From positions 61,992 through 125,991 of the forward strand of contig CAZKCV010000001.1 of NCBI GenBank assembly GCA_964551605.1: a stretch of 64,000 nucleotides of DNA, given 5' to 3'. Numbering within the stretch: the first letter of the stretch is position 1; every line of letters starts with the position of its first letter. The notes under the pieces are model-generated. The model worked only from the letters and a program-made list of their open reading frames with translations. It did no database searches and had not been told where the DNA came from. Of this stretch, positions 1 through 64,000 are shown piece after piece. The position numbers and the translations under genes are program-made. Source of the DNA: an uncultured Gammaproteobacteria bacterium. GTDB taxonomy: Bacteria > Patescibacteriota > Microgenomatia > Daviesbacterales > UBA10151.

Positions 1-52
1 ATAATTTTTAGCGTAAAGTGTTAAGGGAGAAGGGTTAAGTTGACTTTACCCT

Positions 53-811
53 TTACGCTTCCCCCTTTACCCTAGCTAATGCTTTTTTTAAGTCCTCCGG
101 CAGGGGGCTTTCAAATTCCACCCACTCTCCGCTTACCGGGTGCTTAAAACCAATTTTGGCCGCATGTAAAAATATCCTGGGACACCATCTTTTATCTAGC
201 CTGGAAACCTTGCGGCCGGCGTATTTTTCATCAGCGACAACCGGATGGTTGATGTATTTTAAGTGTACCCTGATTTGATGCGTTCGTCCAGTTTTTGGCA
301 AACACCTTAAAAGAGTAAAGAGTTCATAGTTCATAGTTCGTAGTTTCTTAAGCTGAATCTTGTTAAAGCTTTCGAATATCTTTTCTACCAACTCTGAACT
401 CATAACTAATAACTTAATTGGCTCATACTCAGTCACTGCTTCTTTGCCTTCCGGCAAAACTATAAATTTCTCCCGGTTGCCGGGGTTTCTGCCCACGTTA
501 CCCTCCACTACTCCGGCTTCTCCAATGCTGCCGTGAACCAGGGCTAAATATTCCTTCCTGACGACTCTCTCCTGAAACTGTTTCTGCAAGCTTTCCAAAG
601 CTACGGCAGTTTTAGCTGCCAGGATTACACCTGAGGTATCCTTATCCAACCGATGTACGATCCCCCCTCTGGGAAGATTAATCTTAAATTCTTTCTGTAA
701 AATGCCGGCTAAGGTTTCTCCCTTGACGGTCTCTGCCGGATCCACTACTAATCCGGGGGGTTTATCCAAAACCAGCAACTGGTCATCTTCGTAAATTATT
801 TGAGGAATCAT
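53..811 (-). CDS. RluA-family pseudouridine synthase (RluD-like) with an in-frame ~30-aa insertion
   Basis: HRLDKDTSGVILAAKT catalytic-Asp block and TGRTHQIRVH block are present. An extra segment MSSELVEKIFESFNKIQLKKLRTMNYELF lies between the conserved blocks and is encoded by DNA carrying inverted AGTTNNT heptad arrays at 321-345 and 390-414. Confidence 0.85.
   Translation of the reverse strand: MIPQIIYEDDQLLVLDKPPGLVVDPAETVKGETLAGILQKEFKINLPRGGIVHRLDKDTSGVILAAKTAVALESLQKQFQERVVRKEYLALVHGSIGEAGVVEGNVGRNPGNREKFIVLPEGKEAVTEYEPIKLLVMSSELVEKIFESFNKIQLKKLRTMNYELFTLLRCLPKTGRTHQIRVHLKYINHPVVADEKYAGRKVSRLDKRWCPRIFLHAAKIGFKHPVSGEWVEFESPLPEDLKKALARVKGEA
321..414. mobile_element. MITE-like insertion: two inverted AGTTNNT heptad arrays (321-345; 390-414) around a ~45-bp core, in-frame inside the rluA-family CDS
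   Basis: agttcatagttcatagttcgtagtt faces its near-reverse-complement aactctgaactcataactaataact. The same array family occurs intergenically at 1215-1247, 3570-3637 and 24681-24717. Confidence 0.5.
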
Positions 812-814
812 GAA

Positions 815-1198
815 TCAACCGGCCTTCTGCAGATAGCTTCTGACTTCCGTTAACACCTGGTCAGGATTTAAGGCAGACTTTATCAGGTAGCCGTTTGCCC
901 CCAGCTCAAAACATTCCCGGATAACTGTATCCTGCCCCAAGTTTGTTAAAACAACAATTGTCTGAGGTGATTTAGGCGGAGACGCCTTCAAATCCCTTAA
1001 TATCTGGACACCATCTTTTTTAGGCAGCATCAGGTCTAAAAGAACCAGATTATAGGCGTTGTTTTGAATCTTTGTTAAACCTGTTTCACCTTCAGCTGCC
1101 GTATCAATGGTATAACCTTCAGCTACGAGCAGCTCTTCGTAAAATTCCCGTAAGAACTGATCATCTTCAACTATCAAGATCTTCTTCTGTTGATCCAT
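815..1198 (-). CDS. single-domain response regulator (CheY-like receiver)
   Basis: KILIVEDDQFLREFYEELL...LVLLDLMLPKKDG receiver motifs. It lies 47 bp downstream of the histidine kinase gene on the same strand. Confidence 0.8.
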   Translation of the reverse strand: MDQQKKILIVEDDQFLREFYEELLVAEGYTIDTAAEGETGLTKIQNNAYNLVLLDLMLPKKDGVQILRDLKASPPKSPQTIVVLTNLGQDTVIRECFELGANGYLIKSALNPDQVLTEVRSYLQKAG

Positions 1199-1214
1199 AT
1201 AACCTTTATACCAT

Positions 1215-1247
1215 AAACTACCAACTACGAACTACTAACTCATAACT
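1215..1247. repeat. AGTTNNT heptad array (reverse orientation) in the HK-RR intergenic spacer
   Basis: aaactaccaactacgaactactaactcataact has 7-bp periodicity and is the reverse complement of AGTTATG AGTTAGT AGTTCGT AGTTGGT. Confidence 0.6.
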
Positions 1248-2217
1248 AAATAGCCACCGGTTCTAAACCCTTAACTTCACCTTTTGGTTTTACCCTAAAG
1301 CTATCAATATTTTGTAAATTCTCTGCTGTTGCCACCGGCAATGATACTACAAAAGTAGAACCTTTGTTTATGCCTGCCGAATAAGCTTTAATTCTGCCGT
1401 GCATAAGCTCAATTAAGCTTTTGGAAATAAACAGCCCGAGACCGGTTCCGCCGGAAGTAGCAGTAGCTGTATAAGAATTATCCAACCGGCTGAACTTATG
1501 GAACAGCTTACCTAAATCTTCTCTTGACATGCCGACACCGGTATCAGAAACCGCAATTTCCACTGTTTTACCGTCACAGAAGAAATCGAAGCTAATTTTT
1601 CCTCCATGAGGCGTAAACTTCAAAGAATTTCCTACTAAGTTTAAGAATACCTGCCTAAGCTTCTCCGGATCGGCAAATATCTTGGGACACCGTTTTTCTA
1701 AAACCTCAAATTGTATGGTTTTTTCCTGGGACTTTGAATAATAAACCTCATCAACAATATCCTTAATCAGCAGCAGCGGGTCAATTTGTTCAGGGTTGAT
1801 CTCAATCTTATTCGCCTCAATCCGGGACACGTTTAACATATCGTTAACCAGGTTAATCAAGCGCTCGGTTGACATCAATACCCTGACTAAATACCTTTCC
1901 AGAGTCTTTGATAGCGGCACATCGCTCCGATTAAGCGCCATCCAGGCATAAGAGCGAATAGCGGTCATGGGTGTCCGCAGTTCATGGGAAGCAATGGATA
2001 CAAAATCATCCTTTAACCGGTCAAGTTCTTTTAACCTGTCATTGGCCTGCGCTAAAAGAGCCAGGGTATTGCGCAACTCCTGGTTTACTCTTTCATTTTC
2101 CTGTGTCAAGAGCGTTAGTCTCTTATTTTGTTCTTCCAGATCTTTAGTTTTTTTATTGTAGAAAAAATTAATAATTAAGATAACAACCAGGAGGCCAACG
2201 CTGATAATGATGATCAT
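1246..2217 (-). CDS. sensor histidine kinase (membrane-anchored, HisKA + HATPase_c)
   Basis: N-terminal TM helix and coiled coil. H-box FVSIASHELRTPMTAIRSY. G2 box GTGLGLFISKSLIELMHG. Confidence 0.85.
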   Translation of the reverse strand: MIIIISVGLLVVILIINFFYNKKTKDLEEQNKRLTLLTQENERVNQELRNTLALLAQANDRLKELDRLKDDFVSIASHELRTPMTAIRSYAWMALNRSDVPLSKTLERYLVRVLMSTERLINLVNDMLNVSRIEANKIEINPEQIDPLLLIKDIVDEVYYSKSQEKTIQFEVLEKRCPKIFADPEKLRQVFLNLVGNSLKFTPHGGKISFDFFCDGKTVEIAVSDTGVGMSREDLGKLFHKFSRLDNSYTATATSGGTGLGLFISKSLIELMHGRIKAYSAGINKGSTFVVSLPVATAENLQNIDSFRVKPKGEVKGLEPVAI

Positions 2218-2253
2218 TAGATCAGATTACTACAATAATGAAGGCATTGGCAA

Positions 2254-2610
2254 TTACTTAAGCTTAGAGGAGCAGGCCAGGCAATATTGGGCTGTCGGCA
2301 TAGCCCAAATCCTGCCGATTTCTATTTGTTTGTTGCATTTCTCGCATTTGCCGTAAACCCCGTTTTTGAGCTTAAACAGGGCTGCTTTAATGCTGGTCTT
2401 GGCCTTTTTAAGTTGCTGCTCCAATACTACTGTTTTAGCGTGCGTATCGGCAATGTAAGAATCAGTTCCCGGCTCGGAAGATTCTGCCAGGGAGGGACTT
2501 AGCACCGGATCGCCGTCGCTGACATCTTTGAGATTCTTATCAATCTCTTTTTCTTTTCTACGCAGTGTGTCCTTAATAAATTTAAGGGTTTTCTTGGGTA
2601 AACTTAACAT
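2254..2610 (-). CDS. DksA/TraR-family C4 zinc-finger protein
   Basis: C-x2-C-x17-C-x2-C motif (CEKCNKQIEIGRIWAMPTAQYCLAC) at the C-terminus, preceded by a coiled-coil region. Confidence 0.7.
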   Translation of the reverse strand: MLSLPKKTLKFIKDTLRRKEKEIDKNLKDVSDGDPVLSPSLAESSEPGTDSYIADTHAKTVVLEQQLKKAKTSIKAALFKLKNGVYGKCEKCNKQIEIGRIWAMPTAQYCLACSSKLK

Positions 2611-3544
2611 TTATCCTCCTTAACAGTTTTTTTATACCGCCGGAATTCTTCTTTAAACTCCTGAGCTTCCAGCCGATTATAGTTTTTTGATTATACCAGC
2701 TTTTAGATAAATTTTGCAGTACCCTTTTTCTGGTCTCGGGATCAACCGTCAGTTGTACTAAAAACCTTCTGAGAAGTTTAAGGTGGATTAAAGGATTTTG
2801 TTTCGTGACTCTATAATAAATAGTTAAGCCCAAAAGAATAAAAACCGGGGAAAACATCCTGCCTGAATGATCCTGTCTTAGGGGATCAAGGATCAGGGTA
2901 ATGATGCCCACATACAAAAACCCCAAAGCGGCAATCTTGCCCCTCTGGTGGAAATGGGTAGCTTTTGACCAGATTTTCAGTAAACCCAGAGTCAGTAGCA
3001 CAGCTTCAATTAACTGGACCGGCCACCTTTTTCCCAAGGCTCCGACTATTGAAATGCCAAAAATTGAATTGGTAGGGGTGCCAATATTACAGCCTCCTAA
3101 AAAGCAACCGAAGTCGGATAATACCATTCCGCCCAATATGCCTACGAAGGCAATATCAGCCAGCTGCCAGAAATCCAGGCGCTTCCGCCGGGCAAAGTAA
3201 TACAAGGTCAGCCAACCTCCCAAAATCCCGCCCCAAAAAGATAATCCCGTAACTTTATTAATTAACAGCAGATTAAGCGGTGAAGTTATGAAAATAGGCA
3301 GGTTTTCAATGGCAAAATAAACCCTCGCACCAACTATGGCACCAAAAACGGTCAATAAAGTCAGATCCAAAATTTTTTCCTCGTCTAAATCCCAGGCTCT
3401 GGCTAACCTCCAAACCAAAAACATTCCCAGTAAAAATCCTAATATTAAAAATATCCCGAAAGATGATACAGGCCATCCCCCGATTGAAAAAAGTACCGGT
3501 AACATGTTGCCAAATAGCCTACCATAACAGTTGGTTTGAATCAA
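2582..3544 (-). CDS. lgt: prolipoprotein diacylglyceryl transferase
   Basis: N-terminal LFSIGGWPVSSFGIFLILGFLLGMFLVWRLA and WGGILGG / GCFLGGCNIGTPTNSIFG blocks resemble the Lgt signature. Multi-TM. The ORF starts at TTG; an ATG at 3505 is an alternative start. Confidence 0.75.
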   Translation of the reverse strand: MIQTNCYGRLFGNMLPVLFSIGGWPVSSFGIFLILGFLLGMFLVWRLARAWDLDEEKILDLTLLTVFGAIVGARVYFAIENLPIFITSPLNLLLINKVTGLSFWGGILGGWLTLYYFARRKRLDFWQLADIAFVGILGGMVLSDFGCFLGGCNIGTPTNSIFGISIVGALGKRWPVQLIEAVLLTLGLLKIWSKATHFHQRGKIAALGFLYVGIITLILDPLRQDHSGRMFSPVFILLGLTIYYRVTKQNPLIHLKLLRRFLVQLTVDPETRKRVLQNLSKSWYNQKTIIGWKLRSLKKNSGGIKKLLRRINVKFTQENP

Positions 3545-3569
3545 ATGGACAAACAGGGTATACTTAAAT

Positions 3570-3637
3570 AGTTAGTAGTTATGAGTTCATAGTTCGTAGA
3601 CAAAACACTACGAACTACCAACTCCGAACTCAATACT
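3570..3637. repeat. palindromic pair of AGTTNNT heptad arrays with an 8-bp spacer (hairpin-capable) in a divergent intergenic region
   Basis: agttagtagttatgagttcatagttcgtag + acaaaaca + ctacgaactaccaactccgaactcaatact. The arms are near-perfect reverse complements. Confidence 0.65.
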
Positions 3638-3642
3638 CAATT

Positions 3643-4089
3643 ATGACTGCAACCGCACATGCATTAATAGGAGGAGCTATTGCCGCTTCCACTCCGGGAA
3701 ATCCTGCTTTGGGTTTAACACTGTCCGCGCTTTCCCATCCTCTGGTTGATTTAATCCCTCACTGGGATTTCGGGATCGGCTGGCAAAAGAAAGGTAAAAC
3801 TGTGCTCCTGCTACAATCTCTGGCTGATTTGGCTATCGGAGTCGGTCTAGCTTTTTTGATTTTTGGAAATTCCACCAATTATCTCTATCTGGCTCTTTGT
3901 ATATTAATGGCTGAATCCTTTGACATCCTGCAAATGCCTTATTTATTATTTAATTGGAAATTTCTGCCTTTTTCAGCCTTTTATCATTTCGGACACAGTA
4001 CCAATGGCCGGGCCAAAATGCCCTGGGGAATTGTCACACAGGCAGCCACTGTTTCAGGCCTTATTTTAGCCTTGCGGGTTCTGCACTAA
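3643..4089 (+). CDS. small His-rich integral membrane protein, possibly YdjM/DUF457-like metal-dependent hydrolase
   Basis: MTATAHALIGGAIAAS N-terminus, several TM segments, conserved-looking His residues. The family assignment is from memory only. Confidence 0.4.
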   Translation: MTATAHALIGGAIAASTPGNPALGLTLSALSHPLVDLIPHWDFGIGWQKKGKTVLLLQSLADLAIGVGLAFLIFGNSTNYLYLALCILMAESFDILQMPYLLFNWKFLPFSAFYHFGHSTNGRAKMPWGIVTQAATVSGLILALRVLH

Positions 4090-4956
4090 CTCATTTAAAT
4101 ACTCGGTAAATTCTTCACCTATCTCCGGATGCTTCTTGGCTAAATCAACCACGGTTTTCATGTACTCCAATTTATTGCCGGTATCATAATATTTGGCATT
4201 TTTCACCTCCACCGTATAAAGAGGAATGCCTTCATCACGCAGTAAGTTTATGGCATCAACCAGCCAGATTTCCCCGCCTTGACCCGGTTGGACCCTTTTG
4301 AGGGCCGAAAAAATTTCCGGAGGCAGGATATAAGCACCATGGGTAGCCAGGTTAGAAGGAGCTTTATCAGGATCCGGTTTTTCTACTATTGACTTAATCT
4401 TGTAGACATTGCCTTCTACCGGCTCAAGGTCTGCTATGCCGTAGCTGCTTAGATCCTCTTTTTTCTCAATTCTAACCCCGGAAATAACCATCCCCCCGTA
4501 TTTTTCATAGACATCAATCATTTGTTTTAACCGGGGCGGCTCTGCCAAAATAAACTCATCCCCCCAAACCACCGCAAAAGGCTCATCTTCAATGACCGAT
4601 TCCCCGGAAAGAACAGGTGTACCGTTGCCATAGGAACCTTTTTGGCGGATGTATATAAAATTAGCCATCTCCGAGATGTTTTTTAACTGCTCCAGGATCT
4701 TCTCTTTATTGCCGTTTACCAGGTTTTGAACCAAATCCTCGCTTGGCATATCAAAATGATCTTCAATGGCCCGCTTGGTGGCACCGGTCACCATAATAAT
4801 ATTGTCTATCCCGGAGCCGACTATTTCTTCCACCACATATTGGATAACAGGTTTATCCACAATGGGCAACATCTCCTTGGGCATGGCCTTGGTTTGGGGG
4901 AGGAAACGGGTTCCAAACCCGGCGGCAGGTATTAAAGCCTTAGTTATTTTTTTCAT
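4066..4956 (-). CDS. galU: UTP--glucose-1-phosphate uridylyltransferase
   Basis: KALIPAAGFGTRFLPQTKAMPKEMLPIVDKPVIQYVVEE is the classic GalU N-terminus. Length 296 aa. Confidence 0.9.
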   Translation of the reverse strand: MKKITKALIPAAGFGTRFLPQTKAMPKEMLPIVDKPVIQYVVEEIVGSGIDNIIMVTGATKRAIEDHFDMPSEDLVQNLVNGNKEKILEQLKNISEMANFIYIRQKGSYGNGTPVLSGESVIEDEPFAVVWGDEFILAEPPRLKQMIDVYEKYGGMVISGVRIEKKEDLSSYGIADLEPVEGNVYKIKSIVEKPDPDKAPSNLATHGAYILPPEIFSALKRVQPGQGGEIWLVDAINLLRDEGIPLYTVEVKNAKYYDTGNKLEYMKTVVDLAKKHPEIGEEFTEYLNELVQNPQG

Positions 4957-5516
4957 TTGACTCTTTCGATATATTGTCCTGACCTTGTATCTACTTTAAC
5001 ACGTTCTCCAACTTTCATAAACATAGGGACTTTAACTACTAAACCATTATCTAAAATGGCTTCCTTAAACACATTGGATACCGTATTACCCTTCTCTCCC
5101 GGTCCGGTTTCCGTGATTGTGTAGTTTAAACTTAAGGGAAGTTCTAAGCCTAATGCTTCACCGTCTGAAACAATCAAAATTACTTCCAAACCGTCTTTTA
5201 AATATTTGGCTTGGGTTAATAAAACGCTTGCAGGAATGGTAAATTGTTCAAAGCTTACAGGATCCATAAAGTTAAAACTGTCTCCCTCCCGGTAAAGAAA
5301 CTGGGCTTTTTTCTTTTCTACACTAGCCTCATCTACCCTGGCTCCGGTAATAAAAGATTTCTCAACCACTGAGCCGGTCCGGATACTTCTGACTTTAACC
5401 TTGATATTGCCGGAACCCCGGCCGGTTTTAACATGTTCATATGTCAAAACCAAAAGGATATCTTTCCCTTCCTTAAAGAAAGTACCATTCTTAAGATCAG
5501 TTACATTCAATGCCAT
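4953..5516 (-). CDS. efp: elongation factor P (start moved to the internal MALNVTDLKNG; Arg at the modified-loop tip)
   Basis: Homology runs over the full length (KOW-like N-domain + two OB domains), 187 aa from the ATG at 5516. Loop reads HVKTGRGSG where E. coli has KPGKG. Confidence 0.9.
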   Translation of the reverse strand: MALNVTDLKNGTFFKEGKDILLVLTYEHVKTGRGSGNIKVKVRSIRTGSVVEKSFITGARVDEASVEKKKAQFLYREGDSFNFMDPVSFEQFTIPASVLLTQAKYLKDGLEVILIVSDGEALGLELPLSLNYTITETGPGEKGNTVSNVFKEAILDNGLVVKVPMFMKVGERVKVDTRSGQYIERVK

Positions 5517-5564
5517 AAGTAAAAATTCTACCAGAAACATTATATGAAATCCATCAGCCCATAG

Positions 5565-5987
5565 TTGACAAAGATAGATTTTTGCCGTATACTTACCAAA
5601 CAAATGAGAAAAGAACGTCTAATATTGAGTGGTTTGGCAATATCGGGTTTAGGATTGGCCGCTGCATGCGGAAGAACTCCTGACGCAGCTGACAGCCTCC
5701 TTGTACAATGCCAGGCCAAGAATCAAGAAACAGTAAGTAAAGACTTAGAACTGTCAAATGGTCAGCGTTTTAATGCTGGAGATAGACTGGTAGAAGTTTT
5801 AGCTCATGGAAGAATACGTATCACAACCAAATCAATAGACCTTCAAGATGGATCTGCAATTCTGGCAGGGGACGGTCTTGGTTTCGGATCTTTGTTTTAC
5901 AATAAAGACTTAGCTCTAGGAGTTAAATCAGCTCAAGATAAAACTATACTCACTCTCACACTTAACTGCTTAAGCCCACAAAAATAG
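5565..5987 (+). CDS. hypothetical lipoprotein/secreted protein
   Basis: Signal-peptide-like N-terminus ending LAAACG (lipobox-like). No recognisable domain. Confidence 0.35.
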   Translation: MTKIDFCRILTKQMRKERLILSGLAISGLGLAAACGRTPDAADSLLVQCQAKNQETVSKDLELSNGQRFNAGDRLVEVLAHGRIRITTKSIDLQDGSAILAGDGLGFGSLFYNKDLALGVKSAQDKTILTLTLNCLSPQK

Positions 5988-6070
5988 TACACCCTAAATA
6001 TCACTCTCTTCCATTTCCAACCCCCGGTGTTAAATAGCTTCCAACCTAAGGTTTTAATAATACCTAATAC

Positions 6071-6104
6071 CACCCTAGGGGTGAACATAGGTTGACACCC
6101 CAGG
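6071..6104. repeat. 34-bp CTAG-palindrome dispersed repeat, copy A
   Basis: caccctaggggtgaacataggttgacaccccagg. Copies B (14668-14701) and C (27205-27238) match it at about 90%. It is built from CCCTAGGG and AACCTAGGTT palindromes. Confidence 0.7.
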
Positions 6105-6214
6105 AAAGAATCTGTCCACCCTTACATACACCCTTGGGTGCGGGTTAATTCTGGTTCAAGAATAAACTCATAGTAGTTGCAATAACACATTGCCTGTGAT
6201 AAACTTGGCAACTT

Positions 6215-6595
6215 ATGCATGAATTAGTTGATAAAGCTCTCTATTGGACTGGATTTAGAGGCAAAGAATATGCAATTCGTACCCAACAAATAGGCAACGA
6301 GCAACAAGGCAACTCAATTTCTTTTTCAGTCTACGATGGTAAAAGGTTTAAAGAAACAATAGGACCATTCTCGGCCTTTAATATGGTATCAAGGATTGAC
6401 AGAAAAAGAATCATAGGAAGATTGGAGTGGACCAGCGGGATAAGCAGCGCACTAGGAGGCTCTGCTTTGGTAATCAGCAGTGGACAATTATTACCTGGTC
6501 TAGGTTTTGTTGTATTAGGGATTTTACTTACAAAAGACGGTAAGGAAAGAAGGGATCTCGCATCATCGATCATCAATAACTTCACTAGAAAATAG
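6215..6595 (+). CDS. hypothetical protein
   Basis: ORF only; hydrophobic C-terminal segment. No recognisable motif. Confidence 0.3.
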   Translation: MHELVDKALYWTGFRGKEYAIRTQQIGNEQQGNSISFSVYDGKRFKETIGPFSAFNMVSRIDRKRIIGRLEWTSGISSALGGSALVISSGQLLPGLGFVVLGILLTKDGKERRDLASSIINNFTRK

Positions 6596-6600
6596 CTCTT

Positions 6601-9165
6601 TTACAATTTCTGTAAAAAGTCAGCAATTTTCTTTCCGTCTCTTTTTAACCATTCGGCATTGGAATAAATCTGTTCCAGGGCTTGAGCGATAGTTCTTTTG
6701 GCTTCCGGAACCGGGTTTTTCTTTACAAAGCCTTCAATATCTTTGGCATCCTCTTTTTTGGTAAACTGCCCGGCTGGACCAAATACTTTAGTAAAATAAT
6801 GTCCTCCGGCATACCTTTCTTTAAGTAATCTCCAGTTCTTTTTTACAAATTCCCAAGCTAAATATCGCCCGACAGGATTGCTCCAAACAGCAGCGATGAT
6901 TTGCAAACTATTTTGGAATCTGACATGCTTGGAAATGGAAAAATCCAGGGTTTTAGAAAGTAACTGTTTACTATTAAACTTACCTAATGCCCTTCCAATT
7001 CTATCTTTTTCCTGTTGATTATCTTTCTCTTTATACATCTTCATTAAAGTCTCAAATTCTGCTTTGCTGCCATTTTCAGCCACTAAATTGTAAACTACAG
7101 CCTTTAGATCAGGGTCAATTTTCTTACCGAATAAACTTTGGGCGGTTTTTATAGTTTCCTGATCTCCGAATCCTCCCAGCATATTCAAGACCATGCCCCG
7201 AAGCAAGGAATCAGTATGTTTCTCGCCTTTTCTAGTTTTCCAGCCCAGCTTTCCGGCTATACCTTTATAAATACTTATGCCATATTTTTTGAAATCTTTG
7301 TAAAAAGACTTTTGTGCCAACAAAGAATCAAGTTGTAACAACTTTCCTGTCAACTCAGCCCAAACCGTGTAATCTTCTTCATCCCTATAACTTTTAGCCA
7401 GCTCCAAAGACAAAGTAGTCGGGCTTTGGCCTGATTCTGCCAAAGAAAAAGAGTCCCTGATAAGGCCTAATCTGTCCGGTGCCGGGAGTTTATTTTTCTT
7501 AACAGCCTGTTCCAGGTTTTTAAGATAGGAATGAGGATAATCAATTCTGACCATGGATACTTCTCCCATGTTAAGTTTTTCTCCTTTGTCAGGGATACTC
7601 ATTTGTTTTTTCTCCATCAGAAACTGTTCGCTACCTATTCTTAGAGGTATATTCCAAATAGTGTTATCTTTCGTTTCTTTTTTAGAAATTGGACTGGAGA
7701 AAAATCTGGATTGAATTAATTCCAGCTTCCCCCTTTCCCCTTTATGCTTTACCCTTATCAACGGATGTCCCGGCTTTGAAGTCCAGTTTTTCATTACTTT
7801 AGTAACCGGCTTACCGCTTTTTTCCTCCAGCGCTTTCCATAAATCTTCTGTTCTGGTATTGGAATAAGCATGTCTTTTCAGATAATGCTGCAGGCCTTTT
7901 TGGAAATCCTTATCCCCTAAATATTGCCAAAGCATCCGCAGCACCGAGGCCCCTTTGGCATAAGAAACACTGTCAAAGATTTCGGAAATTTCCGCCGGGT
8001 GGCCAACTTCCACTTCAATCGGGTGGGTATTTTTTAGAGCATCAAGAGAAAGAGCCTCGGCCAGCTCAGTTCCCACAAACTGAGTCCAAATATCCCATTC
8101 CGGAAAAATATTATTGATAGCCAAATACTCTATAAAACAAGCAAAACCTTCATTCAGCCAAAGGTGAGTCCACCACTCCATGGTAACTAAATTGCCAAAC
8201 CACTGGTGGGCCAGCTCATGGGCAATTACCAATGCCACCCGTTGCTTGTTTTCTGTAGATGAGACTTCTTCATGAACCAAAAGAGCTGACTCCCGGTAAG
8301 TCACTGCTCCCCAGTTTTCCATAGCCCCGGCTGCAAAATCAGGAATAGCAATCATATCTAAAACAGGTAATGGGTAAGGGGTACCAAAATAATTGTCATA
8401 AAAATCTAAACATTTGCCGGCCACCTCCAGGGCAAACCTGGCCTGCTCTTTTTTGCCGGGAGAAGTAAAAACCCTGACTAAAACCCCATTCTTGGTTTTG
8501 CCTTCAATATATTCAAAATCCCCTACAATAAAGGCTAAAAGATAGGTAGACATCTTGGGAGTAGGAACAAATTCCACTATTTTGTAACCGGATTCATGCT
8601 CGGAAATATTAGACGGCACCGTGTTTGAAATAGCTGCCATCCCGGCCGGAACCATCAAAGTCACATCAAAGATGGCTTTTTGGGCCGGTTCATCAAAAGA
8701 AGGAAATGCCCTCCTCGCATCAGTTGACTCAAACTGGGTAGTTGCCAGATGCTTTGATACTCCACTCACTTCATAGCGGGAACGGTAAAAACCCCGCATC
8801 TTATCATTCAAAATTCCCTGAAAGGTAAGTTTTAACTGTCCCTTGCCTTTTTGAATGTTTTTAGGAAAGCTAAAGGTGGCAGTTTCTGCCTTTTTGTCGT
8901 AGCTGATCTTCCCAGCCCAAATTTCTTTGTTTTTATGAACAAACTCAGCACTTTCTATTTCCAGCTCCACAGCATGAAGCGTGATTTGTTTGGAGGGTTT
9001 GTCTAAAGATAAAAAAATTGTCTCTTCTCCGGTAAAAGTAAACTCATTCAAATCCGGCTTGAGCATGATCTTGTAACGCTCCGGCTTAACATGAACCGGC
9101 AGTCTAATACTAATTTTATTTTTCATAATTTGTAACTTATATCTGAATCTCCATCGCTTGTCCAT
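6601..9165 (-). CDS. pepN: aminopeptidase N (M1 family)
   Basis: GAMEN motif (AAGAMENWGAV) and HEXXH-18-E zinc site (HELAHQWFGNLVTMEWWTHLWLNEGFA). An ATG at 9126 is an alternative start. Confidence 0.9.
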   Translation of the reverse strand: MDKRWRFRYKLQIMKNKISIRLPVHVKPERYKIMLKPDLNEFTFTGEETIFLSLDKPSKQITLHAVELEIESAEFVHKNKEIWAGKISYDKKAETATFSFPKNIQKGKGQLKLTFQGILNDKMRGFYRSRYEVSGVSKHLATTQFESTDARRAFPSFDEPAQKAIFDVTLMVPAGMAAISNTVPSNISEHESGYKIVEFVPTPKMSTYLLAFIVGDFEYIEGKTKNGVLVRVFTSPGKKEQARFALEVAGKCLDFYDNYFGTPYPLPVLDMIAIPDFAAGAMENWGAVTYRESALLVHEEVSSTENKQRVALVIAHELAHQWFGNLVTMEWWTHLWLNEGFACFIEYLAINNIFPEWDIWTQFVGTELAEALSLDALKNTHPIEVEVGHPAEISEIFDSVSYAKGASVLRMLWQYLGDKDFQKGLQHYLKRHAYSNTRTEDLWKALEEKSGKPVTKVMKNWTSKPGHPLIRVKHKGERGKLELIQSRFFSSPISKKETKDNTIWNIPLRIGSEQFLMEKKQMSIPDKGEKLNMGEVSMVRIDYPHSYLKNLEQAVKKNKLPAPDRLGLIRDSFSLAESGQSPTTLSLELAKSYRDEEDYTVWAELTGKLLQLDSLLAQKSFYKDFKKYGISIYKGIAGKLGWKTRKGEKHTDSLLRGMVLNMLGGFGDQETIKTAQSLFGKKIDPDLKAVVYNLVAENGSKAEFETLMKMYKEKDNQQEKDRIGRALGKFNSKQLLSKTLDFSISKHVRFQNSLQIIAAVWSNPVGRYLAWEFVKKNWRLLKERYAGGHYFTKVFGPAGQFTKKEDAKDIEGFVKKNPVPEAKRTIAQALEQIYSNAEWLKRDGKKIADFLQKL

Positions 9166-9188
9166 AGTCCACTCTGTAATCCCTCATT

Positions 9189-9217
9189 CATTTGTACCAC
9201 GGTCGGAGGACATTTGT
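9189..9217. promoter_or_regulatory. direct-repeat copy 1 (operator-like) between the PaaX-like gene and the pepN start
   Basis: catttgtaccacggtcggaggacatttgt. A near-identical copy at 9721-9749 sits 8 nt upstream of the PaaX-like start codon. Confidence 0.5.
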
Positions 9218-9218
9218 T

Positions 9219-9713
9219 TCAACCTCTAACATTATCGGATTCAATAACCATCACCCAGTCCTCTATCCCGACTTGCTTAATAAAATCTCTTAGTAATCTC
9301 GTGCAATTGATTTTTGAAGCCCAGATGCTTTGCTGCCACTGTTTAAAGCCTAACTGTTTAAGTTTAAACCTCAAAAGATCTCTAGCTTGTCTTCTCTTCT
9401 CTGGAATATCCCACACCACCAACCTCCATTTCCCATCCCATTTTTCATCTCCACTTCTCATTTTGGCCCACAATGCTCTATCTTTACCTGAATCTGTTAA
9501 TCGCAAAAATAACTCTTCATCGCTGACAAATTCAACAAAACCCTTTTCTCTTAAGCGTTTAACCACTTGAGAAAGAACTGACTTTTTAACAGGTCTTTCC
9601 AATAAAGGATTGTAAATAAAATCTTCAAATACTACATATCCATCGATTGATTTCTCTAAAGCTAGCAGAACTAAATCCGTCAAAAACTTACGCTTGCTGG
9701 GAGGCCTTGGCAT
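9219..9713 (-). CDS. PaaX-like transcriptional regulator (short form: wHTH + PaaX middle-domain motif)
   Basis: WDGKWRLVVWDIPEKRRQARDLLRFKLKQLGFKQWQQSIWAS resembles the PaaX WDGKW...PE...R segment. A paralogue lies at 51999-52499. Confidence 0.6.
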   Translation of the reverse strand: MPRPPSKRKFLTDLVLLALEKSIDGYVVFEDFIYNPLLERPVKKSVLSQVVKRLREKGFVEFVSDEELFLRLTDSGKDRALWAKMRSGDEKWDGKWRLVVWDIPEKRRQARDLLRFKLKQLGFKQWQQSIWASKINCTRLLRDFIKQVGIEDWVMVIESDNVRG

Positions 9714-9720
9714 CTTATCA

Positions 9721-9749
9721 CAAATGTACCACGGTCGGAGGATATTTGT
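9721..9749. promoter_or_regulatory. direct-repeat copy 2 (operator-like) immediately upstream of the PaaX-like start
   Basis: caaatgtaccacggtcggaggatatttgt matches 9189-9217 at about 27 of 29 positions. Confidence 0.5.
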
Positions 9750-9795
9750 ACAGAAACCAATTACTTGTACAATTCTTTCTTCGCCAACTTTAAAT

Positions 9796-9804
9796 TGGTA
9801 TAAT
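9796..9804 (+). promoter_or_regulatory. extended -10 promoter (TGgTATAAT) for tRNA-Leu
   Basis: tggtataat lies 18 nt upstream of the tRNA 5' end. No good -35 element. Confidence 0.55.
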
Positions 9805-9821
9805 ACCCCAAGTACTTAAAA

Positions 9822-9905
9822 GCCGGGGTGGCGGAATGGCAGACGCGAAGGTCTCAAAAACCTTTGGTCCTAAAGATCATGAGGGTTCGACTCCCTCCCC
9901 CGGCA
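9822..9905 (+). tRNA. tRNA-Leu(CAA), class II with long variable arm
   Basis: Acceptor GCCGGGG/CCCCGGC. Anticodon stem AAGGT/ACCTT with loop CTCAAAA (anticodon CAA). Long variable arm. T-arm GAGGG-TTCGACT-CCCTC. Discriminator A. No encoded CCA. Confidence 0.85.
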
Positions 9906-9907
9906 CA

Positions 9908-11266
9908 CTATGCAGCTGCAGCCAATTCTTTAGATTCTTCCTTAGGTTTACCCCTGGTTTTTTCCATACCATAGAATTTAGTCCTATCAGCCCTGAAAAC
10001 CAGGTTTATCTCCCCTGTTGGACCATTTCTGTGTTTTTGAATATCTAATATCACCTGTTCCGGGTGCTCCGGATCTTCCCGCCAGATAAACATCACTACA
10101 TCAGCATCCTGTTCAATTGCTCCCGACTCCCGAAGGTCGGCCAGCTGCGGCTTTTTTATCCCTCTTTGCTCTACTGCCCGGGATAGTTGTGAAATGGCCA
10201 GGACCGGAATTTTTAACTCCCTGGCCAAATTTTTTAAATTCTGGGAGATTTCCGAAACCTCCTGAACCCTGTTATCCAAGTTTCTCCCTTTTATAAGCTG
10301 CAGATAATCTACAATTAAGAATTTCAAACCATGTTCAATTTGTAACCTTCTGGCCTTTGTCCTCATCTCGGAAATGGTAATCCCCGGGGTATCATCTATA
10401 AAAATGGGGGCCTCTGCCAGCTCTCCCATGGCCAGGGACAGCTTATCAAAATCCTTTTCATCAAGCCTCCCGGTTTTTAACTTCCAGGCATCTATGTCAG
10501 CCTGCCCCACCAATAACCTGTCTACCAGTTCTTCCTGGCTCATTTCCAGAGAAAAAATCCCCACCGGCAGTCCGGCAGTAACCGCTACATATTGGGCAAT
10601 ATTTAATGCCATGGAAGTTTTACCCTGGCCGGGGCGGGAAGCCAGGATTATCAAATTGGAATTCTGCATGCCGGCTAATTTATTATCCAAATCCCTAAAA
10701 CCTGTCGGTACACCGCGCAATTTTCCGGAAGATTTTTGTAACTCATCCAGCCTGTCGAAGGATTCAGTCAAGGCATCTTTAATCGGCAAAAAATCCCGGC
10801 TGACATGTTCCTGTGAGATAGAAAAGATACCTGCTTCAGCAGATTCCAGCAGTTCTTCAACGGATTCTCCTTCATCATACGCCCGTTGTATCAAAGCAGT
10901 GGCCTGGGCAATTAAACTCCTCCTGACGGCATGGTCTTTAACAATCCTGGCATAATGTTCAATATGGGCCGAGGTAGGAACAATATTAATTAAGGAGGTT
11001 AAATATGCGGACCCGCCGACTTTGTCATAAACGCTTTTTCTCTTAAGCTCTTCTGTTACGGTAACCAAATCTATCGGTTCCCGCCTTTCAAACAAGCTCT
11101 GAATGGCTTCATAAATAAAACCATGCTGTTCTGAGCGGTAAAAGTAAGTCGGGTGCAGTATTTCCGAAATCCGGACTATTGCATCTTTGTCAATCAGAAG
11201 CGCCCCCAAAAGGGATTGCTCAGCATCAATGTTTTGTGGAGGAAGTTTTGTTATTGGCTGCGCCAT
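9908..11266 (-). CDS. dnaB: replicative DNA helicase DnaB
   Basis: Walker A in LIILASRPGQGKTSMALNIAQ. DnaB N-terminal domain present. 452 aa with no intein. Convergent with the tRNA-Leu gene, 2-bp gap. Confidence 0.9.
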   Translation of the reverse strand: MAQPITKLPPQNIDAEQSLLGALLIDKDAIVRISEILHPTYFYRSEQHGFIYEAIQSLFERREPIDLVTVTEELKRKSVYDKVGGSAYLTSLINIVPTSAHIEHYARIVKDHAVRRSLIAQATALIQRAYDEGESVEELLESAEAGIFSISQEHVSRDFLPIKDALTESFDRLDELQKSSGKLRGVPTGFRDLDNKLAGMQNSNLIILASRPGQGKTSMALNIAQYVAVTAGLPVGIFSLEMSQEELVDRLLVGQADIDAWKLKTGRLDEKDFDKLSLAMGELAEAPIFIDDTPGITISEMRTKARRLQIEHGLKFLIVDYLQLIKGRNLDNRVQEVSEISQNLKNLARELKIPVLAISQLSRAVEQRGIKKPQLADLRESGAIEQDADVVMFIWREDPEHPEQVILDIQKHRNGPTGEINLVFRADRTKFYGMEKTRGKPKEESKELAAAA

Positions 11267-11385
11267 AATTCGGTTATCGGTTTTCTGTTTTCAGTTTTCG
11301 GATGAAAGTTGGCCGGTTTTCAGTTAACCGGTTAACAGACAACTGAAAAACCTGAATCTGATAACCGACAACTGAGAACTGATAA
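11267..11385. repeat. complex nested palindromes upstream of dnaB
   Basis: GGTTTTCAGTT-AACCGGTTAAC-AGACAACTGAAAAACC inverted repeat. ATCGGTTATCGGTT is paired with GATAACCGACAAC. gttttcag occurs three times. Confidence 0.55.
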
Positions 11386-12042
11386 CTAACTCTTCCCTAA
11401 CACCACCACCTGTGGCTCTTCCGGCAGCTTCTCTTTTGTAATCGATAACTTCGGGACCGGAACCACCCCTTCAGCTCCCATCTCTTTTAAGAAATTCTCC
11501 ACCCCTTCCAGATCAAATTTTAATCCGTCTATTTTATAGTGCATGGGGATGATAATTTTCGGTTCCAGCTGGGCGACAATTTCCGAGGCCACTTTGGCAT
11601 CAATGGTATAAACCGAGCCCACCGGAATTAAAAGAATATCTGTCTGGCCGATCTGGGCCACCTGTTCTTCTGTTAATTTTGTCTGTCCTAAATCTCCTAA
11701 ATGCACAATGTCTAATCCGTCAAAAAGTATATGAAAAATAGTATTGGCTCCGCGCTCGCTTCCCTCTGAATTATCATGGAATGAGTTAATGCCGGTTACT
11801 ACCACTCCGGCTACTTCATACTCCCCGGGCCTTGAAAAAACCATCGGCCGGCTGCCTTGGGCGCTAACAACCGGAGAACTAAAATTATGATCTTCATGCT
11901 CATGGGAAGTCAACACCATATCGGCCTGCAGATCTTTAGGGAGTTTAAGTCCGGTAAATTCCGGGCTGAATGGATCTATAATGACAGCGGCATTTTTACC
12001 CTTTATCTTAAAGCATGCTTGTCCATACCAATAAATATCCAT
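11386..12042 (-). CDS. MBL-fold metal-dependent hydrolase (UPF0173-like)
   Basis: N-terminal MDIYWYGQACFKIKGK and HEHEDH metal-binding motif. Start moved to the internal ATG at 12042. Confidence 0.8.
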   Translation of the reverse strand: MDIYWYGQACFKIKGKNAAVIIDPFSPEFTGLKLPKDLQADMVLTSHEHEDHNFSSPVVSAQGSRPMVFSRPGEYEVAGVVVTGINSFHDNSEGSERGANTIFHILFDGLDIVHLGDLGQTKLTEEQVAQIGQTDILLIPVGSVYTIDAKVASEIVAQLEPKIIIPMHYKIDGLKFDLEGVENFLKEMGAEGVVPVPKLSITKEKLPEEPQVVVLGKS

Positions 12043-12093
12043 CGCGAAAGATATTAGCAAAAACTTCAAATCCAAACAACCCCTCAAATCAAT

Positions 12094-12546
12094 ATGCTAA
12101 AATGTTGTCAGATGAAGTTAACCAGGAAATTATCCAAAAAGGTCTTTTTTATTTCCCAGCTTTTAATTCTGATTTTCGGTTTAATATTCATAGGCGGGCT
12201 TTATTATATTCTAAATATCCAGTATGAAGAGCCAAACAGGCCTTTTTTAGCCGGGCCCGTAACTACCCCTCCCAAAAGCCTGCGCTTGGATCTGGACCAG
12301 CCTGAACCGGATATTCTATCTTACAGTCCGTCAATTATTGTTTCCGGCAAAACCGGACCCTCCCGGGAAGTTTTAATTTTTACCGATACCGATGATCTGG
12401 TAATAAAATCCAAAGCCGACGGCTCCTTTTCCACTGTCTTAAACTTGGATGAAGGAGTAAATAAAATTACTGCCGTGGTTTTTGATGCAACCGGCGATTT
12501 CCGGTCAGCCGAAAGGATAGTTTATTATTCTAAGGAGAAAATATGA
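12094..12546 (+). CDS. hypothetical membrane-anchored protein (possible leaderless start at the ATG at 12112)
   Basis: N-terminal TM helix plus a beta-rich extracytoplasmic region. A TGcTAAAAT extended -10 at 12095-12103 sits immediately before the ATG at 12112. Confidence 0.4.
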   Translation: MLKCCQMKLTRKLSKKVFFISQLLILIFGLIFIGGLYYILNIQYEEPNRPFLAGPVTTPPKSLRLDLDQPEPDILSYSPSIIVSGKTGPSREVLIFTDTDDLVIKSKADGSFSTVLNLDEGVNKITAVVFDATGDFRSAERIVYYSKEKI

Positions 12547-13319
12547 AAAGCGTCAAGGGGAAAGCGTCAAGGGGAAAGGTAATAATTTTAACTATACTAT
12601 TATTATTTTTAATTCTTCACCCTTCACCCTTCACCCTTCACCCTATTTTAGCTGCCGAAGGCAGCCCATCAGCCGAGATCAAATCCAAACTCGAGGAGCT
12701 AAAGAGAGATATTGCCTCAAAGGCCGCTAAATTAAAACAAGAGGTAAACCGCAAACTAAAAGATAAAGCTTATGTCGGAACTATTCAGGCCAAGTCAGAT
12801 ACTTCCTTAACCCTGGCAACTGCATCCGGCCCGAAAATGGTCAGTTTTAATGAGGATACAATTTTTGAAAACAAGAAAGGAGTCACCTCCAAAACTCAAA
12901 GATCCATAGTCACTGCCAAATCTCTAACCCAGGATGACTATATTGCCGCTTTAGGAGACAGCGATGAAACAGGGGTGCTGCTGACCAGAAAAATTATATT
13001 ACTGCCAACTCCGGACTCTGAACTCAAAACTTATTTATGGGGCCAGGTAGTCTCGCGTTCAGATAATTTGGTGAATATAAAAGATAAGGGTTCCGAAAAC
13101 ATTGCTGCCAGCTTGCCTGAACCCCCTAAGATCAGCTTAAATGACATTGTGATATTAACCGGCAGTAAAAATGAAGAGGAAATCTTTGAAGCAGAATTTG
13201 TTCATGTCATTCCCCAAAGCGGAATGATTAAGCCAAAAAAAATTGCTACTCCCTCTGCCAGAATCGCCAGTCCCTCTGCTGAGCAAAGCTCGCGGACTTC
13301 GCCCACTAAACCCCGTTAG
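12543..13319 (+). CDS. hypothetical secreted protein with tandem-repeat-encoded N-terminus
   Basis: Signal-peptide-like N-terminus. The DNA carries (aaagcgtcaagggg)x2 at 12547-12574 and (caccctt)x4 at 12618-12645 inside the 5' end of the CDS. Confidence 0.4.
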   Translation: MKSVKGKASRGKVIILTILLLFLILHPSPFTLHPILAAEGSPSAEIKSKLEELKRDIASKAAKLKQEVNRKLKDKAYVGTIQAKSDTSLTLATASGPKMVSFNEDTIFENKKGVTSKTQRSIVTAKSLTQDDYIAALGDSDETGVLLTRKIILLPTPDSELKTYLWGQVVSRSDNLVNIKDKGSENIAASLPEPPKISLNDIVILTGSKNEEEIFEAEFVHVIPQSGMIKPKKIATPSARIASPSAEQSSRTSPTKPR

Positions 13320-14023
13320 CTAAAATCTTCTTTGCCATTGGTTAAAAATTCCTCTGCCTCTGATTTATCTTTGACAACGTCAACAGCCCGCCAAAATCCT
13401 TCATCCTTAAACCCCAAAAATTTCTCCTTGGGGATTTTGGGAAAGGTTTCCTTTTCATGATCCCCCTTCTCAGGCAAAAGAGGCTCAACATCTTTGTTAA
13501 AAAGATAAATTCCCCCGTTTATCCAATAAGGCAGTTTGGGTTTTTCTTCAAAACCGGTAATATGGTCGTCTTCGTCAACCTTTACCACACCCCATCTGGA
13601 AATATAAGGCACCAGGAGCAGGCTGACTAAGGCTTGCTGATCCAGATGTTTTTTGATCATGTCAGATAGATTTAATTTGGTGATAATGTCACCGTTACAA
13701 ACCACCACATCTGTTTCACCGATAATAAGAGGGCTCTGAAAAGCTTTCTTGATTCCCCCACCCCTACCTAAAGGGGTTTCTTCAATGGAATAATCAACTT
13801 CTATTCCGAATTTTGAGCCGTCCCCGAAATATTCCTGAACAACGTGATACATATAACTGACTGTTAAAACAAATTTGGTAATTCCGTGGGATTTAAGCCA
13901 TTCTATCTGCCAGGCTAAAATGGGCTTGCCGTTAATTTCCACCATCACCTTGGGCCTGTCATTGGTGTAAGGCCGGAGCCTCTCCCCCTTCCCCCCTGCC
14001 AAAATTATTGCCGTCTTAACCAT
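13316..14023 (-). CDS. sugar-phosphate nucleotidyltransferase (NTP_transferase family)
   Basis: MVKTAIILAGGKGERLRPYTNDRPKVMVEINGKPIL has the G-x-G-x-R-L motif. Start moved to the ATG at 14023. Confidence 0.75.
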   Translation of the reverse strand: MVKTAIILAGGKGERLRPYTNDRPKVMVEINGKPILAWQIEWLKSHGITKFVLTVSYMYHVVQEYFGDGSKFGIEVDYSIEETPLGRGGGIKKAFQSPLIIGETDVVVCNGDIITKLNLSDMIKKHLDQQALVSLLLVPYISRWGVVKVDEDDHITGFEEKPKLPYWINGGIYLFNKDVEPLLPEKGDHEKETFPKIPKEKFLGFKDEGFWRAVDVVKDKSEAEEFLTNGKEDFS

Positions 14024-14109
14024 AAGTAGATATATACCATAAACAAAAATTCTGAAAAAGTCCAGCATTTTAGTTTGCAAATAGAAGGTCCTGAGACTAA
14101 AATTCCTAT

Positions 14110-14637
14110 ATGAGTGATAGAGATGTAGCTAATTCTCCAAATGCCGGCGTAATCAATATGGCAAATACGAACTCTCGTACCCGGGCCAGGTCATTTAACA
14201 TCAGGAAAGTGCCTACCCATAATTATGCTCAATATGTCCGAACCGTAAAAGCCTATGCCCTGGCCGGCATGACTTTTGAAGATATTGCCAATGCCGGAGA
14301 TTTTCTGGAAGATGAAGTGGAAAGATTAGAAATTGATGCTCCGCTTCAACAGGACTGGAAAAATATGGCCGGAGAAGTAGCAGAAGATGAAAGCAAGATA
14401 TTAGCCTGGCAAGCCAGGGGGGAAACAGTTTCCATTACTGACCAACTATCTTCTCCGGCCGGCAATACAGGTAAAGAAGTTATGATAATCTCCAAAGACC
14501 TGGTCACTGTTGAACAAAATACAGAACAAACTATAGAGGTTATAGAAGGAATAAAAGTGTCGCTGGAGGTGGATTCACAGTTAGAAAATAATCCCTACCT
14601 TCAATCAATTGTGGGAGATCTCAAAAAAGCAGCTTAA
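14110..14637 (+). CDS. hypothetical acidic protein
   Basis: ORF only. No recognisable motif. Confidence 0.35.
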   Translation: MSDRDVANSPNAGVINMANTNSRTRARSFNIRKVPTHNYAQYVRTVKAYALAGMTFEDIANAGDFLEDEVERLEIDAPLQQDWKNMAGEVAEDESKILAWQARGETVSITDQLSSPAGNTGKEVMIISKDLVTVEQNTEQTIEVIEGIKVSLEVDSQLENNPYLQSIVGDLKKAA

Positions 14638-14667
14638 TTATGTTGGACATGCCTTGGACACCCAGGA

Positions 14668-14701
14668 CACCCTAGGGGTGGGTGTAGGTTGCCACCCCAG
14701 G
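14668..14701. repeat. 34-bp CTAG-palindrome dispersed repeat, copy B
   Basis: caccctaggggtgggtgtaggttgccaccccagg, with a partial extra ggacacccagg immediately upstream. Confidence 0.7.
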
Positions 14702-14724
14702 TAATTTATTAACCGATAGTAAAT

Positions 14725-14752
14725 TTGACAACAGAAATTTTTGTGGTATACT
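14725..14752 (+). promoter_or_regulatory. sigma-70-type promoter TTGACA-16-TGgTATACT driving the leader RNA
   Basis: ttgaca at 14725-14730. Extended -10 tggtatact at 14744-14752. Confidence 0.6.
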
Positions 14753-14758
14753 GTATTT

Positions 14759-14940
14759 ACAACTTAATAACCAAAGACGTTTGTACCGAAGTCACGACTC
14801 GGGAGTCGAGAGCCAAATACTCTACGGAAGTTTAACCGTTAAATGAAACAGACGATGTTGGAAAACCAAAGTCGCCACTAAGAGTCATGAACCGTAATGG
14901 TTCGTGGAAACAGGATGGGACCGCGGGAGGTCCTTTTTTT
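14759..14940 (+). ncRNA. candidate T-box riboswitch leader (tRNA-His type) ending in an intrinsic terminator
   Basis: GGATGGGACCGCGG at 14913-14926 matches the T-box core GGGTGGNACCGCGG at 12 of 14. The variable N is G, complementary to discriminator C73 of tRNA-His. The motif overlaps the 5' arm of the terminator hairpin. hisS lies downstream. Confidence 0.4.
14917..14940 (+). terminator. intrinsic terminator (GGGACC-gcgggag-GGTCC + T7)
   Basis: A 5-6 bp GC stem followed by a run of 7 T. Confidence 0.55.
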
Positions 14941-15090
14941 GAGCTCATGAGTATGAGCGCAGTCGAATACCTTCCGTTCCTTGTTCACTATTTGTCATCC
15001 CGGACTTGATCACACGTGTCAAGAGCCAACGGGATCCATACAGATAATGGGCAAAGAACGGGAGGTTTTTTTGTGGTTAGAAAGGAAGAT

Positions 15091-15756
15091 ATGAAATTAA
15101 ATAAATATTTAATAGCAGATGGTAATTCTACCCTTCTAGTTAAGAGTTATAAGTCTTGTGAGAAAGAAACAATCATTAGAAAATACCTGGGAGAGGTTGA
15201 ACAAATAGGATTTATTTCCTATCCAAGGGGAATCCCCAAACTTTTGATGATGGGGAACGAATTAAGTATTAATGCAACTCTTGCTCTGGCTGCAATGCTA
15301 TCCAATAAATCCGGAAGACTACTATCAAGTGGTTATAAAGGATTTGTACAATATGAGAACCAGAAACAATACACGAAAATACGACTAAGCATTGCATACG
15401 AAAAATTCGACAATACCGCGCTCTTAAATGGCATTGGATATGTATTTCTAAAGAGAAATAAACAAATAAACAAAAATTATTTATCCGGCTTATGTTCCAA
15501 ATATAATCTTCCTGCTTTTGGGGCAATTTTCTATAAGAAAAATCGACTAATTCCCTATGTGTATGTCAAACAAACAAATTCCTTATTTAAAGAAACTGCT
15601 TGTGGTTCAGCTAGCATTGTCCTAAACATCTTGACTGGAAAAAAATTTATCACTCAACCAACTGGAGAAATCATTACTGTAGAAAAAAACGGAAATGATT
15701 TTACAATTTCAGCAGAAATAACCAAAAAAATAACGGGAGGTTTTTTAAAACTATGA
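15091..15756 (+). CDS. DapF/PhzF-fold protein (diaminopimelate-epimerase-like) lacking the first catalytic Cys
   Basis: YLIADGNSTLLVK resembles the DapF GNDFVVV start. ELSINATLALAAML occupies the EMCGNGxRCxA site but with Ser in place of Cys. KETACGSASIV matches the second-Cys block GETLACGTGA. SD aaaggaag precedes the ATG at 15091. Confidence 0.4.
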   Translation: MKLNKYLIADGNSTLLVKSYKSCEKETIIRKYLGEVEQIGFISYPRGIPKLLMMGNELSINATLALAAMLSNKSGRLLSSGYKGFVQYENQKQYTKIRLSIAYEKFDNTALLNGIGYVFLKRNKQINKNYLSGLCSKYNLPAFGAIFYKKNRLIPYVYVKQTNSLFKETACGSASIVLNILTGKKFITQPTGEIITVEKNGNDFTISAEITKKITGGFLKL

Positions 15757-16124
15757 CAGAAAGACAGTTTGATATTGCAAAAGTAAATTTCGAATCATTC
15801 AGAAACCTGACTGAAGATATCGTCACAGCCATTATCTTTGATGATGACACCAAAGAGCATTTAATGGTGGGATTTATGAATAGAACAGCTTTAGAAATGA
15901 CTTTGGAACGGAGAAAAGTTGTATTCTACTCGCGTAGTCGCAAAGCATTATGGTTCAAAGGTGATACTTCTGGGAACCGATTCTTATTAAGAAGAATTGT
16001 ACCAGATTGTGACGGGGATGCTTTAGATATATACGTAGAACCATTAGGCCCAGCCTGTCATACAGGTATGAGAACATGCTTTATTGAACCACCTTCTATT
16101 GAAGAAGGTAAAGAAAGGATATAA
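15753..16124 (+). CDS. hisI: phosphoribosyl-AMP cyclohydrolase (HisI, PRA-CH domain only)
   Basis: LMVGFMNRTALEMTLERRKVVFYSRSRKALWFKGDTSGN, DCDGDALD and GPACHTG..TCF align closely with E. coli HisI. ATGA overlap with the upstream gene. SD gggagg. Confidence 0.85.
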   Translation: MTERQFDIAKVNFESFRNLTEDIVTAIIFDDDTKEHLMVGFMNRTALEMTLERRKVVFYSRSRKALWFKGDTSGNRFLLRRIVPDCDGDALDIYVEPLGPACHTGMRTCFIEPPSIEEGKERI

Positions 16125-16131
16125 TAAATAA

Positions 16132-17376
16132 ATGATTAAAGCACAAACATTAAAAGGATTTCGGGATTTTTTACCGGGTGAAGCCCGCAAGCGTCAGTAT
16201 GTCATAAATAAGTTAAAAGGAGTTTTTGAGTCCTTTGGGTTTGAACCTCTGGAAACTCCGGCTCTGGAATATGAAGAAGTGCTTCTCGGAAAATACGGAG
16301 AAGAAGGCGATAAACTAATGTACCGTTTTACAGATAACGGTGGTCGTAAAGTGGCTTTAAGATACGACCAAACTGTACCTTTAGCCAGAGTGGCAGCCCA
16401 GTATCAAAACGAGTTGCCAATGCCTTTTAAAAGATATCAAATCCAGCCTGTCTGGAGGGCTGAGAATACCCAAAAAGGCCGATTTAGGGAATTTTTGCAG
16501 TGTGATATTGATACAGTTGGCACCACTTCTCCCCTTGCAGATGCAGAAATAATTGCTGCTGCCGCAAAATCTCTACAGGAATTGGGATTTAAGAATTTTA
16601 AGATTATTATTAATGACCGTAATATCTTTGCTCTTCTTTTAAAACGTAAGGCTTTCAGTGAAAAGTCCTTACAAATTATCATAAAAACCATGGATAAATT
16701 GAAAAAGATTGGCCGGGAAGCGGTTTTAGATGAAATGATTGAGAAAGGCATCCCTTCTGAGCAGGCCACTTATGCTATCCAAACTATTGAACAAATGCAG
16801 CCGACTGATAATTTACGGCAGATTTTTGATTTACTGGTAAACCTGGGTGTTGATAAATCCAGATTCGAATTTTCCCCCACTTTAGCCAGAGGCCTGGACT
16901 ATTACACCGGCATGATTTTTGAACTGGAAGTTGAAGGTTATACAGCCGGTTCAGTAGCAGGTGGCGGGAGATTTGATAATCTGATTGGTTTATTTACCGG
17001 CAAGAGTCTTCCGGCAGTAGGTGTAGCTTTTGGATTTGATCGCTTAATCGAGGCCATGGACCAACTTAATCTGTTCCCAAATGATTTAGCCACATCCAAG
17101 GTTCTAATAACGATATTTTCTTCTGAGTTAGAAGAAAAATCTATAGAAATTAGTTCTCGCTTGCGCTCGAACAATATAAACTCTGAACTCTGGCTGGATC
17201 CGGAAACTAAACTGGAAAAACAATTAAAATATGCCGACCAAAAAGGCATCCCTTATGTAATTATCATTGGCCCGGAGGAGGCTGAAGCAAACAAAGTAAC
17301 ATTAAAAAATCTGGAAAGCCAAACCCAGGATAAACTGATTACACTTGACGAAGCTATCCGAAAACTGACATCATAA
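16132..17376 (+). CDS. hisS: histidine--tRNA ligase
   Basis: Class II aaRS motifs in FRDFLPGEARKRQYVINKL, RYDQTVPLARV and GGGRFDNLIG. C-terminal anticodon-binding domain present. Confidence 0.9.
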   Translation: MIKAQTLKGFRDFLPGEARKRQYVINKLKGVFESFGFEPLETPALEYEEVLLGKYGEEGDKLMYRFTDNGGRKVALRYDQTVPLARVAAQYQNELPMPFKRYQIQPVWRAENTQKGRFREFLQCDIDTVGTTSPLADAEIIAAAAKSLQELGFKNFKIIINDRNIFALLLKRKAFSEKSLQIIIKTMDKLKKIGREAVLDEMIEKGIPSEQATYAIQTIEQMQPTDNLRQIFDLLVNLGVDKSRFEFSPTLARGLDYYTGMIFELEVEGYTAGSVAGGGRFDNLIGLFTGKSLPAVGVAFGFDRLIEAMDQLNLFPNDLATSKVLITIFSSELEEKSIEISSRLRSNNINSELWLDPETKLEKQLKYADQKGIPYVIIIGPEEAEANKVTLKNLESQTQDKLITLDEAIRKLTS

Positions 17377-17380
17377 TAGT

Positions 17381-18319
17381 GTGAGTTCACAAATTCTTAA
17401 AAGTCCCCTTCCGTATATTGCCCTGATTGTTGCGCATCTCATCTGGGGAGGTAATGTGGTAGTAGCAAAAATTACCTTACAGGAATTTCCGCCGATGACA
17501 CTGGCACTTCTCCGCTTTGCCTTTGCTTCCCTGCTGTTAGCTCCTTTTTTCCTGGCAGAAACGAAAAAAGTAAAAATTGACAAAAAAGATCTGCCTAAGC
17601 TGATTGCCATTGGGGTTTTTATCATCACCTTAAACATAACTTTCTTTTTTGAAGGCATCAAAAGAACTACCGCTATAGATGCCTCTATTTTGGGCCTAAT
17701 CGTCCCCATACTTTCAGTACTCCTGGGCTGGTGGTTTTTGAAGGAGAAAATTTACCTGATCAATCTTGGCGGCATTAGCTTAGGTTTAATCGGAGCTCTG
17801 ATCATCTTAGGTTTGCCTAATTTATTTTCCGGGAGTGCTTCACTGGAAAAAGTCACCGGCAATATACTGATTATTATGGCCTCAATCAGTTGGGTAATTG
17901 GGGCAGTTATATCCCGGAAAATTTTATCTAAATACTCCTCTTTGGTAGTGACCGCTGTAGCCTTCTTAGTTGGGACAATAACCTTTTTTATCCCGGCAGC
18001 TCTGGAATATATTCAAAATCCGGGCTGGATTAGCCAGATTACTACCCTGGGAATTTTGGGCTTAATCTATATGACACTGCTTTCTTCCATTTCTGCATTC
18101 TTCCTGTTAGAGTGGGGCTTGTCTAAAACATCCGTAATTACTGCTGACCTGTTTAAATATATAGAGCCTTTTGTGACTACAACATTAGCTGTCCTTATTT
18201 TAGCTGAGAAGCTATCCAGCCAATTCTGGATAGGAGCTTTGCTGATCGCCATCGGAGCCTACTTGGGAACCCTAGCTAAAGAAGCCCACCATAGACACCA
18301 TAAGGCTCACAGGGTGTGA
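17381..18319 (+). CDS. DMT-superfamily (EamA) transporter, 10 TM
   Basis: Two EamA-like halves with multiple TM helices. 4-bp gap after hisS. Confidence 0.75.
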   Translation: MSSQILKSPLPYIALIVAHLIWGGNVVVAKITLQEFPPMTLALLRFAFASLLLAPFFLAETKKVKIDKKDLPKLIAIGVFIITLNITFFFEGIKRTTAIDASILGLIVPILSVLLGWWFLKEKIYLINLGGISLGLIGALIILGLPNLFSGSASLEKVTGNILIIMASISWVIGAVISRKILSKYSSLVVTAVAFLVGTITFFIPAALEYIQNPGWISQITTLGILGLIYMTLLSSISAFFLLEWGLSKTSVITADLFKYIEPFVTTTLAVLILAEKLSSQFWIGALLIAIGAYLGTLAKEAHHRHHKAHRV

Positions 18320-18402
18320 GCCTTGCGATAGTTCCACCACCTTCGGTGGTGTAATAACTATCTAAAGGCCCACAGAGTCTAGGTATTTTAAGCCTAGACT
18401 CT
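18304..18402. repeat. cluster of three perfect stem-loops after the transporter gene
   Basis: ggctcacagggtgtgagcc; ccaccaccttcggtggtg; agagtctagg-tattttaag-cctagactct (10-bp stem with CTAG cores). No trailing U-run. Confidence 0.5.
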
Positions 18403-18428
18403 TGACTCTCGACTCTAGCCACTATTTT

Positions 18429-18437
18429 TGCTATACT
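18429..18437 (+). promoter_or_regulatory. extended -10 promoter (TGcTATACT) placing the TSS at or next to the rpmE ATG (leaderless candidate)
   Basis: -10 ends at 18437 and the ATG is at 18445. No SD sequence. Confidence 0.45.
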
Positions 18438-18444
18438 ACTCTCC

Positions 18445-18771
18445 ATGAAAGCTAATATTCACCCGCAATGGCATCCGGAGGCTACAGTTACTTGTGCCTG
18501 CGGCAATACTTTTGTAACCGGCTCGACAGTGCCGGCAATTCGCGTGGAAATTTGCAGCGCCTGCCATCCGTTTTTTACCGGCCAGCAAAAATTTGTAGAT
18601 ACCCTAGGCCAGGTTGACAGATTCATCAAGAAAACAGAAACCTCTAAAGTAAAACAGATCGAGCGAAAGAAAATTTTAGAAGCCAGAAAGTCCAAAGTAG
18701 AAGAGAAGAAGAAAGACCGGCCGACATTAAAAGACCTGCTCCTGCAAGCCAGAAAACAAGTCTCTTCTTAG
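18445..18771 (+). CDS. rpmE: 50S ribosomal protein L31 (Zn-ribbon type) with Lys-rich C-terminal extension
   Basis: [23 protein letters not shown]...[14 protein letters not shown]. Confidence 0.85.
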
Positions 18772-18882
18772 ATACCTCCCACTGTCATTCCAGACTTGAT
18801 CTGGAATCTATATAGATTCCTGCTTTCGCAGGAATGACAAGGTATAATAATCCTAAGAGCGATTAGCTCGCAAGATTTTCTT

Positions 18883-19818
18883 ATGAATCAAGATTACCTA
18901 AAAGAACAAATTGATCAGATAAACAGACGCATCCAGGACATCAAGTCTTTGCTGGAAGATCCGGAAATGGCTGAACTGGCAGCAGAGGAAATTACCGAGC
19001 TGGAAAGACAAAAAGAGGAATTGCAGTCATCAGTCGTCAGTCATCAGTCGTCAGATGATTCAAACAGTCTGACAGCTGACAGCGAAGCGATACTGAAATC
19101 TGACAGCTGTATATTAGAAATCCGCTCAGCAGCCGGCGGAGATGAAGCCGGGCTTTTTGCCGGAGATTTGCTGCGGATGTATACCAAGTTTGCTCTAAAT
19201 AAAAAGTGGAAGATTGAGGAACTGGACAGATCAGAGGGAAAATTAGGGCAAATTAAGGAAATTGTACTCAAAATAGTCGGAAAAGGCTGTTTTGACTTAT
19301 TAAAATATGAATCCGGTGTACACCGGGTACAAAGGGTACCCACCACTGAATCTTCCGGCCGGATTCACACTTCAACTTCCACCGTAGCAGTACTCCCCCA
19401 TGTCACGGAAGCACAGGTTGCTATTAATCCGGGAGATATAGAATTTGAGGCTTTCAGAAGCGGAGGCGCAGGAGGACAAAATGTTAATAAAGTCTCCACA
19501 GCCGTCAGACTAAAACACATCCCCACAGGAATCACAGTCACTGCCCAAACCGAGCGTTCACAGTTACAAAACAGGGGAAATGCCCTTTCGCTCCTTAGAG
19601 CCAAGCTCTGGGAAATGGAGCAGCAAAAAACTGTCGGAGATATTGAAACACAAAGATCTACTCAAGTGGGAACCGGTGAAAGATCGGAAAAAATCAGGAC
19701 ATATAATTTTCCCCAAAACCGGGTGACTGACCACCGGATCAACAAATCCTGGCATAATTTAGACAGGATCTTAGAAGGAGACCTGGATGATATCATCCAA
19801 ACCCTCTCAGTACATTAA
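18883..19818 (+). CDS. prfA: peptide chain release factor 1
   Basis: GGQ motif ([18 protein letters not shown]). Codon-recognition tripeptide region [17 protein letters not shown] is PxT-type. Contains the 7-bp tandem (cagtcrt)x4 at 19024-19054. Confidence 0.85.
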
Positions 19819-20500
19819 GGGCTGGGTAGAATTTTACAAGTTAAAGTTTAAAGTTACCCCTGATGTTTTAATCCCCCGCCCGGAAACAGAATTATTAGTA
19901 GATGAGGTTTTACGGTACTGTAACCTGTACCCTGAAACCTGTAACCTGATTCTGGACCTTGGTACCGGCTCCGGAAATATTGCCATTTCCATTGCCAAAA
20001 ACTTACGTTTACACCCTTGGGGTGTAAACGTAACAATTGTTGCTACCGATATTTCCCAAAAAGCCCTTAAAGTAGCCAAACAAAATGCGAAGGTGTATGG
20101 AGTCTCCGACCGGATTATCTTTCTCCAGTCTGATCTGCTTAATTATTCAAAAAGTCGACGATCGTCAGATTTTTGTCAACTTGTTCCTGATATTATTGTT
20201 ACGAATCTGCCTTATATCCCGTCCGCCCGGATTCCCTACCTGGACTCTTCAGTCAAGGATTTTGAACCGCATGTCGCGTTGGATGGTGGTGAAAACGGCT
20301 TTAAGCTTTATAGAAAGCTTTTTCAACAGCTTAAATATAGGAACTGGACACCCAAATTACTCATTGGCGAAATCGACTACACTCATGGGGAACTGGCAGC
20401 AAATGAGGCACAAAAGTATTTTCCTGAAGCCTTAATTGAAGTTAAAAAAGACCTGGCTCACTTACAAAGGATCTTAACAATCGAGCATTTCACTGATTAG
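19787..20500 (+). CDS. prmC: release-factor glutamine N5-methyltransferase PrmC/HemK (short N-terminus)
   Basis: NPPY-type motif [12 protein letters not shown]-binding [12 protein letters not shown]. Overlaps the prfA 3' end by 32 bp. Confidence 0.75.
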
Positions 20501-21614
20501 GTAACTCCTGCAGTGCAGCGGTTAGTTCCCTTTCCCGACCATCATTCCAAACAGTCAAACTTAACCTGTCACCAATTTTCTTGCTGGCTATCGTATCCGA
20601 GATTTTTTTCTCTGAATCCACCGCCTGGCCATCGATTTTGGTAATAATGTCGCCTTCCCGTAAACCAGCCTCATCTGCCGATGAATCTGCCACCACTTCC
20701 TGAATAAATGCTCCCTGGGGCACTTCATTTAAGATTGCTACGTCTTTGGAGATAAACCTGTATCTTATCCCTAAGAAGGGCCGGGACACCGAACCTGTTT
20801 GAATGAATTCTTCCGTGATTTTCTTGACAGCATTAATCGGAATGGCAAAGCCGATATTTTGGGCCCCTTCAGTAGTAGCCACACTTACTCCGATAACCTG
20901 CCCGGCGGAATTCAAAAGCGGCCCGCCTGAATTGCCCGGATTAATGGCTGCATCTGTTTGAACCAAATCATCCAGACTTTCTGCTGTCCCTGAAAACGGG
21001 TCGCCTGCCACTACCCTCCTGCCCATCCCTGATACCACGCCGGTGGTCACTGTATTGGTAAACCGGCCCAAGGCATTACCGATGGCAATGACTGTCTGAC
21101 CAACCTTAAGCTTTGAAGAATCTCCCAGCTCTACTGCCTTTAAGCCACTGGCATCTATTTGAACAATGGCTAAATCCAAAATCGGATCCCGGTAAACCTT
21201 CCTGATCTCATACTTCGTACCCTCTTTTGTAACCACGTTATATTTAATATTCTGATCATCTATTACATGTTTATTGGTCACAATGATTCCCTTATCGGAA
21301 ACCACAAAACCCGTGCCGATGGTGCTGCTTTGGCTGCGGGGGACAGAAAAGGGGTCAAAGGGATTAAAAGTCCTGGTGGTAGCGCCAATAGCCACTACTG
21401 AAGGTGAAACTTTGTCAGCTGCGGAGATAACCGCATTTTCTTCGGAAACAACCCTCCTGGTTTCCTGGGTTTGCAGGTTGGGTAGCTTCACACCCGTAAA
21501 AGGCAGCCACCCCCTGACTTGTGCCTGATAGACTAAAGCGGCTGCCAATACACCTAAGCCGATGGCTATGGCAATCCCGCTTAAATTTGGCCTTGGTAGT
21601 TTTGAATAATCCAT
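20490..21614 (-). CDS. HtrA/DegP-family serine protease (trypsin-like + PDZ)
   Basis: GNSGGPLLNSAGQVIGV catalytic-Ser block, His/Asp blocks, C-terminal PDZ. N-terminal TM anchor. Confidence 0.85.
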   Translation of the reverse strand: MDYSKLPRPNLSGIAIAIGLGVLAAALVYQAQVRGWLPFTGVKLPNLQTQETRRVVSEENAVISAADKVSPSVVAIGATTRTFNPFDPFSVPRSQSSTIGTGFVVSDKGIIVTNKHVIDDQNIKYNVVTKEGTKYEIRKVYRDPILDLAIVQIDASGLKAVELGDSSKLKVGQTVIAIGNALGRFTNTVTTGVVSGMGRRVVAGDPFSGTAESLDDLVQTDAAINPGNSGGPLLNSAGQVIGVSVATTEGAQNIGFAIPINAVKKITEEFIQTGSVSRPFLGIRYRFISKDVAILNEVPQGAFIQEVVADSSADEAGLREGDIITKIDGQAVDSEKKISDTIASKKIGDRLSLTVWNDGRERELTAALQELPNQ

Positions 21615-21616
21615 TA

Positions 21617-22861
21617 TTACAACAGTTCCAGCGCTTTTTCCAGCTGCAAATCCTTGGCCGGCTCTGCTGTCTCTTCTGCCGGTACTAAACTTTGTTTCTC
21701 ATTTTCTATTTTAACATCAGGTTCAAGGCCCTGGGTATCATTCACCCACCTGCCATCAGGGGTTAACCATTTGGCTACCGTAATATGAATCCCTGTCCCC
21801 TCAGCCAATTCCTGGGCCTCCTGGATAGTGCCTTTGCCAAAAGATTTTTCTCCCACTAACTGAGCCCTTTTCCGATCCTGCAAGGCACCGGCAACGATCT
21901 CCGAAGCAGAAGCAGAACCTTTGTTAATCAGCGCGATTAGCGGAAGCTTTGTCAATCTGCCTGTTCTGTTAACCTTAAATGACGTCCTGACTTTATCTTT
22001 GTTCTCCTGCAAAACCACATCCCCTCCTTCTAAAAACTCCGAGCCGATAAAGACTGCGCCTTCCAAAAACCCGCCGGGATTATTCCTGAGGTCAAGGATA
22101 ATTGCCTCTGCATTAGCTGTTAGCAACCCTGAAACCCCTTCATTCCATTCCTCTTCCGTCCTCTCTCCAAACCGGGACAGCTTAACAATTGCCACCTTCT
22201 TACCTGAGCTTGTTTCCTTAAATGAAACCTCAACGCTTTTGACGATGATGGTATCCCTGGTCAAATTAAATTCCCTGGTATCAGAATCCCCCTCCCTAAA
22301 AATGGTCAGCTTAACTTCGCTGCCTTTAGGACCACGGATCAGGTTTACTGCTTCCGGAAGCGTCATATTGGCAGTATCTTTGTCATCAATTTTGACAATT
22401 TGGTCCTGGGGCAAGAGGCCGGCCTTTTGGGCGGGAGTACCGGAAAGCGGTGCCATTACCACTAATCTTTTGTCCTTATCAAACCCCAGCTGAATCCCCA
22501 CCCCTTCGAAACTTCCGTTTAATTCATCCTTGGAGAACTTTTGTTGCTCCGGCGGTAAAAAGACGGTATAGGGATCACCCAAAGCAGCCACCATCCCGGA
22601 AATCGCTCCGTAAAATAATTTTTTGGCATCGATGGCCTGCTTATCATAGTAGGAACGTGATAATAAATCCCAGGTGTCCCAGAAAAGTTGAAAATCCAAA
22701 TCAATTTTCTCAGGAGGAACTTTATTTTTTATGGTAACAGTCGGCCGGTAAGCTGCCCATTTAATCTCTACATCCCGATGGCCTGCCTGCCAACCTAATA
22801 AAAAGGCCAGTACCACTATTAAAACCAACTTGGTATTGATATTACGGAAGAAAGATTTCAC
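21617..22861 (-). CDS. C-terminal processing peptidase (S41, Ctp/Prc-like) with PDZ
   Basis: KGSASASEIVAGALQDRKRAQLVGEKSFGKGTIQ is the S41 catalytic Ser/Lys region. N-terminal TM anchor. Confidence 0.85.
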   Translation of the reverse strand: MKSFFRNINTKLVLIVVLAFLLGWQAGHRDVEIKWAAYRPTVTIKNKVPPEKIDLDFQLFWDTWDLLSRSYYDKQAIDAKKLFYGAISGMVAALGDPYTVFLPPEQQKFSKDELNGSFEGVGIQLGFDKDKRLVVMAPLSGTPAQKAGLLPQDQIVKIDDKDTANMTLPEAVNLIRGPKGSEVKLTIFREGDSDTREFNLTRDTIIVKSVEVSFKETSSGKKVAIVKLSRFGERTEEEWNEGVSGLLTANAEAIILDLRNNPGGFLEGAVFIGSEFLEGGDVVLQENKDKVRTSFKVNRTGRLTKLPLIALINKGSASASEIVAGALQDRKRAQLVGEKSFGKGTIQEAQELAEGTGIHITVAKWLTPDGRWVNDTQGLEPDVKIENEKQSLVPAEETAEPAKDLQLEKALELL

Positions 22862-22872
22862 AAATACAAACT

Positions 22873-23997
22873 CTACCCTATTACCTCAAGATTCGCAACT
22901 GGTACCTGCAGTTTTCGCCTCTTGGTTTCCACTGTGGCCAGGGAAATTCGCAGTCCGGAAGGCAAAAGGGTCGGCGACTGGTCAATGGCAACAAGTTTCC
23001 CCTGCTCTCCGGGATAAGAATTGCCAATAATCCTAACCTTTAAGCCAATCCTTAATTCCGTTTTATCCGCAGGCAGAGATTCTTCTGAATTGGATAATTT
23101 AGTCCCCTTTACTTTTTCCAAGCTGGAAGAATAGGGTGAAGGAAGGCTGATCATACCCTTATTCCCGTCAATGAAAACAAATTTCCCCTCATATTCGGAT
23201 AAAACTTCAAATATATCCTCACCCAAAGGGATTGAACCAAATCCTTCGCAAACCACCACTGAAATACCGATGTCGTTATCTAATTTTTTGGGAAACATTA
23301 AGTGGCCGCCTGCCATTGACCGGTAATCTTTTGCCTCTATGCCTCCGGTAATAATGCCGCTAACCCCGTTGGAGATAGCGGCAGCAATAGTCTCCTTAAA
23401 AAATAAACTGCCGCCCACCAGTATATAGCCGTCATAATCTTTTTGTACCTCACTTTTAGCAATCAAATTATCCTGCTTGCTTAAGATATGCAGGGTACCG
23501 TCGCGGAAGTGTCCGGACCCGAACATGCCATATATGCGGCTGACCAGGGTCTTAATCTTTACCTGCCCTTTTTCTTTATCCACCTCTTCCACTAAGCCGT
23601 GGACGCCGGCCGGCAGTTTTGATTTTTTCGGCAGAAAAGCAATCCGGACTTCGCCGGTTTCCTGATTAAAAAAGTCCAACACTCCGTCAGTAGGAGAGGT
23701 AATTACCTTTTTACCAAACAGCCAATCCTTTTTATAGGCCAACAGTTCGCCCTTAAATATCCTTTTGTTTAATTTACCAACCAGGTATTTTTCCACCTGA
23801 TGCGGCGTGACTGCCAATAAGTGAGCCAAATTGATGATCCGAAACCCGGAAGAAATACTGGCTTCACCAATAATTTCATCAGGTGAAACCTGTTGCCCCT
23901 CCTTAACAAAGAGCACGCCTTTTCCTTTTAATACCCTGGTAACTAAAGTGACCGCGTCTTTCTCCACCCTTTTCCTGAGACTAACCAAATTATTCAC
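22873..23997 (-). CDS. hypothetical protein (barrel-sandwich-hybrid-like N-region, KOW/SH3-like C-terminus)
   Basis: VKEGQQVSPDEIIGE lipoyl/hybrid-like motif; LKVRIIGNSYPGEQGKLVAI KOW-like. No family call possible. 11-bp gap to ctp. Confidence 0.35.
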   Translation of the reverse strand: MNNLVSLRKRVEKDAVTLVTRVLKGKGVLFVKEGQQVSPDEIIGEASISSGFRIINLAHLLAVTPHQVEKYLVGKLNKRIFKGELLAYKKDWLFGKKVITSPTDGVLDFFNQETGEVRIAFLPKKSKLPAGVHGLVEEVDKEKGQVKIKTLVSRIYGMFGSGHFRDGTLHILSKQDNLIAKSEVQKDYDGYILVGGSLFFKETIAAAISNGVSGIITGGIEAKDYRSMAGGHLMFPKKLDNDIGISVVVCEGFGSIPLGEDIFEVLSEYEGKFVFIDGNKGMISLPSPYSSSLEKVKGTKLSNSEESLPADKTELRIGLKVRIIGNSYPGEQGKLVAIDQSPTLLPSGLRISLATVETKRRKLQVPVANLEVIG

Positions 23998-24659
23998 AAA
24001 GACCTCCCGTCAATGATCAGGCCCAGTTTTCCGCCGTATACTTCAACCGCACTTTCTTGTTTGCCCAAAAACTTGCCGTTTCGCAAAGAATATTCTATCT
24101 CACACCGCTCTTTCGGACAGCGGATTACCCGGAAACTACCCTGTTTAACCTCGTATTTTTCACTCTTAAACTTTAGCCTGATCTTACCGCTGCTGTCTTC
24201 AAACTGCGGCAGTAAAACAGAGCCGACTATTTCATCAACATCATTGGTTAGCACAATTGTCCAGACATCCTCAAAAAAATCCTGCCTGGCCCGGCCCAAC
24301 AGCAAGCCGTCAATAAAGCTCAGGGTCAAACTTTCCAAATCAGGCACAAATTCCAAAAATCGCTTCGGTATTAAGATTTTCCGCAGGGTGATGTTTAAGA
24401 AAGGGTTGCTACCAAGCAAAGTATTGTTGTTCTTGCCTGTATCTTCTGGCCCGTTAAGTTTAAGAGCCTCACGGAGTATAGCCAGGTCAATCTGCATATC
24501 ATATTCTGTAAGAGGCAAGGCAGCCGGGTATAAGATTTTATTTGCCAAATAATTTTCCAACCTGTTGGCAGCCGGGATTGGCTTAAGCCAGAGGGCTATA
24601 GCTTCAGGGGAGATTTGATCTAAATTATCAAAGCTGTCAAAAAGTCCGGCAGTGGGCAT
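23994..24659 (-). CDS. hypothetical protein
   Basis: ORF with 4-bp overlap (ATGA) to the downstream gene. No motif recognised. Confidence 0.35.
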   Translation of the reverse strand: MPTAGLFDSFDNLDQISPEAIALWLKPIPAANRLENYLANKILYPAALPLTEYDMQIDLAILREALKLNGPEDTGKNNNTLLGSNPFLNITLRKILIPKRFLEFVPDLESLTLSFIDGLLLGRARQDFFEDVWTIVLTNDVDEIVGSVLLPQFEDSSGKIRLKFKSEKYEVKQGSFRVIRCPKERCEIEYSLRNGKFLGKQESAVEVYGGKLGLIIDGRSL

Positions 24660-24662
24660 GAA

Positions 24663-24717
24663 TCTAGTGTACCACTAGATAGTTATGAGTTGGTAGTTAT
24701 TAGTTCGTAGTAATTTC
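24663..24717. repeat. perfect CTAG hairpin (tctagtg-tac-cactaga) plus AGTTNNT heptad array directly upstream of the 24659 start
   Basis: agttatg agttggt agttatt agttcgt agtaatt at 24681-24717. Confidence 0.6.
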
Positions 24718-24718
24718 T

Positions 24719-25048
24719 CTACAACTTAGGAACAAAGGGAAGCAGGGCTAAATGACGGGCGTATTTTATGTTCCTGGCCACTGCCCGCTGGTGTTTGCTG
24801 CAGAGACTGCTCTTGGCGCGGGCCACGATCTTAACCCGGTCTGTAGTGAAACGGCGAAGAACCGCCATATCAGTATAGGAAGGCTCTGTTTTACCTTTGC
24901 AAAATAAACAAACCCTTTTTGTTCTGCCTGTATCCTTAGAGTCTGTTTCCTCAACTTCTGATACTTTTGATACCTCTTCTTCCTTTGATACTTTTTCCTT
25001 CACAGCAATCTTGGATATAACTTTTCTGGTAATTTTCTTTTCTGCCAT
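24719..25048 (-). CDS. rpsR: 30S ribosomal protein S18 (N-terminally extended)
   Basis: RVCLFCKGKTEPSYTDMAVLRRFTTDRVKIVARAKSSLCSKHQRAVARNIKYARHLALLPF. Confidence 0.85.
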   Translation of the reverse strand: MAEKKITRKVISKIAVKEKVSKEEEVSKVSEVEETDSKDTGRTKRVCLFCKGKTEPSYTDMAVLRRFTTDRVKIVARAKSSLCSKHQRAVARNIKYARHLALLPFVPKL

Positions 25049-25072
25049 TGGGGAATTATATATTAAATCTTA

Positions 25073-25564
25073 CTAGAATGGAAGATCGTCTTCTACTTCT
25101 TCTTTAGGGGCTGTTTTTTCTTTCTTTTCTTTCTCCGGCTCTTCCTCTACTGCTGAAACATCTTCTTTTGGCTCATCTTTTTTAACCGGCTCTACATCCA
25201 AATCACCAGGAGCCGCATAATCACTATTTCCCTTCGGAGTAAGCAAAATCATGTCTTCTATGACTATTTCCGTTACCTGCCTGGTCTGGCCATCCTGTCC
25301 TTCCCAGGACCTGGTCTGCAATCTTCCGGATACAAAAACGCGGTTTCCTTTTTTAAGAAGTTGGTTACAAAGTTCAGCCAGTTTATTCCAGGCCACTAAA
25401 CGGTGAAAATCTGCTTCTTCTTTTCTCTCGCCCTCTGTGACGTAAGTCCGGTTGGTAGCCATGCCAAAAGTACAAACAGCAGCGCCATTAGGGGTATATC
25501 GAAGTTCTGGGTCCCGGGTCAGATTACCTATTAGTTCAACTCTATTCCAAGATCTCGATGCCAT
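25073..25564 (-). CDS. ssb: single-stranded DNA-binding protein
   Basis: OB-fold N-domain RVELIGNLTRDPELRYTPNGAAVCTFGMATNRTY. Acidic C-terminal tail ending DDLPF. Confidence 0.9.
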   Translation of the reverse strand: MASRSWNRVELIGNLTRDPELRYTPNGAAVCTFGMATNRTYVTEGERKEEADFHRLVAWNKLAELCNQLLKKGNRVFVSGRLQTRSWEGQDGQTRQVTEIVIEDMILLTPKGNSDYAAPGDLDVEPVKKDEPKEDVSAVEEEPEKEKKEKTAPKEEVEDDLPF

Positions 25565-25570
25565 TTTTGT

Positions 25571-25598
25571 TTAGAAATTAGAAATTAAAAATTAAAAA
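25571..25598. repeat. 7-bp tandem array (ttagaaa)2(ttaaaaa)2 in the ssb-rpsF spacer
   Basis: The same array type is found at 56010-56037. Confidence 0.6.
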
Positions 25599-25604
25599 TT
25601 TCCG

Positions 25605-25886
25605 TTATCTTCTGATTAAGAGATAACGGAGAATATCTTCTTCTACTTTCAAAGTTTTGTCAAGGCCTTTTACATCCTTAGGGTCAGCGGAAATTTCAAT
25701 ATGGGCATAGTAGCCGGAAGTGTTCCTTTTGATGGTATAAGCTAAAGAACGGACCCCCCAAAGGTCTTCTTTCACAATCTTCCCTTCACTGCCGACTATT
25801 TTCTTGGTCATAGAATCAAGAAGAGTTTTCCTTTCTTTCTCTTCCAGCTCTGGTTTTAAGACTAAAGTTAAATAATATGAATTCAT
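25605..25886 (-). CDS. rpsF: 30S ribosomal protein S6
   Basis: MNSYYLTLVLKPELEEKERKTLLDSMTKKIVGSEGKIVKEDLWGVRSLAY. Start moved to the internal ATG at 25886. Confidence 0.8.
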   Translation of the reverse strand: MNSYYLTLVLKPELEEKERKTLLDSMTKKIVGSEGKIVKEDLWGVRSLAYTIKRNTSGYYAHIEISADPKDVKGLDKTLKVEEDILRYLLIRR

Positions 25887-25953
25887 GCTGGAAGGTATTG
25901 TACTAGGAAGCGGAAGATAATTCAATAGCTTAAGAATGTCAACTCCTGATTAA

Positions 25954-27087
25954 TTACCATCTGCTGCGCTGAGAAGCAAATCTTTCCATAAGGTCACGGT
26001 AATAACGTCGCTCTCCCAGACGTACATATGATGGGTCAAGGTTGGCAATGTTTGCGATTACCCAATCCATCGGATTTATCTTAACTTTCTGCCCACATGC
26101 AGCTTCCTGAGCCTCTCTTGTTCTTACTTTCCAAACTTCCCAAACCTCAGAAGATGGGTAACATTCCCCGACTACCATACTAACTAAATGCCTAAATCCT
26201 GGTATTAATTCTTTCCTTAGAAGAGGAGGATCCTGACCGGGTGGATTGAATTCTTTTGTTCCATACATTCTGTATGGAACAACTATGTCATCCCCGTTGC
26301 GTGAAAAAAACCAGGAAAACTCTTTTTTGGGTTCACTCAAAAAACCATCAGAATCGTAAGTCCGGCCACCCTCCACGTAAACCACCAAATGTCTCCTACC
26401 TTCAGACGTAATTTCTAACACCTTCCTCTTAGACTCTTCCCGCATCTCATTAAATACCTTCTTGATGTGTTCTAATGTTTCTTTTTTCTCTTCATCAAGA
26501 TTGTATTTGTGATCCTTATCTTCCAACAATTCCTCTAAATGATTCATATCGCGAGGGGTAACATTATAGAGCAGGTCTTCTGCGCGCATGTACCTCTCAA
26601 TAGGGGGCCTCCTCAACATATTAACGCCTGCTACCCATACTAATTCATCTTCTATTCCCAAACCTCTTCCGTCTTGCTGCAGAAGATATACTGCTCCTGG
26701 GTGATCAGCATCTGCCAAATGGGCCGGGGTAAACTTTAGTCTTTTATTTCCCTCACGGGCGGTCATTATGGCACTTTGTAAATTACCCAGGCCCTCAATT
26801 CCTCCATCCGACAAAACGTTGCTAATATAAAATCGAAACCACCTCCGTATTTTATCAATATGAGGCTGTTCAACTAAACCATCATCAATCTGCCCGCGCA
26901 TAATGCCGGCCTTAATTTTAAGACTAGCAATGGTTGCTATTGGGTCAACAATCTCATCAGATTCTTTATCTAGCTGTTTGATTGGAACGGCCACATCTCT
27001 TCCAATGAAAGGTATAATTATTCCCTGACCTGCAAGTCTTTCTCCAATCTCTCTAATAGGTGCTAGTGGATCTCTTTCAATTGCCAT
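25954..27087 (-). CDS. conserved-looking hypothetical protein (377 aa)
   Basis: No confident family. A short stretch AVYLLQQDGRGLGIEDEL resembles the GTP cyclohydrolase II YLRQ-EGRGIGL block, but the flanks do not match. Confidence 0.35.
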   Translation of the reverse strand: MAIERDPLAPIREIGERLAGQGIIIPFIGRDVAVPIKQLDKESDEIVDPIATIASLKIKAGIMRGQIDDGLVEQPHIDKIRRWFRFYISNVLSDGGIEGLGNLQSAIMTAREGNKRLKFTPAHLADADHPGAVYLLQQDGRGLGIEDELVWVAGVNMLRRPPIERYMRAEDLLYNVTPRDMNHLEELLEDKDHKYNLDEEKKETLEHIKKVFNEMREESKRKVLEITSEGRRHLVVYVEGGRTYDSDGFLSEPKKEFSWFFSRNGDDIVVPYRMYGTKEFNPPGQDPPLLRKELIPGFRHLVSMVVGECYPSSEVWEVWKVRTREAQEAACGQKVKINPMDWVIANIANLDPSYVRLGERRYYRDLMERFASQRSRW

Positions 27088-27204
27088 ATGTAAAGTATTA
27101 TTCTACTATATACCCATAGTAATATCAACCTAACTGCTCCTTTTTGGGAAATATTTTTTGGGAAATATTATTATACAGCAAATTTCAATACCCTGAAAAC
27201 CCGC

Positions 27205-27238
27205 CACCCTAGGGGTGAACCTAGGTTGCCACCCCAGG
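27205..27238. repeat. 34-bp CTAG-palindrome dispersed repeat, copy C
   Basis: caccctaggggtgaacctaggttgccaccccagg. Preceded by the direct repeat (ttttgggaaatatt)x2 at 27142-27169. Confidence 0.7.
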
Positions 27239-27296
27239 AGTTTTGAAATTTGACAAATGTTGTGTGCAGGCATAAACTGCATGAGTAATGGAATGC

Positions 27297-28400
27297 TTAA
27301 GAACCCACCAAAAACTCAACTACATCTCCGTCCTTAACCTCATAATCCTTCCCCTCAGTCCTGATCCAACCTTTTTGCTTGGCTGCTCCGTATGACCCGG
27401 CTTCAAGTAATTTCTTATATTCAATTACTTCTGCCCTGATGAACTTTTTCTCAAAATCCGTATGGATTACCCCGGCAGCCTGAGGGGCCTTAGTACCCTT
27501 TTTGATAGTCCAGGCCCTGACTTCTTTCTTACCGGCAGTTAAAAATGAAATAAGTCCCAAAAGAGCATAGGCTTTGACAATTAATCTTTCTAACCCTGTC
27601 TGCTCTATTCCCAGCTCTTTCAAATATTCCAGTCGTTCAGCCTCTGATAAATCAACCAACTCTTCTTCCAGTTTTGCACAGATAGCCATCTCATTTTCGG
27701 TTACATTAAGTCGCGATAGCGACTGGTTGTAACCATTTTCAGAAACGTTATATATATACAAAACCGGCTTGATAGTAAGCAATGGTAGCGTCTCAAACCA
27801 TTTTTTAAGGTCTCGGTCTTCCAATTCAAGTTTACTGGTTATCTTCCCTTGCTCAAGATTTCGTTTAATCTCTTCCAAAACCAGTACCATTTTTTCGCTA
27901 TTGCGTAAATTTGGTACCGCCTTTGTTTCCTTCTTCAAATTATCAATCAGTTTGTCTATTACTTGTAAATCCGCCAACCCCAGCTCTGTTTCAGTGGTTA
28001 GCTTATCCGCATCCGGGTTTTCAGAACCTTCCCTGATAATATTGGCATCCTCAAAATCCCTTAAAACATGCACAATCGCATCGACTTCCCGGATATGGGA
28101 TAAAAACTGGTTGCCCAACCCGGCTCCTGTTGAAGCACCCTTAACCAACCCGGCAATATCCACAAATTCTACCACTGCCGGCACAAGCGGCGGCAGATTT
28201 GTCATTTTCTCCTCTTCGCTGACCAGCTGACTTAGCTGATTCAACCGATCATCCGGCACAGCCACCACCCCCACATTCGGTTCAACAGTGGCAAAAGGAT
28301 AATTAGCACTCAAAGCCACTCTCTTTTTCAAAAGGGCATTAAAAAGTGTACTCTTACCCACATTGGGAAGTCCTACTATTCCACATTTTATAGATGACAT
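27297..28400 (-). CDS. ychF: ribosome-binding ATPase YchF (Obg-like)
   Basis: GIVGLPNVGKSTLFNAL P-loop. TGS domain at the C-terminus. Start moved to the ATG at 28400 (the ORF track starts at an upstream TTG). Confidence 0.9.
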   Translation of the reverse strand: MSSIKCGIVGLPNVGKSTLFNALLKKRVALSANYPFATVEPNVGVVAVPDDRLNQLSQLVSEEEKMTNLPPLVPAVVEFVDIAGLVKGASTGAGLGNQFLSHIREVDAIVHVLRDFEDANIIREGSENPDADKLTTETELGLADLQVIDKLIDNLKKETKAVPNLRNSEKMVLVLEEIKRNLEQGKITSKLELEDRDLKKWFETLPLLTIKPVLYIYNVSENGYNQSLSRLNVTENEMAICAKLEEELVDLSEAERLEYLKELGIEQTGLERLIVKAYALLGLISFLTAGKKEVRAWTIKKGTKAPQAAGVIHTDFEKKFIRAEVIEYKKLLEAGSYGAAKQKGWIRTEGKDYEVKDGDVVEFLVGS

Positions 28401-28427
28401 GGAAAGATTATAGATCAATATCTGCTC

Positions 28428-28455
28428 TAATTCCTAATTCCTAATTCCTAATTCC
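28428..28455. repeat. (taattcc)x4 perfect 7-bp tandem repeat upstream of ychF
   Basis: ctaattcctaattcctaattcctaattcc. Confidence 0.7.
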
Positions 28456-28516
28456 AGTAAAACTTTAATATGCGGCATGGTTGTACAACAAGGGTTAGTC
28501 CCCAAATGGTCGATAT

Positions 28517-29044
28517 TCATACAAATTTCTTTTCTCCTGCATAAATTGCCACTGACAAAACATTTTCTTCCGGAGTTATTGGGCAATCCCACCTGTCGTT
28601 ATAAGAACTGTATGGATTATAGGCATAATTAAAGTCAACAATTAGCTTACCTCCTTTTTTAGGAATTTGCAGCATCCTGCCATTTTCATAAGTATCCTTT
28701 CCAGTTGTTTGGTCTCTGAATAATAAATAATATTGAAATTGCTCTTGCTCGGGATCTTCAAAAACTAATGCCTCTATTTCTTTCCCCTCGACTGTAAATG
28801 TAATTTTTCCAGCTCTTAAATAAATCTGTTCCTCTCCACCTGTAGTTTTAATTACCACTTTCTCACCGACACCAGAGATATTTTTATCAAGTTCTAATTC
28901 AAAACTTAAACTTGGATTAGGCGGAAAATAATTTAGACCTTTAAACTGTTTCCTTTGCTCTTTGGTTAAAGGAGACTGCTCATCATTTTTCCAAGCCTCA
29001 TCCTTTTGTTTTCTAAATTCTAAAAGTTTCTTTTCGTCGTACAT
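28517..29044 (-). CDS. DUF1684-family protein
   Basis: C-terminal FNYAYNPYSSYNDRWDCPITPEENVLSVAIYAGEKK matches the DUF1684 hallmark as recalled. Confidence 0.65.
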   Translation of the reverse strand: MYDEKKLLEFRKQKDEAWKNDEQSPLTKEQRKQFKGLNYFPPNPSLSFELELDKNISGVGEKVVIKTTGGEEQIYLRAGKITFTVEGKEIEALVFEDPEQEQFQYYLLFRDQTTGKDTYENGRMLQIPKKGGKLIVDFNYAYNPYSSYNDRWDCPITPEENVLSVAIYAGEKKFV

Positions 29045-29055
29045 AATTATTTTTG

Positions 29056-30402
29056 TTATCCAATATCAAAAAATGCTCTTTGTAGCCATTCTGGTAAAGC
29101 AGGGTGGATATAAACTGAATTTGTAATTGCCTCCACTTTTCCATTTGCCTTCATAGCAACTATGGCCTCATGGATTAAAATGGAAGCATTAGGCCCAATA
29201 ATATGAACGCCTAAAATATTATTCTGCTCCGAAACTAACACTTTCGCTAAACCATTTTCCTGCAAAGCTCCACCCATACCTGTATCTTTAAGTTCTGCTT
29301 TACCAACTTTATAAGATATACCTTCTCTCTTAAGCTCTTGTTCTGTTTTTCCAACCCCTCCAACTTGAGGGGAGGAAAAAACTGCATGGCCAATGGCAAA
29401 GGGGTCAAATGGTACTTTTTTATCGGTAAAAGCGTTTCTGATTGCAAAACCTACCTGATCATTGGCTGCATGTCTGAAAGGTAAAATACCAATTATGTCT
29501 CCAAATGCCCATATCCCATCTACATTTGTTTCTAAATACTCGTTTACTTTAATATATCCTTTATCATCTACTTCTACTCCTGTAGTTTTAACGTCCAGTA
29601 TATCTGTATTGGGTGTTCTTCCTGTAGCAACAAGCAGTTGATCTGCTTCTAATTTATCCCCCTCACCTTTAAGTTTTATTGTAAACTTACTATTTTGATA
29701 TGAAACAGCTTCTGCCTGCACATTAAATAAAATTTCGTACTTCTTAGCAAATCCTTTTGTAAACCAAGCCGCAATCTCCTCATCTTCATTAGAAAGCATG
29801 AGATTTCCCCGGACAAGAATTGTTACTTTAGTTCCTAGTGATCCAAAAAAATGAGCGAGCTCTGCAGCGATATAACCTCCACCTATAACTACTAAATGTT
29901 CAGGCTGTTTTTCTAACCTCAAAGCTTTGGTACTATCAAGATATGGTGTAGTACCTAAACCTGGAAGAGGTGGTATTGAGGGTCTAGTCCCACCCACTAT
30001 AAATACTTTACCTGCCTCAATAGTTTCATTACCAACCTGCATCTGTTTTTGACCGATAAATTTACCATGCACTTTGTAAAGAGTCGGATTGCCACTTTTT
30101 CTTACTGCTTGCTCAATTCCGTTTGAATCCGTATCCACTACTTCTGACACTCTTTTAACAATAGATGCAAAATCAATATTTTCAATCTTACTCTTAATGC
30201 CAAATTTCTCACTGTTTTTAATTGTTTCAGCAATATCCGCTGAGTGAATTAGCATCTTTGATGGAATACAACCACGATTTAGACATGTTCCACCCAGCGG
30301 ACCCTCTTCCACTATTGCCACAGACAAACCTTTTTCAGCGGCAAATGAAGCCACCTCTAAACCTGCTCCCGAACCTACAACAATTACATCAAACTTTTTC
30401 AT
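29056..30402 (-). CDS. class I pyridine-nucleotide-disulfide oxidoreductase (dihydrolipoyl dehydrogenase/glutathione-reductase-like)
   Basis: FAD site DVIVVGSGAGL. Redox-active CxxxxC in GGTCLNRGCIPSK. NAD(P) site VVIGGGYIAAE. C-terminal HP...E dyad (IHPALPE). No C-terminal Cys pair, so not MerA. Confidence 0.8.
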   Translation of the reverse strand: MKKFDVIVVGSGAGLEVASFAAEKGLSVAIVEEGPLGGTCLNRGCIPSKMLIHSADIAETIKNSEKFGIKSKIENIDFASIVKRVSEVVDTDSNGIEQAVRKSGNPTLYKVHGKFIGQKQMQVGNETIEAGKVFIVGGTRPSIPPLPGLGTTPYLDSTKALRLEKQPEHLVVIGGGYIAAELAHFFGSLGTKVTILVRGNLMLSNEDEEIAAWFTKGFAKKYEILFNVQAEAVSYQNSKFTIKLKGEGDKLEADQLLVATGRTPNTDILDVKTTGVEVDDKGYIKVNEYLETNVDGIWAFGDIIGILPFRHAANDQVGFAIRNAFTDKKVPFDPFAIGHAVFSSPQVGGVGKTEQELKREGISYKVGKAELKDTGMGGALQENGLAKVLVSEQNNILGVHIIGPNASILIHEAIVAMKANGKVEAITNSVYIHPALPEWLQRAFFDIG

Positions 30403-30418
30403 AGTAGATAACTAAATT

Positions 30419-30601
30419 TTAGCATATCTCACAGCTATGCTCCTGCATCTTATCAGCTGTTTTTGCTTTTAAGCCACACTTTGAGCAGATCATTGAATGT
30501 TCTTGTTGTTGAACCGCTTGTTGAGTTGGATGATTATGCTCTTTATGTATTTCACAAGGGCATGAACATGTCATACAAGTATTTGTATTTTGATCGTTCA
30601 T
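30419..30601 (-). CDS. small Cys/His-rich protein (8 Cys in 60 aa; putative metal- or redox-active)
   Basis: CMTCSCPC ... CSKCG ... CEIC. Strong SD aaaggagg 9 nt upstream. Confidence 0.45.
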   Translation of the reverse strand: MNDQNTNTCMTCSCPCEIHKEHNHPTQQAVQQQEHSMICSKCGLKAKTADKMQEHSCEIC

Positions 30602-30814
30602 TGTTTTAATATACCTCCTTTCTATTTATATAAATCTGTGTCTGGATGAAATGCGGCCCAGGCAAACCAGAATAATCTAATAGGTTTGTTGATTAAGCTG
30701 ATTATCAACTTTAAATCTACTCTCAAAGGTAGTTGCAATTACAATTAAAGATACAGCAATGAAAATATTAAATGGTTTCATAATTTTGCAAAAAATTTCA
30801 GGCTCTGCTTATGA

Positions 30815-31183
30815 TTACTTAAATCTTTCAAGAAAGCTTGAAAATTTGTTTTTCTTCTTACCGTTACTTAAGGAGTAACAAATTAATTGCCCACAGCGGT
30901 AACTTTCCACCAGTCCTAATTTTTTTAGATCAGCTAGCGCATGGGATACAGCAGATTGGGAAAGGCCTAAAATTTGAGTCATATCTGTTACAGGCATTGC
31001 TTTAACTTTTGCGAGCAGCAGGTAGATCTTAGATTTAGTAGGATCAGAAAGATTATGTATGATTCTTAAAAAGCCTTCTTCTTCAACAGAAAATTTTATT
31101 CTTTTTTGTAAGGATAAAATCTTGGAGTCTATTATATAATGAGGATGCCCCTTATGCGGTTGTACATATGAACGATTGAGCAT
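30815..31183 (-). CDS. ArsR/SmtB-family metalloregulatory transcriptional repressor
   Basis: wHTH region IYLLLAKVKAMPVTDMTQILGLSQSAVSHALADLKKLGLVESYRCGQLICYSL. Confidence 0.75.
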   Translation of the reverse strand: MLNRSYVQPHKGHPHYIIDSKILSLQKRIKFSVEEEGFLRIIHNLSDPTKSKIYLLLAKVKAMPVTDMTQILGLSQSAVSHALADLKKLGLVESYRCGQLICYSLSNGKKKNKFSSFLERFK

Positions 31184-31348
31184 ATATTAAAGTTTATCAT
31201 AGCCTGGTGTGCTGTCAAGATCTAAATGGTCTACAGGTTAAAATTTACTGATGGTAGTTTTGAGGTGTGTTGTGTTTCCCTACTCTCATGAATCATAGTG
31301 TACCAAAAACCTTCCTTTTTTGCCTGATCATGTTTATCCAAGGCAACC

Positions 31349-31678
31349 TTGTTTTCTCTTAAGGTTTTTGGTATACTTCATTGCACAAAGATGATCATTG
31401 GCCCCTCAAAAACAACAGATGACAGGAAGCTAGCTCTCTTAAAAGCTCAGGCAGCAAAAGATAAATTATTTAAGCTGGTGGTTAAAATTATCAGCTGGGA
31501 ATCAGGTTCTTTAGACAGTGCCGTAGTTAAATCATTAAATAAAATTACCGAGACAGAGTGGTTAAATTATCGAAAGTATACTTTAAATATTTCCACTTCT
31601 CAAAGCCTGGATAAGGTTAAGGAAAAATTATCCCAAACTTACAAAAACATCCAAGCCCACGGCGGCTTCGCTAAATAG
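31349..31678 (+). CDS. hypothetical protein
   Basis: ORF only. Confidence 0.25.
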   Translation: MFSLKVFGILHCTKMIIGPSKTTDDRKLALLKAQAAKDKLFKLVVKIISWESGSLDSAVVKSLNKITETEWLNYRKYTLNISTSQSLDKVKEKLSQTYKNIQAHGGFAK

Positions 31679-31687
31679 TTACTCCTG

Positions 31688-32155
31688 CTAATTTAGCATG
31701 ACAATTGCCAAGTTTAAAACAGCAGCAAAACTGACCCAAAGAAGATACGGTATTAATAAATTACCGGCTGATCTGTTTATCCTGTAGAAAGATTTTATTG
31801 TCAAAAAAATTGCCAGCCATAAAGCTACAATATCCACTAAAGCTAAGATGGGATTCTTCATCCCAAAAAAGAAGATGGACCATAAAACATTAAGTCCTAA
31901 CTGAACAAAGAATAAATTAAAAGCATTTTGTTTTAACTTAAATCTAGAAGTCCAAACTAAATATAAAGAAATTCCCATCAAGATATAAAGAATGGTCCAG
32001 GCTGGCCCGAAGACCCAATTCGGCGGAGAAAAGACAGGTTTATTTAAAGTAGCATACCAGGTAGGAATGGAGGAAACCGTAAAGAATGACCCTAAAACTC
32101 CTGCTCCTAAACAAAGGCCTATGGATAAAATTAACTGCGGAATCTTAATGGGCAT
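31688..32155 (-). CDS. tspO: TspO/MBR-family tryptophan-rich sensory protein
   Basis: TWYATLNKPVFSPPNWVFGPAWTILYILMGISLYLVW. Five TM helices. Confidence 0.8.
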   Translation of the reverse strand: MPIKIPQLILSIGLCLGAGVLGSFFTVSSIPTWYATLNKPVFSPPNWVFGPAWTILYILMGISLYLVWTSRFKLKQNAFNLFFVQLGLNVLWSIFFFGMKNPILALVDIVALWLAIFLTIKSFYRINRSAGNLLIPYLLWVSFAAVLNLAIVMLN

Positions 32156-32180
32156 TACAATCAGTATAGCAAATTCTAGA

Positions 32181-32942
32181 CTACTTTAGCTCTACCCAAT
32201 TGCCAGGAACTCCGCTGTTTTCAAAATATGGCCCATTATCTCTGTATGTACAGGGGTTTTTATCCCTCTCTTCTTTGCTTAAAATTATATTTTCTTTGGT
32301 AATACCTCTTTTCTCAAACTGGGCTAAAACCTCATCCGACATATGGTTAAAAATAGAATCCAAGTTTCCAAATGGAGAATTCCAGTTATCCAAAGTCTTC
32401 ATTGGCAACCCCATTGTCCCGTAAATTACATCAAAAGTAGGATCAGATCTTTCTGCTACCAGAAAAGAAGCATAACCAATCAACTCTCCGGCTTTCACTT
32501 TAGACCCCATCCTCAAATCCTTTCTTGGCTGCATATGTTCAAAACTAAACATCCAGAGGTTAAAAGGCGGAAGTATGGTCAGTATTCCTCTATCCGGCGC
32601 AATCCAAATCTCCCCCTCCAATTTCTCTGCCATATCCGCCCGGATAACCGATATGTATCCGTCATAAGGAGAATATAGCTCTACTGTATCTTCCTTTTTA
32701 TATTCAGGGTATACCTCAATATAGTGCTTCATGTTTCTTTTCATCTCCCGGCCGTCTTGCGGTACAACTGTGTGCCCGGCACAGGACCGGTATTTGGAAA
32801 GCTGTTTTATCTTACTTATATCCATAAAATTAGCCACCAGCTCTGGAGGAGGCTGGCTTTGATTTAATTTAAGAGAAAGAAAAAATGCTGATATCAAAAT
32901 CAAAATGAAAACTCCAATACCAATAAGAATTTTTCCTACCAT
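32181..32942 (-). CDS. hypothetical membrane-anchored exported protein
   Basis: N-terminal TM helix. No confident motif; M23-peptidase-like features are not convincing. Confidence 0.35.
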   Translation of the reverse strand: MVGKILIGIGVFILILISAFFLSLKLNQSQPPPELVANFMDISKIKQLSKYRSCAGHTVVPQDGREMKRNMKHYIEVYPEYKKEDTVELYSPYDGYISVIRADMAEKLEGEIWIAPDRGILTILPPFNLWMFSFEHMQPRKDLRMGSKVKAGELIGYASFLVAERSDPTFDVIYGTMGLPMKTLDNWNSPFGNLDSIFNHMSDEVLAQFEKRGITKENIILSKEERDKNPCTYRDNGPYFENSGVPGNWVELK

Positions 32943-33021
32943 ACTTTAAGTTAAACAGTTCTTATCGGTAGTTGTCAAATAATATAGGCGGACTTCAGGC
33001 CTTTTGGGAAATTTAAATTAT

Positions 33022-34341
33022 TTAAAAGCCGACTAAAGCTTCAGTAATGGGATGCTCTGAAGAATAGATTCCCGGAGCAGCTTGTTTTCTCTTTAGCAGT
33101 TTATCAAACAGTTTGAGGAATTTTAATGTAGCATGCGGCAGCAAAAATCTGTTTCTGACAGACTCATGAGCATTTTCACCCATATTTTCCCGAAGCTGAG
33201 GATTATTTAGTACATGAATAATTTTTTCAGCCGTTTCTTCAATAGAGTTAACCAGAAAACCGTTCTTACCATCCTGGATTTGAGCTTTTATGCCGCCCAC
33301 ATCCCCCCCTATTACTACTGTCCCTTTCCACATTGCCTCTGTCACAGTTAAACTAAACCCTTCCCTGATTGATTTTTGCAGGATAATGTCAGAGCCTGTC
33401 TGAAAAGCGTTAACTGCTCTGTCATTTTCCGGCAGATTAACCAGCAGGAAAATTCCTTTTTCTCCCTTGATATGTTTTTCTGCTTCAATGCGTAGTCTTT
33501 CTCCTTCCGGATCATCAGCAGCTGATTGGGCTACCATAGCTAATTGCAAATCCGATACTCTTAACTTTGCCGACCGGTAAGCATCAATAACACCCAGCGG
33601 ATCCTTCCAGGGATCCAGCCGGGAAACTTGGGTAATTAAAGGTTTATTAGTGTCTATCCCGAACCTACGAATATAACCTTTAGCCTCATCTTTACTTATT
33701 AAGGTATTTTTTGGAGAAAGCGGGTCAATCACCGGAGTAAAAATACTTAAATCCTCCTCCGAGAAGCCGCTATGCATATATTCGGGCATGGTAAAAATAT
33801 GATGATCATAGAAGTTAAGAAAAGGAGACAAAAATTCCCACATGGCCTGATTGGGAGAAGTAGTATCAATATGACAACGCCATAAAGCAAATTCCGGTCT
33901 GTTTAATCCCAAGAAACTAACTACCGGTGCTGACTGAGGATCATGCACTATTAATATATCCGACTGCGGTTTTAAGTCTAACAGAGAATGAGCTATGGAT
34001 CTGTTTACCTGCAGATAAATTTCTTTTTCTTCTGTTTCCAGCTCACCCGGCTGCCCTTGTAGCAGATTATGAATCTTCTTGGTAACTTCAAAAAAATCTT
34101 GGTTAGGAGAAATTACATACCAGCGGGAATCCAATCCGATATTATTCTGTAGAGATACTTCTGACCGAAGCATCTCGGCTACACCTCCACCCACTGCAGT
34201 AGCATTAAGGTGCACAACCCTTAGACCCTGCAGACTTAAAGGCATATCCTGGATCTCTTTTACCACATCCCGCGCAAACACCCGATAATCCTCGAGCGAT
34301 TTAGGAGAAGTCGCAACTTGTTGCAGATCCTTAGCACCCAT
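33022..34341 (-). CDS. GT4-family glycosyltransferase (TreT/trehalose-synthase-like)
   Basis: C-terminal EGFSLTVTEAMWKGTVVIGGDVGGI...GKNGFLV is a typical GT-B/GT4 E-x7-E region. Confidence 0.7.
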   Translation of the reverse strand: MGAKDLQQVATSPKSLEDYRVFARDVVKEIQDMPLSLQGLRVVHLNATAVGGGVAEMLRSEVSLQNNIGLDSRWYVISPNQDFFEVTKKIHNLLQGQPGELETEEKEIYLQVNRSIAHSLLDLKPQSDILIVHDPQSAPVVSFLGLNRPEFALWRCHIDTTSPNQAMWEFLSPFLNFYDHHIFTMPEYMHSGFSEEDLSIFTPVIDPLSPKNTLISKDEAKGYIRRFGIDTNKPLITQVSRLDPWKDPLGVIDAYRSAKLRVSDLQLAMVAQSAADDPEGERLRIEAEKHIKGEKGIFLLVNLPENDRAVNAFQTGSDIILQKSIREGFSLTVTEAMWKGTVVIGGDVGGIKAQIQDGKNGFLVNSIEETAEKIIHVLNNPQLRENMGENAHESVRNRFLLPHATLKFLKLFDKLLKRKQAAPGIYSSEHPITEALVGF

Positions 34342-34495
34342 TTGTTGTAGTATTTTATTAATTAAATCCTAGAACTATGTTAAGAAAAGGCAAGAAAACA
34401 TTAAGAGTCTCAGTTAAATTTTGAAGAGCAGTAATACCTGTACGTTTCCCGTTAAGATTCTTTATGATTAGAATAAATTATGATTAGAATAAATA

Positions 34496-34717
34496 ATGAA
34501 GCTTGAAGTGATCGTTCATCCTAATTCTAAAAAAGAAAAAGTAGAAAAAGATCTGTTGGGAACATTACATGTCTATGTTCACGAACCGCCTTTGGAAGGA
34601 AAGGCCAACCGGGCCACGATTTCTTCTTTAGCAGACTATTTTAATATCAGTAAATCAAATATTAATTTAATTTCCGGAGTTAAATCGAAATATAAGTCTT
34701 TTGAGATTTCTCAGTAA
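34496..34717 (+). CDS. DUF167 (YggU-like) family protein
   Basis: KLEVIVHPNSKKEKVE...LHVYVHEPPLEGKANRATISSLADYF. Preceded by the direct repeat (tatgattagaataaat)x2. Confidence 0.6.
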   Translation: MKLEVIVHPNSKKEKVEKDLLGTLHVYVHEPPLEGKANRATISSLADYFNISKSNINLISGVKSKYKSFEISQ

Positions 34718-34958
34718 TTTATTAGGAAAAAATAAATAAGGCCATATAATATTCCTCCTATTATCAAATAAATTAATACCCACTGCCAAAGCGGCCTTTT
34801 ACTATAACTTTTTTTATTATCTTCTTCCATAAACCTGGCATAATAATAAATCTTATTTGTAAAAGAAAAAAATGAAACCGGTAAGAAACTCAATAGAAAT
34901 TGCTGCTTGTTTTTAGCTTGACAAAGTTCTATTTTTACATTATTCTGACTGCTCTTAA

Positions 34959-36947
34959 ATGAAAACCTGCCTTAAATTTTTATCATTCATCCTTGTTTTC
35001 ATTACCCTACTGCCTTTTGGTCCTACTTTTGCACAATCTTCCCAAGCTTTACCACTCTCTTCTGAATATGTCCCCGGAGAATTAATTGTTAAGTTTAAGA
35101 CTACTACTCCGGCAGAAAATGAATTGGTCAGCAAATATCAGCTTCGTTCTGCCAGAAAAGTCTTGCGTGAGCTGGAACGGGCAGAGAAACACCAAGACAG
35201 AATCCAGGTTTTTAGGAATAAGGGGTTAGATAAGCTTTTTGTAGCTTCCACTGAACAAGAAAAGCTGCCCGAGCTTTTACAAAAGCTGAAAAACGACCCG
35301 GAAGTGGAATATGCCGAACCCAATTTTATTCTCCGTACCAGCCAGCTGCCCAATGACCCTCTTTTTGTTAATTTATGGGGACTTCATAATAGCGGACAGA
35401 CCGGTGGCACTACTGATGCGGATATTGACGCACCTGAGGCATGGGATACTCCATACGGCAGCAGTATGACAGTGGGAATAATTGATACCGGCATTGACTA
35501 TAACCACGAAGACTTAAGAGCCAATATGTGGACCAATAGCCCGGAAGCTGCCGGACAGCCGGGAGTTGATGACGACGGCAATGGTTTTATTGATGATGTT
35601 TATGGCTATGACTTTATTAATAATGATCCTGACCCGATGGATGACCACGGCCATGGTACTCATGTGGCAGGTACTATAGCTGCAGTGGGCGAAAACGGGG
35701 TAGGTGTAGCCGGTATAAATTACCACGGTAAAGTAGCGGCCCTGAAATTCCTAAGCGGCAGCGGCTCCGGCACTACTGACGGCGCTATTCGGGCAATTCA
35801 ATATGCCACCATGATGGGCTTTAAGATCACTAACAATAGTTGGGGCGGCGGAAGTTTTTCCCAATCTTTATACAATGCTATCTCTGCTGCAAATGATGCC
35901 GGGAATTTATTTGTAGCAGCAGCGGGTAATAACGGCAGAAATACGGATACTACTCCCTCCTATCCTGCCTCTTATAATCTGCCTAATATAATCTCCGTTG
36001 CCGCCACGGATAAATATGACAACCTGGCCTCTTTCTCAAACTTTGGCACCAGCTCTGTTGATTTAGGAGCACCCGGAGTCAGTATTTTCTCTACCGTACC
36101 AAAAGGCAGCTGCGGCAGCTGTGACCCCAGTGGTTACCGAGTCATGAGCGGCACTTCTATGGCCAGCCCGCATGCAGCCGGCGCGGCAGCCTACCTTTGG
36201 GGAGTGTCAAATTCCTTGTCTTACCTTCAGATCAAAGATAAACTGCTTACCTCATCCGATCCGACAGCAGCTTTATCAGGTAAAACCTTAAGTGGGAAAA
36301 GATTAAACTTAAAAAATACCATGCCAACTCCTGTCCCTACGCCAACCCCGGAACCGACGCCGGTGCCGATTCCTGAGCCTACCCCTACCCCGACTCCGAC
36401 ACCTGTCCCTGTCCCTGTCCCATCTCCTACCCCGGCCCCAACCCCGGTACCTGGTACACCTCTGACGGCTAATGCCGGAGCAGACAGGACGGAATTCTTA
36501 AATACTTCAGTTACTTTCCAGGGAATAGCCGGCGGAGGCCAAAGCCCTTACACCTATAACTGGAATTTTGGTGACGGCACCTCCGGAACCGGACAAACAA
36601 TAAATAAAACTTACAGCAAAACCGGCACTTTCACAGTCACTTTAACAGTCAAAGATGCAGGTTTAGCCAGTGTTCAGGATACAGCCGTAGTTAAGATAAT
36701 TAAAGATACTGTCAAAATCACTTCTGCCACCTACTCCACTTCCAAAAGACAACTAATAGTAAAGGCCACCAGTACCACCAACGGCAAAGCCACCTTAACT
36801 GTCAGAAATTACGGGACTATGACTTATAATTCTGGTTCTTTGTCTTATGAGCTGACTAAAGATGGGGTATTTACCAAACCAAGTTATGTAATAATTTCCT
36901 CTACTTCCGGGAGCCAAGTCCTCCGGACAGTCGCCCGTATCCCTTAA
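34959..36947 (+). CDS. secreted subtilisin-like serine protease (S8) with Pro/Thr linker and C-terminal PKD domain
   Basis: Signal peptide. Catalytic D (VGIIDTGID), H (HGTHVAGTIAA) and S (GTSMASPHAAGAAA). PTPVPTPTPEPTPVP linker. PKD-like YTYNWNFGDGTSG. Confidence 0.9.
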   Translation: MKTCLKFLSFILVFITLLPFGPTFAQSSQALPLSSEYVPGELIVKFKTTTPAENELVSKYQLRSARKVLRELERAEKHQDRIQVFRNKGLDKLFVASTEQEKLPELLQKLKNDPEVEYAEPNFILRTSQLPNDPLFVNLWGLHNSGQTGGTTDADIDAPEAWDTPYGSSMTVGIIDTGIDYNHEDLRANMWTNSPEAAGQPGVDDDGNGFIDDVYGYDFINNDPDPMDDHGHGTHVAGTIAAVGENGVGVAGINYHGKVAALKFLSGSGSGTTDGAIRAIQYATMMGFKITNNSWGGGSFSQSLYNAISAANDAGNLFVAAAGNNGRNTDTTPSYPASYNLPNIISVAATDKYDNLASFSNFGTSSVDLGAPGVSIFSTVPKGSCGSCDPSGYRVMSGTSMASPHAAGAAAYLWGVSNSLSYLQIKDKLLTSSDPTAALSGKTLSGKRLNLKNTMPTPVPTPTPEPTPVPIPEPTPTPTPTPVPVPVPSPTPAPTPVPGTPLTANAGADRTEFLNTSVTFQGIAGGGQSPYTYNWNFGDGTSGTGQTINKTYSKTGTFTVTLTVKDAGLASVQDTAVVKIIKDTVKITSATYSTSKRQLIVKATSTTNGKATLTVRNYGTMTYNSGSLSYELTKDGVFTKPSYVIISSTSGSQVLRTVARIP

Positions 36948-39550
36948 GTTAGGTGCGTTAAGAACTTTCCGGATTTTAGGCTGTAATCTTTCAAGATGTC
37001 ATAAATTAAGAGGATAAGTAACACCGGGCCCAATAATACCCCCCAGCTATAAATATCCAAAGGCGCTGTCTCAAAGATTAGTCGGGCACTGGTATAGAGA
37101 ATAATCAAGGTGGCAATTATAGAAATAAATGAGGCAAAAAATAAGTATTTATTAACAAATGGCGACCTGGATAAACTCTTTTTCCTAAAGGATCGGAAAT
37201 TAAAAGCACTGGCAATTTCCAAAAGTATTAACCCGACCAAAGCGGCTGTCCTTGAAATCTCCAAACTTTGACTTAAGATATTGAAGAAAACAAAGTAAAT
37301 AGACAAAGTAAATAAAGCCATTAAAGCTCCATTGAATAAAACGAGTAAAATCAGTTCTCTGCTTAAAATTCTGGTATCCTTCCGGGGTTTTTCCTGCATG
37401 ATATCTTTTGAAGCCGGATTAAATCCTAACGTGACAGCCGGCAGGTTATCCGTTATCAAATTCATAAATAAGATATGCAAGGCCAAAAGCAGCGGCACTG
37501 CCCAACCCAAAAGCGGTGACAGCAAAACGCCGAAAAACAGGATTGCCAGTTCTGCCAAGTTACAAGACAGTTGGTAACTGACAAATTTGCGGATATTGTT
37601 AAAAATGGTCCTGCCTTCCTTGACTGCTTCGACAATGGTAGCAAAATTGTCGTCCTTAAGCGTTAGATCAGCCACCGAGCGGGAAACATCCGTACCGCTT
37701 TTGCCCATGGCCACTCCGATATGGGCTTCCTTTAGCGCCGGGGCATCATTAACCCCGTCCCCTGTCATGGTCACTACCTCTCCCTTTTGCTTTAATAATT
37801 TAACTATCCTTAATTTGTGTTCCGGGTTAACACGCGCAAAGACAACAGTTTTATCTAAAGCTGCTGATAATTCCTGATCGCTTAGACCATTCAGCTCGGC
37901 ACCGTCCAGGACCTGTCCTTCCAGACCGATTTGGGATGCAATTGATTGAGCTGTCTGCTTGTTATCTCCTGTAATCATCACCACCTTAATATTGGCCTTT
38001 TTGCAAAGCCCGATAGCCTCCGGCACTTCCTCCCGAGGCGGATCTTCCATACCCGCTAACCCCAGGAAAATCAGATCATTTTCATCCAACTTCTCGCTGC
38101 TTACCTTCTTATAGGCAAAAGCTAAAGTACGTAAAGCTTCGGAATTCATTTGATGGTTTGTTTTCAGGATTATTTGTTTTTCTTCACCGGTCAGTTTACA
38201 TTTTTCTAAAATTACTTCCGGTGCCCCTTTGCTGAAAACGAAAAGGTCCTTGTCTTTAATCAACACAGACATCATTTTTCTTTCGGAATTAAACGGCATC
38301 TCCTCCAGTCTTTTTTCCTTTAAGTCTTCCTGAAAAAAATTTGCCTTTGCAGCCAGTATCAACAAGGCTCCCTCTGTCGGACTACCGCTGACCTTATATT
38401 CCATGTCCTCACCGGTCCGTTCAATCCTGCCGTCATTGCAGGATAATGCAGTTGTTAAAAGCAATTTTAAGTTTTCATCCAGCAAGGGGTCCACTTGTTT
38501 GCCACCCTTTAGAAAATCACCTTTTCCTTCAAACCCTGACCCGCTGACATCTAAGAAGCCTCCATTTACGAATACCCTTTTTACCGTCATTTCTCCTTTC
38601 GTTAAGGTACCTGTTTTATCGGAACAAATAATGGTAGTTTCTCCTAAAGTCTCAATAATAGACATCCGGTTTACAATCGCATTCTTTTTCGCCATATTGG
38701 CTACCCCGGCTGCCAGGGTGGCAACCAAAACTACCGGAAAGCCTTCCGGGAAAGCCGAGACGGAAAGTGCGATCACCAAGATTAGGATATTTGTAATTAC
38801 TTCAGGTGTTATAGCCTCCGCTTTGGTAAACATTAAAAACCCTGTCAGGACTGAAACAATTACGGCAATGGCGGCCATGTATTTTGAAATCTGGTTAACT
38901 TTATTTTGCAGTGGCAGTTCCTTTTCCGCAGTGGAAATCATGCCGGCAATCTGACCAAACTTCGTTCTCATTCCCGTCTGCATTATCTTTGCCACAGCCC
39001 GGCCATTAACAATAAATGTTCCCATAAAAAGCATATTCTCTTCATTTACATTTTTTTCTGATTTTGCCTCTTCCTTTTTTATTTCTTTTGACTCACCGGT
39101 TAGGACTGATTCATTTATTCTCAATTCACTTTCTTCTAAGATAAGGCAATCTGCCGGGATCTTTTCCCCATTTCCTAATATCACCACATCCCCTGGAACC
39201 AGCTCTTTTGAAAGAATTTCTTGCCTCTTTCCGTCCCGGATGACAATCGATACCGGCATGATCATCTTTTTTAAGGAACTAATAGCTTTTTCCGCCCGGT
39301 ATTCCTGAATAAAGCCAACCACGACAACCATAAAAATAACTGCGGAAATGGTATAACCGGTCACCGGTTTGCCTACAAAAAAAGAAATTAACGTTGCTAC
39401 AATCAGCAGATAGATAATAAAATTCTTCTTTACCTGCCGAAAAAGAATTGTTAAAAATGAAATACGATGAAGATCCCTAATCTCATTAGACCCATACTCT
39501 TTGAGTCTCTCGACAGCCTCCGTATCTGTAATACCGGTTAATTCAGTCAT
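36944..39550 (-). CDS. P-type cation-transporting ATPase (P2-type, Ca2+/Mg2+-like)
   Basis: DKTGTLT phosphorylation site, MITGDN, GDGVNDAPALKEAHIGVAMG. 10 TM helices. Confidence 0.9.
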   Translation of the reverse strand: MTELTGITDTEAVERLKEYGSNEIRDLHRISFLTILFRQVKKNFIIYLLIVATLISFFVGKPVTGYTISAVIFMVVVVGFIQEYRAEKAISSLKKMIMPVSIVIRDGKRQEILSKELVPGDVVILGNGEKIPADCLILEESELRINESVLTGESKEIKKEEAKSEKNVNEENMLFMGTFIVNGRAVAKIMQTGMRTKFGQIAGMISTAEKELPLQNKVNQISKYMAAIAVIVSVLTGFLMFTKAEAITPEVITNILILVIALSVSAFPEGFPVVLVATLAAGVANMAKKNAIVNRMSIIETLGETTIICSDKTGTLTKGEMTVKRVFVNGGFLDVSGSGFEGKGDFLKGGKQVDPLLDENLKLLLTTALSCNDGRIERTGEDMEYKVSGSPTEGALLILAAKANFFQEDLKEKRLEEMPFNSERKMMSVLIKDKDLFVFSKGAPEVILEKCKLTGEEKQIILKTNHQMNSEALRTLAFAYKKVSSEKLDENDLIFLGLAGMEDPPREEVPEAIGLCKKANIKVVMITGDNKQTAQSIASQIGLEGQVLDGAELNGLSDQELSAALDKTVVFARVNPEHKLRIVKLLKQKGEVVTMTGDGVNDAPALKEAHIGVAMGKSGTDVSRSVADLTLKDDNFATIVEAVKEGRTIFNNIRKFVSYQLSCNLAELAILFFGVLLSPLLGWAVPLLLALHILFMNLITDNLPAVTLGFNPASKDIMQEKPRKDTRILSRELILLVLFNGALMALFTLSIYFVFFNILSQSLEISRTAALVGLILLEIASAFNFRSFRKKSLSRSPFVNKYLFFASFISIIATLIILYTSARLIFETAPLDIYSWGVLLGPVLLILLIYDILKDYSLKSGKFLTHLT

Positions 39551-39608
39551 AATGCGGGTATTAACTTATGGTAGCATAATAGAGACAAACTATTGAGAGT
39601 ATCTTATC

Positions 39609-40520
39609 CTAAGGATACTTCATTCTAGCCTCCTCGGGGCTCAAAACTTCCCTTATAGAATGATCGTCATTAATTACTGCCACCTGCTGGGTATGGACAC
39701 TGTCATGGGCTAAATTTTTAATCTGGATGGCCGGGTGAACAGACCGCCAGAAATAATAGACAAATTCTTTAATTTGCCCTTTGCTCATCCCCTTTCCCTG
39801 TGCCCGCAAAACTTCCTCGGCCTGGTCTCTCCATTTCAAAGATATCCGGTAGTCAGGCACATATAATACATTCATAAAATCGATCATCTCCCACAGGGGT
39901 AAGTATTCATCTAATTTCCGATTAATATCCTGGGCAAACTGGATGTGTTCAGGTGTATCCAAAGCCGGCAAACCGCTTTCAAAAACAGACTCATCCTCCA
40001 CCCTTCTGGCACCCAGCATCCACCCGTCATAAAGAATAAAATCCGGTTTTTTTGAAATGGTTTTCCATCCTACCCGATCCCCATCTCCCTGCTGTGCTCC
40101 CTTATCATATATGGGAATTTTCACTTCCATGCCGTCTGTCATTGTCTGCAAATCTTCTAAGTTTTGTATAGCCAACGGGATATCGTGGGTAGCACCCCTT
40201 CGTATAAATCTGGGGTCTTTTTCCCTTAATCTATTGAGTTCCTGATGGGTAACATAGTGGTCATCAATAGACAAAGAAATTGAGGAGTAACCAAAATGCG
40301 AAAGCAGAATTTCCATAACCTCACCCTGCGTGGTTTTACCCGCCCCCTGAATGGCTGAAACCCCTACAATTAGACCATTTGAACTAACCCTTTGCCGTTT
40401 GATAGCGATTAATTTCTCAACATATGGATAGTAATATAGGTCCAAATCACGTTCTAAACCCTCCCGTGATATTTCCGGCCGTTTGGCAAAAAAAGCATCA
40501 AAATTAATACCTTCAATCAT
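39609..40520 (-). CDS. P-loop kinase of the uridine-kinase/PRK superfamily resembling D-glycerate 3-kinase (GLYK/TDA10-like)
   Basis: Walker A GVSAIQGAGKTTQ. RRGATHDIPL and IPIYDKGAQQGDGDR blocks recall the GLYK RG-PGTHD / YDKS...GDR motifs (from memory). Confidence 0.5.
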   Translation of the reverse strand: MIEGINFDAFFAKRPEISREGLERDLDLYYYPYVEKLIAIKRQRVSSNGLIVGVSAIQGAGKTTQGEVMEILLSHFGYSSISLSIDDHYVTHQELNRLREKDPRFIRRGATHDIPLAIQNLEDLQTMTDGMEVKIPIYDKGAQQGDGDRVGWKTISKKPDFILYDGWMLGARRVEDESVFESGLPALDTPEHIQFAQDINRKLDEYLPLWEMIDFMNVLYVPDYRISLKWRDQAEEVLRAQGKGMSKGQIKEFVYYFWRSVHPAIQIKNLAHDSVHTQQVAVINDDHSIREVLSPEEARMKYP

Positions 40521-41293
40521 AGTTTTTGATTAATTTGGCTGGCAACTTTTTTACTCAGCACTAATACCTTGTTTAAGGGAATATTCAATTCTGTTATAAA
40601 TTCTCCGGCCACCATTTTATTTAAAGGATAGGTTAAAACCAGTTTTATCTTTGGCAGCATTTCTTTGTGGCTACCGATAATAATAAAATGAATACCCTTC
40701 CCTTTTATAAATTCCTTTGTTTTTTCCACAATCAGCTTAAGATGACTTCGTAAATCATCTTCTATATGGCGGAAGATTTTGTCATCTCTGCCATAATCTA
40801 TTTTTTTTGCTTTTACCTTTTGGGGGACAAGACCTACAAAAATATCCTTGTGTTCTTCAATTTCCCCTAAATGAACCGTGAAAAACCTGGCTTTTGACCG
40901 GTCTGCCAAGAGTACCAGGTATTTGCGGTATGTGTTTAAGGCTTTCTCTATCGGTTGCAAATATGGTGAATGCGAAATCACAGCTTTAGGGGCAAGGAAA
41001 AATTCAAACCTTAACACTTCCCATAAATTCTTGCCTGCAGAAAAGAATGCGGTTGTCCGGATATTTGACCGGTCAAATGATTCATGTAAATACTTTTCAA
41101 TACGGGCAATATCTTTTTGCCAAAACCTTTGCTCCTCTTCTGATAAATTCTGGTGGATTAAAGAATGTAACTGGGAAAGACAAAAGGAAAGTTGCGGCGG
41201 CCTTTTTTCAGCACAACCTAAGGAAACTGTCAAAATGGGAAAGGTTGCGTTTCTATAAGCCTTAAGTCTTGCTACCACATTAACTTCTTCCAT
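40517..41293 (-). CDS. hypothetical protein, possibly eRF1/Pelota-like (baeRF-type) fold
   Basis: No GGQ motif. Weak architectural resemblance only. Start moved to the ATG at 41293, preceded by GAGGA. 4-bp overlap with the kinase gene and 1-bp gap to hpf. Confidence 0.3.
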   Translation of the reverse strand: MEEVNVVARLKAYRNATFPILTVSLGCAEKRPPQLSFCLSQLHSLIHQNLSEEEQRFWQKDIARIEKYLHESFDRSNIRTTAFFSAGKNLWEVLRFEFFLAPKAVISHSPYLQPIEKALNTYRKYLVLLADRSKARFFTVHLGEIEEHKDIFVGLVPQKVKAKKIDYGRDDKIFRHIEDDLRSHLKLIVEKTKEFIKGKGIHFIIIGSHKEMLPKIKLVLTYPLNKMVAGEFITELNIPLNKVLVLSKKVASQINQKL

Positions 41294-41294
41294 A

Positions 41295-41702
41295 TTACCA
41301 TCCTCTGACAGAACTGTGATCCGGATATTCGCTCTCATCGGGAAAATGCAAGTCTTTATATTTTTCCAGTTTCTCAAAAAGACGTTCAAAACCTAAATTA
41401 ATGCACTCATCAATGGTCATCCCTTTAAAATGTGCATAAAAACTGTTTTTATTAAGCCGGAAAGCCATTGAGCCTTCAAAAAAGGCAAGCTCGGGTTTCA
41501 GATCAGCATAACTTCTATGCGGGTGGGGGTGGACTCTCGGGGGGTGGTATTTGTCAATATTTTTTTTGATAGTTAACCTAAGTACAATCAAGTCGCTTGC
41601 TACATTAGGAAGTGCCTGCGTAATCTTTGTTAAATGCTTATTTATGTGGTTACTTAACTTATCTGAAACCCGGCAATTTTTAGCAGTCAGTTGAAAAATC
41701 AT
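41295..41702 (-). CDS. hpf: ribosome hibernation promoting factor (HPF/YfiA family) with His/Pro-rich insertion
   Basis: MIFQLTAKNCRVSDKLSNHINKHLTKI...VLRLTIKK and FEGSMAFRL...FYAHFKGMTIDECINLGFERLFEKLEKYKD match the HPF beta-alpha-beta-beta-beta-alpha fold. Insertion YHPPRVHPHPH. Confidence 0.65.
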   Translation of the reverse strand: MIFQLTAKNCRVSDKLSNHINKHLTKITQALPNVASDLIVLRLTIKKNIDKYHPPRVHPHPHRSYADLKPELAFFEGSMAFRLNKNSFYAHFKGMTIDECINLGFERLFEKLEKYKDLHFPDESEYPDHSSVRGW

Positions 41703-41807
41703 AAATTCACTAATTTCATTCTAAAATCAGACAATCATAAATCCTTGAGAAAACAGTAAGAGGATGGCAAGGTTTTTACCTAAACCTTACATTTTTCATA
41801 TTTTATT

Positions 41808-42272
41808 TTGTTTCAATTGAGGCATACTAAACTTTTAACAGGAATGATGAGAAAAATTATTGTTGGGACTAATAAATTAAAACAAGTGGTAAATATCACT
41901 CCCCAGGTGGAAAATATGCTTAAAAGATATCCGGCCAGAGACGGTATGATCCACCTTTACCTAAGGCATGCTACAGCAGCATTAACCACGGCTTTTATAG
42001 AAGAGGGTTTGGATTTAGAGATGATCGGCGCATTTGAAGTTATGCTTCCCACCTTGGCCCTCCCGAGATCCGAAAGTGCACATACCCACCATATCGGACA
42101 CTTACCTGCTCACATTGTGGCATCGCTTCTGGGACCACATTTGGCAATTCCTGTTACGAAAAACAAACTAATGCTTGGGGTATTTCAAAGCGTAGTTTTA
42201 GTTGAATTAAATGGCCCCAGGAAAAGGGAGATACTGGTTGACTACAGAGAAAAACCAAGGTGGGAAAAATGA
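41808..42272 (+). CDS. YjbQ-family protein (UPF0047, secondary thiamine-phosphate synthase-like)
   Basis: HLYLRHATAALTTAFIEEGLD...HIGHLPAHIVASLLGPHLAIPVTKNKLMLGVFQSVVLVELNGPRKREI. Confidence 0.7.
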   Translation: MFQLRHTKLLTGMMRKIIVGTNKLKQVVNITPQVENMLKRYPARDGMIHLYLRHATAALTTAFIEEGLDLEMIGAFEVMLPTLALPRSESAHTHHIGHLPAHIVASLLGPHLAIPVTKNKLMLGVFQSVVLVELNGPRKREILVDYREKPRWEK

Positions 42273-42367
42273 CGTTTAAAGATCGAGTCGATGTTGAGGT
42301 GCCTACTATTCTAGCAACCAGGGAATTTTGTCGAAGATAAAGATGTGATTACAAAGGTAAACATAAG

Positions 42368-43063
42368 ATGAAAAACTTGGACGTCCCAAAGGATAACCGG
42401 GACAAGAAATTTACTGTCACTATACCCATGAACGGCATTTCTGTTGAAGGGCTGCTCCGGGTTCCCCATACTCCCAGGGGAATTGTCCTTTTTGCCCACG
42501 GCAGCGGCAGCGGCAGATACAGTCCCAGAAATAACTTCGTGGCAGGGGTTTTAAGAAAAGCCAGGATTGCCACCTTGCTTTTTGATTCATTAACTGAAGA
42601 GGAGGATTTGGTATATGAGAATAGGTTTGACATCAAACTTTTAACAAACAGGTTGATGGCTGCCACAAATTGGGTAAAAAAACAGGATCAGCTGAAAAAT
42701 TTGAAAATCGGCTATTTTGGAGCATCTACCGGTACCGCTTCAGCCCTAAAAGCAGCGGCTAAAATAGGTTCTGATGTCAGGGCAGTTGTCTCAAGAGGAG
42801 GCAGGCCGGATCTGGCAATGGATGAAATAAAGAAAGTTAAATCACCCGTACTTTTAATAGTCGGGGGAAATGATCCGGAAGTAATTGAACTCAACCGTCT
42901 GGCGTATGCGGCTTTAAATACCACAAAAAAGCTGGAAATTGTGGAAGATGCGAGCCATTTATTTGAAGAACCGGGCACTTTGGAAAAGGCAGCCGAACTG
43001 GCCTCAGATTGGTTTAAAAAATATTTAACCCACAATTTTAAGGAGGGATTCAGACACCCATGA
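42368..43063 (+). CDS. dienelactone-hydrolase-like alpha/beta hydrolase
   Basis: VLFAHGSGSGRYSPRNNFVAGVL and catalytic-Ser region GYFGASTGTASAL. Confidence 0.7.
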   Translation: MKNLDVPKDNRDKKFTVTIPMNGISVEGLLRVPHTPRGIVLFAHGSGSGRYSPRNNFVAGVLRKARIATLLFDSLTEEEDLVYENRFDIKLLTNRLMAATNWVKKQDQLKNLKIGYFGASTGTASALKAAAKIGSDVRAVVSRGGRPDLAMDEIKKVKSPVLLIVGGNDPEVIELNRLAYAALNTTKKLEIVEDASHLFEEPGTLEKAAELASDWFKKYLTHNFKEGFRHP

Positions 43064-44031
43064 AACTTATCTTTGTGGGAGACGTCATGATAGGCAGAGG
43101 AGTCAATGCTATTTTAAGACATAACCCGCCTTCCTATCCTTGGGGTAACACCTTAAGTTTTTTCCATGATGCTGATTTAAAGGTTTGCAACCTGGAGTGT
43201 GTTATCGCGGATACCGGAAAACCATGGCCCGGCAAAACTTTTCATTTTCAGACAGATCCAAAAAATGTTGAAGTTCTAAAAATTGCCCGCTTTTCTCCCA
43301 TATCCATAGCTAATAATCATACATTGGATTTTGATGCGGAAGCCTTGGAACAGATGACAAATATCCTCAAATCAAACTCGGTAAATTTTGCCGGTGCCGG
43401 AGAGAATATTGTTGAAGCTTCGATGCCGGTCTTAGAAGATGGTGAGAGAAATTACGTCGGGATGGTTGCTTTTACTGACAACGAACCTGATTGGGAAGCA
43501 GGCAACGAAACACCGGGAATTTTTTATGTACCCATTAATTTAGAAAACAGCAGAGCCAAAATGCTTTTTAATATCATCAAAAAAACCCGTGATGATGTCA
43601 AAGTTTTAATAGTTTCCGCTCACTGGGGCCCTAACTGGGGCTATGAAGTACCAAAAGAACATATCAGTTTCGCCCATGCTCTGGTTGATGCGGGAGTTGA
43701 TATTATCTACGGTCATTCACCCCATGTCTTCAGAGGTATTGAGATTTACCGGGGAAAACCAATACTTTATTCCGCCGGGAATTTTATTGACGATTATGCT
43801 ATAGATGAAAGGGAACGAAACGACCAGTCCTTTATTTTCATTGTAGAAATCGAACCGCCCAATTTTAAAAAGCTGACGCTCTTCCCCACAATCATTAGGG
43901 ATTATCAAGCAAGACTGGCAGAAGAATCTGAAGCGGAAGAGATCGCATCTAAGATGAAAAATCTTTGTGAGTCACTTCATACAAAATCAATCTGGAATCC
44001 GGACTTAAAATGTCTCGAGATTGGAGTCTAG
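43060..44031 (+). CDS. CapA/PgsA-like metallophosphatase (poly-gamma-glutamate/capsule synthesis family)
   Basis: MKLIFVGDVMIGRGVN N-terminus, GNHTLDF, SAHWGPNWGYE. Confidence 0.7.
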   Translation: MKLIFVGDVMIGRGVNAILRHNPPSYPWGNTLSFFHDADLKVCNLECVIADTGKPWPGKTFHFQTDPKNVEVLKIARFSPISIANNHTLDFDAEALEQMTNILKSNSVNFAGAGENIVEASMPVLEDGERNYVGMVAFTDNEPDWEAGNETPGIFYVPINLENSRAKMLFNIIKKTRDDVKVLIVSAHWGPNWGYEVPKEHISFAHALVDAGVDIIYGHSPHVFRGIEIYRGKPILYSAGNFIDDYAIDERERNDQSFIFIVEIEPPNFKKLTLFPTIIRDYQARLAEESEAEEIASKMKNLCESLHTKSIWNPDLKCLEIGV

Positions 44032-44644
44032 AATGGATGTTTGGACAATTATTACTATTTTAATTTTTGCTTCTTTTACCTGGCCACTAATAAAAAATCG
44101 GTTAGACCTTTATAAAAGGCTTTCCATTATTAAGCAAATTGAGTCAGAACGCAAATCCCGGGTCATCACTATGATTCACCGCCAAGAAACCTTAAGTTTG
44201 TTAGGCATACAAGATGCAGTCTTGGGTTCGCTGGATCCGATTATCACCAGTGCCGGAGGCAGTTTTTATCCGGCCGTCTCGATTTTAAGTGCCTTATCAA
44301 TACCAAACAGAAACAGGGATGATACTACTTTGATTTTAGGAGATGTTGCTCAAAAGGCCATGAAACAAATCAAAGAAATCGTCTATTCTCTCTTATTAAG
44401 ACACCAAAGCACAAAAAGGGCTTCCCGGATGGCCAGCTTTTTGGTCAGCGGAGAGCGCACTCATGATTTTCCTCTAACCTTTGAAAATATTAAAGGCCTG
44501 GGGCTATCTGTTTCCGATTATCTACCAAAAGCCGTCAGTCAATTAATGGCTCTTTATCCTCAACCTTCTATGAAACAACAGTCTGTGGAATTTATACCTA
44601 CGCCATACTTTCCGCAGATTCCAAAGAGGGGTAAACAGATGTGA
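44021..44644 (+). CDS. hypothetical membrane-anchored protein
   Basis: N-terminal TM helix. Weak resemblance to membrane-bound ClpP-fold (SDH-type) proteins; not confident. Confidence 0.35.
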   Translation: MESRMDVWTIITILIFASFTWPLIKNRLDLYKRLSIIKQIESERKSRVITMIHRQETLSLLGIQDAVLGSLDPIITSAGGSFYPAVSILSALSIPNRNRDDTTLILGDVAQKAMKQIKEIVYSLLLRHQSTKRASRMASFLVSGERTHDFPLTFENIKGLGLSVSDYLPKAVSQLMALYPQPSMKQQSVEFIPTPYFPQIPKRGKQM

Positions 44645-44762
44645 AACAAATTATTCTTACTCAAATTGGCAAGTCCGCGCCACATCACGAGCAGTTTCAA
44701 AAAGAAGTCACCAAAATCTGTCCTAAAACTGTAGTTGCTTATGATAAACTCAAATTATCCAT

Positions 44763-45791
44763 ATGAATTTAAGTGTAATATTATTTTTAGGTTACCTGAT
44801 AGGTTCCCTTTCACCAGGTTATTTTTTCGGACAACTTGTCAAACATATCGATATCCGCCGGTTTGGCAATAAGAATACCGGAGCCACCAATACTTATCAT
44901 GTAGTAGGCCCTGTCTTTGGCATCCTGACAGGAATTTTTGATTTTGCCAAAGCACCTTTGGCCTATTATCTGACAGCTTCCGGCAGCTTGCCCTTCCTGC
45001 CCAGGATTGAACCGGATCTGGCCATCTTGGCCGGCCTGGCAGTAGTAGTCGGGCATATTAAACCTTTCTATCTTAACTTCAAGGGTGGTATGGGAGTGGC
45101 ACCTCTTTGGGGGCTTTGTATGGTTACTATTCTCTATACCCGCTCCATTTTTGCTTTACTGCTTATTTCCGGAACCGTTATTTATACTATTCACGTTTCC
45201 AGAAGCTTAAAGTTTACCCATCCTCTTCGCCAAGTTCTAAAGCTTGGTATGTTGGTTATACCCCTCGCCGCAATCTGGGTTCCTAAAGACTTTATCCTCC
45301 TCATAATCCTGTTGCTTTTTTTGCTCTTTGCGCTCCTTGATGTTATTCGCGTTATTAACCCAAATATTAACAAGCGTTATCTTAACCTGAAAATCTTTGC
45401 CAAAGAGAAAGAAAGATTCCGGCCATCCGGTTCAACCCTACTTTTCTTAAGTGCCTTATTGGTATTTTGGTTATTCTCTGAAGATATAGCCGTTATCTCT
45501 TTGGCCTGTTTCCTGGTAGGAGACTCTCTTGCTCCGATGGGTCAACGGTTTCTTTCCGTTCAATTGCTTGGCAGCAAAACCCTGGGTGGTGCCCTGGTGG
45601 TCTTCTTCGCTTCCCTTCTTACAGGTTTATTCCTCCAATCACTAACTCCGCTTAGCTTGTCTTTTACCTTAATTATCACTGCTGCAGTATCAATAGCCAC
45701 ATTGGACCAATTTTCCTTTCTTATAGACGATAATTTGTTGGTGCCATTCGGCACTGCCGTGGCCTTAACAATTTTACGGATTCCGGCTTAA
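44763..45791 (+). CDS. membrane fusion protein: PlsY-like acyltransferase N-domain + CTP_transf_1-like (CdsA/dolichol-kinase-family) C-domain
   Basis: PlsY motif FGNKNTGATNTYHVVG near the N-terminus. C-terminal LVGDSLAPMGQRFLSVQLLGSKTLGGALVVF resembles the CdsA-family GD..A..iG..fG....KT.EG block. Confidence 0.5.
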   Translation: MNLSVILFLGYLIGSLSPGYFFGQLVKHIDIRRFGNKNTGATNTYHVVGPVFGILTGIFDFAKAPLAYYLTASGSLPFLPRIEPDLAILAGLAVVVGHIKPFYLNFKGGMGVAPLWGLCMVTILYTRSIFALLLISGTVIYTIHVSRSLKFTHPLRQVLKLGMLVIPLAAIWVPKDFILLIILLLFLLFALLDVIRVINPNINKRYLNLKIFAKEKERFRPSGSTLLFLSALLVFWLFSEDIAVISLACFLVGDSLAPMGQRFLSVQLLGSKTLGGALVVFFASLLTGLFLQSLTPLSLSFTLIITAAVSIATLDQFSFLIDDNLLVPFGTAVALTILRIPA

Positions 45792-45923
45792 ATTTTTCAC
45801 CTAATTCTTACAAGATTTTTACCCTTTTCTAATAAAATTTATCTAGAATAGATTTTCGTCTCCCTGTGGCTTGATCTTATGGGTTAAATTTGCTAAAATT
45901 CGCATTCAAGAAAAATTTTTACT

Positions 45924-46526
45924 ATGATAGCACAAAAAGAACGAAATACCCGTGAAGGGAATGTAATATTTTTAGTGCCTTCAGCAAAGATAGTAGTAAG
46001 GGAAATTTTCCCTGGTGAAACTACTGCCTTAGATCCGGGTAAGGATGTAGGCTATTGGCTTGGCCAGTGGCCGGCCGAGTCTGCGTTAAGTCAGTTCGAT
46101 CACCTCAGACTTAAAATGGGTCTTGAGCTTCCAAAATATCACCCCCGCAGGGTTGACCGACTACTCAATGGGTACAGTGCTACCCTGCTGCCCCAAACTG
46201 AAACTCAAGCCAGGAAAATCCTGGAGGAAGATCCACATGCGCTTATCCTGTTGGCCGGCGCCTCGTATACTTTCACACCCGAATTAAGGCAACTTCATAG
46301 AGGACTAATCAATATTCGTCCTTATCAACTCGATAAATATGGAGAAATTATGCTGGATGAAAATGGCAACCCGATAGAAACACCTAAGACAGAAGTTTGG
46401 TATATACCCGGCATCGACCGATCTAACATCTTATTAGGGCGATCATGTGAAGCTGGCGTAGTCAGTTTAATAACGAGAGCCAAGCAGGATCCACATTTCG
46501 ACCCTGGCCTCCCCCCAGCAGCTTAA
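45924..46526 (+). CDS. hypothetical protein
   Basis: ORF only. TGcTAAAAT extended -10-like element about 30 nt upstream. Confidence 0.35.
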   Translation: MIAQKERNTREGNVIFLVPSAKIVVREIFPGETTALDPGKDVGYWLGQWPAESALSQFDHLRLKMGLELPKYHPRRVDRLLNGYSATLLPQTETQARKILEEDPHALILLAGASYTFTPELRQLHRGLINIRPYQLDKYGEIMLDENGNPIETPKTEVWYIPGIDRSNILLGRSCEAGVVSLITRAKQDPHFDPGLPPAA

Positions 46527-46580
46527 GCCTTTGTAAACCCTTCCAGACGGTAGCTTAAGCAAGTATAATGGGAACACAAA

Positions 46581-48110
46581 GTGTATAAATACCTCATACT
46601 AACCTGTATTTTACTTTTCGGGCTTTTTTTAAGATTCGAAAATATTAAAGGGGCCAATATTGTTTTTGATTACGATCAAACAGAGGACCTTTTCTATACC
46701 TACAAAATAGCAGTGGACCTGGATTTCCCGATCATCGGCCGGGCCATCTACGGTGACCCCCGGCTTCACCATGGGGTATTTTATTATTACTACAATACCT
46801 TTCCTTTCTTAATTTCCGGCGGTAATCTTTTCACCAGTGCCTATTGGAACAGCCTCTTTAATGTAGCCACTTTATTTATCCTTTTTTTCTTAAGCCGGGC
46901 TATGTTTAAGAGTATCCGGCCCGGAATACTGACGGCAATTATTGTGGCTTCTTCTTTTGAATTTATTAAATTCTCCAATTGGTTAACTATTGATACGGTT
47001 ACAATTTTTACAGTCCCCCTATTTTACCTGGGGCTCTGGCTTCTTTTCCAAAAAAAGGGCTGGGGATTAATGCTTTCAGCCACTAGCTTAGGACTTTCCA
47101 TACAGGCAGACCTTACATTTTTATATCTTATCCCGGTCTTTATCATTTATTTACTTATATTCAAGCCGGGGTTTCCAAATTTGAAATTATTTTTATATTC
47201 TTTGATGGCGTTTATTGCCACAACCGCTACCCTAATCTTAACCGAAATCAAATTAAATTTTATCGGTGTTAAAACTTTATTAAATTTCTCAAATACATTC
47301 AGCGACACTAAGTTGCCGATTATGCAAAGACTGCAGCTTTTTTGGCAGGATTTTGGAATAAACTTTTCCCGCAATTTACTGCCTGACAGACCTGAGCTGG
47401 GTATCTATCTGGCCGCTATAGTAACTTTAGGGGCATTGTATTTTCTGCTTAAGCCTGATACTGCAAAACAGGAAAGATTTGCCATTTACTTTTTACTGTT
47501 ATATCTTTTCTCACCTGCTATTACCCTCTTGCTGGGATACCATCAAAAACCTTGGTTTTTAATCGGCTTGCCTCCTGCTATTGCGCTTATTTCCGGGTAT
47601 GTTATTTCCAAACTAAAATATTTACCTTTAATCCTATTGGTCATTTTAGTTATTATCTTCACTAATACCAATGTCGTCCTGAACAGGCCGCAGAAAGCCT
47701 ACCAGTTATTCGATTCAATATATGACTCTACTTCTTACCTTGACTACCAACTGGAGGTAATTGACTATACTTATAAAAACTCCGGCGGAAAGCCGTTTGA
47801 CATTAATGCCGTAACCTACCCGCTTTATTATAACGGGATGTGGGCATATCTTTATAACTGGTATGGCAGGAGTAAATTTGGTTATGTACCGGGTTGGCTG
47901 GGCGGAGACCAACTTCATCCTTATGATCTATTACCAAAGGCAAAACAAGAGTCTGAAATTTTCTATGTCCTGATTTCTGAAACCAGCAGGATACCGGAGG
48001 TTTTCAAAAATCAGGGTAAAAGCTGGGGAGACGACAAAGGTAGACTTATTGAAGAAAAAAATTTCCCTGGCTTTACTGTCAGAAAATATGCAAAATCACA
48101 GGCTATATAA
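46581..48110 (+). CDS. polytopic membrane glycosyltransferase (GT39/GT83, ArnT/PMT-like)
   Basis: More than 10 TM helices. N-terminal loop ...DYDQTEDLFYTYKIAVDLDFP... resembles the DE-motif loop of PMT/ArnT-family enzymes. Confidence 0.5.
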   Translation: MYKYLILTCILLFGLFLRFENIKGANIVFDYDQTEDLFYTYKIAVDLDFPIIGRAIYGDPRLHHGVFYYYYNTFPFLISGGNLFTSAYWNSLFNVATLFILFFLSRAMFKSIRPGILTAIIVASSFEFIKFSNWLTIDTVTIFTVPLFYLGLWLLFQKKGWGLMLSATSLGLSIQADLTFLYLIPVFIIYLLIFKPGFPNLKLFLYSLMAFIATTATLILTEIKLNFIGVKTLLNFSNTFSDTKLPIMQRLQLFWQDFGINFSRNLLPDRPELGIYLAAIVTLGALYFLLKPDTAKQERFAIYFLLLYLFSPAITLLLGYHQKPWFLIGLPPAIALISGYVISKLKYLPLILLVILVIIFTNTNVVLNRPQKAYQLFDSIYDSTSYLDYQLEVIDYTYKNSGGKPFDINAVTYPLYYNGMWAYLYNWYGRSKFGYVPGWLGGDQLHPYDLLPKAKQESEIFYVLISETSRIPEVFKNQGKSWGDDKGRLIEEKNFPGFTVRKYAKSQAI

Positions 48111-48726
48111 AACTTGGAGCAAAGTTCCGGTAAATTATTATCAAAGCGGGGTTAAAGATAATTTCTTCCAGTGGCTCTGGCATACCTCAAAACTTAAGCT
48201 GGCAAAAAGAATCATTAATGGCCTTAAGTTTACCAATTGTCTTGATGTAGGATGCGCTTCAGGCTTTATGATTTCGGAGATTGCTAAATCTTATCCCCAG
48301 GCAAGCTACTTCGGGATAGATGTTTACGATAAGGCAATAGCCTCCGCTAAAAAAAGTTATCCTAAAATAAAGTTTGAAGTTGCATCAGCTGATAAACTGC
48401 CTTACCGGAAAGACTTTTTTGACTTGATCACTTTCTATGAAACAATCGAACATGTAGAGGATCCTACCGGGTGCTTAAAGGAAGTTAAGAGGGTGCTTAA
48501 AAAAAATGGTACTTTAATTTTAACTATGGATTCAGGCAGTTTACTTTTTCGGATTGTCTGGTTTATCTGGGAAAATACCAAAGGTAAAGTCTGGCAAGAA
48601 GCTCATCTGCACCCTTTTAATCATAATCAATTAGAAGATCTTATTAAAGATTCCGGTTTTATTGTTAAGGATAAAATATTTTCTTTTCTCGGTATGGAAG
48701 TAACTTTCATACTGAGCAGGGCCTGA
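48088..48726 (+). CDS. class I SAM-dependent methyltransferase
   Basis: Motif I LDVGCASGFM, motif post-I FGIDVYD, motif II region. Start moved to an internal ATG; the ORF-track start overlaps the upstream gene. Confidence 0.7.
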   Translation: MQNHRLYKTWSKVPVNYYQSGVKDNFFQWLWHTSKLKLAKRIINGLKFTNCLDVGCASGFMISEIAKSYPQASYFGIDVYDKAIASAKKSYPKIKFEVASADKLPYRKDFFDLITFYETIEHVEDPTGCLKEVKRVLKKNGTLILTMDSGSLLFRIVWFIWENTKGKVWQEAHLHPFNHNQLEDLIKDSGFIVKDKIFSFLGMEVTFILSRA

Positions 48727-48729
48727 TTT

Positions 48730-49608
48730 CTAATATTTGGCCAGATTAGTTTGCTCCAATAATTCCAAAAGGTCAGGGCCCACTTTCCCACCCGGCCTAA
48801 GCCTGTAGAAGAAAAACCTGTTAATATCCTGGGCAAAGATACCGGGCACAATTGTAACAGCAGCAGTAAAACCGGATTTTTTAACTATATCTAGAGTAAC
48901 ATTATCAAAAGCTCCATATGGATAGGCAAAAGAGGTTACCCGGATGTTAAAAGTTTTTTCCAGGTATTTTTTACTTTGCTCTACTTCATATTGGACTTTT
49001 TCCAAAGGTAATCCGCTTAAATAAGTATGGTTCATGGTATGTGCACCTATTTCTACTAAACCGCTTTTGATAATTTCAGAAATCATCCAGCCGGTTAAAT
49101 TATCCGGCCTGTCTATAAAATTAGGAATTACAAAAACCACCGCCTTAGCCTGGTATTTTTTAAGAATGGGATAGACATCCGTATAAAAGTCCCTGTAGCC
49201 GTCATCAAAAGTTAAAATAACTGATTTGGGATTCAAGTTATTTTTGTTATCCAAAGCCTCTGCCAACTCAGATAAAGTAATAAAGCTGTAACCGGCTTCC
49301 TTTAAAGTCTTTATCTCCAATTCAAAAACATGAGGCTCCAGATTAAGGGATTTCCTGATAGTATCACCCTGATCTTTAACATATTCAACATAGTGATACA
49401 TCAGTATCGGTACCCTAAAAGTTTTCTGCGGTTTAACATTTTTAATTGATTCCTGCACTTCTTTAGGTATTTCGACAACATCAGGAATTGGTTTGTTAAA
49501 ACCTGATCCTTTAACGATCAGGAACACCGCACTAAATAACAAAATTACTATAACAAGCAAAGATACACCGGATTGCTTCAATGAACTGCGCTTTTTTCTT
49601 TTCTTCAT
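48730..49608 (-). CDS. polysaccharide deacetylase (NodB/CE4 domain), membrane-anchored
   Basis: ILTFDDGYRDFYTDVYPILKKYQAKAVVFVI, HTMNH, N-terminal TM helix. Confidence 0.8.
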   Translation of the reverse strand: MKKRKKRSSLKQSGVSLLVIVILLFSAVFLIVKGSGFNKPIPDVVEIPKEVQESIKNVKPQKTFRVPILMYHYVEYVKDQGDTIRKSLNLEPHVFELEIKTLKEAGYSFITLSELAEALDNKNNLNPKSVILTFDDGYRDFYTDVYPILKKYQAKAVVFVIPNFIDRPDNLTGWMISEIIKSGLVEIGAHTMNHTYLSGLPLEKVQYEVEQSKKYLEKTFNIRVTSFAYPYGAFDNVTLDIVKKSGFTAAVTIVPGIFAQDINRFFFYRLRPGGKVGPDLLELLEQTNLAKY

Positions 49609-49663
49609 TTCTTCTAGTTTAAGTTGATACTGTATAGTTTATAATGGTATATTAAACAAATCC

Positions 49664-50779
49664 ATGGCCGATAACAAACAATCTATTACTTATTCAGAGG
49701 TTGGAGATGATTATGACACTAAGGATCCGATTAAAAAATTAGCCCAAACTGCTGCTGCCCAGACTGCGAAAAATTTAGCAAAACTTAATTATAAAGAAAT
49801 ATCAGACAGTCGCGGAGAATCGGCATTTGTTTGGCAAATCACCGAGAATACATTTATGGCCTCAGTCATTGAAGGCTTAGGAACAAAAAACCTCATTGCT
49901 GATGAGATGAGAGCAGTTACCGGGAAGACTTATTATGACATTATCGCCCACGATACCGTGGCTTCCATCATAAATGATCTTTCCTCCTCAGGCGCCAAAC
50001 CATTTGCCCTGTATGCATACTGGGCGATTGAGGATAATAGTTGGCTGCAAGACGAGCAGCGCATGAAGGATTTGATCCGAGGTTGGAAAGCTGCTTGTGA
50101 TCTCTCAGGAGTAACTTGGGGTGGCGGTGAAACGCCTACGCTCAAAGGAATTATTGAACCGGGGACCGTAGACCTGGCCGGATCAGCAATAGGAATTATA
50201 AACCAGGATAAAAGAAGAATAAGGGCAGAGAGACTGAAAAAGGGAGATCGAATTATTTTCTTAAAAAGCAACGGCATTAATGCAAACGGTGTTTCACTTG
50301 CCAGAGCGGTTTCTAAAGAATTACCAGAAGGATATGCAACAAAACTATCCGACAACACAATGTTTGGAGATGCCCTTCTGACAAAAACCAATATCTATGC
50401 AAACTTAATTCAAGACTTATTAGATCAGGATGTAGATATCCACTATATCTCCAACATTACAGGTCACGGACTCCGCAAGTTGATGCGTGCGCCGCAAAAT
50501 TTTATTTACGCAGTAGAAAAAGTGTACCCTGTATCAGAACTATTTTTGTTTATTCAAAAACAGGCAAATTTATCAGATAGTGAAATGTATGGAACATATA
50601 ACATGGGACAAGATTATGCCCTATTTTTACCGGCAGAAGATGTAAGAAAAGCAGAGGAAATTATTAAAGAAAATGGCTTTGAAAGTTTAGATGCAGGATA
50701 TTTAGAAGAGGGTGAAAGGAAAGTGGTTATTGAACCAAAAAATATTACCTTCGGGGGCGAAACTCTTTCACTGCGTTAA
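49664..50779 (+). CDS. purM: AIR-synthase-family protein, PurM-like (phosphoribosylformylglycinamidine cyclo-ligase candidate)
   Basis: SVIEGLGTKNLIAD resembles DGVGTK. IAHDTVASIINDLSSSGAKPFALYAYWA resembles GiDLVAMcVNDl..GAePLfFLDY. GGGETPTLKG resembles GGETAEMPG. Confidence 0.6.
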   Translation: MADNKQSITYSEVGDDYDTKDPIKKLAQTAAAQTAKNLAKLNYKEISDSRGESAFVWQITENTFMASVIEGLGTKNLIADEMRAVTGKTYYDIIAHDTVASIINDLSSSGAKPFALYAYWAIEDNSWLQDEQRMKDLIRGWKAACDLSGVTWGGGETPTLKGIIEPGTVDLAGSAIGIINQDKRRIRAERLKKGDRIIFLKSNGINANGVSLARAVSKELPEGYATKLSDNTMFGDALLTKTNIYANLIQDLLDQDVDIHYISNITGHGLRKLMRAPQNFIYAVEKVYPVSELFLFIQKQANLSDSEMYGTYNMGQDYALFLPAEDVRKAEEIIKENGFESLDAGYLEEGERKVVIEPKNITFGGETLSLR

Positions 50780-50799
50780 TCCTGAGCGGAGCCGAAGGG

Positions 50800-51780
50800 T
50801 TAGTTTCTTTCTTCTTTGTGGGACTTAGGAATTAATTTCTCAGATATTGAATCACCTTTATAAATACAATTTATAGCTTCTGCTAAAAGTTTAGCAACAG
50901 AAATTACAACAAACTTAGGATTTTCCAAAACTTCTTTTCTAAGCGGCACTGTATCTGTAATAAAAATTTTTTCAAGAGGCGAATCATTAATCCTTTTTAA
51001 TGCCGGGTCAGAAAAAAGTCCATGTGTCGCAGCAGCCGAAACACTTTTGGCTCCCCTCTTCTTAATTAATCTGGCTGCTTCACAGATGGTTCCGGCAGTA
51101 TCAATCATATCATCTACCAATAATACATCTTTGCCTTTGACATCACCGATCATGTCCAAAACCTTGCTTTCATTTTTCTTCATCACATCCCTTTCCTTAA
51201 AAACAATGGCTACCCCTTCTGCATTTAGTAAATCTGCATAAAATGCAGCCTTTAATACACCGCCTTTATCTGGTGAGGCTATGACTAAATTTGAACTAAA
51301 GACTTTTTTAAGTTCCGGGAGAAAAGAATAACTACTGTAGAGATTATCCCAGGGGATTTCCACAAAGCCCGGTTCCTGTTCGCTGTGGATATCCACAGTC
51401 AAAATTCTATCAGCTCCGGAAAATTCAATTAGTCTGGCAATTAAAGAAGCTGAGATTGGCACCCGGGGCCTGTCTTTACGGTCCTGCCGGGAATAACCAA
51501 AATAAGGAATGATGGCTGAAACCTCCGAAGCGGAAGACCTTTTTGCTGCATCTATAATTAAAAGCAATTCCATTATATTAGCATCTACCGGCGGACAAGT
51601 TGGTTGGATAATAAAAACATCTCTTTTCCTTAAATTCTCGGGGATAACAATTCTTTTCTCGCCGTCTGCAAAAACAGTGACAGTTTCATCCGCATCTTTA
51701 CCTAAATTTTTGGCAATTTCTTTGGCTAATTTTAAGTTGGCAGTTCCTGTCAGTAGTACAAAACCGTTATCGTTAGCCAT
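50800..51780 (-). CDS. prs: ribose-phosphate pyrophosphokinase
   Basis: PRPP-binding loop VLLVDDMIDTAGTICEAARLI. N-terminal FVLLTGTANLKLAKEIAKNLG. Confidence 0.9.
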   Translation of the reverse strand: MANDNGFVLLTGTANLKLAKEIAKNLGKDADETVTVFADGEKRIVIPENLRKRDVFIIQPTCPPVDANIMELLLIIDAAKRSSASEVSAIIPYFGYSRQDRKDRPRVPISASLIARLIEFSGADRILTVDIHSEQEPGFVEIPWDNLYSSYSFLPELKKVFSSNLVIASPDKGGVLKAAFYADLLNAEGVAIVFKERDVMKKNESKVLDMIGDVKGKDVLLVDDMIDTAGTICEAARLIKKRGAKSVSAAATHGLFSDPALKRINDSPLEKIFITDTVPLRKEVLENPKFVVISVAKLLAEAINCIYKGDSISEKLIPKSHKEERN

Positions 51781-51961
51781 AGAGATTAGATTAAACCATT
51801 ATACCATGAGTTCAATACACACCCTCAAGCTTACTTAAAGTTTCTCTCCTTTATTGAAAAATTGATTTTCTCAACCATATAGCAAATAATACTATATCTT
51901 ATAGTTATCGTCAAGTACCGATACTCAGGTTTTATTATTCTGATAACACAACTTTACTCGT

Positions 51962-51999
51962 TTAGGCCGATCGGTCTATTTGTCTAAAGTTAGAGATTC
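51962..51999. promoter_or_regulatory. direct-repeat copy (operator-like) between the PaaX-like paralogue and the prs start
   Basis: ttaggccgatcggtctatttgtctaaagttagagattc. Partner at 52525-52562 (ttgggccgatcgtcaagtttgactaaagtcagatattc) contains palindromes GTCAAnnTTGAC and TGACTnnAGTCA. Confidence 0.5.
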
Positions 52000-52499
52000 T
52001 AAGCTACATCAGTACCAACCACTACCCTCACCCAATCAGACAAACCAACCTCTTTAATAAAATTCCGCAAGGGACTTGTTACATCCTTTTTACCGGCCCA
52101 GACACTTTTCTGCCAAGGCTCAAACTCCCACTCCCTAAATTTACTCCGCAAGATTTTTCTTAATTTCCGGTGCTTTTCCGGGATATCAAAAATGACAATC
52201 CTCCACTTCCCATCCCATTTATCCTCTGCTAAAAGCTTTTTTATTATTGCTTCCTCCCTACCTCTATCTGTTAATTTCAACATAATTTTCCCACCGTCTT
52301 TTTTGGTTTCAATAAAACCTTTTTCACGCAAATCCCTAACCGCTTGATAAAGAGCTCCGTAATTTATTTCTCTTGGATCTCGTCCCGGATAAACATACCA
52401 GTGGGAGTTGTAGGCAAAATCAATTAGCAAAACACCACTCTGAATCGATTTCTCCAAACCAAGAAGCAAAAAATAACTTAATGAATTTTTCTTAATCAT
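51999..52499 (-). CDS. PaaX-like transcriptional regulator (paralogue of 9219-9713)
   Basis: WDGKWRIVIFDIPEKHRKLRKILRSKFREWEFEPWQKSVWAG. N-terminal wHTH. Confidence 0.6.
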   Translation of the reverse strand: MIKKNSLSYFLLLGLEKSIQSGVLLIDFAYNSHWYVYPGRDPREINYGALYQAVRDLREKGFIETKKDGGKIMLKLTDRGREEAIIKKLLAEDKWDGKWRIVIFDIPEKHRKLRKILRSKFREWEFEPWQKSVWAGKKDVTSPLRNFIKEVGLSDWVRVVVGTDVA

Positions 52500-52524
52500 G
52501 AGTACATTCTCAAACTATACTTAT

Positions 52525-52562
52525 TTGGGCCGATCGTCAAGTTTGACTAAAGTCAGATATTC
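52525..52562. promoter_or_regulatory. direct-repeat copy (operator-like) in the divergent region between the PaaX-like paralogue and the GNAT gene
   Basis: Matches 51962-51999 at about 31 of 38 positions. Starts 26 nt upstream of the regulator start codon. Confidence 0.5.
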
Positions 52563-52588
52563 CTTATCTCCTATGGTAAAATGAACAT

Positions 52589-53143
52589 ATGAAACCAGGA
52601 ACAATTGTTTATACAGGTAAATCAAAGTCAAGAAAAGAGATAGTTTTCCGCTATCCTAATAAAAATGACCTAAGATCTTTATGGGAATACATTAATAAGA
52701 TCTCTAAAGAGAAAACCTTTATTACTTTTCAGGGGGAAGAAATGACTTTGGAAGGAGAAAATAAGTGGCTGGAAGGAGAACTTAAAAAAATTGCTGAGGG
52801 AAAAGCTGTTCAACTATTGGTTTTTTCTGATAATAAACTAATTGGTGTTTCCGGAATTACTATGAAAGAAAGAGCGGAAAAGCATGTTGGCATTTTTGGC
52901 ATTACTATAGCAAAGAGGTTCCGAGATGACGGCATTGGAGCGCTTCTAATGGAAACTGTTTTAAAAGAGGCAAAGAAAAATCTCAAAGACTTAAAGATTG
53001 TTACCTTAGGAGTTTTTGGCAACAACGCTGTTGCTCAGAAATTATATAAGAAAATGGGTTTTATTGAATATGGGAACTTACCAAAAGGAGCTATCCACAA
53101 TGGCGTCCCTGTTGATCATGTCTACATGTACAAAGAAGTTTAG
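52589..53143 (+). CDS. GNAT-family N-acetyltransferase
   Basis: Acetyl-CoA motif A region RFRDDGIGALLMETVLKEAKK ... LYKKMGF. Confidence 0.7.
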   Translation: MKPGTIVYTGKSKSRKEIVFRYPNKNDLRSLWEYINKISKEKTFITFQGEEMTLEGENKWLEGELKKIAEGKAVQLLVFSDNKLIGVSGITMKERAEKHVGIFGITIAKRFRDDGIGALLMETVLKEAKKNLKDLKIVTLGVFGNNAVAQKLYKKMGFIEYGNLPKGAIHNGVPVDHVYMYKEV

Positions 53144-54132
53144 ACTACCTCTTTCAGATTATTTTTAATTCTAAGATCTACATTTTTTAATAGATCCGGC
53201 ACAAATTTTTTGCCGGTGATTTTTTCGTAAATCCCCATATAAAGCATACTCATTTTAGCAATAAATTCAGGCGGCATTTTGGGAATCTTACCCTTTCCGG
53301 TGAATCCATGTTCTTTGAACCAAATTCTTAAAGGTTCTTTATCATAGCTTTCCGGTTCTTTGCCGGATAAGAATCTTTTATAGTAGGTTTTTTTAATCCA
53401 GTATCTGGAGGAGTCTGGAGTGTGAATTTCATCAACTAAAATTAGTTTTCCATTAAGACCGTTAGGTCGCAAGCTCTGCTTATCATCCAAACCAAATTCA
53501 TACTTGGTATCTACTAAAATAATTCCTGCTTTATCACAAATTTTTTGCCCTCTTTCAAAAAGAGCTAAAGCTGCTTTTTTCATCTGCTTCCAGATTAAGG
53601 GTGACGCAATCTTTTTTTTAATAATATCTTCTTCCGTTAATCTTTCATCATGTCCGGCTTCTGCCTTGGTGGTAGGCGTAATCACCGGCTTAGGCAGCTT
53701 TTGATTTTTCTTTAAACCTTCCGGAAATTTAATACCATAAATTATTCTCTCCCCTTTTTCATACGAACCCCAGATCGACGTATCCGTCACCCCAGTAATA
53801 TAACCCCTCACAACCATTTCAATCGGAATAACCTTACAGTTTTTAACCACCATCACATTGGGATCCGGGACAGACAGCAGATGATTTTGAATAATATCTG
53901 AAGTTTGCTTAAACCAAAACTCTGAAAGACGCGTCAATACCTGGCCTTTAAAGGGAATCAGTCCCAAAACTCTGTCAAAAGCAGACTGGCGATCTGTAGT
54001 AATTATTATCCGTTTTTCTTTTAAGGCATAACTGTCACGCACTTTACCCTGGTGCTTTTTTTCAAGATTGGGAAGGTTTACGGTTTTAAGGGCAAGGGGA
54101 ATATTTTCAATAACTTTTTGCTTACTGATCAT
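53140..54132 (-). CDS. purC: phosphoribosylaminoimidazole-succinocarboxamide synthase (long form)
   Basis: GKVRDSY, IPIEMVVRGYITGV, LVDTKYEFG blocks. Confidence 0.85.
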   Translation of the reverse strand: MISKQKVIENIPLALKTVNLPNLEKKHQGKVRDSYALKEKRIIITTDRQSAFDRVLGLIPFKGQVLTRLSEFWFKQTSDIIQNHLLSVPDPNVMVVKNCKVIPIEMVVRGYITGVTDTSIWGSYEKGERIIYGIKFPEGLKKNQKLPKPVITPTTKAEAGHDERLTEEDIIKKKIASPLIWKQMKKAALALFERGQKICDKAGIILVDTKYEFGLDDKQSLRPNGLNGKLILVDEIHTPDSSRYWIKKTYYKRFLSGKEPESYDKEPLRIWFKEHGFTGKGKIPKMPPEFIAKMSMLYMGIYEKITGKKFVPDLLKNVDLRIKNNLKEVV

Positions 54133-54610
54133 TTTCTATCTTTTGGGCTTTTTCTTCGACACCAGCTGCTAAATTATTTTTATATTCCGCTAACTTTTCT
54201 TCCAAACTTTTATCGGAAGTCGCCAAAATCTGCACTGCCAAAAGACCGGCGTTTTTAGCACCATTTATAGCAACTGTGGCTACCGGAATTCCCGGAGGCA
54301 TCTGCATAGTAGAAGCTAATGCATCTACTCCACTTAAGACCCCACTTTCCAACGGCACCCCGATAACCGGTAGCGGGAAACGGGCTGCAATTACACCGGC
54401 CAAATGGGCTGCCATTCCAGCTCCGGCAATTATTACTTTTATGCCACGGGTACTGGCATCTATTACTAACTCCTCTGTCCTATCAGGTGACCTATGGGCA
54501 GAAGAGATTGTCAGGTCATATTCCACACCGAAATCTTCCAGCACTTTTGCAGCTTCTTTCATTACCGGCAAATCAGAATCTGAACCAGTAATAATTAGAA
54601 CTTTTTTCAT
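54122..54610 (-). CDS. purE: AIR carboxylase catalytic subunit / N5-CAIR mutase (PurE)
   Basis: VLIITGSDSDLPVMKEAAKVLEDFGVEYDLTISSAHRSP ... IIAGAGMAAHLAG. No purK nearby, so the class is undetermined. Confidence 0.9.
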   Translation of the reverse strand: MKKVLIITGSDSDLPVMKEAAKVLEDFGVEYDLTISSAHRSPDRTEELVIDASTRGIKVIIAGAGMAAHLAGVIAARFPLPVIGVPLESGVLSGVDALASTMQMPPGIPVATVAINGAKNAGLLAVQILATSDKSLEEKLAEYKNNLAAGVEEKAQKIENDQ

Positions 54611-56001
54611 AATGTTATTTTCTTAATTTGTTCTGCTAATGTCAACGCTTTTTCGCTGGCACAACCAATATGATTTTTGGCATCCAGCAGCTGCACTATT
54701 TCAATTGGCTTTAAGTATTGCCCGATGACAGGATTTTCCGACATTAAATCTTCCATGGGATTTACATTACCTTCCTGAATGGATTCCCAGGCTTTCATGG
54801 AAATCTCCCTTAATTCCTCATGCATTTTTTGCCTGTCTGCTCCCCTTTTAACTGCTTCTAAAATCACACTTTCTGTAGCCGAAAAAGGCCAGTAAGTTTC
54901 CAGATTCTTCTTAATTTTTCTCTCATTAATAATGAGGCCATCCAGAATATTAATAGAAGAATTTAGTATCTCATCAACAGCCAGAAATATTTCCGGAAGC
55001 ATTACTCTTCTACTGGCTGAATCATCTAATGTTCTTTCCAGCAATATATAGGCGGCATTATCCCAACTAATCTTCGATAAATGAGCTACCAATCTGGCCA
55101 ATGAACAGATCTGTTCAGATTTTACGGGATTTTTCTTAAACGGCATAGCTGAGGAGCCGACTTGGGATTTTCCGAAAGGTTCCTGCCACTCACCAAATCC
55201 CGGTGATTGCATAATCCTTAGATCAAAAGCAAATTTATTTAAAGATTGGGCTATTCCTGCCAGCACATTACCAACTAACACTTCAATTTTCCGGGGAGCA
55301 GTTTGGTTGGTAATTTCAAATGCTTCTATGCTTAATTCCTTAAGTACCGAAGCCTCCATTTCGTTTGCCTTTTTATTATCCGATAACTTTACATAACTTG
55401 CTGCTGTTCCCACGGCCCCCTTTAAACCCTTACTTTTTAAGTTCTTTTTTACAAATCGCAGGAGTTCCAAATCCAGCAGTAAATCCTGGGCATAAAAGGC
55501 AAATCTATAGCCTAAAGTTGTAGGCTCTGCCGGCTGAAGGTGCGTATAACCCATACACACAAAATCTGCATATTGGTTAATCTTTTTCCCAAATATTTTT
55601 AGCAAGTTTATCAGTTGCTTCTCTATAATGGAAAGCGCTTCAGTAATCCTGATGGTTTCAGCATTGTCTGAAACATCCATACTGGTAGCACCTAAGTGAA
55701 TTTTCCCTCCGCCTACTTTAGCTTTTTCAGCAAACTCTTTTATAGCTGCTACCACATCATGTCGGGTATCTTTTTCAATCTCCCAAATTCTTTCAATGTC
55801 TATTTCATCCTGATGCTTTTTTAAATCTGCTAACTCTTCCTCTGAAACTAAGCCTTCTTTAGCCTGCGCTTCTGCTAAAGCTACCCAGACTTTTCTCCAT
55901 AATCTGTATTTGTTTTCTTCAGAAAAAATCTGCCGCATCTTTTCGGACCCGTAACGCCAGGAAAATGGTGATTGGTAGGTTGAAAAATTAATGTTTTTCA
56001 T
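54607..56001 (-). CDS. purB: adenylosuccinate lyase
   Basis: Fumarate-lyase signature GSSAMPFKKNPVKSE. Confidence 0.85.
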   Translation of the reverse strand: MKNINFSTYQSPFSWRYGSEKMRQIFSEENKYRLWRKVWVALAEAQAKEGLVSEEELADLKKHQDEIDIERIWEIEKDTRHDVVAAIKEFAEKAKVGGGKIHLGATSMDVSDNAETIRITEALSIIEKQLINLLKIFGKKINQYADFVCMGYTHLQPAEPTTLGYRFAFYAQDLLLDLELLRFVKKNLKSKGLKGAVGTAASYVKLSDNKKANEMEASVLKELSIEAFEITNQTAPRKIEVLVGNVLAGIAQSLNKFAFDLRIMQSPGFGEWQEPFGKSQVGSSAMPFKKNPVKSEQICSLARLVAHLSKISWDNAAYILLERTLDDSASRRVMLPEIFLAVDEILNSSINILDGLIINERKIKKNLETYWPFSATESVILEAVKRGADRQKMHEELREISMKAWESIQEGNVNPMEDLMSENPVIGQYLKPIEIVQLLDAKNHIGCASEKALTLAEQIKKITL

Positions 56002-56009
56002 TTTTTTGA

Positions 56010-56037
56010 TTAGAAATTAAAAATTAGAAATTAGAAA
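56010..56037. repeat. 7-bp tandem array ttagaaa-ttaaaaa-ttagaaa-ttagaaa between the purH stop and the purB start
   Basis: Same array type as 25571-25598. Confidence 0.6.
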
Positions 56038-56040
56038 TTT

Positions 56041-57576
56041 TTAATGTCTAAAAGCCCTCCTGCCGGTAAAGACCATTGGTATACCGGCTTTATCAGCTGC
56101 GTCAATTGAGGCCTGATCATTTACAGAACCCCCCTGCTCCAGTATATCTCCGATCCCGCATTTTGCCGACATCTCCACGGAATCTTCAAAAGGAAAGAAA
56201 CTATCACTTACTAATATACCACCCCTTGCTGATTTTCCTGCTTGTTCCAATGCGATTTTAGTAGCACCTACCCGGGATGTTTGACCGGAACCAATTCCCC
56301 GGGTCATCGGGATATCTTTATCAATTACAATGACAGCATTGGATCTGACTGCCTTAACTGCCTTAAAACCAAATTTCATCTGTTCCAGTTGTTTCGCAGT
56401 CGGTTTTTTCTTGGTTACAACTTTCCAATCCTTAAAACTCTTTTCTACATCGTCATCAAAATCCTGAAGCAGAACTGCTCCGGCAAAGTATTTCAAATCC
56501 CAGTTTTCGCTTCTTCTAATTTCTATCGGTCCGAAGGTGTAAACTCCCATGCTCTTTCTGACTTTCTTCAAAAGCTCTAAAGCATCTTCAGAAATTGAAG
56601 GTACTGCCACTATATCAGTATTTCCCTCCCGTTCATTTTTAAAAGTGGCAATATTTTTTGCAGCTTTTAAATCCATGTGTTTATTTAATACGACTACTCC
56701 GCCAAAGGCTGAAACCGGATCTGCTTCAGTAGCCCGGTACAATGCTTCATATGCATCTTTGCCGGTTGCAATCCCACAAGGGCTTAAATGTTTTATTACA
56801 GCAGCAGCCGGTTCCTTAAATTGCCTGACTGTTTCCAGTCCGGCATGAATATCACCAATGTTAGTGCCACTTAGCTCCCTGCCCCAGAGATGTTTTAATT
56901 TAGAAAAAGGAGAATTTGTTTTTGGCATCAGGTATAAAGCTCCCTCCTGATGTGGATTTTCACCGTAACGGAGGACATTAGTCTTCCGAAGAGGAACTGT
57001 TAACTCTTTCGGAAACTTCTCTTCCGAGAAAAAGTTACCGATTTGGGAATCATAAAATGACAGATGATAAAACGCTTTAGCTGCCATCTTTTGTCTTAAT
57101 TCCTTTGATACTTTTGATACCTTAACTGCCTTTGATACTTCTTCATAATCTTTGGGGGTTACTACCACTAAGACATTCTCATAATTTTTAGCCGCTGCCC
57201 TAATCATGGTTGGCCCCCCGACATCTATTGTTTCGATACCGGGTTTTTCTTCAAAAGGGTAAAGATTACAAACCACGATATCAATTTGCGGCATCCCCAA
57301 TTTCCGGGCCTCTTTTACATGCTTGGGGTTTTTTCTGTCAAACAAAATTCCTGACTCAATCTGGAAACTGATGGTTTTCATCCGGCCGTCAAATGCGTCC
57401 CGGGGGTTTCCGGTGATTTCATCAATGGGAATAACTTTTATGCCTTCTTTTTTTAATAACTCGAAAGTCCCGCCGGTAGAAATAATTGCATAACCTGCTT
57501 TTTCCAAAACTTTTGCAAAATCAGCTATTCCGCTTTTATCATAAACGCTAACTAATGCAAATTTTTGAGAGCTCAT
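56041..57576 (-). CDS. purH: bifunctional AICAR transformylase / IMP cyclohydrolase
   Basis: MGS-like N-domain ALVSVYDKSGIADFAKVLEKAGYAIISTGGT and AICARFT C-domain, 511 aa. Confidence 0.9.
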   Translation of the reverse strand: MSSQKFALVSVYDKSGIADFAKVLEKAGYAIISTGGTFELLKKEGIKVIPIDEITGNPRDAFDGRMKTISFQIESGILFDRKNPKHVKEARKLGMPQIDIVVCNLYPFEEKPGIETIDVGGPTMIRAAAKNYENVLVVVTPKDYEEVSKAVKVSKVSKELRQKMAAKAFYHLSFYDSQIGNFFSEEKFPKELTVPLRKTNVLRYGENPHQEGALYLMPKTNSPFSKLKHLWGRELSGTNIGDIHAGLETVRQFKEPAAAVIKHLSPCGIATGKDAYEALYRATEADPVSAFGGVVVLNKHMDLKAAKNIATFKNEREGNTDIVAVPSISEDALELLKKVRKSMGVYTFGPIEIRRSENWDLKYFAGAVLLQDFDDDVEKSFKDWKVVTKKKPTAKQLEQMKFGFKAVKAVRSNAVIVIDKDIPMTRGIGSGQTSRVGATKIALEQAGKSARGGILVSDSFFPFEDSVEMSAKCGIGDILEQGGSVNDQASIDAADKAGIPMVFTGRRAFRH

Positions 57577-58664
57577 GTTAGTATTTTATTTAATTTCCCC
57601 TTTTCTATTGCTTCTTTTATTTCCAAAGCTACCCGTTTTCCCATTGAGATATTTTCTCCATATAAATACATACCATAAGGGGTGGCAAAAATACCAGGGG
57701 ATCCGGGCATCCGGGGAGATACATCAAAAACAATGATCTCCTTTTTAGGTGGGCCGGCAGTAATCATAGTTTGCAGACCAAAGGGGCCAATCACACCAGG
57801 AGCAACCATTTTCTGAGAAGCCTGTACAAATCTTTCTCCCATTGCAAATGCATCTTCAAGTAAAGATTCCAGAACAGTCACTGCAATATGTCCGGCTTCT
57901 TCATACTTTATTCTTCCACCCATGTCCCGGAATTGCTGCTGGTATTCTGGAGATAATTTCGAAAGTCCTTCATGGTTAGTCTGGCGCCGTGTATCGGTAC
58001 CAATTAATTCCAGTCGCTGATTAATTGGATCATAAAAGAAATTAAAGTTAACTTGCACTCCAACGATAAACTCTTCAATAACAGCGTGTTTTAAATGTTC
58101 CTCTGTAATTTCCCCTTTTCCAATTCTTTCCTCTATTTTTTTCTCATATTCCTTAAAATTATTAACTAAGAAAAATGCCCTTTCAAAACCTCTTTCTTTT
58201 TCCAGAACTTTTACAATACAAAGCCTGTCTATATCTTTAGGATCTTTAAATTGTTTGGGGTAGCGGATTTTGGCAGCATCCAATAAATCATATTGATTTG
58301 GTTTTACACCCCGCTCTTCAGCTTTAAGCAAAAACCTGTTTCCAAACATCGGCACTTTAAATTTTTTCTCAATGGCGTTGTAATCATTAATGTAAACTTC
58401 AAATGACCTGTGGGGAATAAAAATAGAATTTCTCTTCAATAATTCTTGTTGGACTTTTTCACTGAGTATCTCTTTGAATTCATCCAATATAATTACTTCA
58501 TCTACACAACCTAATTGGCCTTCAGACGCGTAATATTTTTTGTATGTTTTCTCTCTGCCCTTTTTACAAATAACTAATGTCTTAAATCCTAAATCCTTTG
58601 CGCCGCGGCACACATCTAAGGCAGAATGACTTCCTAAAACGGCAATTGTATACTGTTTGCCCAT
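57573..58664 (-). CDS. purP: PurP-family ATP-grasp protein (archaeal-type FAICAR synthetase paralogue)
   Basis: YTIAVLGSHSALDVCRGAKDLGF, PHRSFEVY, NFFYDPI. Paralogue of the adjacent gene. Confidence 0.75.
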   Translation of the reverse strand: MGKQYTIAVLGSHSALDVCRGAKDLGFKTLVICKKGREKTYKKYYASEGQLGCVDEVIILDEFKEILSEKVQQELLKRNSIFIPHRSFEVYINDYNAIEKKFKVPMFGNRFLLKAEERGVKPNQYDLLDAAKIRYPKQFKDPKDIDRLCIVKVLEKERGFERAFFLVNNFKEYEKKIEERIGKGEITEEHLKHAVIEEFIVGVQVNFNFFYDPINQRLELIGTDTRRQTNHEGLSKLSPEYQQQFRDMGGRIKYEEAGHIAVTVLESLLEDAFAMGERFVQASQKMVAPGVIGPFGLQTMITAGPPKKEIIVFDVSPRMPGSPGIFATPYGMYLYGENISMGKRVALEIKEAIEKGKLNKILT

Positions 58665-59683
58665 TAGTCCAGCACCTCTTTTAGTTTATTCATTTTTATC
58701 GCATCCTTAATCTCTTTTGCAATACGTCTTCCGGTTGACATTGGTTCATCATAATTTAAATAAGTATAAGGCGAGCCATTAATAAAACAATTAGTTCCTG
58801 CTACAATTCTGGCAGAAATTTCTATCACATAAATTTCTTCAGTTGAGGTAATAATGGCTTCTAAACAAAAAGGGCCAAAAAGACCCTTAGTTGATATAAG
58901 CTTTTGGGAACTCTTAACTACCCGTTCAGCCATAGCCACAGCTTCTGCTAAAAGGGATTCCCTGATAGCCATTGGGATATTAGCTACCACTTCAAAAGAA
59001 GGCTCTATATTTAAACCTCTCTGGTTTTTGGCAGGAATCCTGCCAAGGGAATCAACATTTGTTTCATAGCGTTTATCAATACTCATGATCTCCACTCTTT
59101 TGGTTAAAGGAGAATAGAAGAAATGAAAATATACCGGCACTCCGATGACATATTCCTGGACGATAAATCTTTCTTCACTGTAGTTTTTTAACTTCTCATC
59201 AAACTCTTTTTGGTTTCTGGCAGTAAAATAACCCTTACCCCCGGAAGCACCATAAGACTTTACAATTACCGGGCGGTCAATCTTATCGCCTCTTTTAAAG
59301 CGATGCGGCACTTTAATCCCTGATTCCTCCATCCAGGTCCTCTGCATCTTGCGGTTTTCCTCCCAATCCAAAACTTTCTTGTTGCCAAAATACAAAGCAT
59401 TCATATTTTTATTTTGGTCCAGCCCTAAGTAAGCTACAAATGAGCCATGAGGAATAATAATTGCATTTTTCTTGATAAGTTGTTTTTCAAGAGATGGAAA
59501 ATTTTTCCAGGAGTCGATTTCTAAAACTTCATCAATAAAATTACTGTAGGAATTGTAAAGAGTGAATCGATCCGGTGTGGCTACTACTGCAGTTTTAAAA
59601 CCCTCGTCTTTTGCCCCTTTAAGAATTTGCAGGGCGGAGTGAGAACCTAAAGTGACAATGGTATAGTCTTTTATAATTCCCAT
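58664..59683 (-). CDS. purP: 5-formaminoimidazole-4-carboxamide ribonucleotide synthetase PurP (archaeal-type, formate/ATP-dependent)
   Basis: YTIVTLGSHSALQILKGAKDEGF, PHGSFVAYLG, FHFFYSPL, MSIDKRYETNVDSLGRIPAKNQ and GPFCLEAI align along the full length with the M. jannaschii PurP sequence as recalled. Confidence 0.85.
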   Translation of the reverse strand: MGIIKDYTIVTLGSHSALQILKGAKDEGFKTAVVATPDRFTLYNSYSNFIDEVLEIDSWKNFPSLEKQLIKKNAIIIPHGSFVAYLGLDQNKNMNALYFGNKKVLDWEENRKMQRTWMEESGIKVPHRFKRGDKIDRPVIVKSYGASGGKGYFTARNQKEFDEKLKNYSEERFIVQEYVIGVPVYFHFFYSPLTKRVEIMSIDKRYETNVDSLGRIPAKNQRGLNIEPSFEVVANIPMAIRESLLAEAVAMAERVVKSSQKLISTKGLFGPFCLEAIITSTEEIYVIEISARIVAGTNCFINGSPYTYLNYDEPMSTGRRIAKEIKDAIKMNKLKEVLD

Positions 59684-59685
59684 AA

Positions 59686-61014
<1,329 letters not shown>

Positions 61015-61016
61015 GC

Positions 61017-62549
61017 TTATTCCCACTCCATAGTGGCTGGGGGTTTGTTGGTAATGTCGTAAACTACCCTGTTAACTTCTTTTACCTCATTTACAATTCT
61101 GGTTGATATTTTTTCCAAAACATCATATGGCAACTTGGCAAAATTGGCAGACATGGCATCAGTTGCTTCAATAGCCCTAATTGCAATGGTCTCTCCATAA
61201 AACCGCTGGTCACCTCTTACTCCGGTGGTTTTAATGCCGGTAAAGACTGCAAAGAATTGCCAGAGTTTTTTATCTAATCCGGCTTTTTCAATTTCTTCCA
61301 GGACAATTTTATCCGCTCTTCTTAAGATGCTTAATTTTTCTTCCGTTACCTCACCTATAATTCTAACTGCAAGGGCCGGGCCGGGAAAAGGCTGCCGGGC
61401 TATAATCTCATCAGGCAATCCTAAGATGCTGCCAATTTTCCTGACTTCATCTTTATAGAAATTTCGCAGTGGTTCAACCAGCACTAAATTCATATCTTCC
61501 GGGAGTCCTCCGACATTATGATGTGATTTTATCTTCTGTGAATGTTTGCTGCCGGCAGACTCTATCACATCCGGATAAATGGTTCCCTGCACCAAAAATT
61601 TGGCATTAATTTTTTTTGCTTCTTTCTCAAACACTTCTATAAAAGTTTTACCGATTACTTTTCTCTTTTCCTCCGGGTCCACAACTCCTTTTAAGGCTTT
61701 CAAAAAATCTTGTCTGGCATCGACAATATCCACATTCATTTTGTATTTGTTTCGGAAAACTTCCCGCAAAGTTTCTGTCTCACCTTCACGCATTAACCCG
61801 GAGTCAACATAAACAGAAGTTAAATTTTTGCCAATAGCTTTGTGTACCAACAATGCGGCCACTGAGGAATCTACTCCGCCGGACAGGGCACATACAGCTT
61901 TTTCATTCCCTACAGAATCCTTGATATCTTTGATAAGATTTTCTACAAACGCGTTGTTAATTTCCTGTTTCGTAATTTCAATACCACAAATCTCTAAAAA
62001 GTTTTTTAAAAGCTGCTCACCAAACTCGGTATGTACCACTTCCGGATGAAATTGAATACCAAAAAGTTTTTTATTTTTATTTTCAATAATGGCATGTGGG
62101 ATTGTTTCAGTTTTACCTAAAGTTTCAAATCCTTCCGGAATTTTTATTACCTGATCTCCATGACTCATCCATGCAGTAAATTTTTCTGGAATATCTTTCA
62201 ACAACTGTACCCTGTACCCTGTACCCTGTACCCTAACTTCTGCTGGTCCGTATTCTCTTTTTCGTCCGGCTACCACTTCTCCTTCTAACAAATGACACAT
62301 CAATTGTTGTCCGTAACAAATTCCTAAAACCGGAATTCCTAACTTAAATATTTCCGGATCTATTGTAGGTGACTCTTTTTCAAAAACAGCCGCCGGCCCG
62401 CCTGATAAAATTATTCCCTGTGGTTTTACTTCGCTAACCTTCTGCATGGCAGATTCCGGAATGGTAATTACCACATCGGATCCCAATTCTCGGAGTCTCC
62501 TGAATATCAGATGTGTTGTTTGTGACCCAAAATCAATTAATAAAATCAT
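61017..62549 (-). CDS. guaA: GMP synthase (glutamine-hydrolysing)
   Basis: GATase domain GICYGQQLM. PP-loop SGGVDSSV. Contains (gtaccct)x4 at 62207-62234 encoding VRVQGTGYRVQ. Convergent with purA, 2-bp gap. Confidence 0.9.
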   Translation of the reverse strand: MILLIDFGSQTTHLIFRRLRELGSDVVITIPESAMQKVSEVKPQGIILSGGPAAVFEKESPTIDPEIFKLGIPVLGICYGQQLMCHLLEGEVVAGRKREYGPAEVRVQGTGYRVQLLKDIPEKFTAWMSHGDQVIKIPEGFETLGKTETIPHAIIENKNKKLFGIQFHPEVVHTEFGEQLLKNFLEICGIEITKQEINNAFVENLIKDIKDSVGNEKAVCALSGGVDSSVAALLVHKAIGKNLTSVYVDSGLMREGETETLREVFRNKYKMNVDIVDARQDFLKALKGVVDPEEKRKVIGKTFIEVFEKEAKKINAKFLVQGTIYPDVIESAGSKHSQKIKSHHNVGGLPEDMNLVLVEPLRNFYKDEVRKIGSILGLPDEIIARQPFPGPALAVRIIGEVTEEKLSILRRADKIVLEEIEKAGLDKKLWQFFAVFTGIKTTGVRGDQRFYGETIAIRAIEATDAMSANFAKLPYDVLEKISTRIVNEVKEVNRVVYDITNKPPATMEWE

Positions 62550-63328
62550 CTACTATTCTCCTTCGCGAATTTCACTATGTTTTCAAATAACGGCAAACCA
62601 TCCACTTTCACTGTACCACGTCTCCAGTTAGGATGCTGCTGTTTTCTGATAAAACATTCCGGATGCGGCATCATCCCTAAAATCCTGCCGGTAGTATCAG
62701 TAATTCCGACTATGGCATTTGAGGAACCGTTCGGATTATCCGGATAACTTTGAGTGGAATTTCCCTTTTCATCAACATACCTAAAAGCAACCAGATTTTG
62801 ATCTTCAACTTCTTTTAATGTCTTCTCATCCGTCAGGAATTTTCCTTCACCATGTGCTATAGGCAACCACATTAAACTATCCATACCATTTAGGAATTTG
62901 CTGTTGTTTTTTTTGTTAACTTTAACTTTTATCCACCGACATTCAAAATGTCCGGAATCATTATTGGTTAAAGTGACATCCATTTCGCCGATCTTCCTAA
63001 AAGGCAAAAGCCCAGTTCTGACTAAAACCTGAAACCCATTACAAACCCCGATAATGGCCGTATCTTTTCTTTCAATAAACTTTCTCATTTCCTGACCCAG
63101 GAAGGAGGTTAATTCTATGGCCAGGATCTTTCCGGAAACAATGTCATCTCCGTAAGCAAATCCGCCCGGTAATGCCAGAATCTGATAATCACTCATTTTT
63201 TCTGATCCATTTCTAAGTTCGTTTACATGAACTATCTTCGGATCAGCCCCGGCAACCTTAAAAGCATAAGCCATCTCGGCATCCCGGTTTGTCCCATCAG
63301 CTTTTAATACCAACACCTTAGGCTTCAT
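62546..63328 (-). CDS. purQ: phosphoribosylformylglycinamidine synthase, glutaminase subunit PurQ
   Basis: ILALPGGFAYGDD, GVCNGFQVL, MPHPE class-I GATase motifs. Confidence 0.8.
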   Translation of the reverse strand: MKPKVLVLKADGTNRDAEMAYAFKVAGADPKIVHVNELRNGSEKMSDYQILALPGGFAYGDDIVSGKILAIELTSFLGQEMRKFIERKDTAIIGVCNGFQVLVRTGLLPFRKIGEMDVTLTNNDSGHFECRWIKVKVNKKNNSKFLNGMDSLMWLPIAHGEGKFLTDEKTLKEVEDQNLVAFRYVDEKGNSTQSYPDNPNGSSNAIVGITDTTGRILGMMPHPECFIRKQQHPNWRRGTVKVDGLPLFENIVKFAKENSR

Positions 63329-64000
63329 GAAAATAACCTCCTCATTGGCTCCTGCCAGGCTTTCTTTAAATTACTTATATCTGCACTAAATATTTTCTTT
63401 ACTTCAATAATTTGATTTATTTGAGTATTTCCTAAAATCTTAAACGGAATATTCTTGAAAAGTTGTTTTGCCGTACTTTCATTTTCTACTTCCGCAATAA
63501 AGCAGCCGGCTGTTTCATTAAACAAGAATAAATCCGGACGTTCCACCTCGAAGGAGTCAAAGCCCACCTTCGAGGTGTCTAAGACTACCCCCATTCCCCC
63601 GCCTACACACATCTCAAAAATAGCCCCGATTACTCCGCCTTCTGAAACATCATGACATGACATAATTTTTCCACTCTGAATCCCTTTGTAGATTACATCA
63701 AAAGTTTTCGGCAAAATTTTCAAATCAACTTTCGGAACACTGGATCCCAAAATTCCGTTAATATCATAATAAGTTGACCCACCTAAACTTTTATCCATTT
63801 TTCCGACCAAAACAATTGTTGAACTATTACTTTTAAAATCTGCGGTAACTGTTTTTGTAGCATCCGGAATTCTTCCTAAAACCGATATACAAAGTACCGG
63901 CGGGATTTTAATTACTTGTCCGCTTTTACTCCTGTAAGTGGAAGACAGACTGTCTTTACCGGAAATCACCGGAAGTTTAAAAACTCTCATGAAATCCACC
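63325..64000 (-). CDS. purL: phosphoribosylformylglycinamidine synthase PurL, 3' portion (gene runs past the window end)
   Basis: C-terminal PurM-like half with HDVSEGGVIGAIFEM. The ORF is open at the window edge. Confidence 0.7.
   Translation of the reverse strand, partial: VDFMRVFKLPVISGKDSLSSTYRSKSGQVIKIPPVLCISVLGRIPDATKTVTADFKSNSSTIVLVGKMDKSLGGSTYYDINGILGSSVPKVDLKILPKTFDVIYKGIQSGKIMSCHDVSEGGVIGAIFEMCVGGGMGVVLDTSKVGFDSFEVERPDLFLFNETAGCFIAEVENESTAKQLFKNIPFKILGNTQINQIIEVKKIFSADISNLKKAWQEPMRRLFS

What the first reader, a model, noticed from the sequence alone, without database searches (positions are those of the whole stretch)
51955..52570. Second PaaX-like cassette: 38-bp palindrome-containing direct repeats flank the regulator between prs and a GNAT gene
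TTAGGCCGATCGGTCTATTTGTCTAAAGTTAGAGATTC (51962-51999, ending at the regulator stop codon and upstream of the prs start) and TTGGGCCGATCGTCAAGTTTGACTAAAGTCAGATATTC (52525-52562, 26 nt upstream of the regulator ATG, in the divergent region shared with the GNAT gene) match at about 31 of 38 positions. The upstream copy contains two perfect interrupted palindromes (GTCAAnnTTGAC, TGACTnnAGTCA) typical of dimeric wHTH operators. A third partial copy (atcgtcaagtaccgatactc) sits at about 51905-51925. This predicts coupling of PRPP synthetase expression, and hence purine supply, to this regulator.
Basis: seen in the sequence. Interest (0 to 1): 0.55.

Follow-up and report, generated by a model that had tools for sequence, protein, structure and literature searches.

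The report
Operator pair brackets mini-PaaX regulator gene
The two repeats are real and are most likely the binding sites of the small regulator encoded between them; nearly every gene of this regulator family in these ultra-small (CPR) bacteria carries one such site on its promoter and a second at its stop codon, an arrangement the papers I could search do not describe.

Summary
A direct repeat flanks the 166-aa regulator gene (51999-52499, minus strand). It is longer than reported: 51950-51999 versus 52513-52562, 38 of 50 identical.

The protein is a truncated PaaX: a winged helix plus a Cas2-like domain, without the PaaX C-terminal domain.

The repeat is a family hallmark. In 72 of 82 homologous loci from Daviesbacteria and relatives, and in 7 of 8 distant Patescibacteria loci, the gene is bracketed by two copies of a locus-specific 36-45 bp dyad. 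Each dyad has an invariant CGRYCG core and outer arms. In this locus the arms are ACTTTA-N28-TAAAGT, close to E. coli PaaX's TGATTC-N27-GAATCA.

The upstream copy carries promoter hexamers, usually 5-9 nt before the ATG. Here it also covers the -35 position of the divergent GNAT promoter. The downstream copy overlaps the stop codon, lacks promoter hexamers, and persists when the next gene is convergent.

Sites occur almost only beside family genes. Syntenic relatives lack both gene and sites.

Best reading: an operator-gene-operator autoregulatory module. Coupling to prs is weak in this genome. The "third copy" is a separate promoter.

The parts
52513..52562 (-). Upstream site U (operator overlapping promoters). 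Core CGATCG 52531-52536. Arms on the + strand: AACTATAC 52513-52520 and CTAAAGTC 52547-52554.
   Evidence: Direct repeat with 51950-51999, 38/50. Weight-matrix score 18.1. Conserved in orthologues L001-L004.
52514..52519 (-). Likely -10 hexamer TATAGT of the regulator's own promoter, 14 nt before its ATG. It replaces the TAAAGT arm seen in the downstream site.
   Evidence: Read from sequence. GTATAGT/GTATATT conserved in U of L001-L004. Function inferred.
51999..52499 (-). Regulator gene, 166 aa: winged helix plus Cas2-like domain (mini-PaaX, no PaaX_C).
   Evidence: Pfam PaaX_M 1.5e-17. Foldseek top hit E. coli PaaX 8a39, E 9e-6. AF2 beta-alpha-beta-beta-alpha-beta at 99-162.
51950..51999 (-). 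Downstream site D, ending on the stop codon. Core CGATCG 51968-51973. Outer arms ACTTTA 51951-51956 and TAAAGT 51985-51990 (N28).
   Evidence: Weight-matrix score 15.6. Only 2 substitutions versus L001.
52574..52582 (+). Extended -10 TGGTAAAAT of the divergent GNAT gene, 6 nt before its ATG (leaderless geometry). Its -35 position falls inside U.
   Evidence: Read from sequence. The same box is seen in L094, L095 and L096. Function inferred.
52589..53143 (+). GNAT acetyltransferase, the conserved neighbour of this regulator subfamily.
   Evidence: Pfam Acetyltransf_1 5.6e-15. Orthologues beside the regulator in L002, L003, L004, L093, L094.
51886..51914 (-). Promoter-like site TTGACG-17-TATTAT reading towards prs.
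   Evidence: 10 of 12 hexamer matches. Conserved in L001, where it precedes a 271-aa gene.
51831..51878 (-). 15-codon remnant of the 271-aa gene that lies between the regulator and prs in L001.
   Evidence: Alignment with L001 breaks after this stretch. ORF list of L001.
51798..51806 (-). Extended -10 TGGTATAAT, 17 nt upstream of the prs ATG.
   Evidence: Read from sequence. An equivalent box occurs in the empty-site loci L095 and L096.
50800..51780 (-). prs (ribose-phosphate pyrophosphokinase), downstream neighbour.
   Evidence: Pfam Pribosyltran_N 9e-42.
9714..9755 (-). Upstream site of the paralogous module (first locus), core CGACCG.
   Evidence: Weight-matrix score 31.1. 24/25 repeat with 9193-9217.
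9219..9713 (-). Paralogous mini-PaaX gene, 164 aa, 44% identical to the gene of this finding.
   Evidence: tblastn. Pfam PaaX_M 2.5e-21.
9182..9223 (-). Downstream site of the paralogous module, upstream of an aminopeptidase N-like gene (6601-9165).
   Evidence: Weight-matrix score 25.4. Synteny with an 840-890 aa gene kept in L043, L049, L055, L057, L059, L067.
20141..20182 (.). Solo site of the same motif family inside the prmC coding sequence.
   Evidence: Weight-matrix score 27.1. DNA conserved in L081 and L083.

Best explanation
The two repeats are the cognate operators of the regulator encoded between them. Together they form a compact operator-gene-operator module that is the standard format of this mini-PaaX family in CPR bacteria. 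The protein probably binds as a dimer, with the two winged helices on the outer arms (ACTTTA-N28-TAAAGT here) and a conserved part of the protein over the invariant CGRYCG core.

The upstream site lies on the gene's own promoter and, in this locus, over the -35 position of the divergent leaderless GNAT promoter. Occupancy would therefore repress the regulator itself and the GNAT gene.

The downstream site overlaps the stop codon and is not a promoter. It most likely acts as a second anchor for the same protein. It would control transcription leaving the module, either as a roadblock to read-through or by sitting about -55 to -70 from the next promoter. It may also cooperate with the upstream site.

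Shown: the sites, their family-wide conservation and geometry, promoter hexamers in U but not in D, exclusive association with family genes, and PaaX-like fold.

Inferred: binding, repression, leaderless starts, and the role of D.
For: - In 72 of 82 loci a CGRYCG core lies both within 70 nt upstream of the ATG and at the gene end. The modal core-to-ATG distance is 15 nt (14-18 nt in 49 of 72). The modal stop-to-core distance is 12 nt.
- Own upstream and downstream arms share a mean 20 of 32 positions, versus 11.5 for other loci. The own downstream site ranks first among 72 in 37 loci and in the top three in 56.
- 7 of 8 distant Patescibacteria members show the same bracket.
- TTGACA is perfect in 32 of 72 upstream sites but only 3 of 72 downstream sites. 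A good -10 occurs in 49 versus 21. The -10 ends 5-9 nt before the ATG in 32 of 49.
- All 91 strong matrix hits in 482 kb flank a family gene. There are none in 275 kb of regulator-free GNAT loci.
- The downstream site is kept next to real convergent genes.
- Dyad complementarity is confined to the core and to positions 12-14 from the centre. This fits protein contacts and the published E. coli PaaX box TGATTC-N27-GAATCA (PMC9493321).
- Fold and Pfam place the protein with PaaX.
- In L094 both sites abut the neighbours' -10 boxes.
Against: - No binding or expression data exist for any member.
- The role of the downstream site is unresolved. It is retained in 15 loci where the next gene is convergent. 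The spacing between the two sites (507-568 bp) shows no helical phasing.
- In this window the downstream site is 170-220 nt from prs.
- The central dinucleotide of the core is the same in both sites in 63 of 72 loci, versus 43 expected. This could reflect gene conversion rather than selection by the protein.
- A conserved solo site inside prmC has no obvious promoter to regulate.
- The upstream promoter of this particular locus has a 15-nt spacer and was not called by the consensus scan.
Confidence: 0.65

Rival explanations
1. The downstream copy is simply the operator or promoter of the next gene (prs here). The bracket would then be a by-product of a regulator sitting just upstream of its target.
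For: The downstream gene is co-oriented in 46 of 61 loci. Its start clusters 55-90 nt from the site centre in 24 of 42. Synteny with aminopeptidase N is kept in the paralogue's subfamily. In L094 the site lies 46 nt from the prs ATG, next to its -10 box.
Against: 75% co-orientation is about what adjacent bacterial genes show anyway (my own general knowledge, not computed here). The site is kept, up to 30/30 identical, in 15 loci with a convergent neighbour, six of them confirmed by Pfam. Its position is fixed relative to the regulator's stop codon, not to the next start. It lacks promoter hexamers. prs is the neighbour in only some orthologues.
Confidence: 0.12
2. The repeats are recombination or insertion scars: att-like sites or a long target duplication of a small mobile cassette. 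They could be recognised by the Cas2-like protein itself or by a host recombinase.
For: - The gene plus both sites behaves as one unit. At the prs-GNAT-purC locus it is absent (L095, L096), lies between prs and GNAT (window, L004, L094), or lies between GNAT and purC (L002, L093).
- The core dinucleotide evolves in concert in the two copies.
- A solo site sits in frame in a hypervariable loop of prmC.
- In L025 a module with about 60-80 nt of extra flank sits inside a small ORF, between 70-bp direct repeats 68/70 identical.
Against: - Paralogues are old (44% identity within this genome) and sit in conserved synteny, yet their sites stay similar. Similarity is therefore maintained rather than recent.
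- The empty sites L095 and L096 carry no solo site.
- The L025 insertion is not bounded by the two sites.
- Outer duplications occur in only 2 of 71 loci.
- There are no viral relatives and no dispersed copies.
- The GNAT divergence (64%) against flanks at 83-89% fits replacement by homologous recombination.
Confidence: 0.08
3. The sites are bound by some other factor that recognises CGRYCG, such as a global DNA-binding protein or a restriction-modification component, rather than by the encoded regulator.
For: The core is the same in all subfamilies although the proteins differ. CGRYCG is, from my own knowledge, a type II restriction recognition pattern.
Against: Sites occur only beside family genes. 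The arms are locus-specific and track the protein subfamily. CGATCG is not depleted in the window: 3 observed against 3.7 expected.
Confidence: 0.07
4. The repeats act as RNA hairpins, for example a terminator or stabiliser at the 3' end of the transcript.
For: The sites are imperfect palindromes. The consensus scan flags a short stem plus T-run in the downstream copy, but on the opposite strand.
Against: Folding energies are no better than shuffles, z from -0.25 to +0.83. Complementarity is about 50% between core and outer arms. G-U and A-C mismatches are equally frequent. If transcripts are leaderless, the upstream copy would not be transcribed. No Rfam match.
Confidence: 0.02

Closest known systems
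PaaX, the phenylacetyl-CoA-responsive repressor of E. coli and Pseudomonas
   Same: Winged helix followed by a Cas2-like middle domain (Pfam PaaX_M; Foldseek top hit 8a39). PaaX represses its own promoter, and its operator is made of 6-bp inverted repeats about 27 bp apart (PMC9493321). Here the arms are ACTTTA-N28-TAAAGT.
   Different: Half the size: the C-terminal PaaX_C domain is missing. It scores 28.6 bits against a 264.55-bit equivalog cut-off. No paa genes are nearby. It has an extra invariant CGRYCG core and a second operator at the 3' end of its own gene. There are many paralogues per small genome.
Repressors with auxiliary or flanking operators (lac O1/O2, gal OE/OI, lambda CI with OL and OR flanking the immunity region)
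   Same: Two copies of the operator of one repressor a few hundred bp apart, one on the promoter and one downstream. In lambda they bracket the repressor gene.
   Different: Here the second site sits at a roughly fixed position on the stop codon of a 0.5-kb monocistronic gene, across a whole protein family. No helical phasing was detected, and oligomerisation is unknown.
Lrp/AsnC (feast/famine) regulators
   Same: About 160 aa, a winged helix plus a beta-alpha-beta-beta-alpha-beta effector or oligomerisation domain. They are local, autoregulated regulators of adjacent, often divergent genes.
   Different: No sequence match to the AsnC-type domain. The second domain here is Cas2/PaaX_M-like.
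Cas2 of CRISPR adaptation modules
   Same: The C-terminal domain has the Cas2 fold and the conserved aspartate after strand 1 (D105 is invariant). Databases often name these proteins Cas2.
   Different: It is fused to a winged helix and scores below the Cas2 model cut-offs. There is no CRISPR array in the window. The flanking repeats are 0.54 kb apart, with a gene rather than a spacer between them.
REP-RAYT units and IS200/IS605 (a gene flanked by its own cognate palindromes)
   Same: A small gene flanked on both sides by the palindromic sequence its product is thought to recognise. An occasional solo copy occurs elsewhere.
   Different: No HUH/Y1 transposase domain. The repeats are direct rather than inverted. 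There is virtually no dispersal: 0 solo copies in 482 kb and 1 in this 64-kb window.

Membership tests
PaaX family (TIGR02277; Pfam PaaX + PaaX_M + PaaX_C) | N-terminal winged-helix DNA-binding domain | tested here: met
   AF2 model helix-strand pattern at residues 7-91. Foldseek aligns 168 columns to PaaX 8a39, E 9e-6. Only weak PadR/MarR-type Pfam hits and no hit to PF07848.
PaaX family (TIGR02277; Pfam PaaX + PaaX_M + PaaX_C) | Central Cas2-like domain (PF20803) | tested here: met
   63.9 bits against a cut-off of 24, residues 93-163.
PaaX family (TIGR02277; Pfam PaaX + PaaX_M + PaaX_C) | C-terminal helical PaaX_C domain (PF08223), the part assigned to effector binding | tested here: not met
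   The protein ends at residue 166, three residues after PaaX_M. No PF08223 hit.
PaaX family (TIGR02277; Pfam PaaX + PaaX_M + PaaX_C) | Equivalog score for PaaX | tested here: not met
   28.6 bits against a cut-off of 264.55.
PaaX family (TIGR02277; Pfam PaaX + PaaX_M + PaaX_C) | Operator of two 6-bp inverted repeats about 27 bp apart, overlapping its own promoter | tested here: met
   ACTTTA-N28-TAAAGT in the downstream site. The arm becomes TATAGT in the upstream, promoter copy. Compared with TGATTC-N27-GAATCA (PMC9493321). Sequence only; binding was not tested.
PaaX family (TIGR02277; Pfam PaaX + PaaX_M + PaaX_C) | Control of phenylacetate catabolic genes and response to phenylacetyl-CoA | tested here: not met
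   The neighbours are prs, GNAT and purine genes. The ligand is not testable with these tools.
Cas2 (CRISPR adaptation) | Cas2 model score | tested here: not met
   PF09827 17.3 bits against 23.8. TIGR01573 14.0 (this gene) and 24.4 (paralogue) against 24.5.
Cas2 (CRISPR adaptation) | Association with a CRISPR array or cas1 | tested here: not met
   No array-like tandem repeats in the 64-kb window. cas1 was not searched for specifically.
Lrp/AsnC | AsnC-type ligand-binding domain | tested here: not met
   No such family among Pfam hits at E <= 0.1.
REP-RAYT / IS200-IS605-like units | Many dispersed copies of the flanking palindrome in the genome | tested here: not met
   0 solo sites in 482 kb, 0 in 275 kb, 1 in the window.
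REP-RAYT / IS200-IS605-like units | HUH/Y1 transposase domain | tested here: not met
   No such Pfam hit. The fold matches PaaX and Cas2.
Looping repressors with auxiliary operators | Two operators for one repressor within looping distance | tested here: met
   Core-to-core spacing 507-568 bp, mean 541.
Looping repressors with auxiliary operators | Helical phasing of the operators, or higher oligomers | tested here: inconclusive
   No 10-11.5 bp periodicity, Rayleigh p about 0.3. Loops of about 540 bp need none. The oligomeric state is not testable here.

The most novel reading that the evidence does not exclude
The site-gene-site unit is a portable regulatory cassette. It is gained, lost and relocated as a whole, and wherever it lands between promoters it places both neighbours under its control. 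In the strongest form, the Cas2-like protein itself takes part in duplicating or recombining its flanking 36-45 bp palindromes, which would echo repeat duplication in CRISPR adaptation. The evidence that leaves this open is the three states of the prs-GNAT-purC locus, the concerted evolution of the two cores, the in-frame solo site in prmC, and the L025 insertion.
Probability: 0.08. Interest if true: 0.85.

Novelty: new variant of a known kind. Interest (0 to 1): 0.6.

Why it matters
CPR/Patescibacteria are almost entirely uncultivated, and essentially nothing is known about how they regulate genes.

This family is large: 3748 clusters at 50% identity with E <= 1e-10. For each member, the analysis gives a specific, testable operator prediction, a likely promoter with leaderless geometry, and candidate target genes, all from sequence alone.

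A second operator on the stop codon of the regulator's own gene, kept across a whole family and independent of the downstream gene, is not a standard feature of bacterial repressors. It points to either an unfamiliar autoregulatory or insulating mechanism, or a modular, transferable regulatory unit.

The invariant CGRYCG core next to variable arms is also a natural system for studying how paralogous regulators avoid cross-talk.

Tried and rejected
- RNA hairpin or terminator reading: folding no better than shuffles, a patchy complementarity profile, no G-U bias, no Rfam match.
- Downstream site as a promoter: perfect TTGACA in only 3 of 72 and a good -10 in 21 of 72, with no difference between co-oriented and convergent contexts.
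- Phased DNA looping: no periodicity in the spacing.
- Third copy at 51905-51925: a promoter, not a site.
- CRISPR link: no array.
- Phage or defence link: no viral relatives; only weak Cas2 and winged-helix hits in PADLOC and PHROGs.
- Avoidance of CGATCG in the genome: not significant, 3 against 3.7 expected.
- A third paralogue in the window: the weak tblastn hit at 40086-40274 lies in a 303-aa ORF with no resemblance to the family, which I judged a kinase-like P-loop protein by eye and did not scan.
- Outer target duplications around modules: found only in L025, and weakly in L047, out of 71 loci.
- Literature: no paper in the library links PaaX with Cas2-like domains or with Patescibacteria.

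Full report
**Observation.**
The region reads as the first stage described.
- The regulator ORF is 51999-52499 on the minus strand (166 aa).
- prs is 50800-51780 (minus strand) and a GNAT gene is 52589-53143 (plus strand).
- The two 38-mers sit at 51962-51999 and 52525-52562. They match at 29 of 38 positions.
- The repeat finder extends the pair to 50 nt, 51950-51999 versus 52513-52562, with 38 of 50 identical.
- The flank-to-flank score of 26 is reached by 0.2% of 1500 cross-locus control pairs.
- The 38-mer has no other match in the window within three mismatches.

**The protein.**
- Pfam gives PaaX_M, the Cas2-like central domain of PaaX, at 1.5e-17 over residues 93-163. It gives only weak winged-helix hits in the N-terminal half and no PaaX_C.
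- The NCBIfam PaaX equivalog scores 28.6 bits against a cut-off of 264.55.
- An AlphaFold model (mean pLDDT 75) shows a beta-alpha-beta-beta-alpha-beta domain at residues 99-162.
- Its best PDB match is E. coli PaaX 8a39 (E 9e-6), followed by other PaaX-like entries. Cas2 chains match the C-terminal domain.
- The protein is therefore a truncated PaaX relative, called mini-PaaX here.
- The organism is a Candidatus Daviesbacteria bacterium, judged from the names of the closest homologues.
- A profile search finds 6112 clusters at E <= 1e-3 and 3748 at E <= 1e-10.

**The repeat is a hallmark of the family.**
- The window holds a paralogue (44% identity) at 9219-9713. It is flanked by its own, different repeat, TGTACCACGGTCGGAGGAYATTTGT, 24 of 25 identical.
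- I fetched 80 homologous loci from species-representative genomes and compared the 250 nt upstream and downstream of each gene.
- In 64 of 77 loci the best direct match lies within a few nucleotides of both the ATG and the stop codon.
- Forty of 77 exceed the 99th percentile of cross-locus controls, against 12 for the inverted orientation.
- Anchored on a core CG[AG][TC]CG, 72 of 82 loci have the core on both sides (the 82 include the two window loci).
- The modal core-to-ATG distance is 15 nt, and 14-18 nt in 49 of 72. The modal stop-to-core distance is 12 nt. The stop codon often lies inside the left arm.
- With the core excluded, own upstream and downstream arms share a mean 20 of 32 positions, against 11.5 for other loci. 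The own downstream site ranks first among 72 in 37 loci and in the top three in 56.
- Eight members taken from a search seeded with a distant family member (29-45% identical to that seed) come from other Patescibacteria, and seven of them show the same bracket.

**Anatomy of a site.**
- Complementarity about the dyad centre is 0.92-1.0 in the core. It is about 0.5 for the next nine positions, and 0.68-0.89 at positions 12-14.
- In the subfamily of this finding (window, L001-L004, L094) the conserved parts are ACTTTAG, about 9 nt, NCGATCGN, about 10 nt, then CTAAAGT. That is ACTTTA-N28-TAAAGT in the window's downstream copy.
- This is close to the published E. coli PaaX box TGATTC-N27-GAATCA (PMC9493321).

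**The upstream and downstream copies differ systematically.**
- Upstream copies carry a perfect TTGACA in 32 of 72 loci and a good -10 in 49 of 72. The -10 ends 5-9 nt before the ATG in 32 of 49, which implies leaderless or nearly leaderless transcripts.
- Downstream copies carry these in only 3 and 21 of 72, regardless of the orientation of the next gene.
- In this locus the upstream arm reads GTATAGT, a -10 hexamer 14 nt before the ATG. The downstream arm reads GTAAAGT.
- On the other strand, the GNAT gene has an extended -10, TGGTAAAAT, 6 nt before its ATG. Its -35 position lies inside the upstream site.
- The same layout is seen in L094.

**The downstream copy is not just the next gene's operator.**
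- The next gene is co-oriented in 46 loci and convergent in 15.
- Six of ten convergent genes that were scanned have clear Pfam domains. In L021 the site overlaps the end of a convergent ROK gene.
- Where the next gene is co-oriented, its start clusters 55-90 nt from the site centre in 24 of 42 loci. In several loci an extended -10 lies 44-56 nt from the centre. This places the site around -55 to -70 of the next promoter.
- Core-to-core spacing is 507-568 bp without helical periodicity.

**Sites go with the gene.**
- A 42-nt weight matrix built from the 144 sites finds five sites in the window. Four flank the two paralogues and one is a solo site at 20141-20182.
- In the 482 kb of fetched loci, all 91 hits scoring 20 or more flank a family gene. 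Shuffled sequence gives none.
- I then fetched 79 metagenomic loci of GNAT relatives.
- Only two carry the W2-type regulator next to the GNAT gene. L093 has it convergent, as in L002. L094 has it divergent, as in the window. Only those two carry sites. A third locus (L153) has a 33%-identical family fragment downstream and no site.
- The 75 loci with no family match (275 kb) have no hit scoring 14 or more.
- L095 and L096 keep the same synteny. Their prs is 89% identical to the window's and their purC 83-85%. Yet their prs and GNAT starts are 43 nt apart, with two back-to-back extended -10 boxes and no site.
- The locus thus exists in three states: without the module, with it between prs and GNAT, and with it between GNAT and purC.
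- The GNAT genes are orthologous (65-68% identity).

- The 'third copy' at 51905-51925 is the -35 end of TTGACG-17-TATTAT (10 of 12 matches).
- That promoter-like site is conserved in L001, where it precedes a 271-aa gene. The window retains only 15 codons of that gene.
- A further extended -10, TGGTATAAT, lies 17 nt before the prs ATG.
- The downstream site is therefore 170-220 nt from prs and upstream of two other promoter-like sites.
- Among orthologues, the gene after the regulator is prs (window, L004, L094), enolase (L003), the 271-aa gene (L001) or a convergent GNAT (L002, L093).
- Coupling to prs is plausible in L094, where the site abuts the prs promoter, and probably in L004. It is weak here.
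- No site lies upstream of the other purine genes of the window.

**Rivals.**
- RNA structure is disfavoured.
- A mobile or recombination reading is kept alive by several results: the presence/absence states; the concerted evolution of the core (identical in 63 of 72 loci against 43 expected); the solo site in prmC; and L025, where a module plus 60-80 nt of flank sits in a small ORF between 70-bp repeats that are 68 of 70 identical.
- Against that reading:
  - Paralogues are ancient and syntenic, yet their two sites remain alike.
  - Empty sites carry no solo site.
  - The L025 insert is not bounded by the sites.
  - Outer duplications occur in only 2 of 71 loci.
  - The family has no viral relatives.
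- The divergent GNAT (64%) between conserved flanks fits replacement by homologous recombination.

**Verdict.**
I found no description of it in the searchable literature. Binding, repression and the role of the 3' site are inferred, not shown.

Noticed in passing
window 20141-20182 (inside prmC, 19787-20500, + strand): A solo site of the same motif family (weight-matrix score 27.1, above the median of true sites) lies in frame in a hypervariable loop of PrmC, where it encodes [10 protein letters not shown]. The 36-nt DNA is identical in L081, although nearby codons differ. L083 keeps it with core CGGTCG. Minimal PrmCs lack the insert. No promoter or family gene is nearby, and its function is unknown.
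   Followed up: partly
window 19918-19949; proteins P0124, P0127, P0130: The same PrmC loop in other Daviesbacteria holds a second copy of a peptide (CNLYPETCN) that also occurs near the N-terminus. In the window that stretch is a 14-nt tandem repeat. The loop seems to take up short repeated DNA in frame.
   Followed up: partly
window 12547, 12615, 19024, 24680, 27141, 28427, 34462, 37290, 56009, 62205: About ten short arrays, each 25-38 nt long. Most are 7-nt units repeated about 4 times or 14-nt units about 2.3 times, with one of 16 nt and one of 13 nt. They are scattered through the window and at least one lies in coding sequence (prfA).
   Followed up: no
window 51831-51914: A remnant of a gene lost from this genome: a conserved promoter-like site (TTGACG-17-TATTAT) followed by 15 codons that match the start of a 271-aa ORF present between the regulator and prs in L001.
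   Followed up: partly
L095 2455-2503 and L096 675-722: In regulator-free relatives, prs and GNAT are divergent and 43 nt apart, with two back-to-back extended -10 boxes about 6-12 nt from each ATG. This suggests leaderless or near-leaderless transcription of housekeeping genes in these bacteria.
   Followed up: partly
L025 2839-2908 and 3613-3682: A 70-bp direct repeat (68/70 identical) flanks a 703-bp insert consisting of a complete site-gene-site module plus 60-80 nt on each side. The insert splits a small ORF and looks like a recent insertion with a long target duplication.
   Followed up: partly
L001 around 2890-2990, versus window 52563-52600: The closest relative (regulator 94% identical) has lost the GNAT gene and keeps only a few bases resembling its start. 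The two flanks of the module change quickly between close relatives.
   Followed up: partly
window 9822-9906: A tRNA-Leu(CAA) gene lies 66 nt from the upstream site of the paralogous module, with its 5' end facing the module.
   Followed up: no

What the first reader, a model, noticed from the sequence alone, without database searches (positions are those of the whole stretch)
56041..59683. Two tandem archaeal-type purP paralogues sit next to a complete bacterial bifunctional purH
58664-59683 aligns end-to-end with archaeal PurP (FAICAR synthetase using formate + ATP; LGSHSALQILKGAKDEGF, FHFFYSPL, GPFCLEAI). 57573-58664 is a diverged paralogue. Both lie immediately upstream of a canonical 511-aa PurH whose AICAR-transformylase domain does the same step using 10-formyl-THF. 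Carrying both routes, plus a duplicated PurP, suggests either folate limitation or horizontal acquisition from archaea. One paralogue may have a different substrate, as proposed for archaeal PurP duplicates.
Basis: partly seen in the sequence, partly recalled or inferred. Interest (0 to 1): 0.6.

Follow-up and report, generated by a model that had tools for sequence, protein, structure and literature searches.

The report
Archaeal-type PurP gene pair in bacteria
A tiny groundwater-type bacterium (Candidatus Daviesbacteria) carries, inside its purine-synthesis operon and beside a normal PurH, the two-gene "PurP" pair so far described only in archaea. The pair is shared by its whole bacterial group rather than being a recent import, and what the two proteins do together is still unproven.

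Summary
58664-59683 (A, 339 aa) and 57573-58664 (B, 363 aa) are both full-length PurP-family ATP-grasp proteins (Pfam DUF1246+DUF1297). They lie directly upstream of an intact 511-aa PurH, with overlapping stop and start codons.

They are not a recent tandem duplicate. By published diagnostics, A is the cluster Ib / "PurP II" type (Asn258, Gly-rich loop; closest to P. furiosus PF1517). B is the cluster II / "PurP III" type (His258, loop two residues longer ending in ERAFF). These two types always co-occur in archaea, and neither P. furiosus protein was active alone.

The host is a Daviesbacteria (Patescibacteria/CPR). The best 80 species genomes holding a B relative are all Microgenomates-group. 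Every locus with enough flank also carries A, in the same order, inside the pur cluster. A and B are the most conserved proteins of that cluster, and their base composition is native.

Close relatives also encode PurN (fused to PurD), FolD and PurK, so neither absence of folate nor PurK replacement explains the pair.

Best reading: an anciently acquired, vertically kept two-subunit formate/ATP-dependent AICAR formylase that runs alongside folate-dependent PurH. This mechanism is inferred, not shown. It is a new bacterial member of a known kind, of moderate interest.

The parts
59689..59717 (-). Sigma-70-type promoter TTGACA-17-TATAAT (12 of 12 matches). The -10 hexamer ends 5 nt before the ATG of purP-A, so the operon mRNA may be leaderless.
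   Evidence: Consensus scan and sequence. The same architecture, at the same 5-nt distance, is present in most Daviesbacteria-type loci. Function as a promoter is inferred.
58664..59683 (-). purP-A: PurP family, cluster Ib / 'PurP II' type (339 aa)
   Evidence: DUF1246+DUF1297. Best solved relative is PF1517 (2r84), 348 bits. His27, Ser94, Asn258, Ser266 and Arg314 are all kept, and the loop is GASGGKG. It scores 472 bits against a type-I profile and 255 against a type-II profile.
57573..58664 (-). purP-B: PurP family, cluster II / 'PurP III' type (363 aa). Its start overlaps the stop of A (TAATG).
   Evidence: DUF1246+DUF1297. Position 258 is His, and the loop 'LEKERGFERAFF' is two residues longer and lacks the glycines. 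It scores 476 bits against the type-II profile and 313 against type-I. The AF2 model (pLDDT 85) superposes on MjPurP with TM 0.86-0.88. Junction sequence.
56041..57576 (-). purH: bifunctional IMP cyclohydrolase / AICAR formyltransferase (511 aa). Its start overlaps the stop of B (ATGA).
   Evidence: Pfam MGS + AICARFT_IMPCHas. NF002049 529.7 bits, above the cutoff of 402. Catalytic motifs kept. Junction sequence.
54607..56001 (-). purB (adenylosuccinate lyase), same operon
   Evidence: TIGR00928 408.7 bits, above the cutoff of 326
54122..54610 (-). purE, class I (N5-CAIR mutase), same operon
   Evidence: TIGR01162 198 bits, above the cutoff of 150. SAHR and AGMAAHL motifs are in the sequence.
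53140..54132 (-). purC (SAICAR synthetase), last gene of the operon
   Evidence: NF009251 407 bits, above the cutoff of 371
59737..61014 (+). purA (adenylosuccinate synthase), transcribed divergently from purP-A
   Evidence: NF002223 571 bits, above the cutoff of 402
61017..63999 (-). guaA, purQ and the 3' part of purL (the rest of the pur cluster; it runs off the window end)
   Evidence: NCBIfam hits. In relative L001 a purN-purD fusion lies upstream of purL.
49664..51780 (.). purM (49664-50779, +) and prs (50800-51780, -), the outlying members of the cluster
   Evidence: Pfam AIRS/AIRS_C and Pribosyltran_N/Pribosyl_synth. TIGR00878 is the best hit for purM.

Best explanation
**What it is.** The two genes are the bacterial counterparts of the archaeal PurP cluster Ib (PurP II) and cluster II (PurP III) proteins. 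They form a two-gene module that is always inherited together. In this Daviesbacteria genome they are the first two genes of a translationally coupled operon: purP-A, purP-B, purH, purB, purE, purC.

**Most likely mechanism (inferred).**
- A and B act together, probably as a hetero-oligomer built from trimers of each type.
- Together they work as an ATP-grasp ligase that activates formate to formyl phosphate and formylates the 5-amino group of AICAR, giving FAICAR.
- The IMP-cyclohydrolase domain of PurH, encoded immediately downstream, then closes FAICAR to IMP.
- This gives a folate-independent, ATP-driven route that runs in parallel with the 10-formyl-THF-dependent transformylase domain of the same PurH.

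**Shown versus inferred.** Shown: family and subtype membership, operon structure, lineage-wide conservation, and co-occurrence. Inferred: the reaction, the need for both subunits, and the physiological reason for keeping two routes.
For: **Family and subtype**
-.
- A keeps all five substrate-contact residues of MjPurP.
- B keeps four of them, with N258H. In cluster II as a whole, the ATP-grasp residues remain invariant: K152, E197/E198, N206, Q298, D314, R318, plus E161-R162 in the loop. B therefore looks like a working enzyme rather than a decayed copy.

**Operon**
- The junctions are a 1-nt and a 4-nt overlap.
- A single strong promoter lies upstream of A.

**Co-inheritance**
- All Microgenomates-group loci with enough flank carry both genes, on the same strand, in A-then-B order, inside the pur cluster. 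A was missing only in L068 and L080, where B lies close to the contig end.

**Selection**
- A and B are the most conserved proteins of the cluster in the more distant Microgenomates. In Daviesbacteria, A ranks first and B matches purH.
- Daviesbacteria loci: A 83.9%, B 77.0%, purH 77.7%, purB 73.8%, purE 73.1%, purC 71.5%.
- Other Microgenomates: A 60.3%, B 65.3%, purB 57.8%.

**Literature**
- Cluster Ib and cluster II always co-occur in archaea.
- PF1517 and PF0421 were each inactive alone, although PF1517 binds ATP and AICAR.
- S. solfataricus has only this pair, and its extracts incorporate formate when converting AICAR to IMP.
- A II+III hetero-hexamer has been proposed.
- Sources: PMC3261824 and PMC6486802.
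- Methanosarcinales have the same set: purH + Ib + II + purN.
Against: - No activity has ever been shown for any cluster Ib or cluster II protein, singly or together.
- No heteromer has been demonstrated, and I could not model one.
- The organism appears able to do the same step with PurH. The AICARFT motifs are intact, and in Daviesbacteria that domain is even more conserved than IMPCH. Relatives also have PurN and FolD. A second route therefore looks redundant, and that redundancy hints the pair might do something else.
- In about a third of Microgenomates loci A and B are separated by purA and/or purH, so tight translational coupling is not universal.
- No A-B fusion protein appeared among the 150 listed family representatives.
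Confidence: 0.5

Rival explanations
1. A alone is the formate-dependent FAICAR synthetase. B is a separate enzyme (or regulator) of purine metabolism that acts on a different aminoimidazole ribotide or uses a different one-carbon donor, as the reader suggested for archaeal duplicates.
For: A keeps every MjPurP contact residue. B changes the carboxamide-contacting Asn258 to His and replaces the Gly-rich ATP loop with a longer, strongly conserved ERAFF loop. NCBI does not name B as the ligase. In many loci A and B are separated by other pur genes.
Against: PF1517, the closest characterised relative of A, was inactive alone despite a conserved active site (PMC6486802). The strict co-occurrence of the two types in archaea and in all bacterial loci examined is easier to explain by mutual dependence. 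No pathway step is obviously left vacant for B.
Confidence: 0.2
2. The pair does not formylate AICAR at all. One member supplies a different pathway function, for example an N5-CAIR synthetase (PurK-like, bicarbonate instead of formate) or the 'missing' archaeal IMP cyclohydrolase.
For: The chemistry is analogous: an acyl phosphate attacks the 5-amino group of an aminoimidazole ribotide. PurE here is class I (TIGR01162), and no purK lies in this window's cluster. Brown 2011 raised the cyclohydrolase idea. Apparent redundancy with an intact PurH would be explained.
Against: A bona fide purK (TIGR01161, 427 bits, above the cutoff of 318) sits in the pur cluster of 16 Microgenomates loci that also carry both A and B. 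Sulfolobus has a functional PurK plus the pair (PMC3261824). The pair also co-occurs with IMPCH domains here, in Archaeoglobi and in Methanosarcinales. His27 and Arg314, the formyl contacts, are invariant in both types.
Confidence: 0.12
3. The genes are a recent horizontal import from an archaeon, or an archaeal fragment mis-binned or mis-assembled into a bacterial contig.
For: The family was described as archaea-only (PMC6486802). The closest solved structures are archaeal.
Against: The stop and start codons overlap with bacterial purH. A bacterial-type promoter is conserved across relatives. GC and GC3 lie within about 1-1.4 sd of the window's genes. The same arrangement occurs in 80 independent species-level assemblies of Daviesbacteria, Curtissbacteria, Levybacteria, Roizmanbacteria, Woesebacteria and Gottesmanbacteria. 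The bacterial A sequences group together, and the CPR B sequences form a clade with 81% bootstrap support.
Confidence: 0.02

Closest known systems
Pyrococcus furiosus PF1517 (PurP cluster Ib / 'PurP II'; PDB 2R84-2R87)
   Same: This is the best solved match of A: 348 bits, aligned over residues 9-338. It has the same Asn258, the same Gly-rich loop, and the same His27, Ser94, Ser266 and Arg314. It is also encoded alongside a cluster II partner.
   Different: It comes from a hyperthermophilic archaeon that has no PurH or PurO. The first loop residue is K there, but S or A in Daviesbacteria. PF1517 had no detectable FAICAR synthetase activity in vitro (PMC6486802).
Archaeal PurP cluster II / 'PurP III' (e.g. 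P. furiosus PF0421)
   Same: B shows both published diagnostics of this cluster: His at position 258, and a loop two residues longer with only one glycine left (PMC3261824). It always accompanies a cluster I gene. An archaeal-context relative (P0241, locus L085) is 50% identical to B and sits adjacent to a type-I copy.
   Different: I had no PF0421 sequence to compare directly. No structure or activity exists for any member. In the archaeal locus L085 the gene order is II then I, whereas in bacteria it is I then II.
Methanocaldococcus jannaschii PurP MJ0136 (cluster Ia; PDB 2R7K-2R7N), the only PurP with demonstrated activity
   Same: Same fold and domain pair. B's model superposes with TM 0.86-0.88. 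The formyl-contacting His27 and Arg314 are conserved in both A and B.
   Different: MJ0136 works as a single gene product with PurO. Here there are two diverged subunits plus PurH. Neither A nor B belongs to cluster Ia.
Methanosarcinales purine gene set (full-length purH + cluster Ib + cluster II purP + purN)
   Same: The same apparently redundant combination of a folate-dependent and a PurP-type route occurs in one genome (PMC3261824).
   Different: Those are archaea. Here the genes form one bacterial operon with overlapping reading frames, and PurN is fused to PurD.

Membership tests
PurP family (ATP-grasp FAICAR synthetase family, Pfam DUF1246 + DUF1297) | N-terminal DUF1246 and C-terminal DUF1297 domains over the full length | tested here: met
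   Both A and B hit both domains, with E-values from 1e-40 to 1e-66
PurP family (ATP-grasp FAICAR synthetase family, Pfam DUF1246 + DUF1297) | Formyl-contacting His27 and Arg314, and AICAR-phosphate contacts Ser94 and Ser266 (M. jannaschii numbering) | tested here: met
   H, S, S and R are present in both A and B. The features are listed in PMC3261824.
PurP family (ATP-grasp FAICAR synthetase family, Pfam DUF1246 + DUF1297) | PurP three-dimensional fold | tested here: met
   For B: AF2 model with pLDDT 85; Foldseek top hits are 2r7m, 2r7l and 2r7k with TM 0.86-0.88 and rmsd 2.3 Å. For A: full-length sequence alignment only.
PurP family (ATP-grasp FAICAR synthetase family, Pfam DUF1246 + DUF1297) | NCBIfam equivalog score for formate--phosphoribosylaminoimidazolecarboxamide ligase | tested here: not met
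   A scores 395.8 against a cutoff of 580. B scores 292.2 against a cutoff of 556. These cutoffs are narrow clade-specific models.
PurP family (ATP-grasp FAICAR synthetase family, Pfam DUF1246 + DUF1297) | Catalysis of AICAR + formate + ATP -> FAICAR + ADP + Pi | not testable with these tools
   Needs an enzyme assay. Only MJ0136 has been shown active (PMC6486802).
PurP cluster Ia/Ib (PurP I/II) | Asn at position 258 and a (K/R)GG(K/R)G loop | tested here: met
   A has Asn258 and the loop S-G-G-K-G, where the first residue is S rather than K/R. B fails both features.
PurP cluster II (PurP III) | His at position 258, plus a loop two residues longer that lacks the glycines | tested here: met
   B has His258 and the loop 'LEKERGFERAFF', compared with 'PGARGGRGYF' in MjPurP. 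It scores 476 bits against the type-II profile and 313 against type-I.
PurP cluster II (PurP III) | Always accompanied by a cluster Ib gene in the same genome | tested here: met
   The window itself shows this, as do all Microgenomates-group loci with enough flank and loci L085-L088.
Bifunctional PurH (IMPCH + AICARFT) | MGS-like IMPCH domain plus AICARFT domain, with the catalytic Lys-His and the GQxxR and DxFFPF motifs | tested here: met
   NF002049 scores above its cutoff. Motifs. TIGR00355 is below its cutoff (453 vs 528).
PurK (N5-CAIR synthetase), considered for B | Match to the PurK equivalog, and absence of another PurK where B is present | tested here: not met
   B gives no PurK hit. 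A true PurK co-occurs with A and B in 16 loci.

The most novel reading that the evidence does not exclude
The cluster Ib + cluster II PurP pair is an obligate two-component enzyme. Its real chemistry differs from MjPurP: for example, B activates a one-carbon donor other than free formate, or the pair carries AICAR through to IMP. Its presence as the best-conserved module of the pur operon across Microgenomates, and in Eremiobacterota, shows that this 'archaeal signature' system is an old feature shared across domains. That would give mesophilic bacterial proteins with which the 18-year-old question of what PurP II and PurP III do could finally be answered.
Probability: 0.2. Interest if true: 0.65.

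Novelty: new member of a known kind. Interest (0 to 1): 0.4.

Why it matters
**What is new**
- PurP has been treated as an archaeal signature. A survey of 1,403 complete genomes stated that it occurs only in Archaea (PMC6486802).
- Here the complete PurP II + PurP III pair is a conserved, strongly constrained part of the purine operon across a major CPR class. It also occurs in Eremiobacterota (Vulcanimicrobiaceae).
- This changes the evolutionary picture of the last steps of purine synthesis.
- It also shows that some ultra-small bacteria keep a full de novo purine pathway, and one that is doubled at the AICAR formylation step.

**The open question it helps with**
- The function of the II/III pair has been open since 2008. 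Both P. furiosus proteins were inactive when assayed singly.
- The bacterial operon, with overlapping frames feeding straight into purH, is a clean argument that the two act together on the AICAR-to-IMP segment.
- It also offers non-thermophilic proteins for co-expression tests.

**Limits**
- The genes are already auto-annotated in public databases.
- No new protein family or chemistry is demonstrated here.

Tried and rejected
1. **Recent HGT or a chimeric contig.** Rejected on native GC/GC3, frame overlaps with purH, and identical synteny in dozens of independent assemblies.
2. **Recent tandem duplication.** Rejected. A and B are 35% identical and fall on opposite sides of the type I/II split, which has 100% bootstrap support.
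3. **B as a decayed pseudo-enzyme.** Rejected. B is as conserved as PurH, and cluster II keeps the ATP-grasp and formyl-contact residues invariant.
4. **B as a PurK substitute.** Prompted by the class I PurE and the absence of purK in this cluster. Rejected because true PurK co-occurs with A+B in 16 loci and in Sulfolobus.
5. **PurH's transformylase being degenerate, so that PurP replaces it.** Rejected. The catalytic motifs are intact in both PurH lineages of Microgenomates.
6. **Total folate independence.** Rejected. PurN-PurD fusions and FolD lie in relatives' pur clusters.
7. **Things that led nowhere.**
   - Exact-sequence look-ups of A and of P0121 found nothing on record.
   - The listing of cluster members gave no organism names.
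   - The first, broad alignment was too diverse for the genome scan.
   - The Zhang 2008 paper is not held.
   - No paper in the library links PurP with Patescibacteria or CPR.
   - No folate, formate or purT genes were found among the 40 other window proteins scanned.


Full report
**1. Observation**

The minus strand between 53140 and 59683 carries six closely packed ORFs.

- A lies at 58664-59683 (339 aa) and B at 57573-58664 (363 aa). Each matches both Pfam PurP domains, DUF1246 and DUF1297, with E-values between 1e-40 and 1e-66.
- A aligns over its full length with the solved structures of P. furiosus PF1517 (3.1e-103) and M. jannaschii PurP (2.3e-85). B aligns best with M. jannaschii PurP (2.8e-66).
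- A and B are 35% identical.
- The next ORF, 56041-57576, is a full-length PurH. It has MGS/IMPCH plus AICARFT domains and passes the NCBIfam equivalog NF002049 with 529.7 bits against a cutoff of 402.
- The flanking genes are purB, class I purE, purC, purA, guaA, purQ and purL, with purM and prs a little further away.

**2. Host and commonness of the genes**

- The window encodes ordinary bacterial housekeeping proteins: DnaB, a class-I release factor, HisRS, Lgt and YchF.
- Each of A and B has more than 100 listed homologues at 74-99% identity. Those that carry an organism name are Candidatus Daviesbacteria, Microgenomates or 'Patescibacteria group'.
- I scanned one genome per GTDB species with a cluster-II alignment.
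- The best 80 hits (61-84% identity) are all Microgenomates-group CPR by title or by gene order: Daviesbacteria, Curtissbacteria, Levybacteria, Roizmanbacteria, Woesebacteria and Gottesmanbacteria. Many records titled 'uncultured Gammaproteobacteria bacterium', and one titled Limnocylindrales, carry the same gene order.
- GC and GC3 of A and B lie within about 1-1.4 sd of the window's other genes and resemble the neighbouring pur genes.

This is a lineage-wide trait, not a peculiarity of this genome.

**3. What the two copies are**

Three studies of archaeal PurP divide the family as follows (Zhang 2008 as summarised in PMC6486802; Brown 2011, PMC3261824; Cruz 2019, PMC6486802):

| Group | Example | Known activity |
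|---|---|---|
| Cluster Ia (PurP I) | M. jannaschii MJ0136 | The only member shown to be active |
| Cluster Ib (PurP II) | P. furiosus PF1517 | None detected in vitro |
| Cluster II (PurP III) | P. furiosus PF0421 | None detected in vitro |
| PurP IV | Thermococcus | Not assayed |

Ib and II occur together in the same 61 archaeal genomes. Neither PF1517 nor PF0421 showed FAICAR synthetase activity in vitro.

Brown et al. give two diagnostics that correlate perfectly. Cluster I has Asn258 and a (K/R)GG(K/R)G loop. Cluster II has His258 and a loop two residues longer with the glycines lost.

| Feature | A | B |
|---|---|---|
| Position 258 | Asn | His |
| Loop | ...GASGGKGYF | ...LEKERGFERAFF, two residues longer |
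| His27, Ser94, Ser266, Arg314 | Kept | Kept |
| Score against type-I profile | 472 bits | 313 bits |
| Score against type-II profile | 255 bits | 476 bits |

The profiles were built from non-bacterial representatives.

In a neighbour-joining tree of 115 sequences the Asn258 clade has 100% bootstrap support and contains A, PF1517 and MjPurP. B lies among the His258 sequences.

The pair is therefore the ancient Ib+II (PurP II+III) module, not a recent duplication.

**4. B appears catalytically competent**

- Across 22 diverse cluster II sequences the following are invariant: H13, K152, E161-R162, N206, R226, H259, E266-S267, Q298, D314 and R318. These include the ATP-grasp lysine and the probable metal ligands. 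I assign those roles from general knowledge of ATP-grasp enzymes.
- An AlphaFold2 model of B (pLDDT 85, pTM 0.85) superposes on M. jannaschii PurP with TM 0.86-0.88 and rmsd 2.3 Å. More distant ATP-grasp enzymes follow far behind.
- No cluster II structure exists in the PDB.

**5. Operon anatomy**

- The stop codon of A overlaps the start of B (TAATG). The stop codon of B overlaps the start of purH (ATGA).
- A perfect TTGACA-17-TATAAT lies upstream of A, and its -10 hexamer ends 5 nt before the ATG.
- That geometry recurs in most Daviesbacteria-type loci, which suggests a leaderless operon transcript.

**6. Comparative context**

- In every Microgenomates-group locus with enough flank, A and B are both present, on the same strand, in A-then-B order, and inside the pur cluster. 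Only L068 and L080, where B lies close to the contig end, lack a detectable A.
- About 47 of 79 pairs are adjacent or overlapping. In the rest, purA and/or purH lies between them.
- A and B are the best-conserved proteins of the cluster in the more distant Microgenomates. In Daviesbacteria, A ranks first and B is on a par with purH.
- Close relatives carry a PurN-PurD fusion that keeps the NTHP and DFGP motifs.
- Two loci have FolD in the cluster, and 16 loci have a bona fide PurK.
- PurH occurs in the cluster in two sequence lineages. Both keep the transformylase catalytic motifs.
- In roughly 35 loci no purH lies within 8 kb. I could not check the rest of those genomes.

Outside CPR, I found four relevant loci:

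| Locus | Context | What it carries |
|---|---|---|
| L085 | Archaeal (PolB, Pus10, split GuaA) | Adjacent type II + type I pair; B-type 50% identical to B |
| L086 | Eremiobacterota (relatives named Vulcanimicrobiaceae) | The pair in a pur cluster |
| L087 | Not identified | The pair in a pur cluster |
| L088 | Not identified | PurH together with the pair |

The CPR B sequences form a clade with 81% bootstrap support. Bacterial A sequences group together, with PF1517-like sequences further out. This fits one old acquisition of the pair, or inheritance, followed by vertical descent. My trees cannot orient or date that event.

**7. Mechanism**

The best-supported reading is that A and B work together as a formate- and ATP-dependent AICAR formyltransferase. 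Its product would be cyclised by the IMPCH domain encoded immediately downstream. The arguments are:

- strict co-inheritance and coupling of the two genes;
- conservation of the formyl and AICAR-phosphate contacts in both proteins;
- the inactivity of each archaeal homologue alone, even though PF1517 binds ATP and AICAR;
- formate incorporation into IMP by extracts of S. solfataricus, which has only this pair;
- the published hetero-hexamer proposal.

Why an intact folate-dependent route is kept in parallel is unexplained. The same situation exists in Methanosarcinales. Two possibilities are that an ATP-driven, irreversible route helps when scavenged folate is scarce, or when formate is plentiful. 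Both are speculation.

The rivals are that A acts alone and B has a different substrate, or that the pair has another function altogether. Neither can be excluded. The PurK-substitute version is contradicted by co-occurrence with true PurK.

**8. Novelty**

- The literature in the held library describes PurP as archaea-only.
- No paper links it with Patescibacteria or CPR.
- Public databases nevertheless already auto-annotate these proteins.
- The finding is a new bacterial member of a known but functionally unresolved two-gene system.
- Its value is evolutionary: an 'archaeal signature' that is widespread in two bacterial phyla.
- It is also practical: a clean operon context and mesophilic proteins for resolving what PurP II and PurP III do.
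- I score interest at 0.4.

Noticed in passing
window 59689-59717 (-), and upstream of purP-A in loci L001-L037: A perfect TTGACA-17-TATAAT has its -10 hexamer ending exactly 5 nt before the ATG, with no Shine-Dalgarno sequence. The same spacing is conserved in most Daviesbacteria-type loci, along with a conserved spacer 'tttgGTAGTCTatt'. Many other Microgenomates have TATAAT or TAAAAT 5-6 nt before the start. This suggests a leaderless pur-operon mRNA and possibly an operator in the spacer.
   Followed up: partly
window 56041-57576 (PurH residues ~62-77) and PurH of loci L008-L081: The IMP-cyclohydrolase motif, usually 'GRVKTLHPxIHGG', reads 'GRMKTISFQIESG' here and in both PurH lineages of Microgenomates. 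The Arg, Lys and Thr are kept, but 'LHP...H' is lost. This looks like a lineage-specific change in a normally invariant motif.
   Followed up: partly
L039, L051, L053, L054, L060, L062, L067, L070, L081 (purH between purP-A and purP-B): A second PurH lineage, in the Levybacteria-type gene order, is inserted between A and B. Its IMPCH domain is 50-59% identical to the window's PurH, but its AICARFT domain is only 31-37% identical. All catalytic motifs are nevertheless kept.
   Followed up: partly
L001 1-1858; L043, L057, L059, L061, L063-L066, L072 (~900-3200): PurN (folate-dependent GAR transformylase) is fused to PurD in many Microgenomates pur clusters. Compared with E. coli PurN, as I recall that sequence, the PurN part seems to have about 35 extra residues between the NTHP and DFGP motifs.
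   Followed up: partly
L086 6853-8004 and L001 7590-8660: Two conserved-position ORFs inside pur clusters have no Pfam or NCBIfam match. One (383 aa) lies between the two PurP genes in Eremiobacterota. The other (356 aa) lies between guaA and purA in a close Daviesbacteria relative and is absent from the window.
   Followed up: partly
window 40517-41389 (-) and 39609-40520 (-): A baeRF family 10 protein (a bacterial archaeo-eukaryotic release-factor-like domain) overlaps by 4 nt with an upstream 303-aa ORF that has no family match.
   Followed up: no
window 33022-34341 (-): A TreT-type trehalose synthase (TreT_GT1 + Glycos_transf_1). As far as I recall, this enzyme type is best known from hyperthermophilic archaea and Thermotogae. 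It may be another archaeal-flavoured gene in this small genome.
   Followed up: no
window 51999-52499 (-): A small PadR-like/PaaX_M (Cas2-like domain) putative regulator sits between the pur operon (purC) and prs. It could be a regulator of the cluster. A different gene occupies this position in relative L001.
   Followed up: no
window 46581-48110 (+), 45924-46526 (+), 25954-27087 (-), 22873-24659 (-): Several sizeable ORFs (200-509 aa) have no Pfam match at E<=1e-3.
   Followed up: no
loci L012-L081 (record titles): Dozens of GTDB representative MAGs are titled 'uncultured Gammaproteobacteria bacterium' (binchicken co-assemblies), and one is titled 'Limnocylindrales'. They carry Microgenomates-type pur clusters 62-81% identical to this window in purP-B. 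The record titles are therefore not reliable taxonomy.
   Followed up: partly
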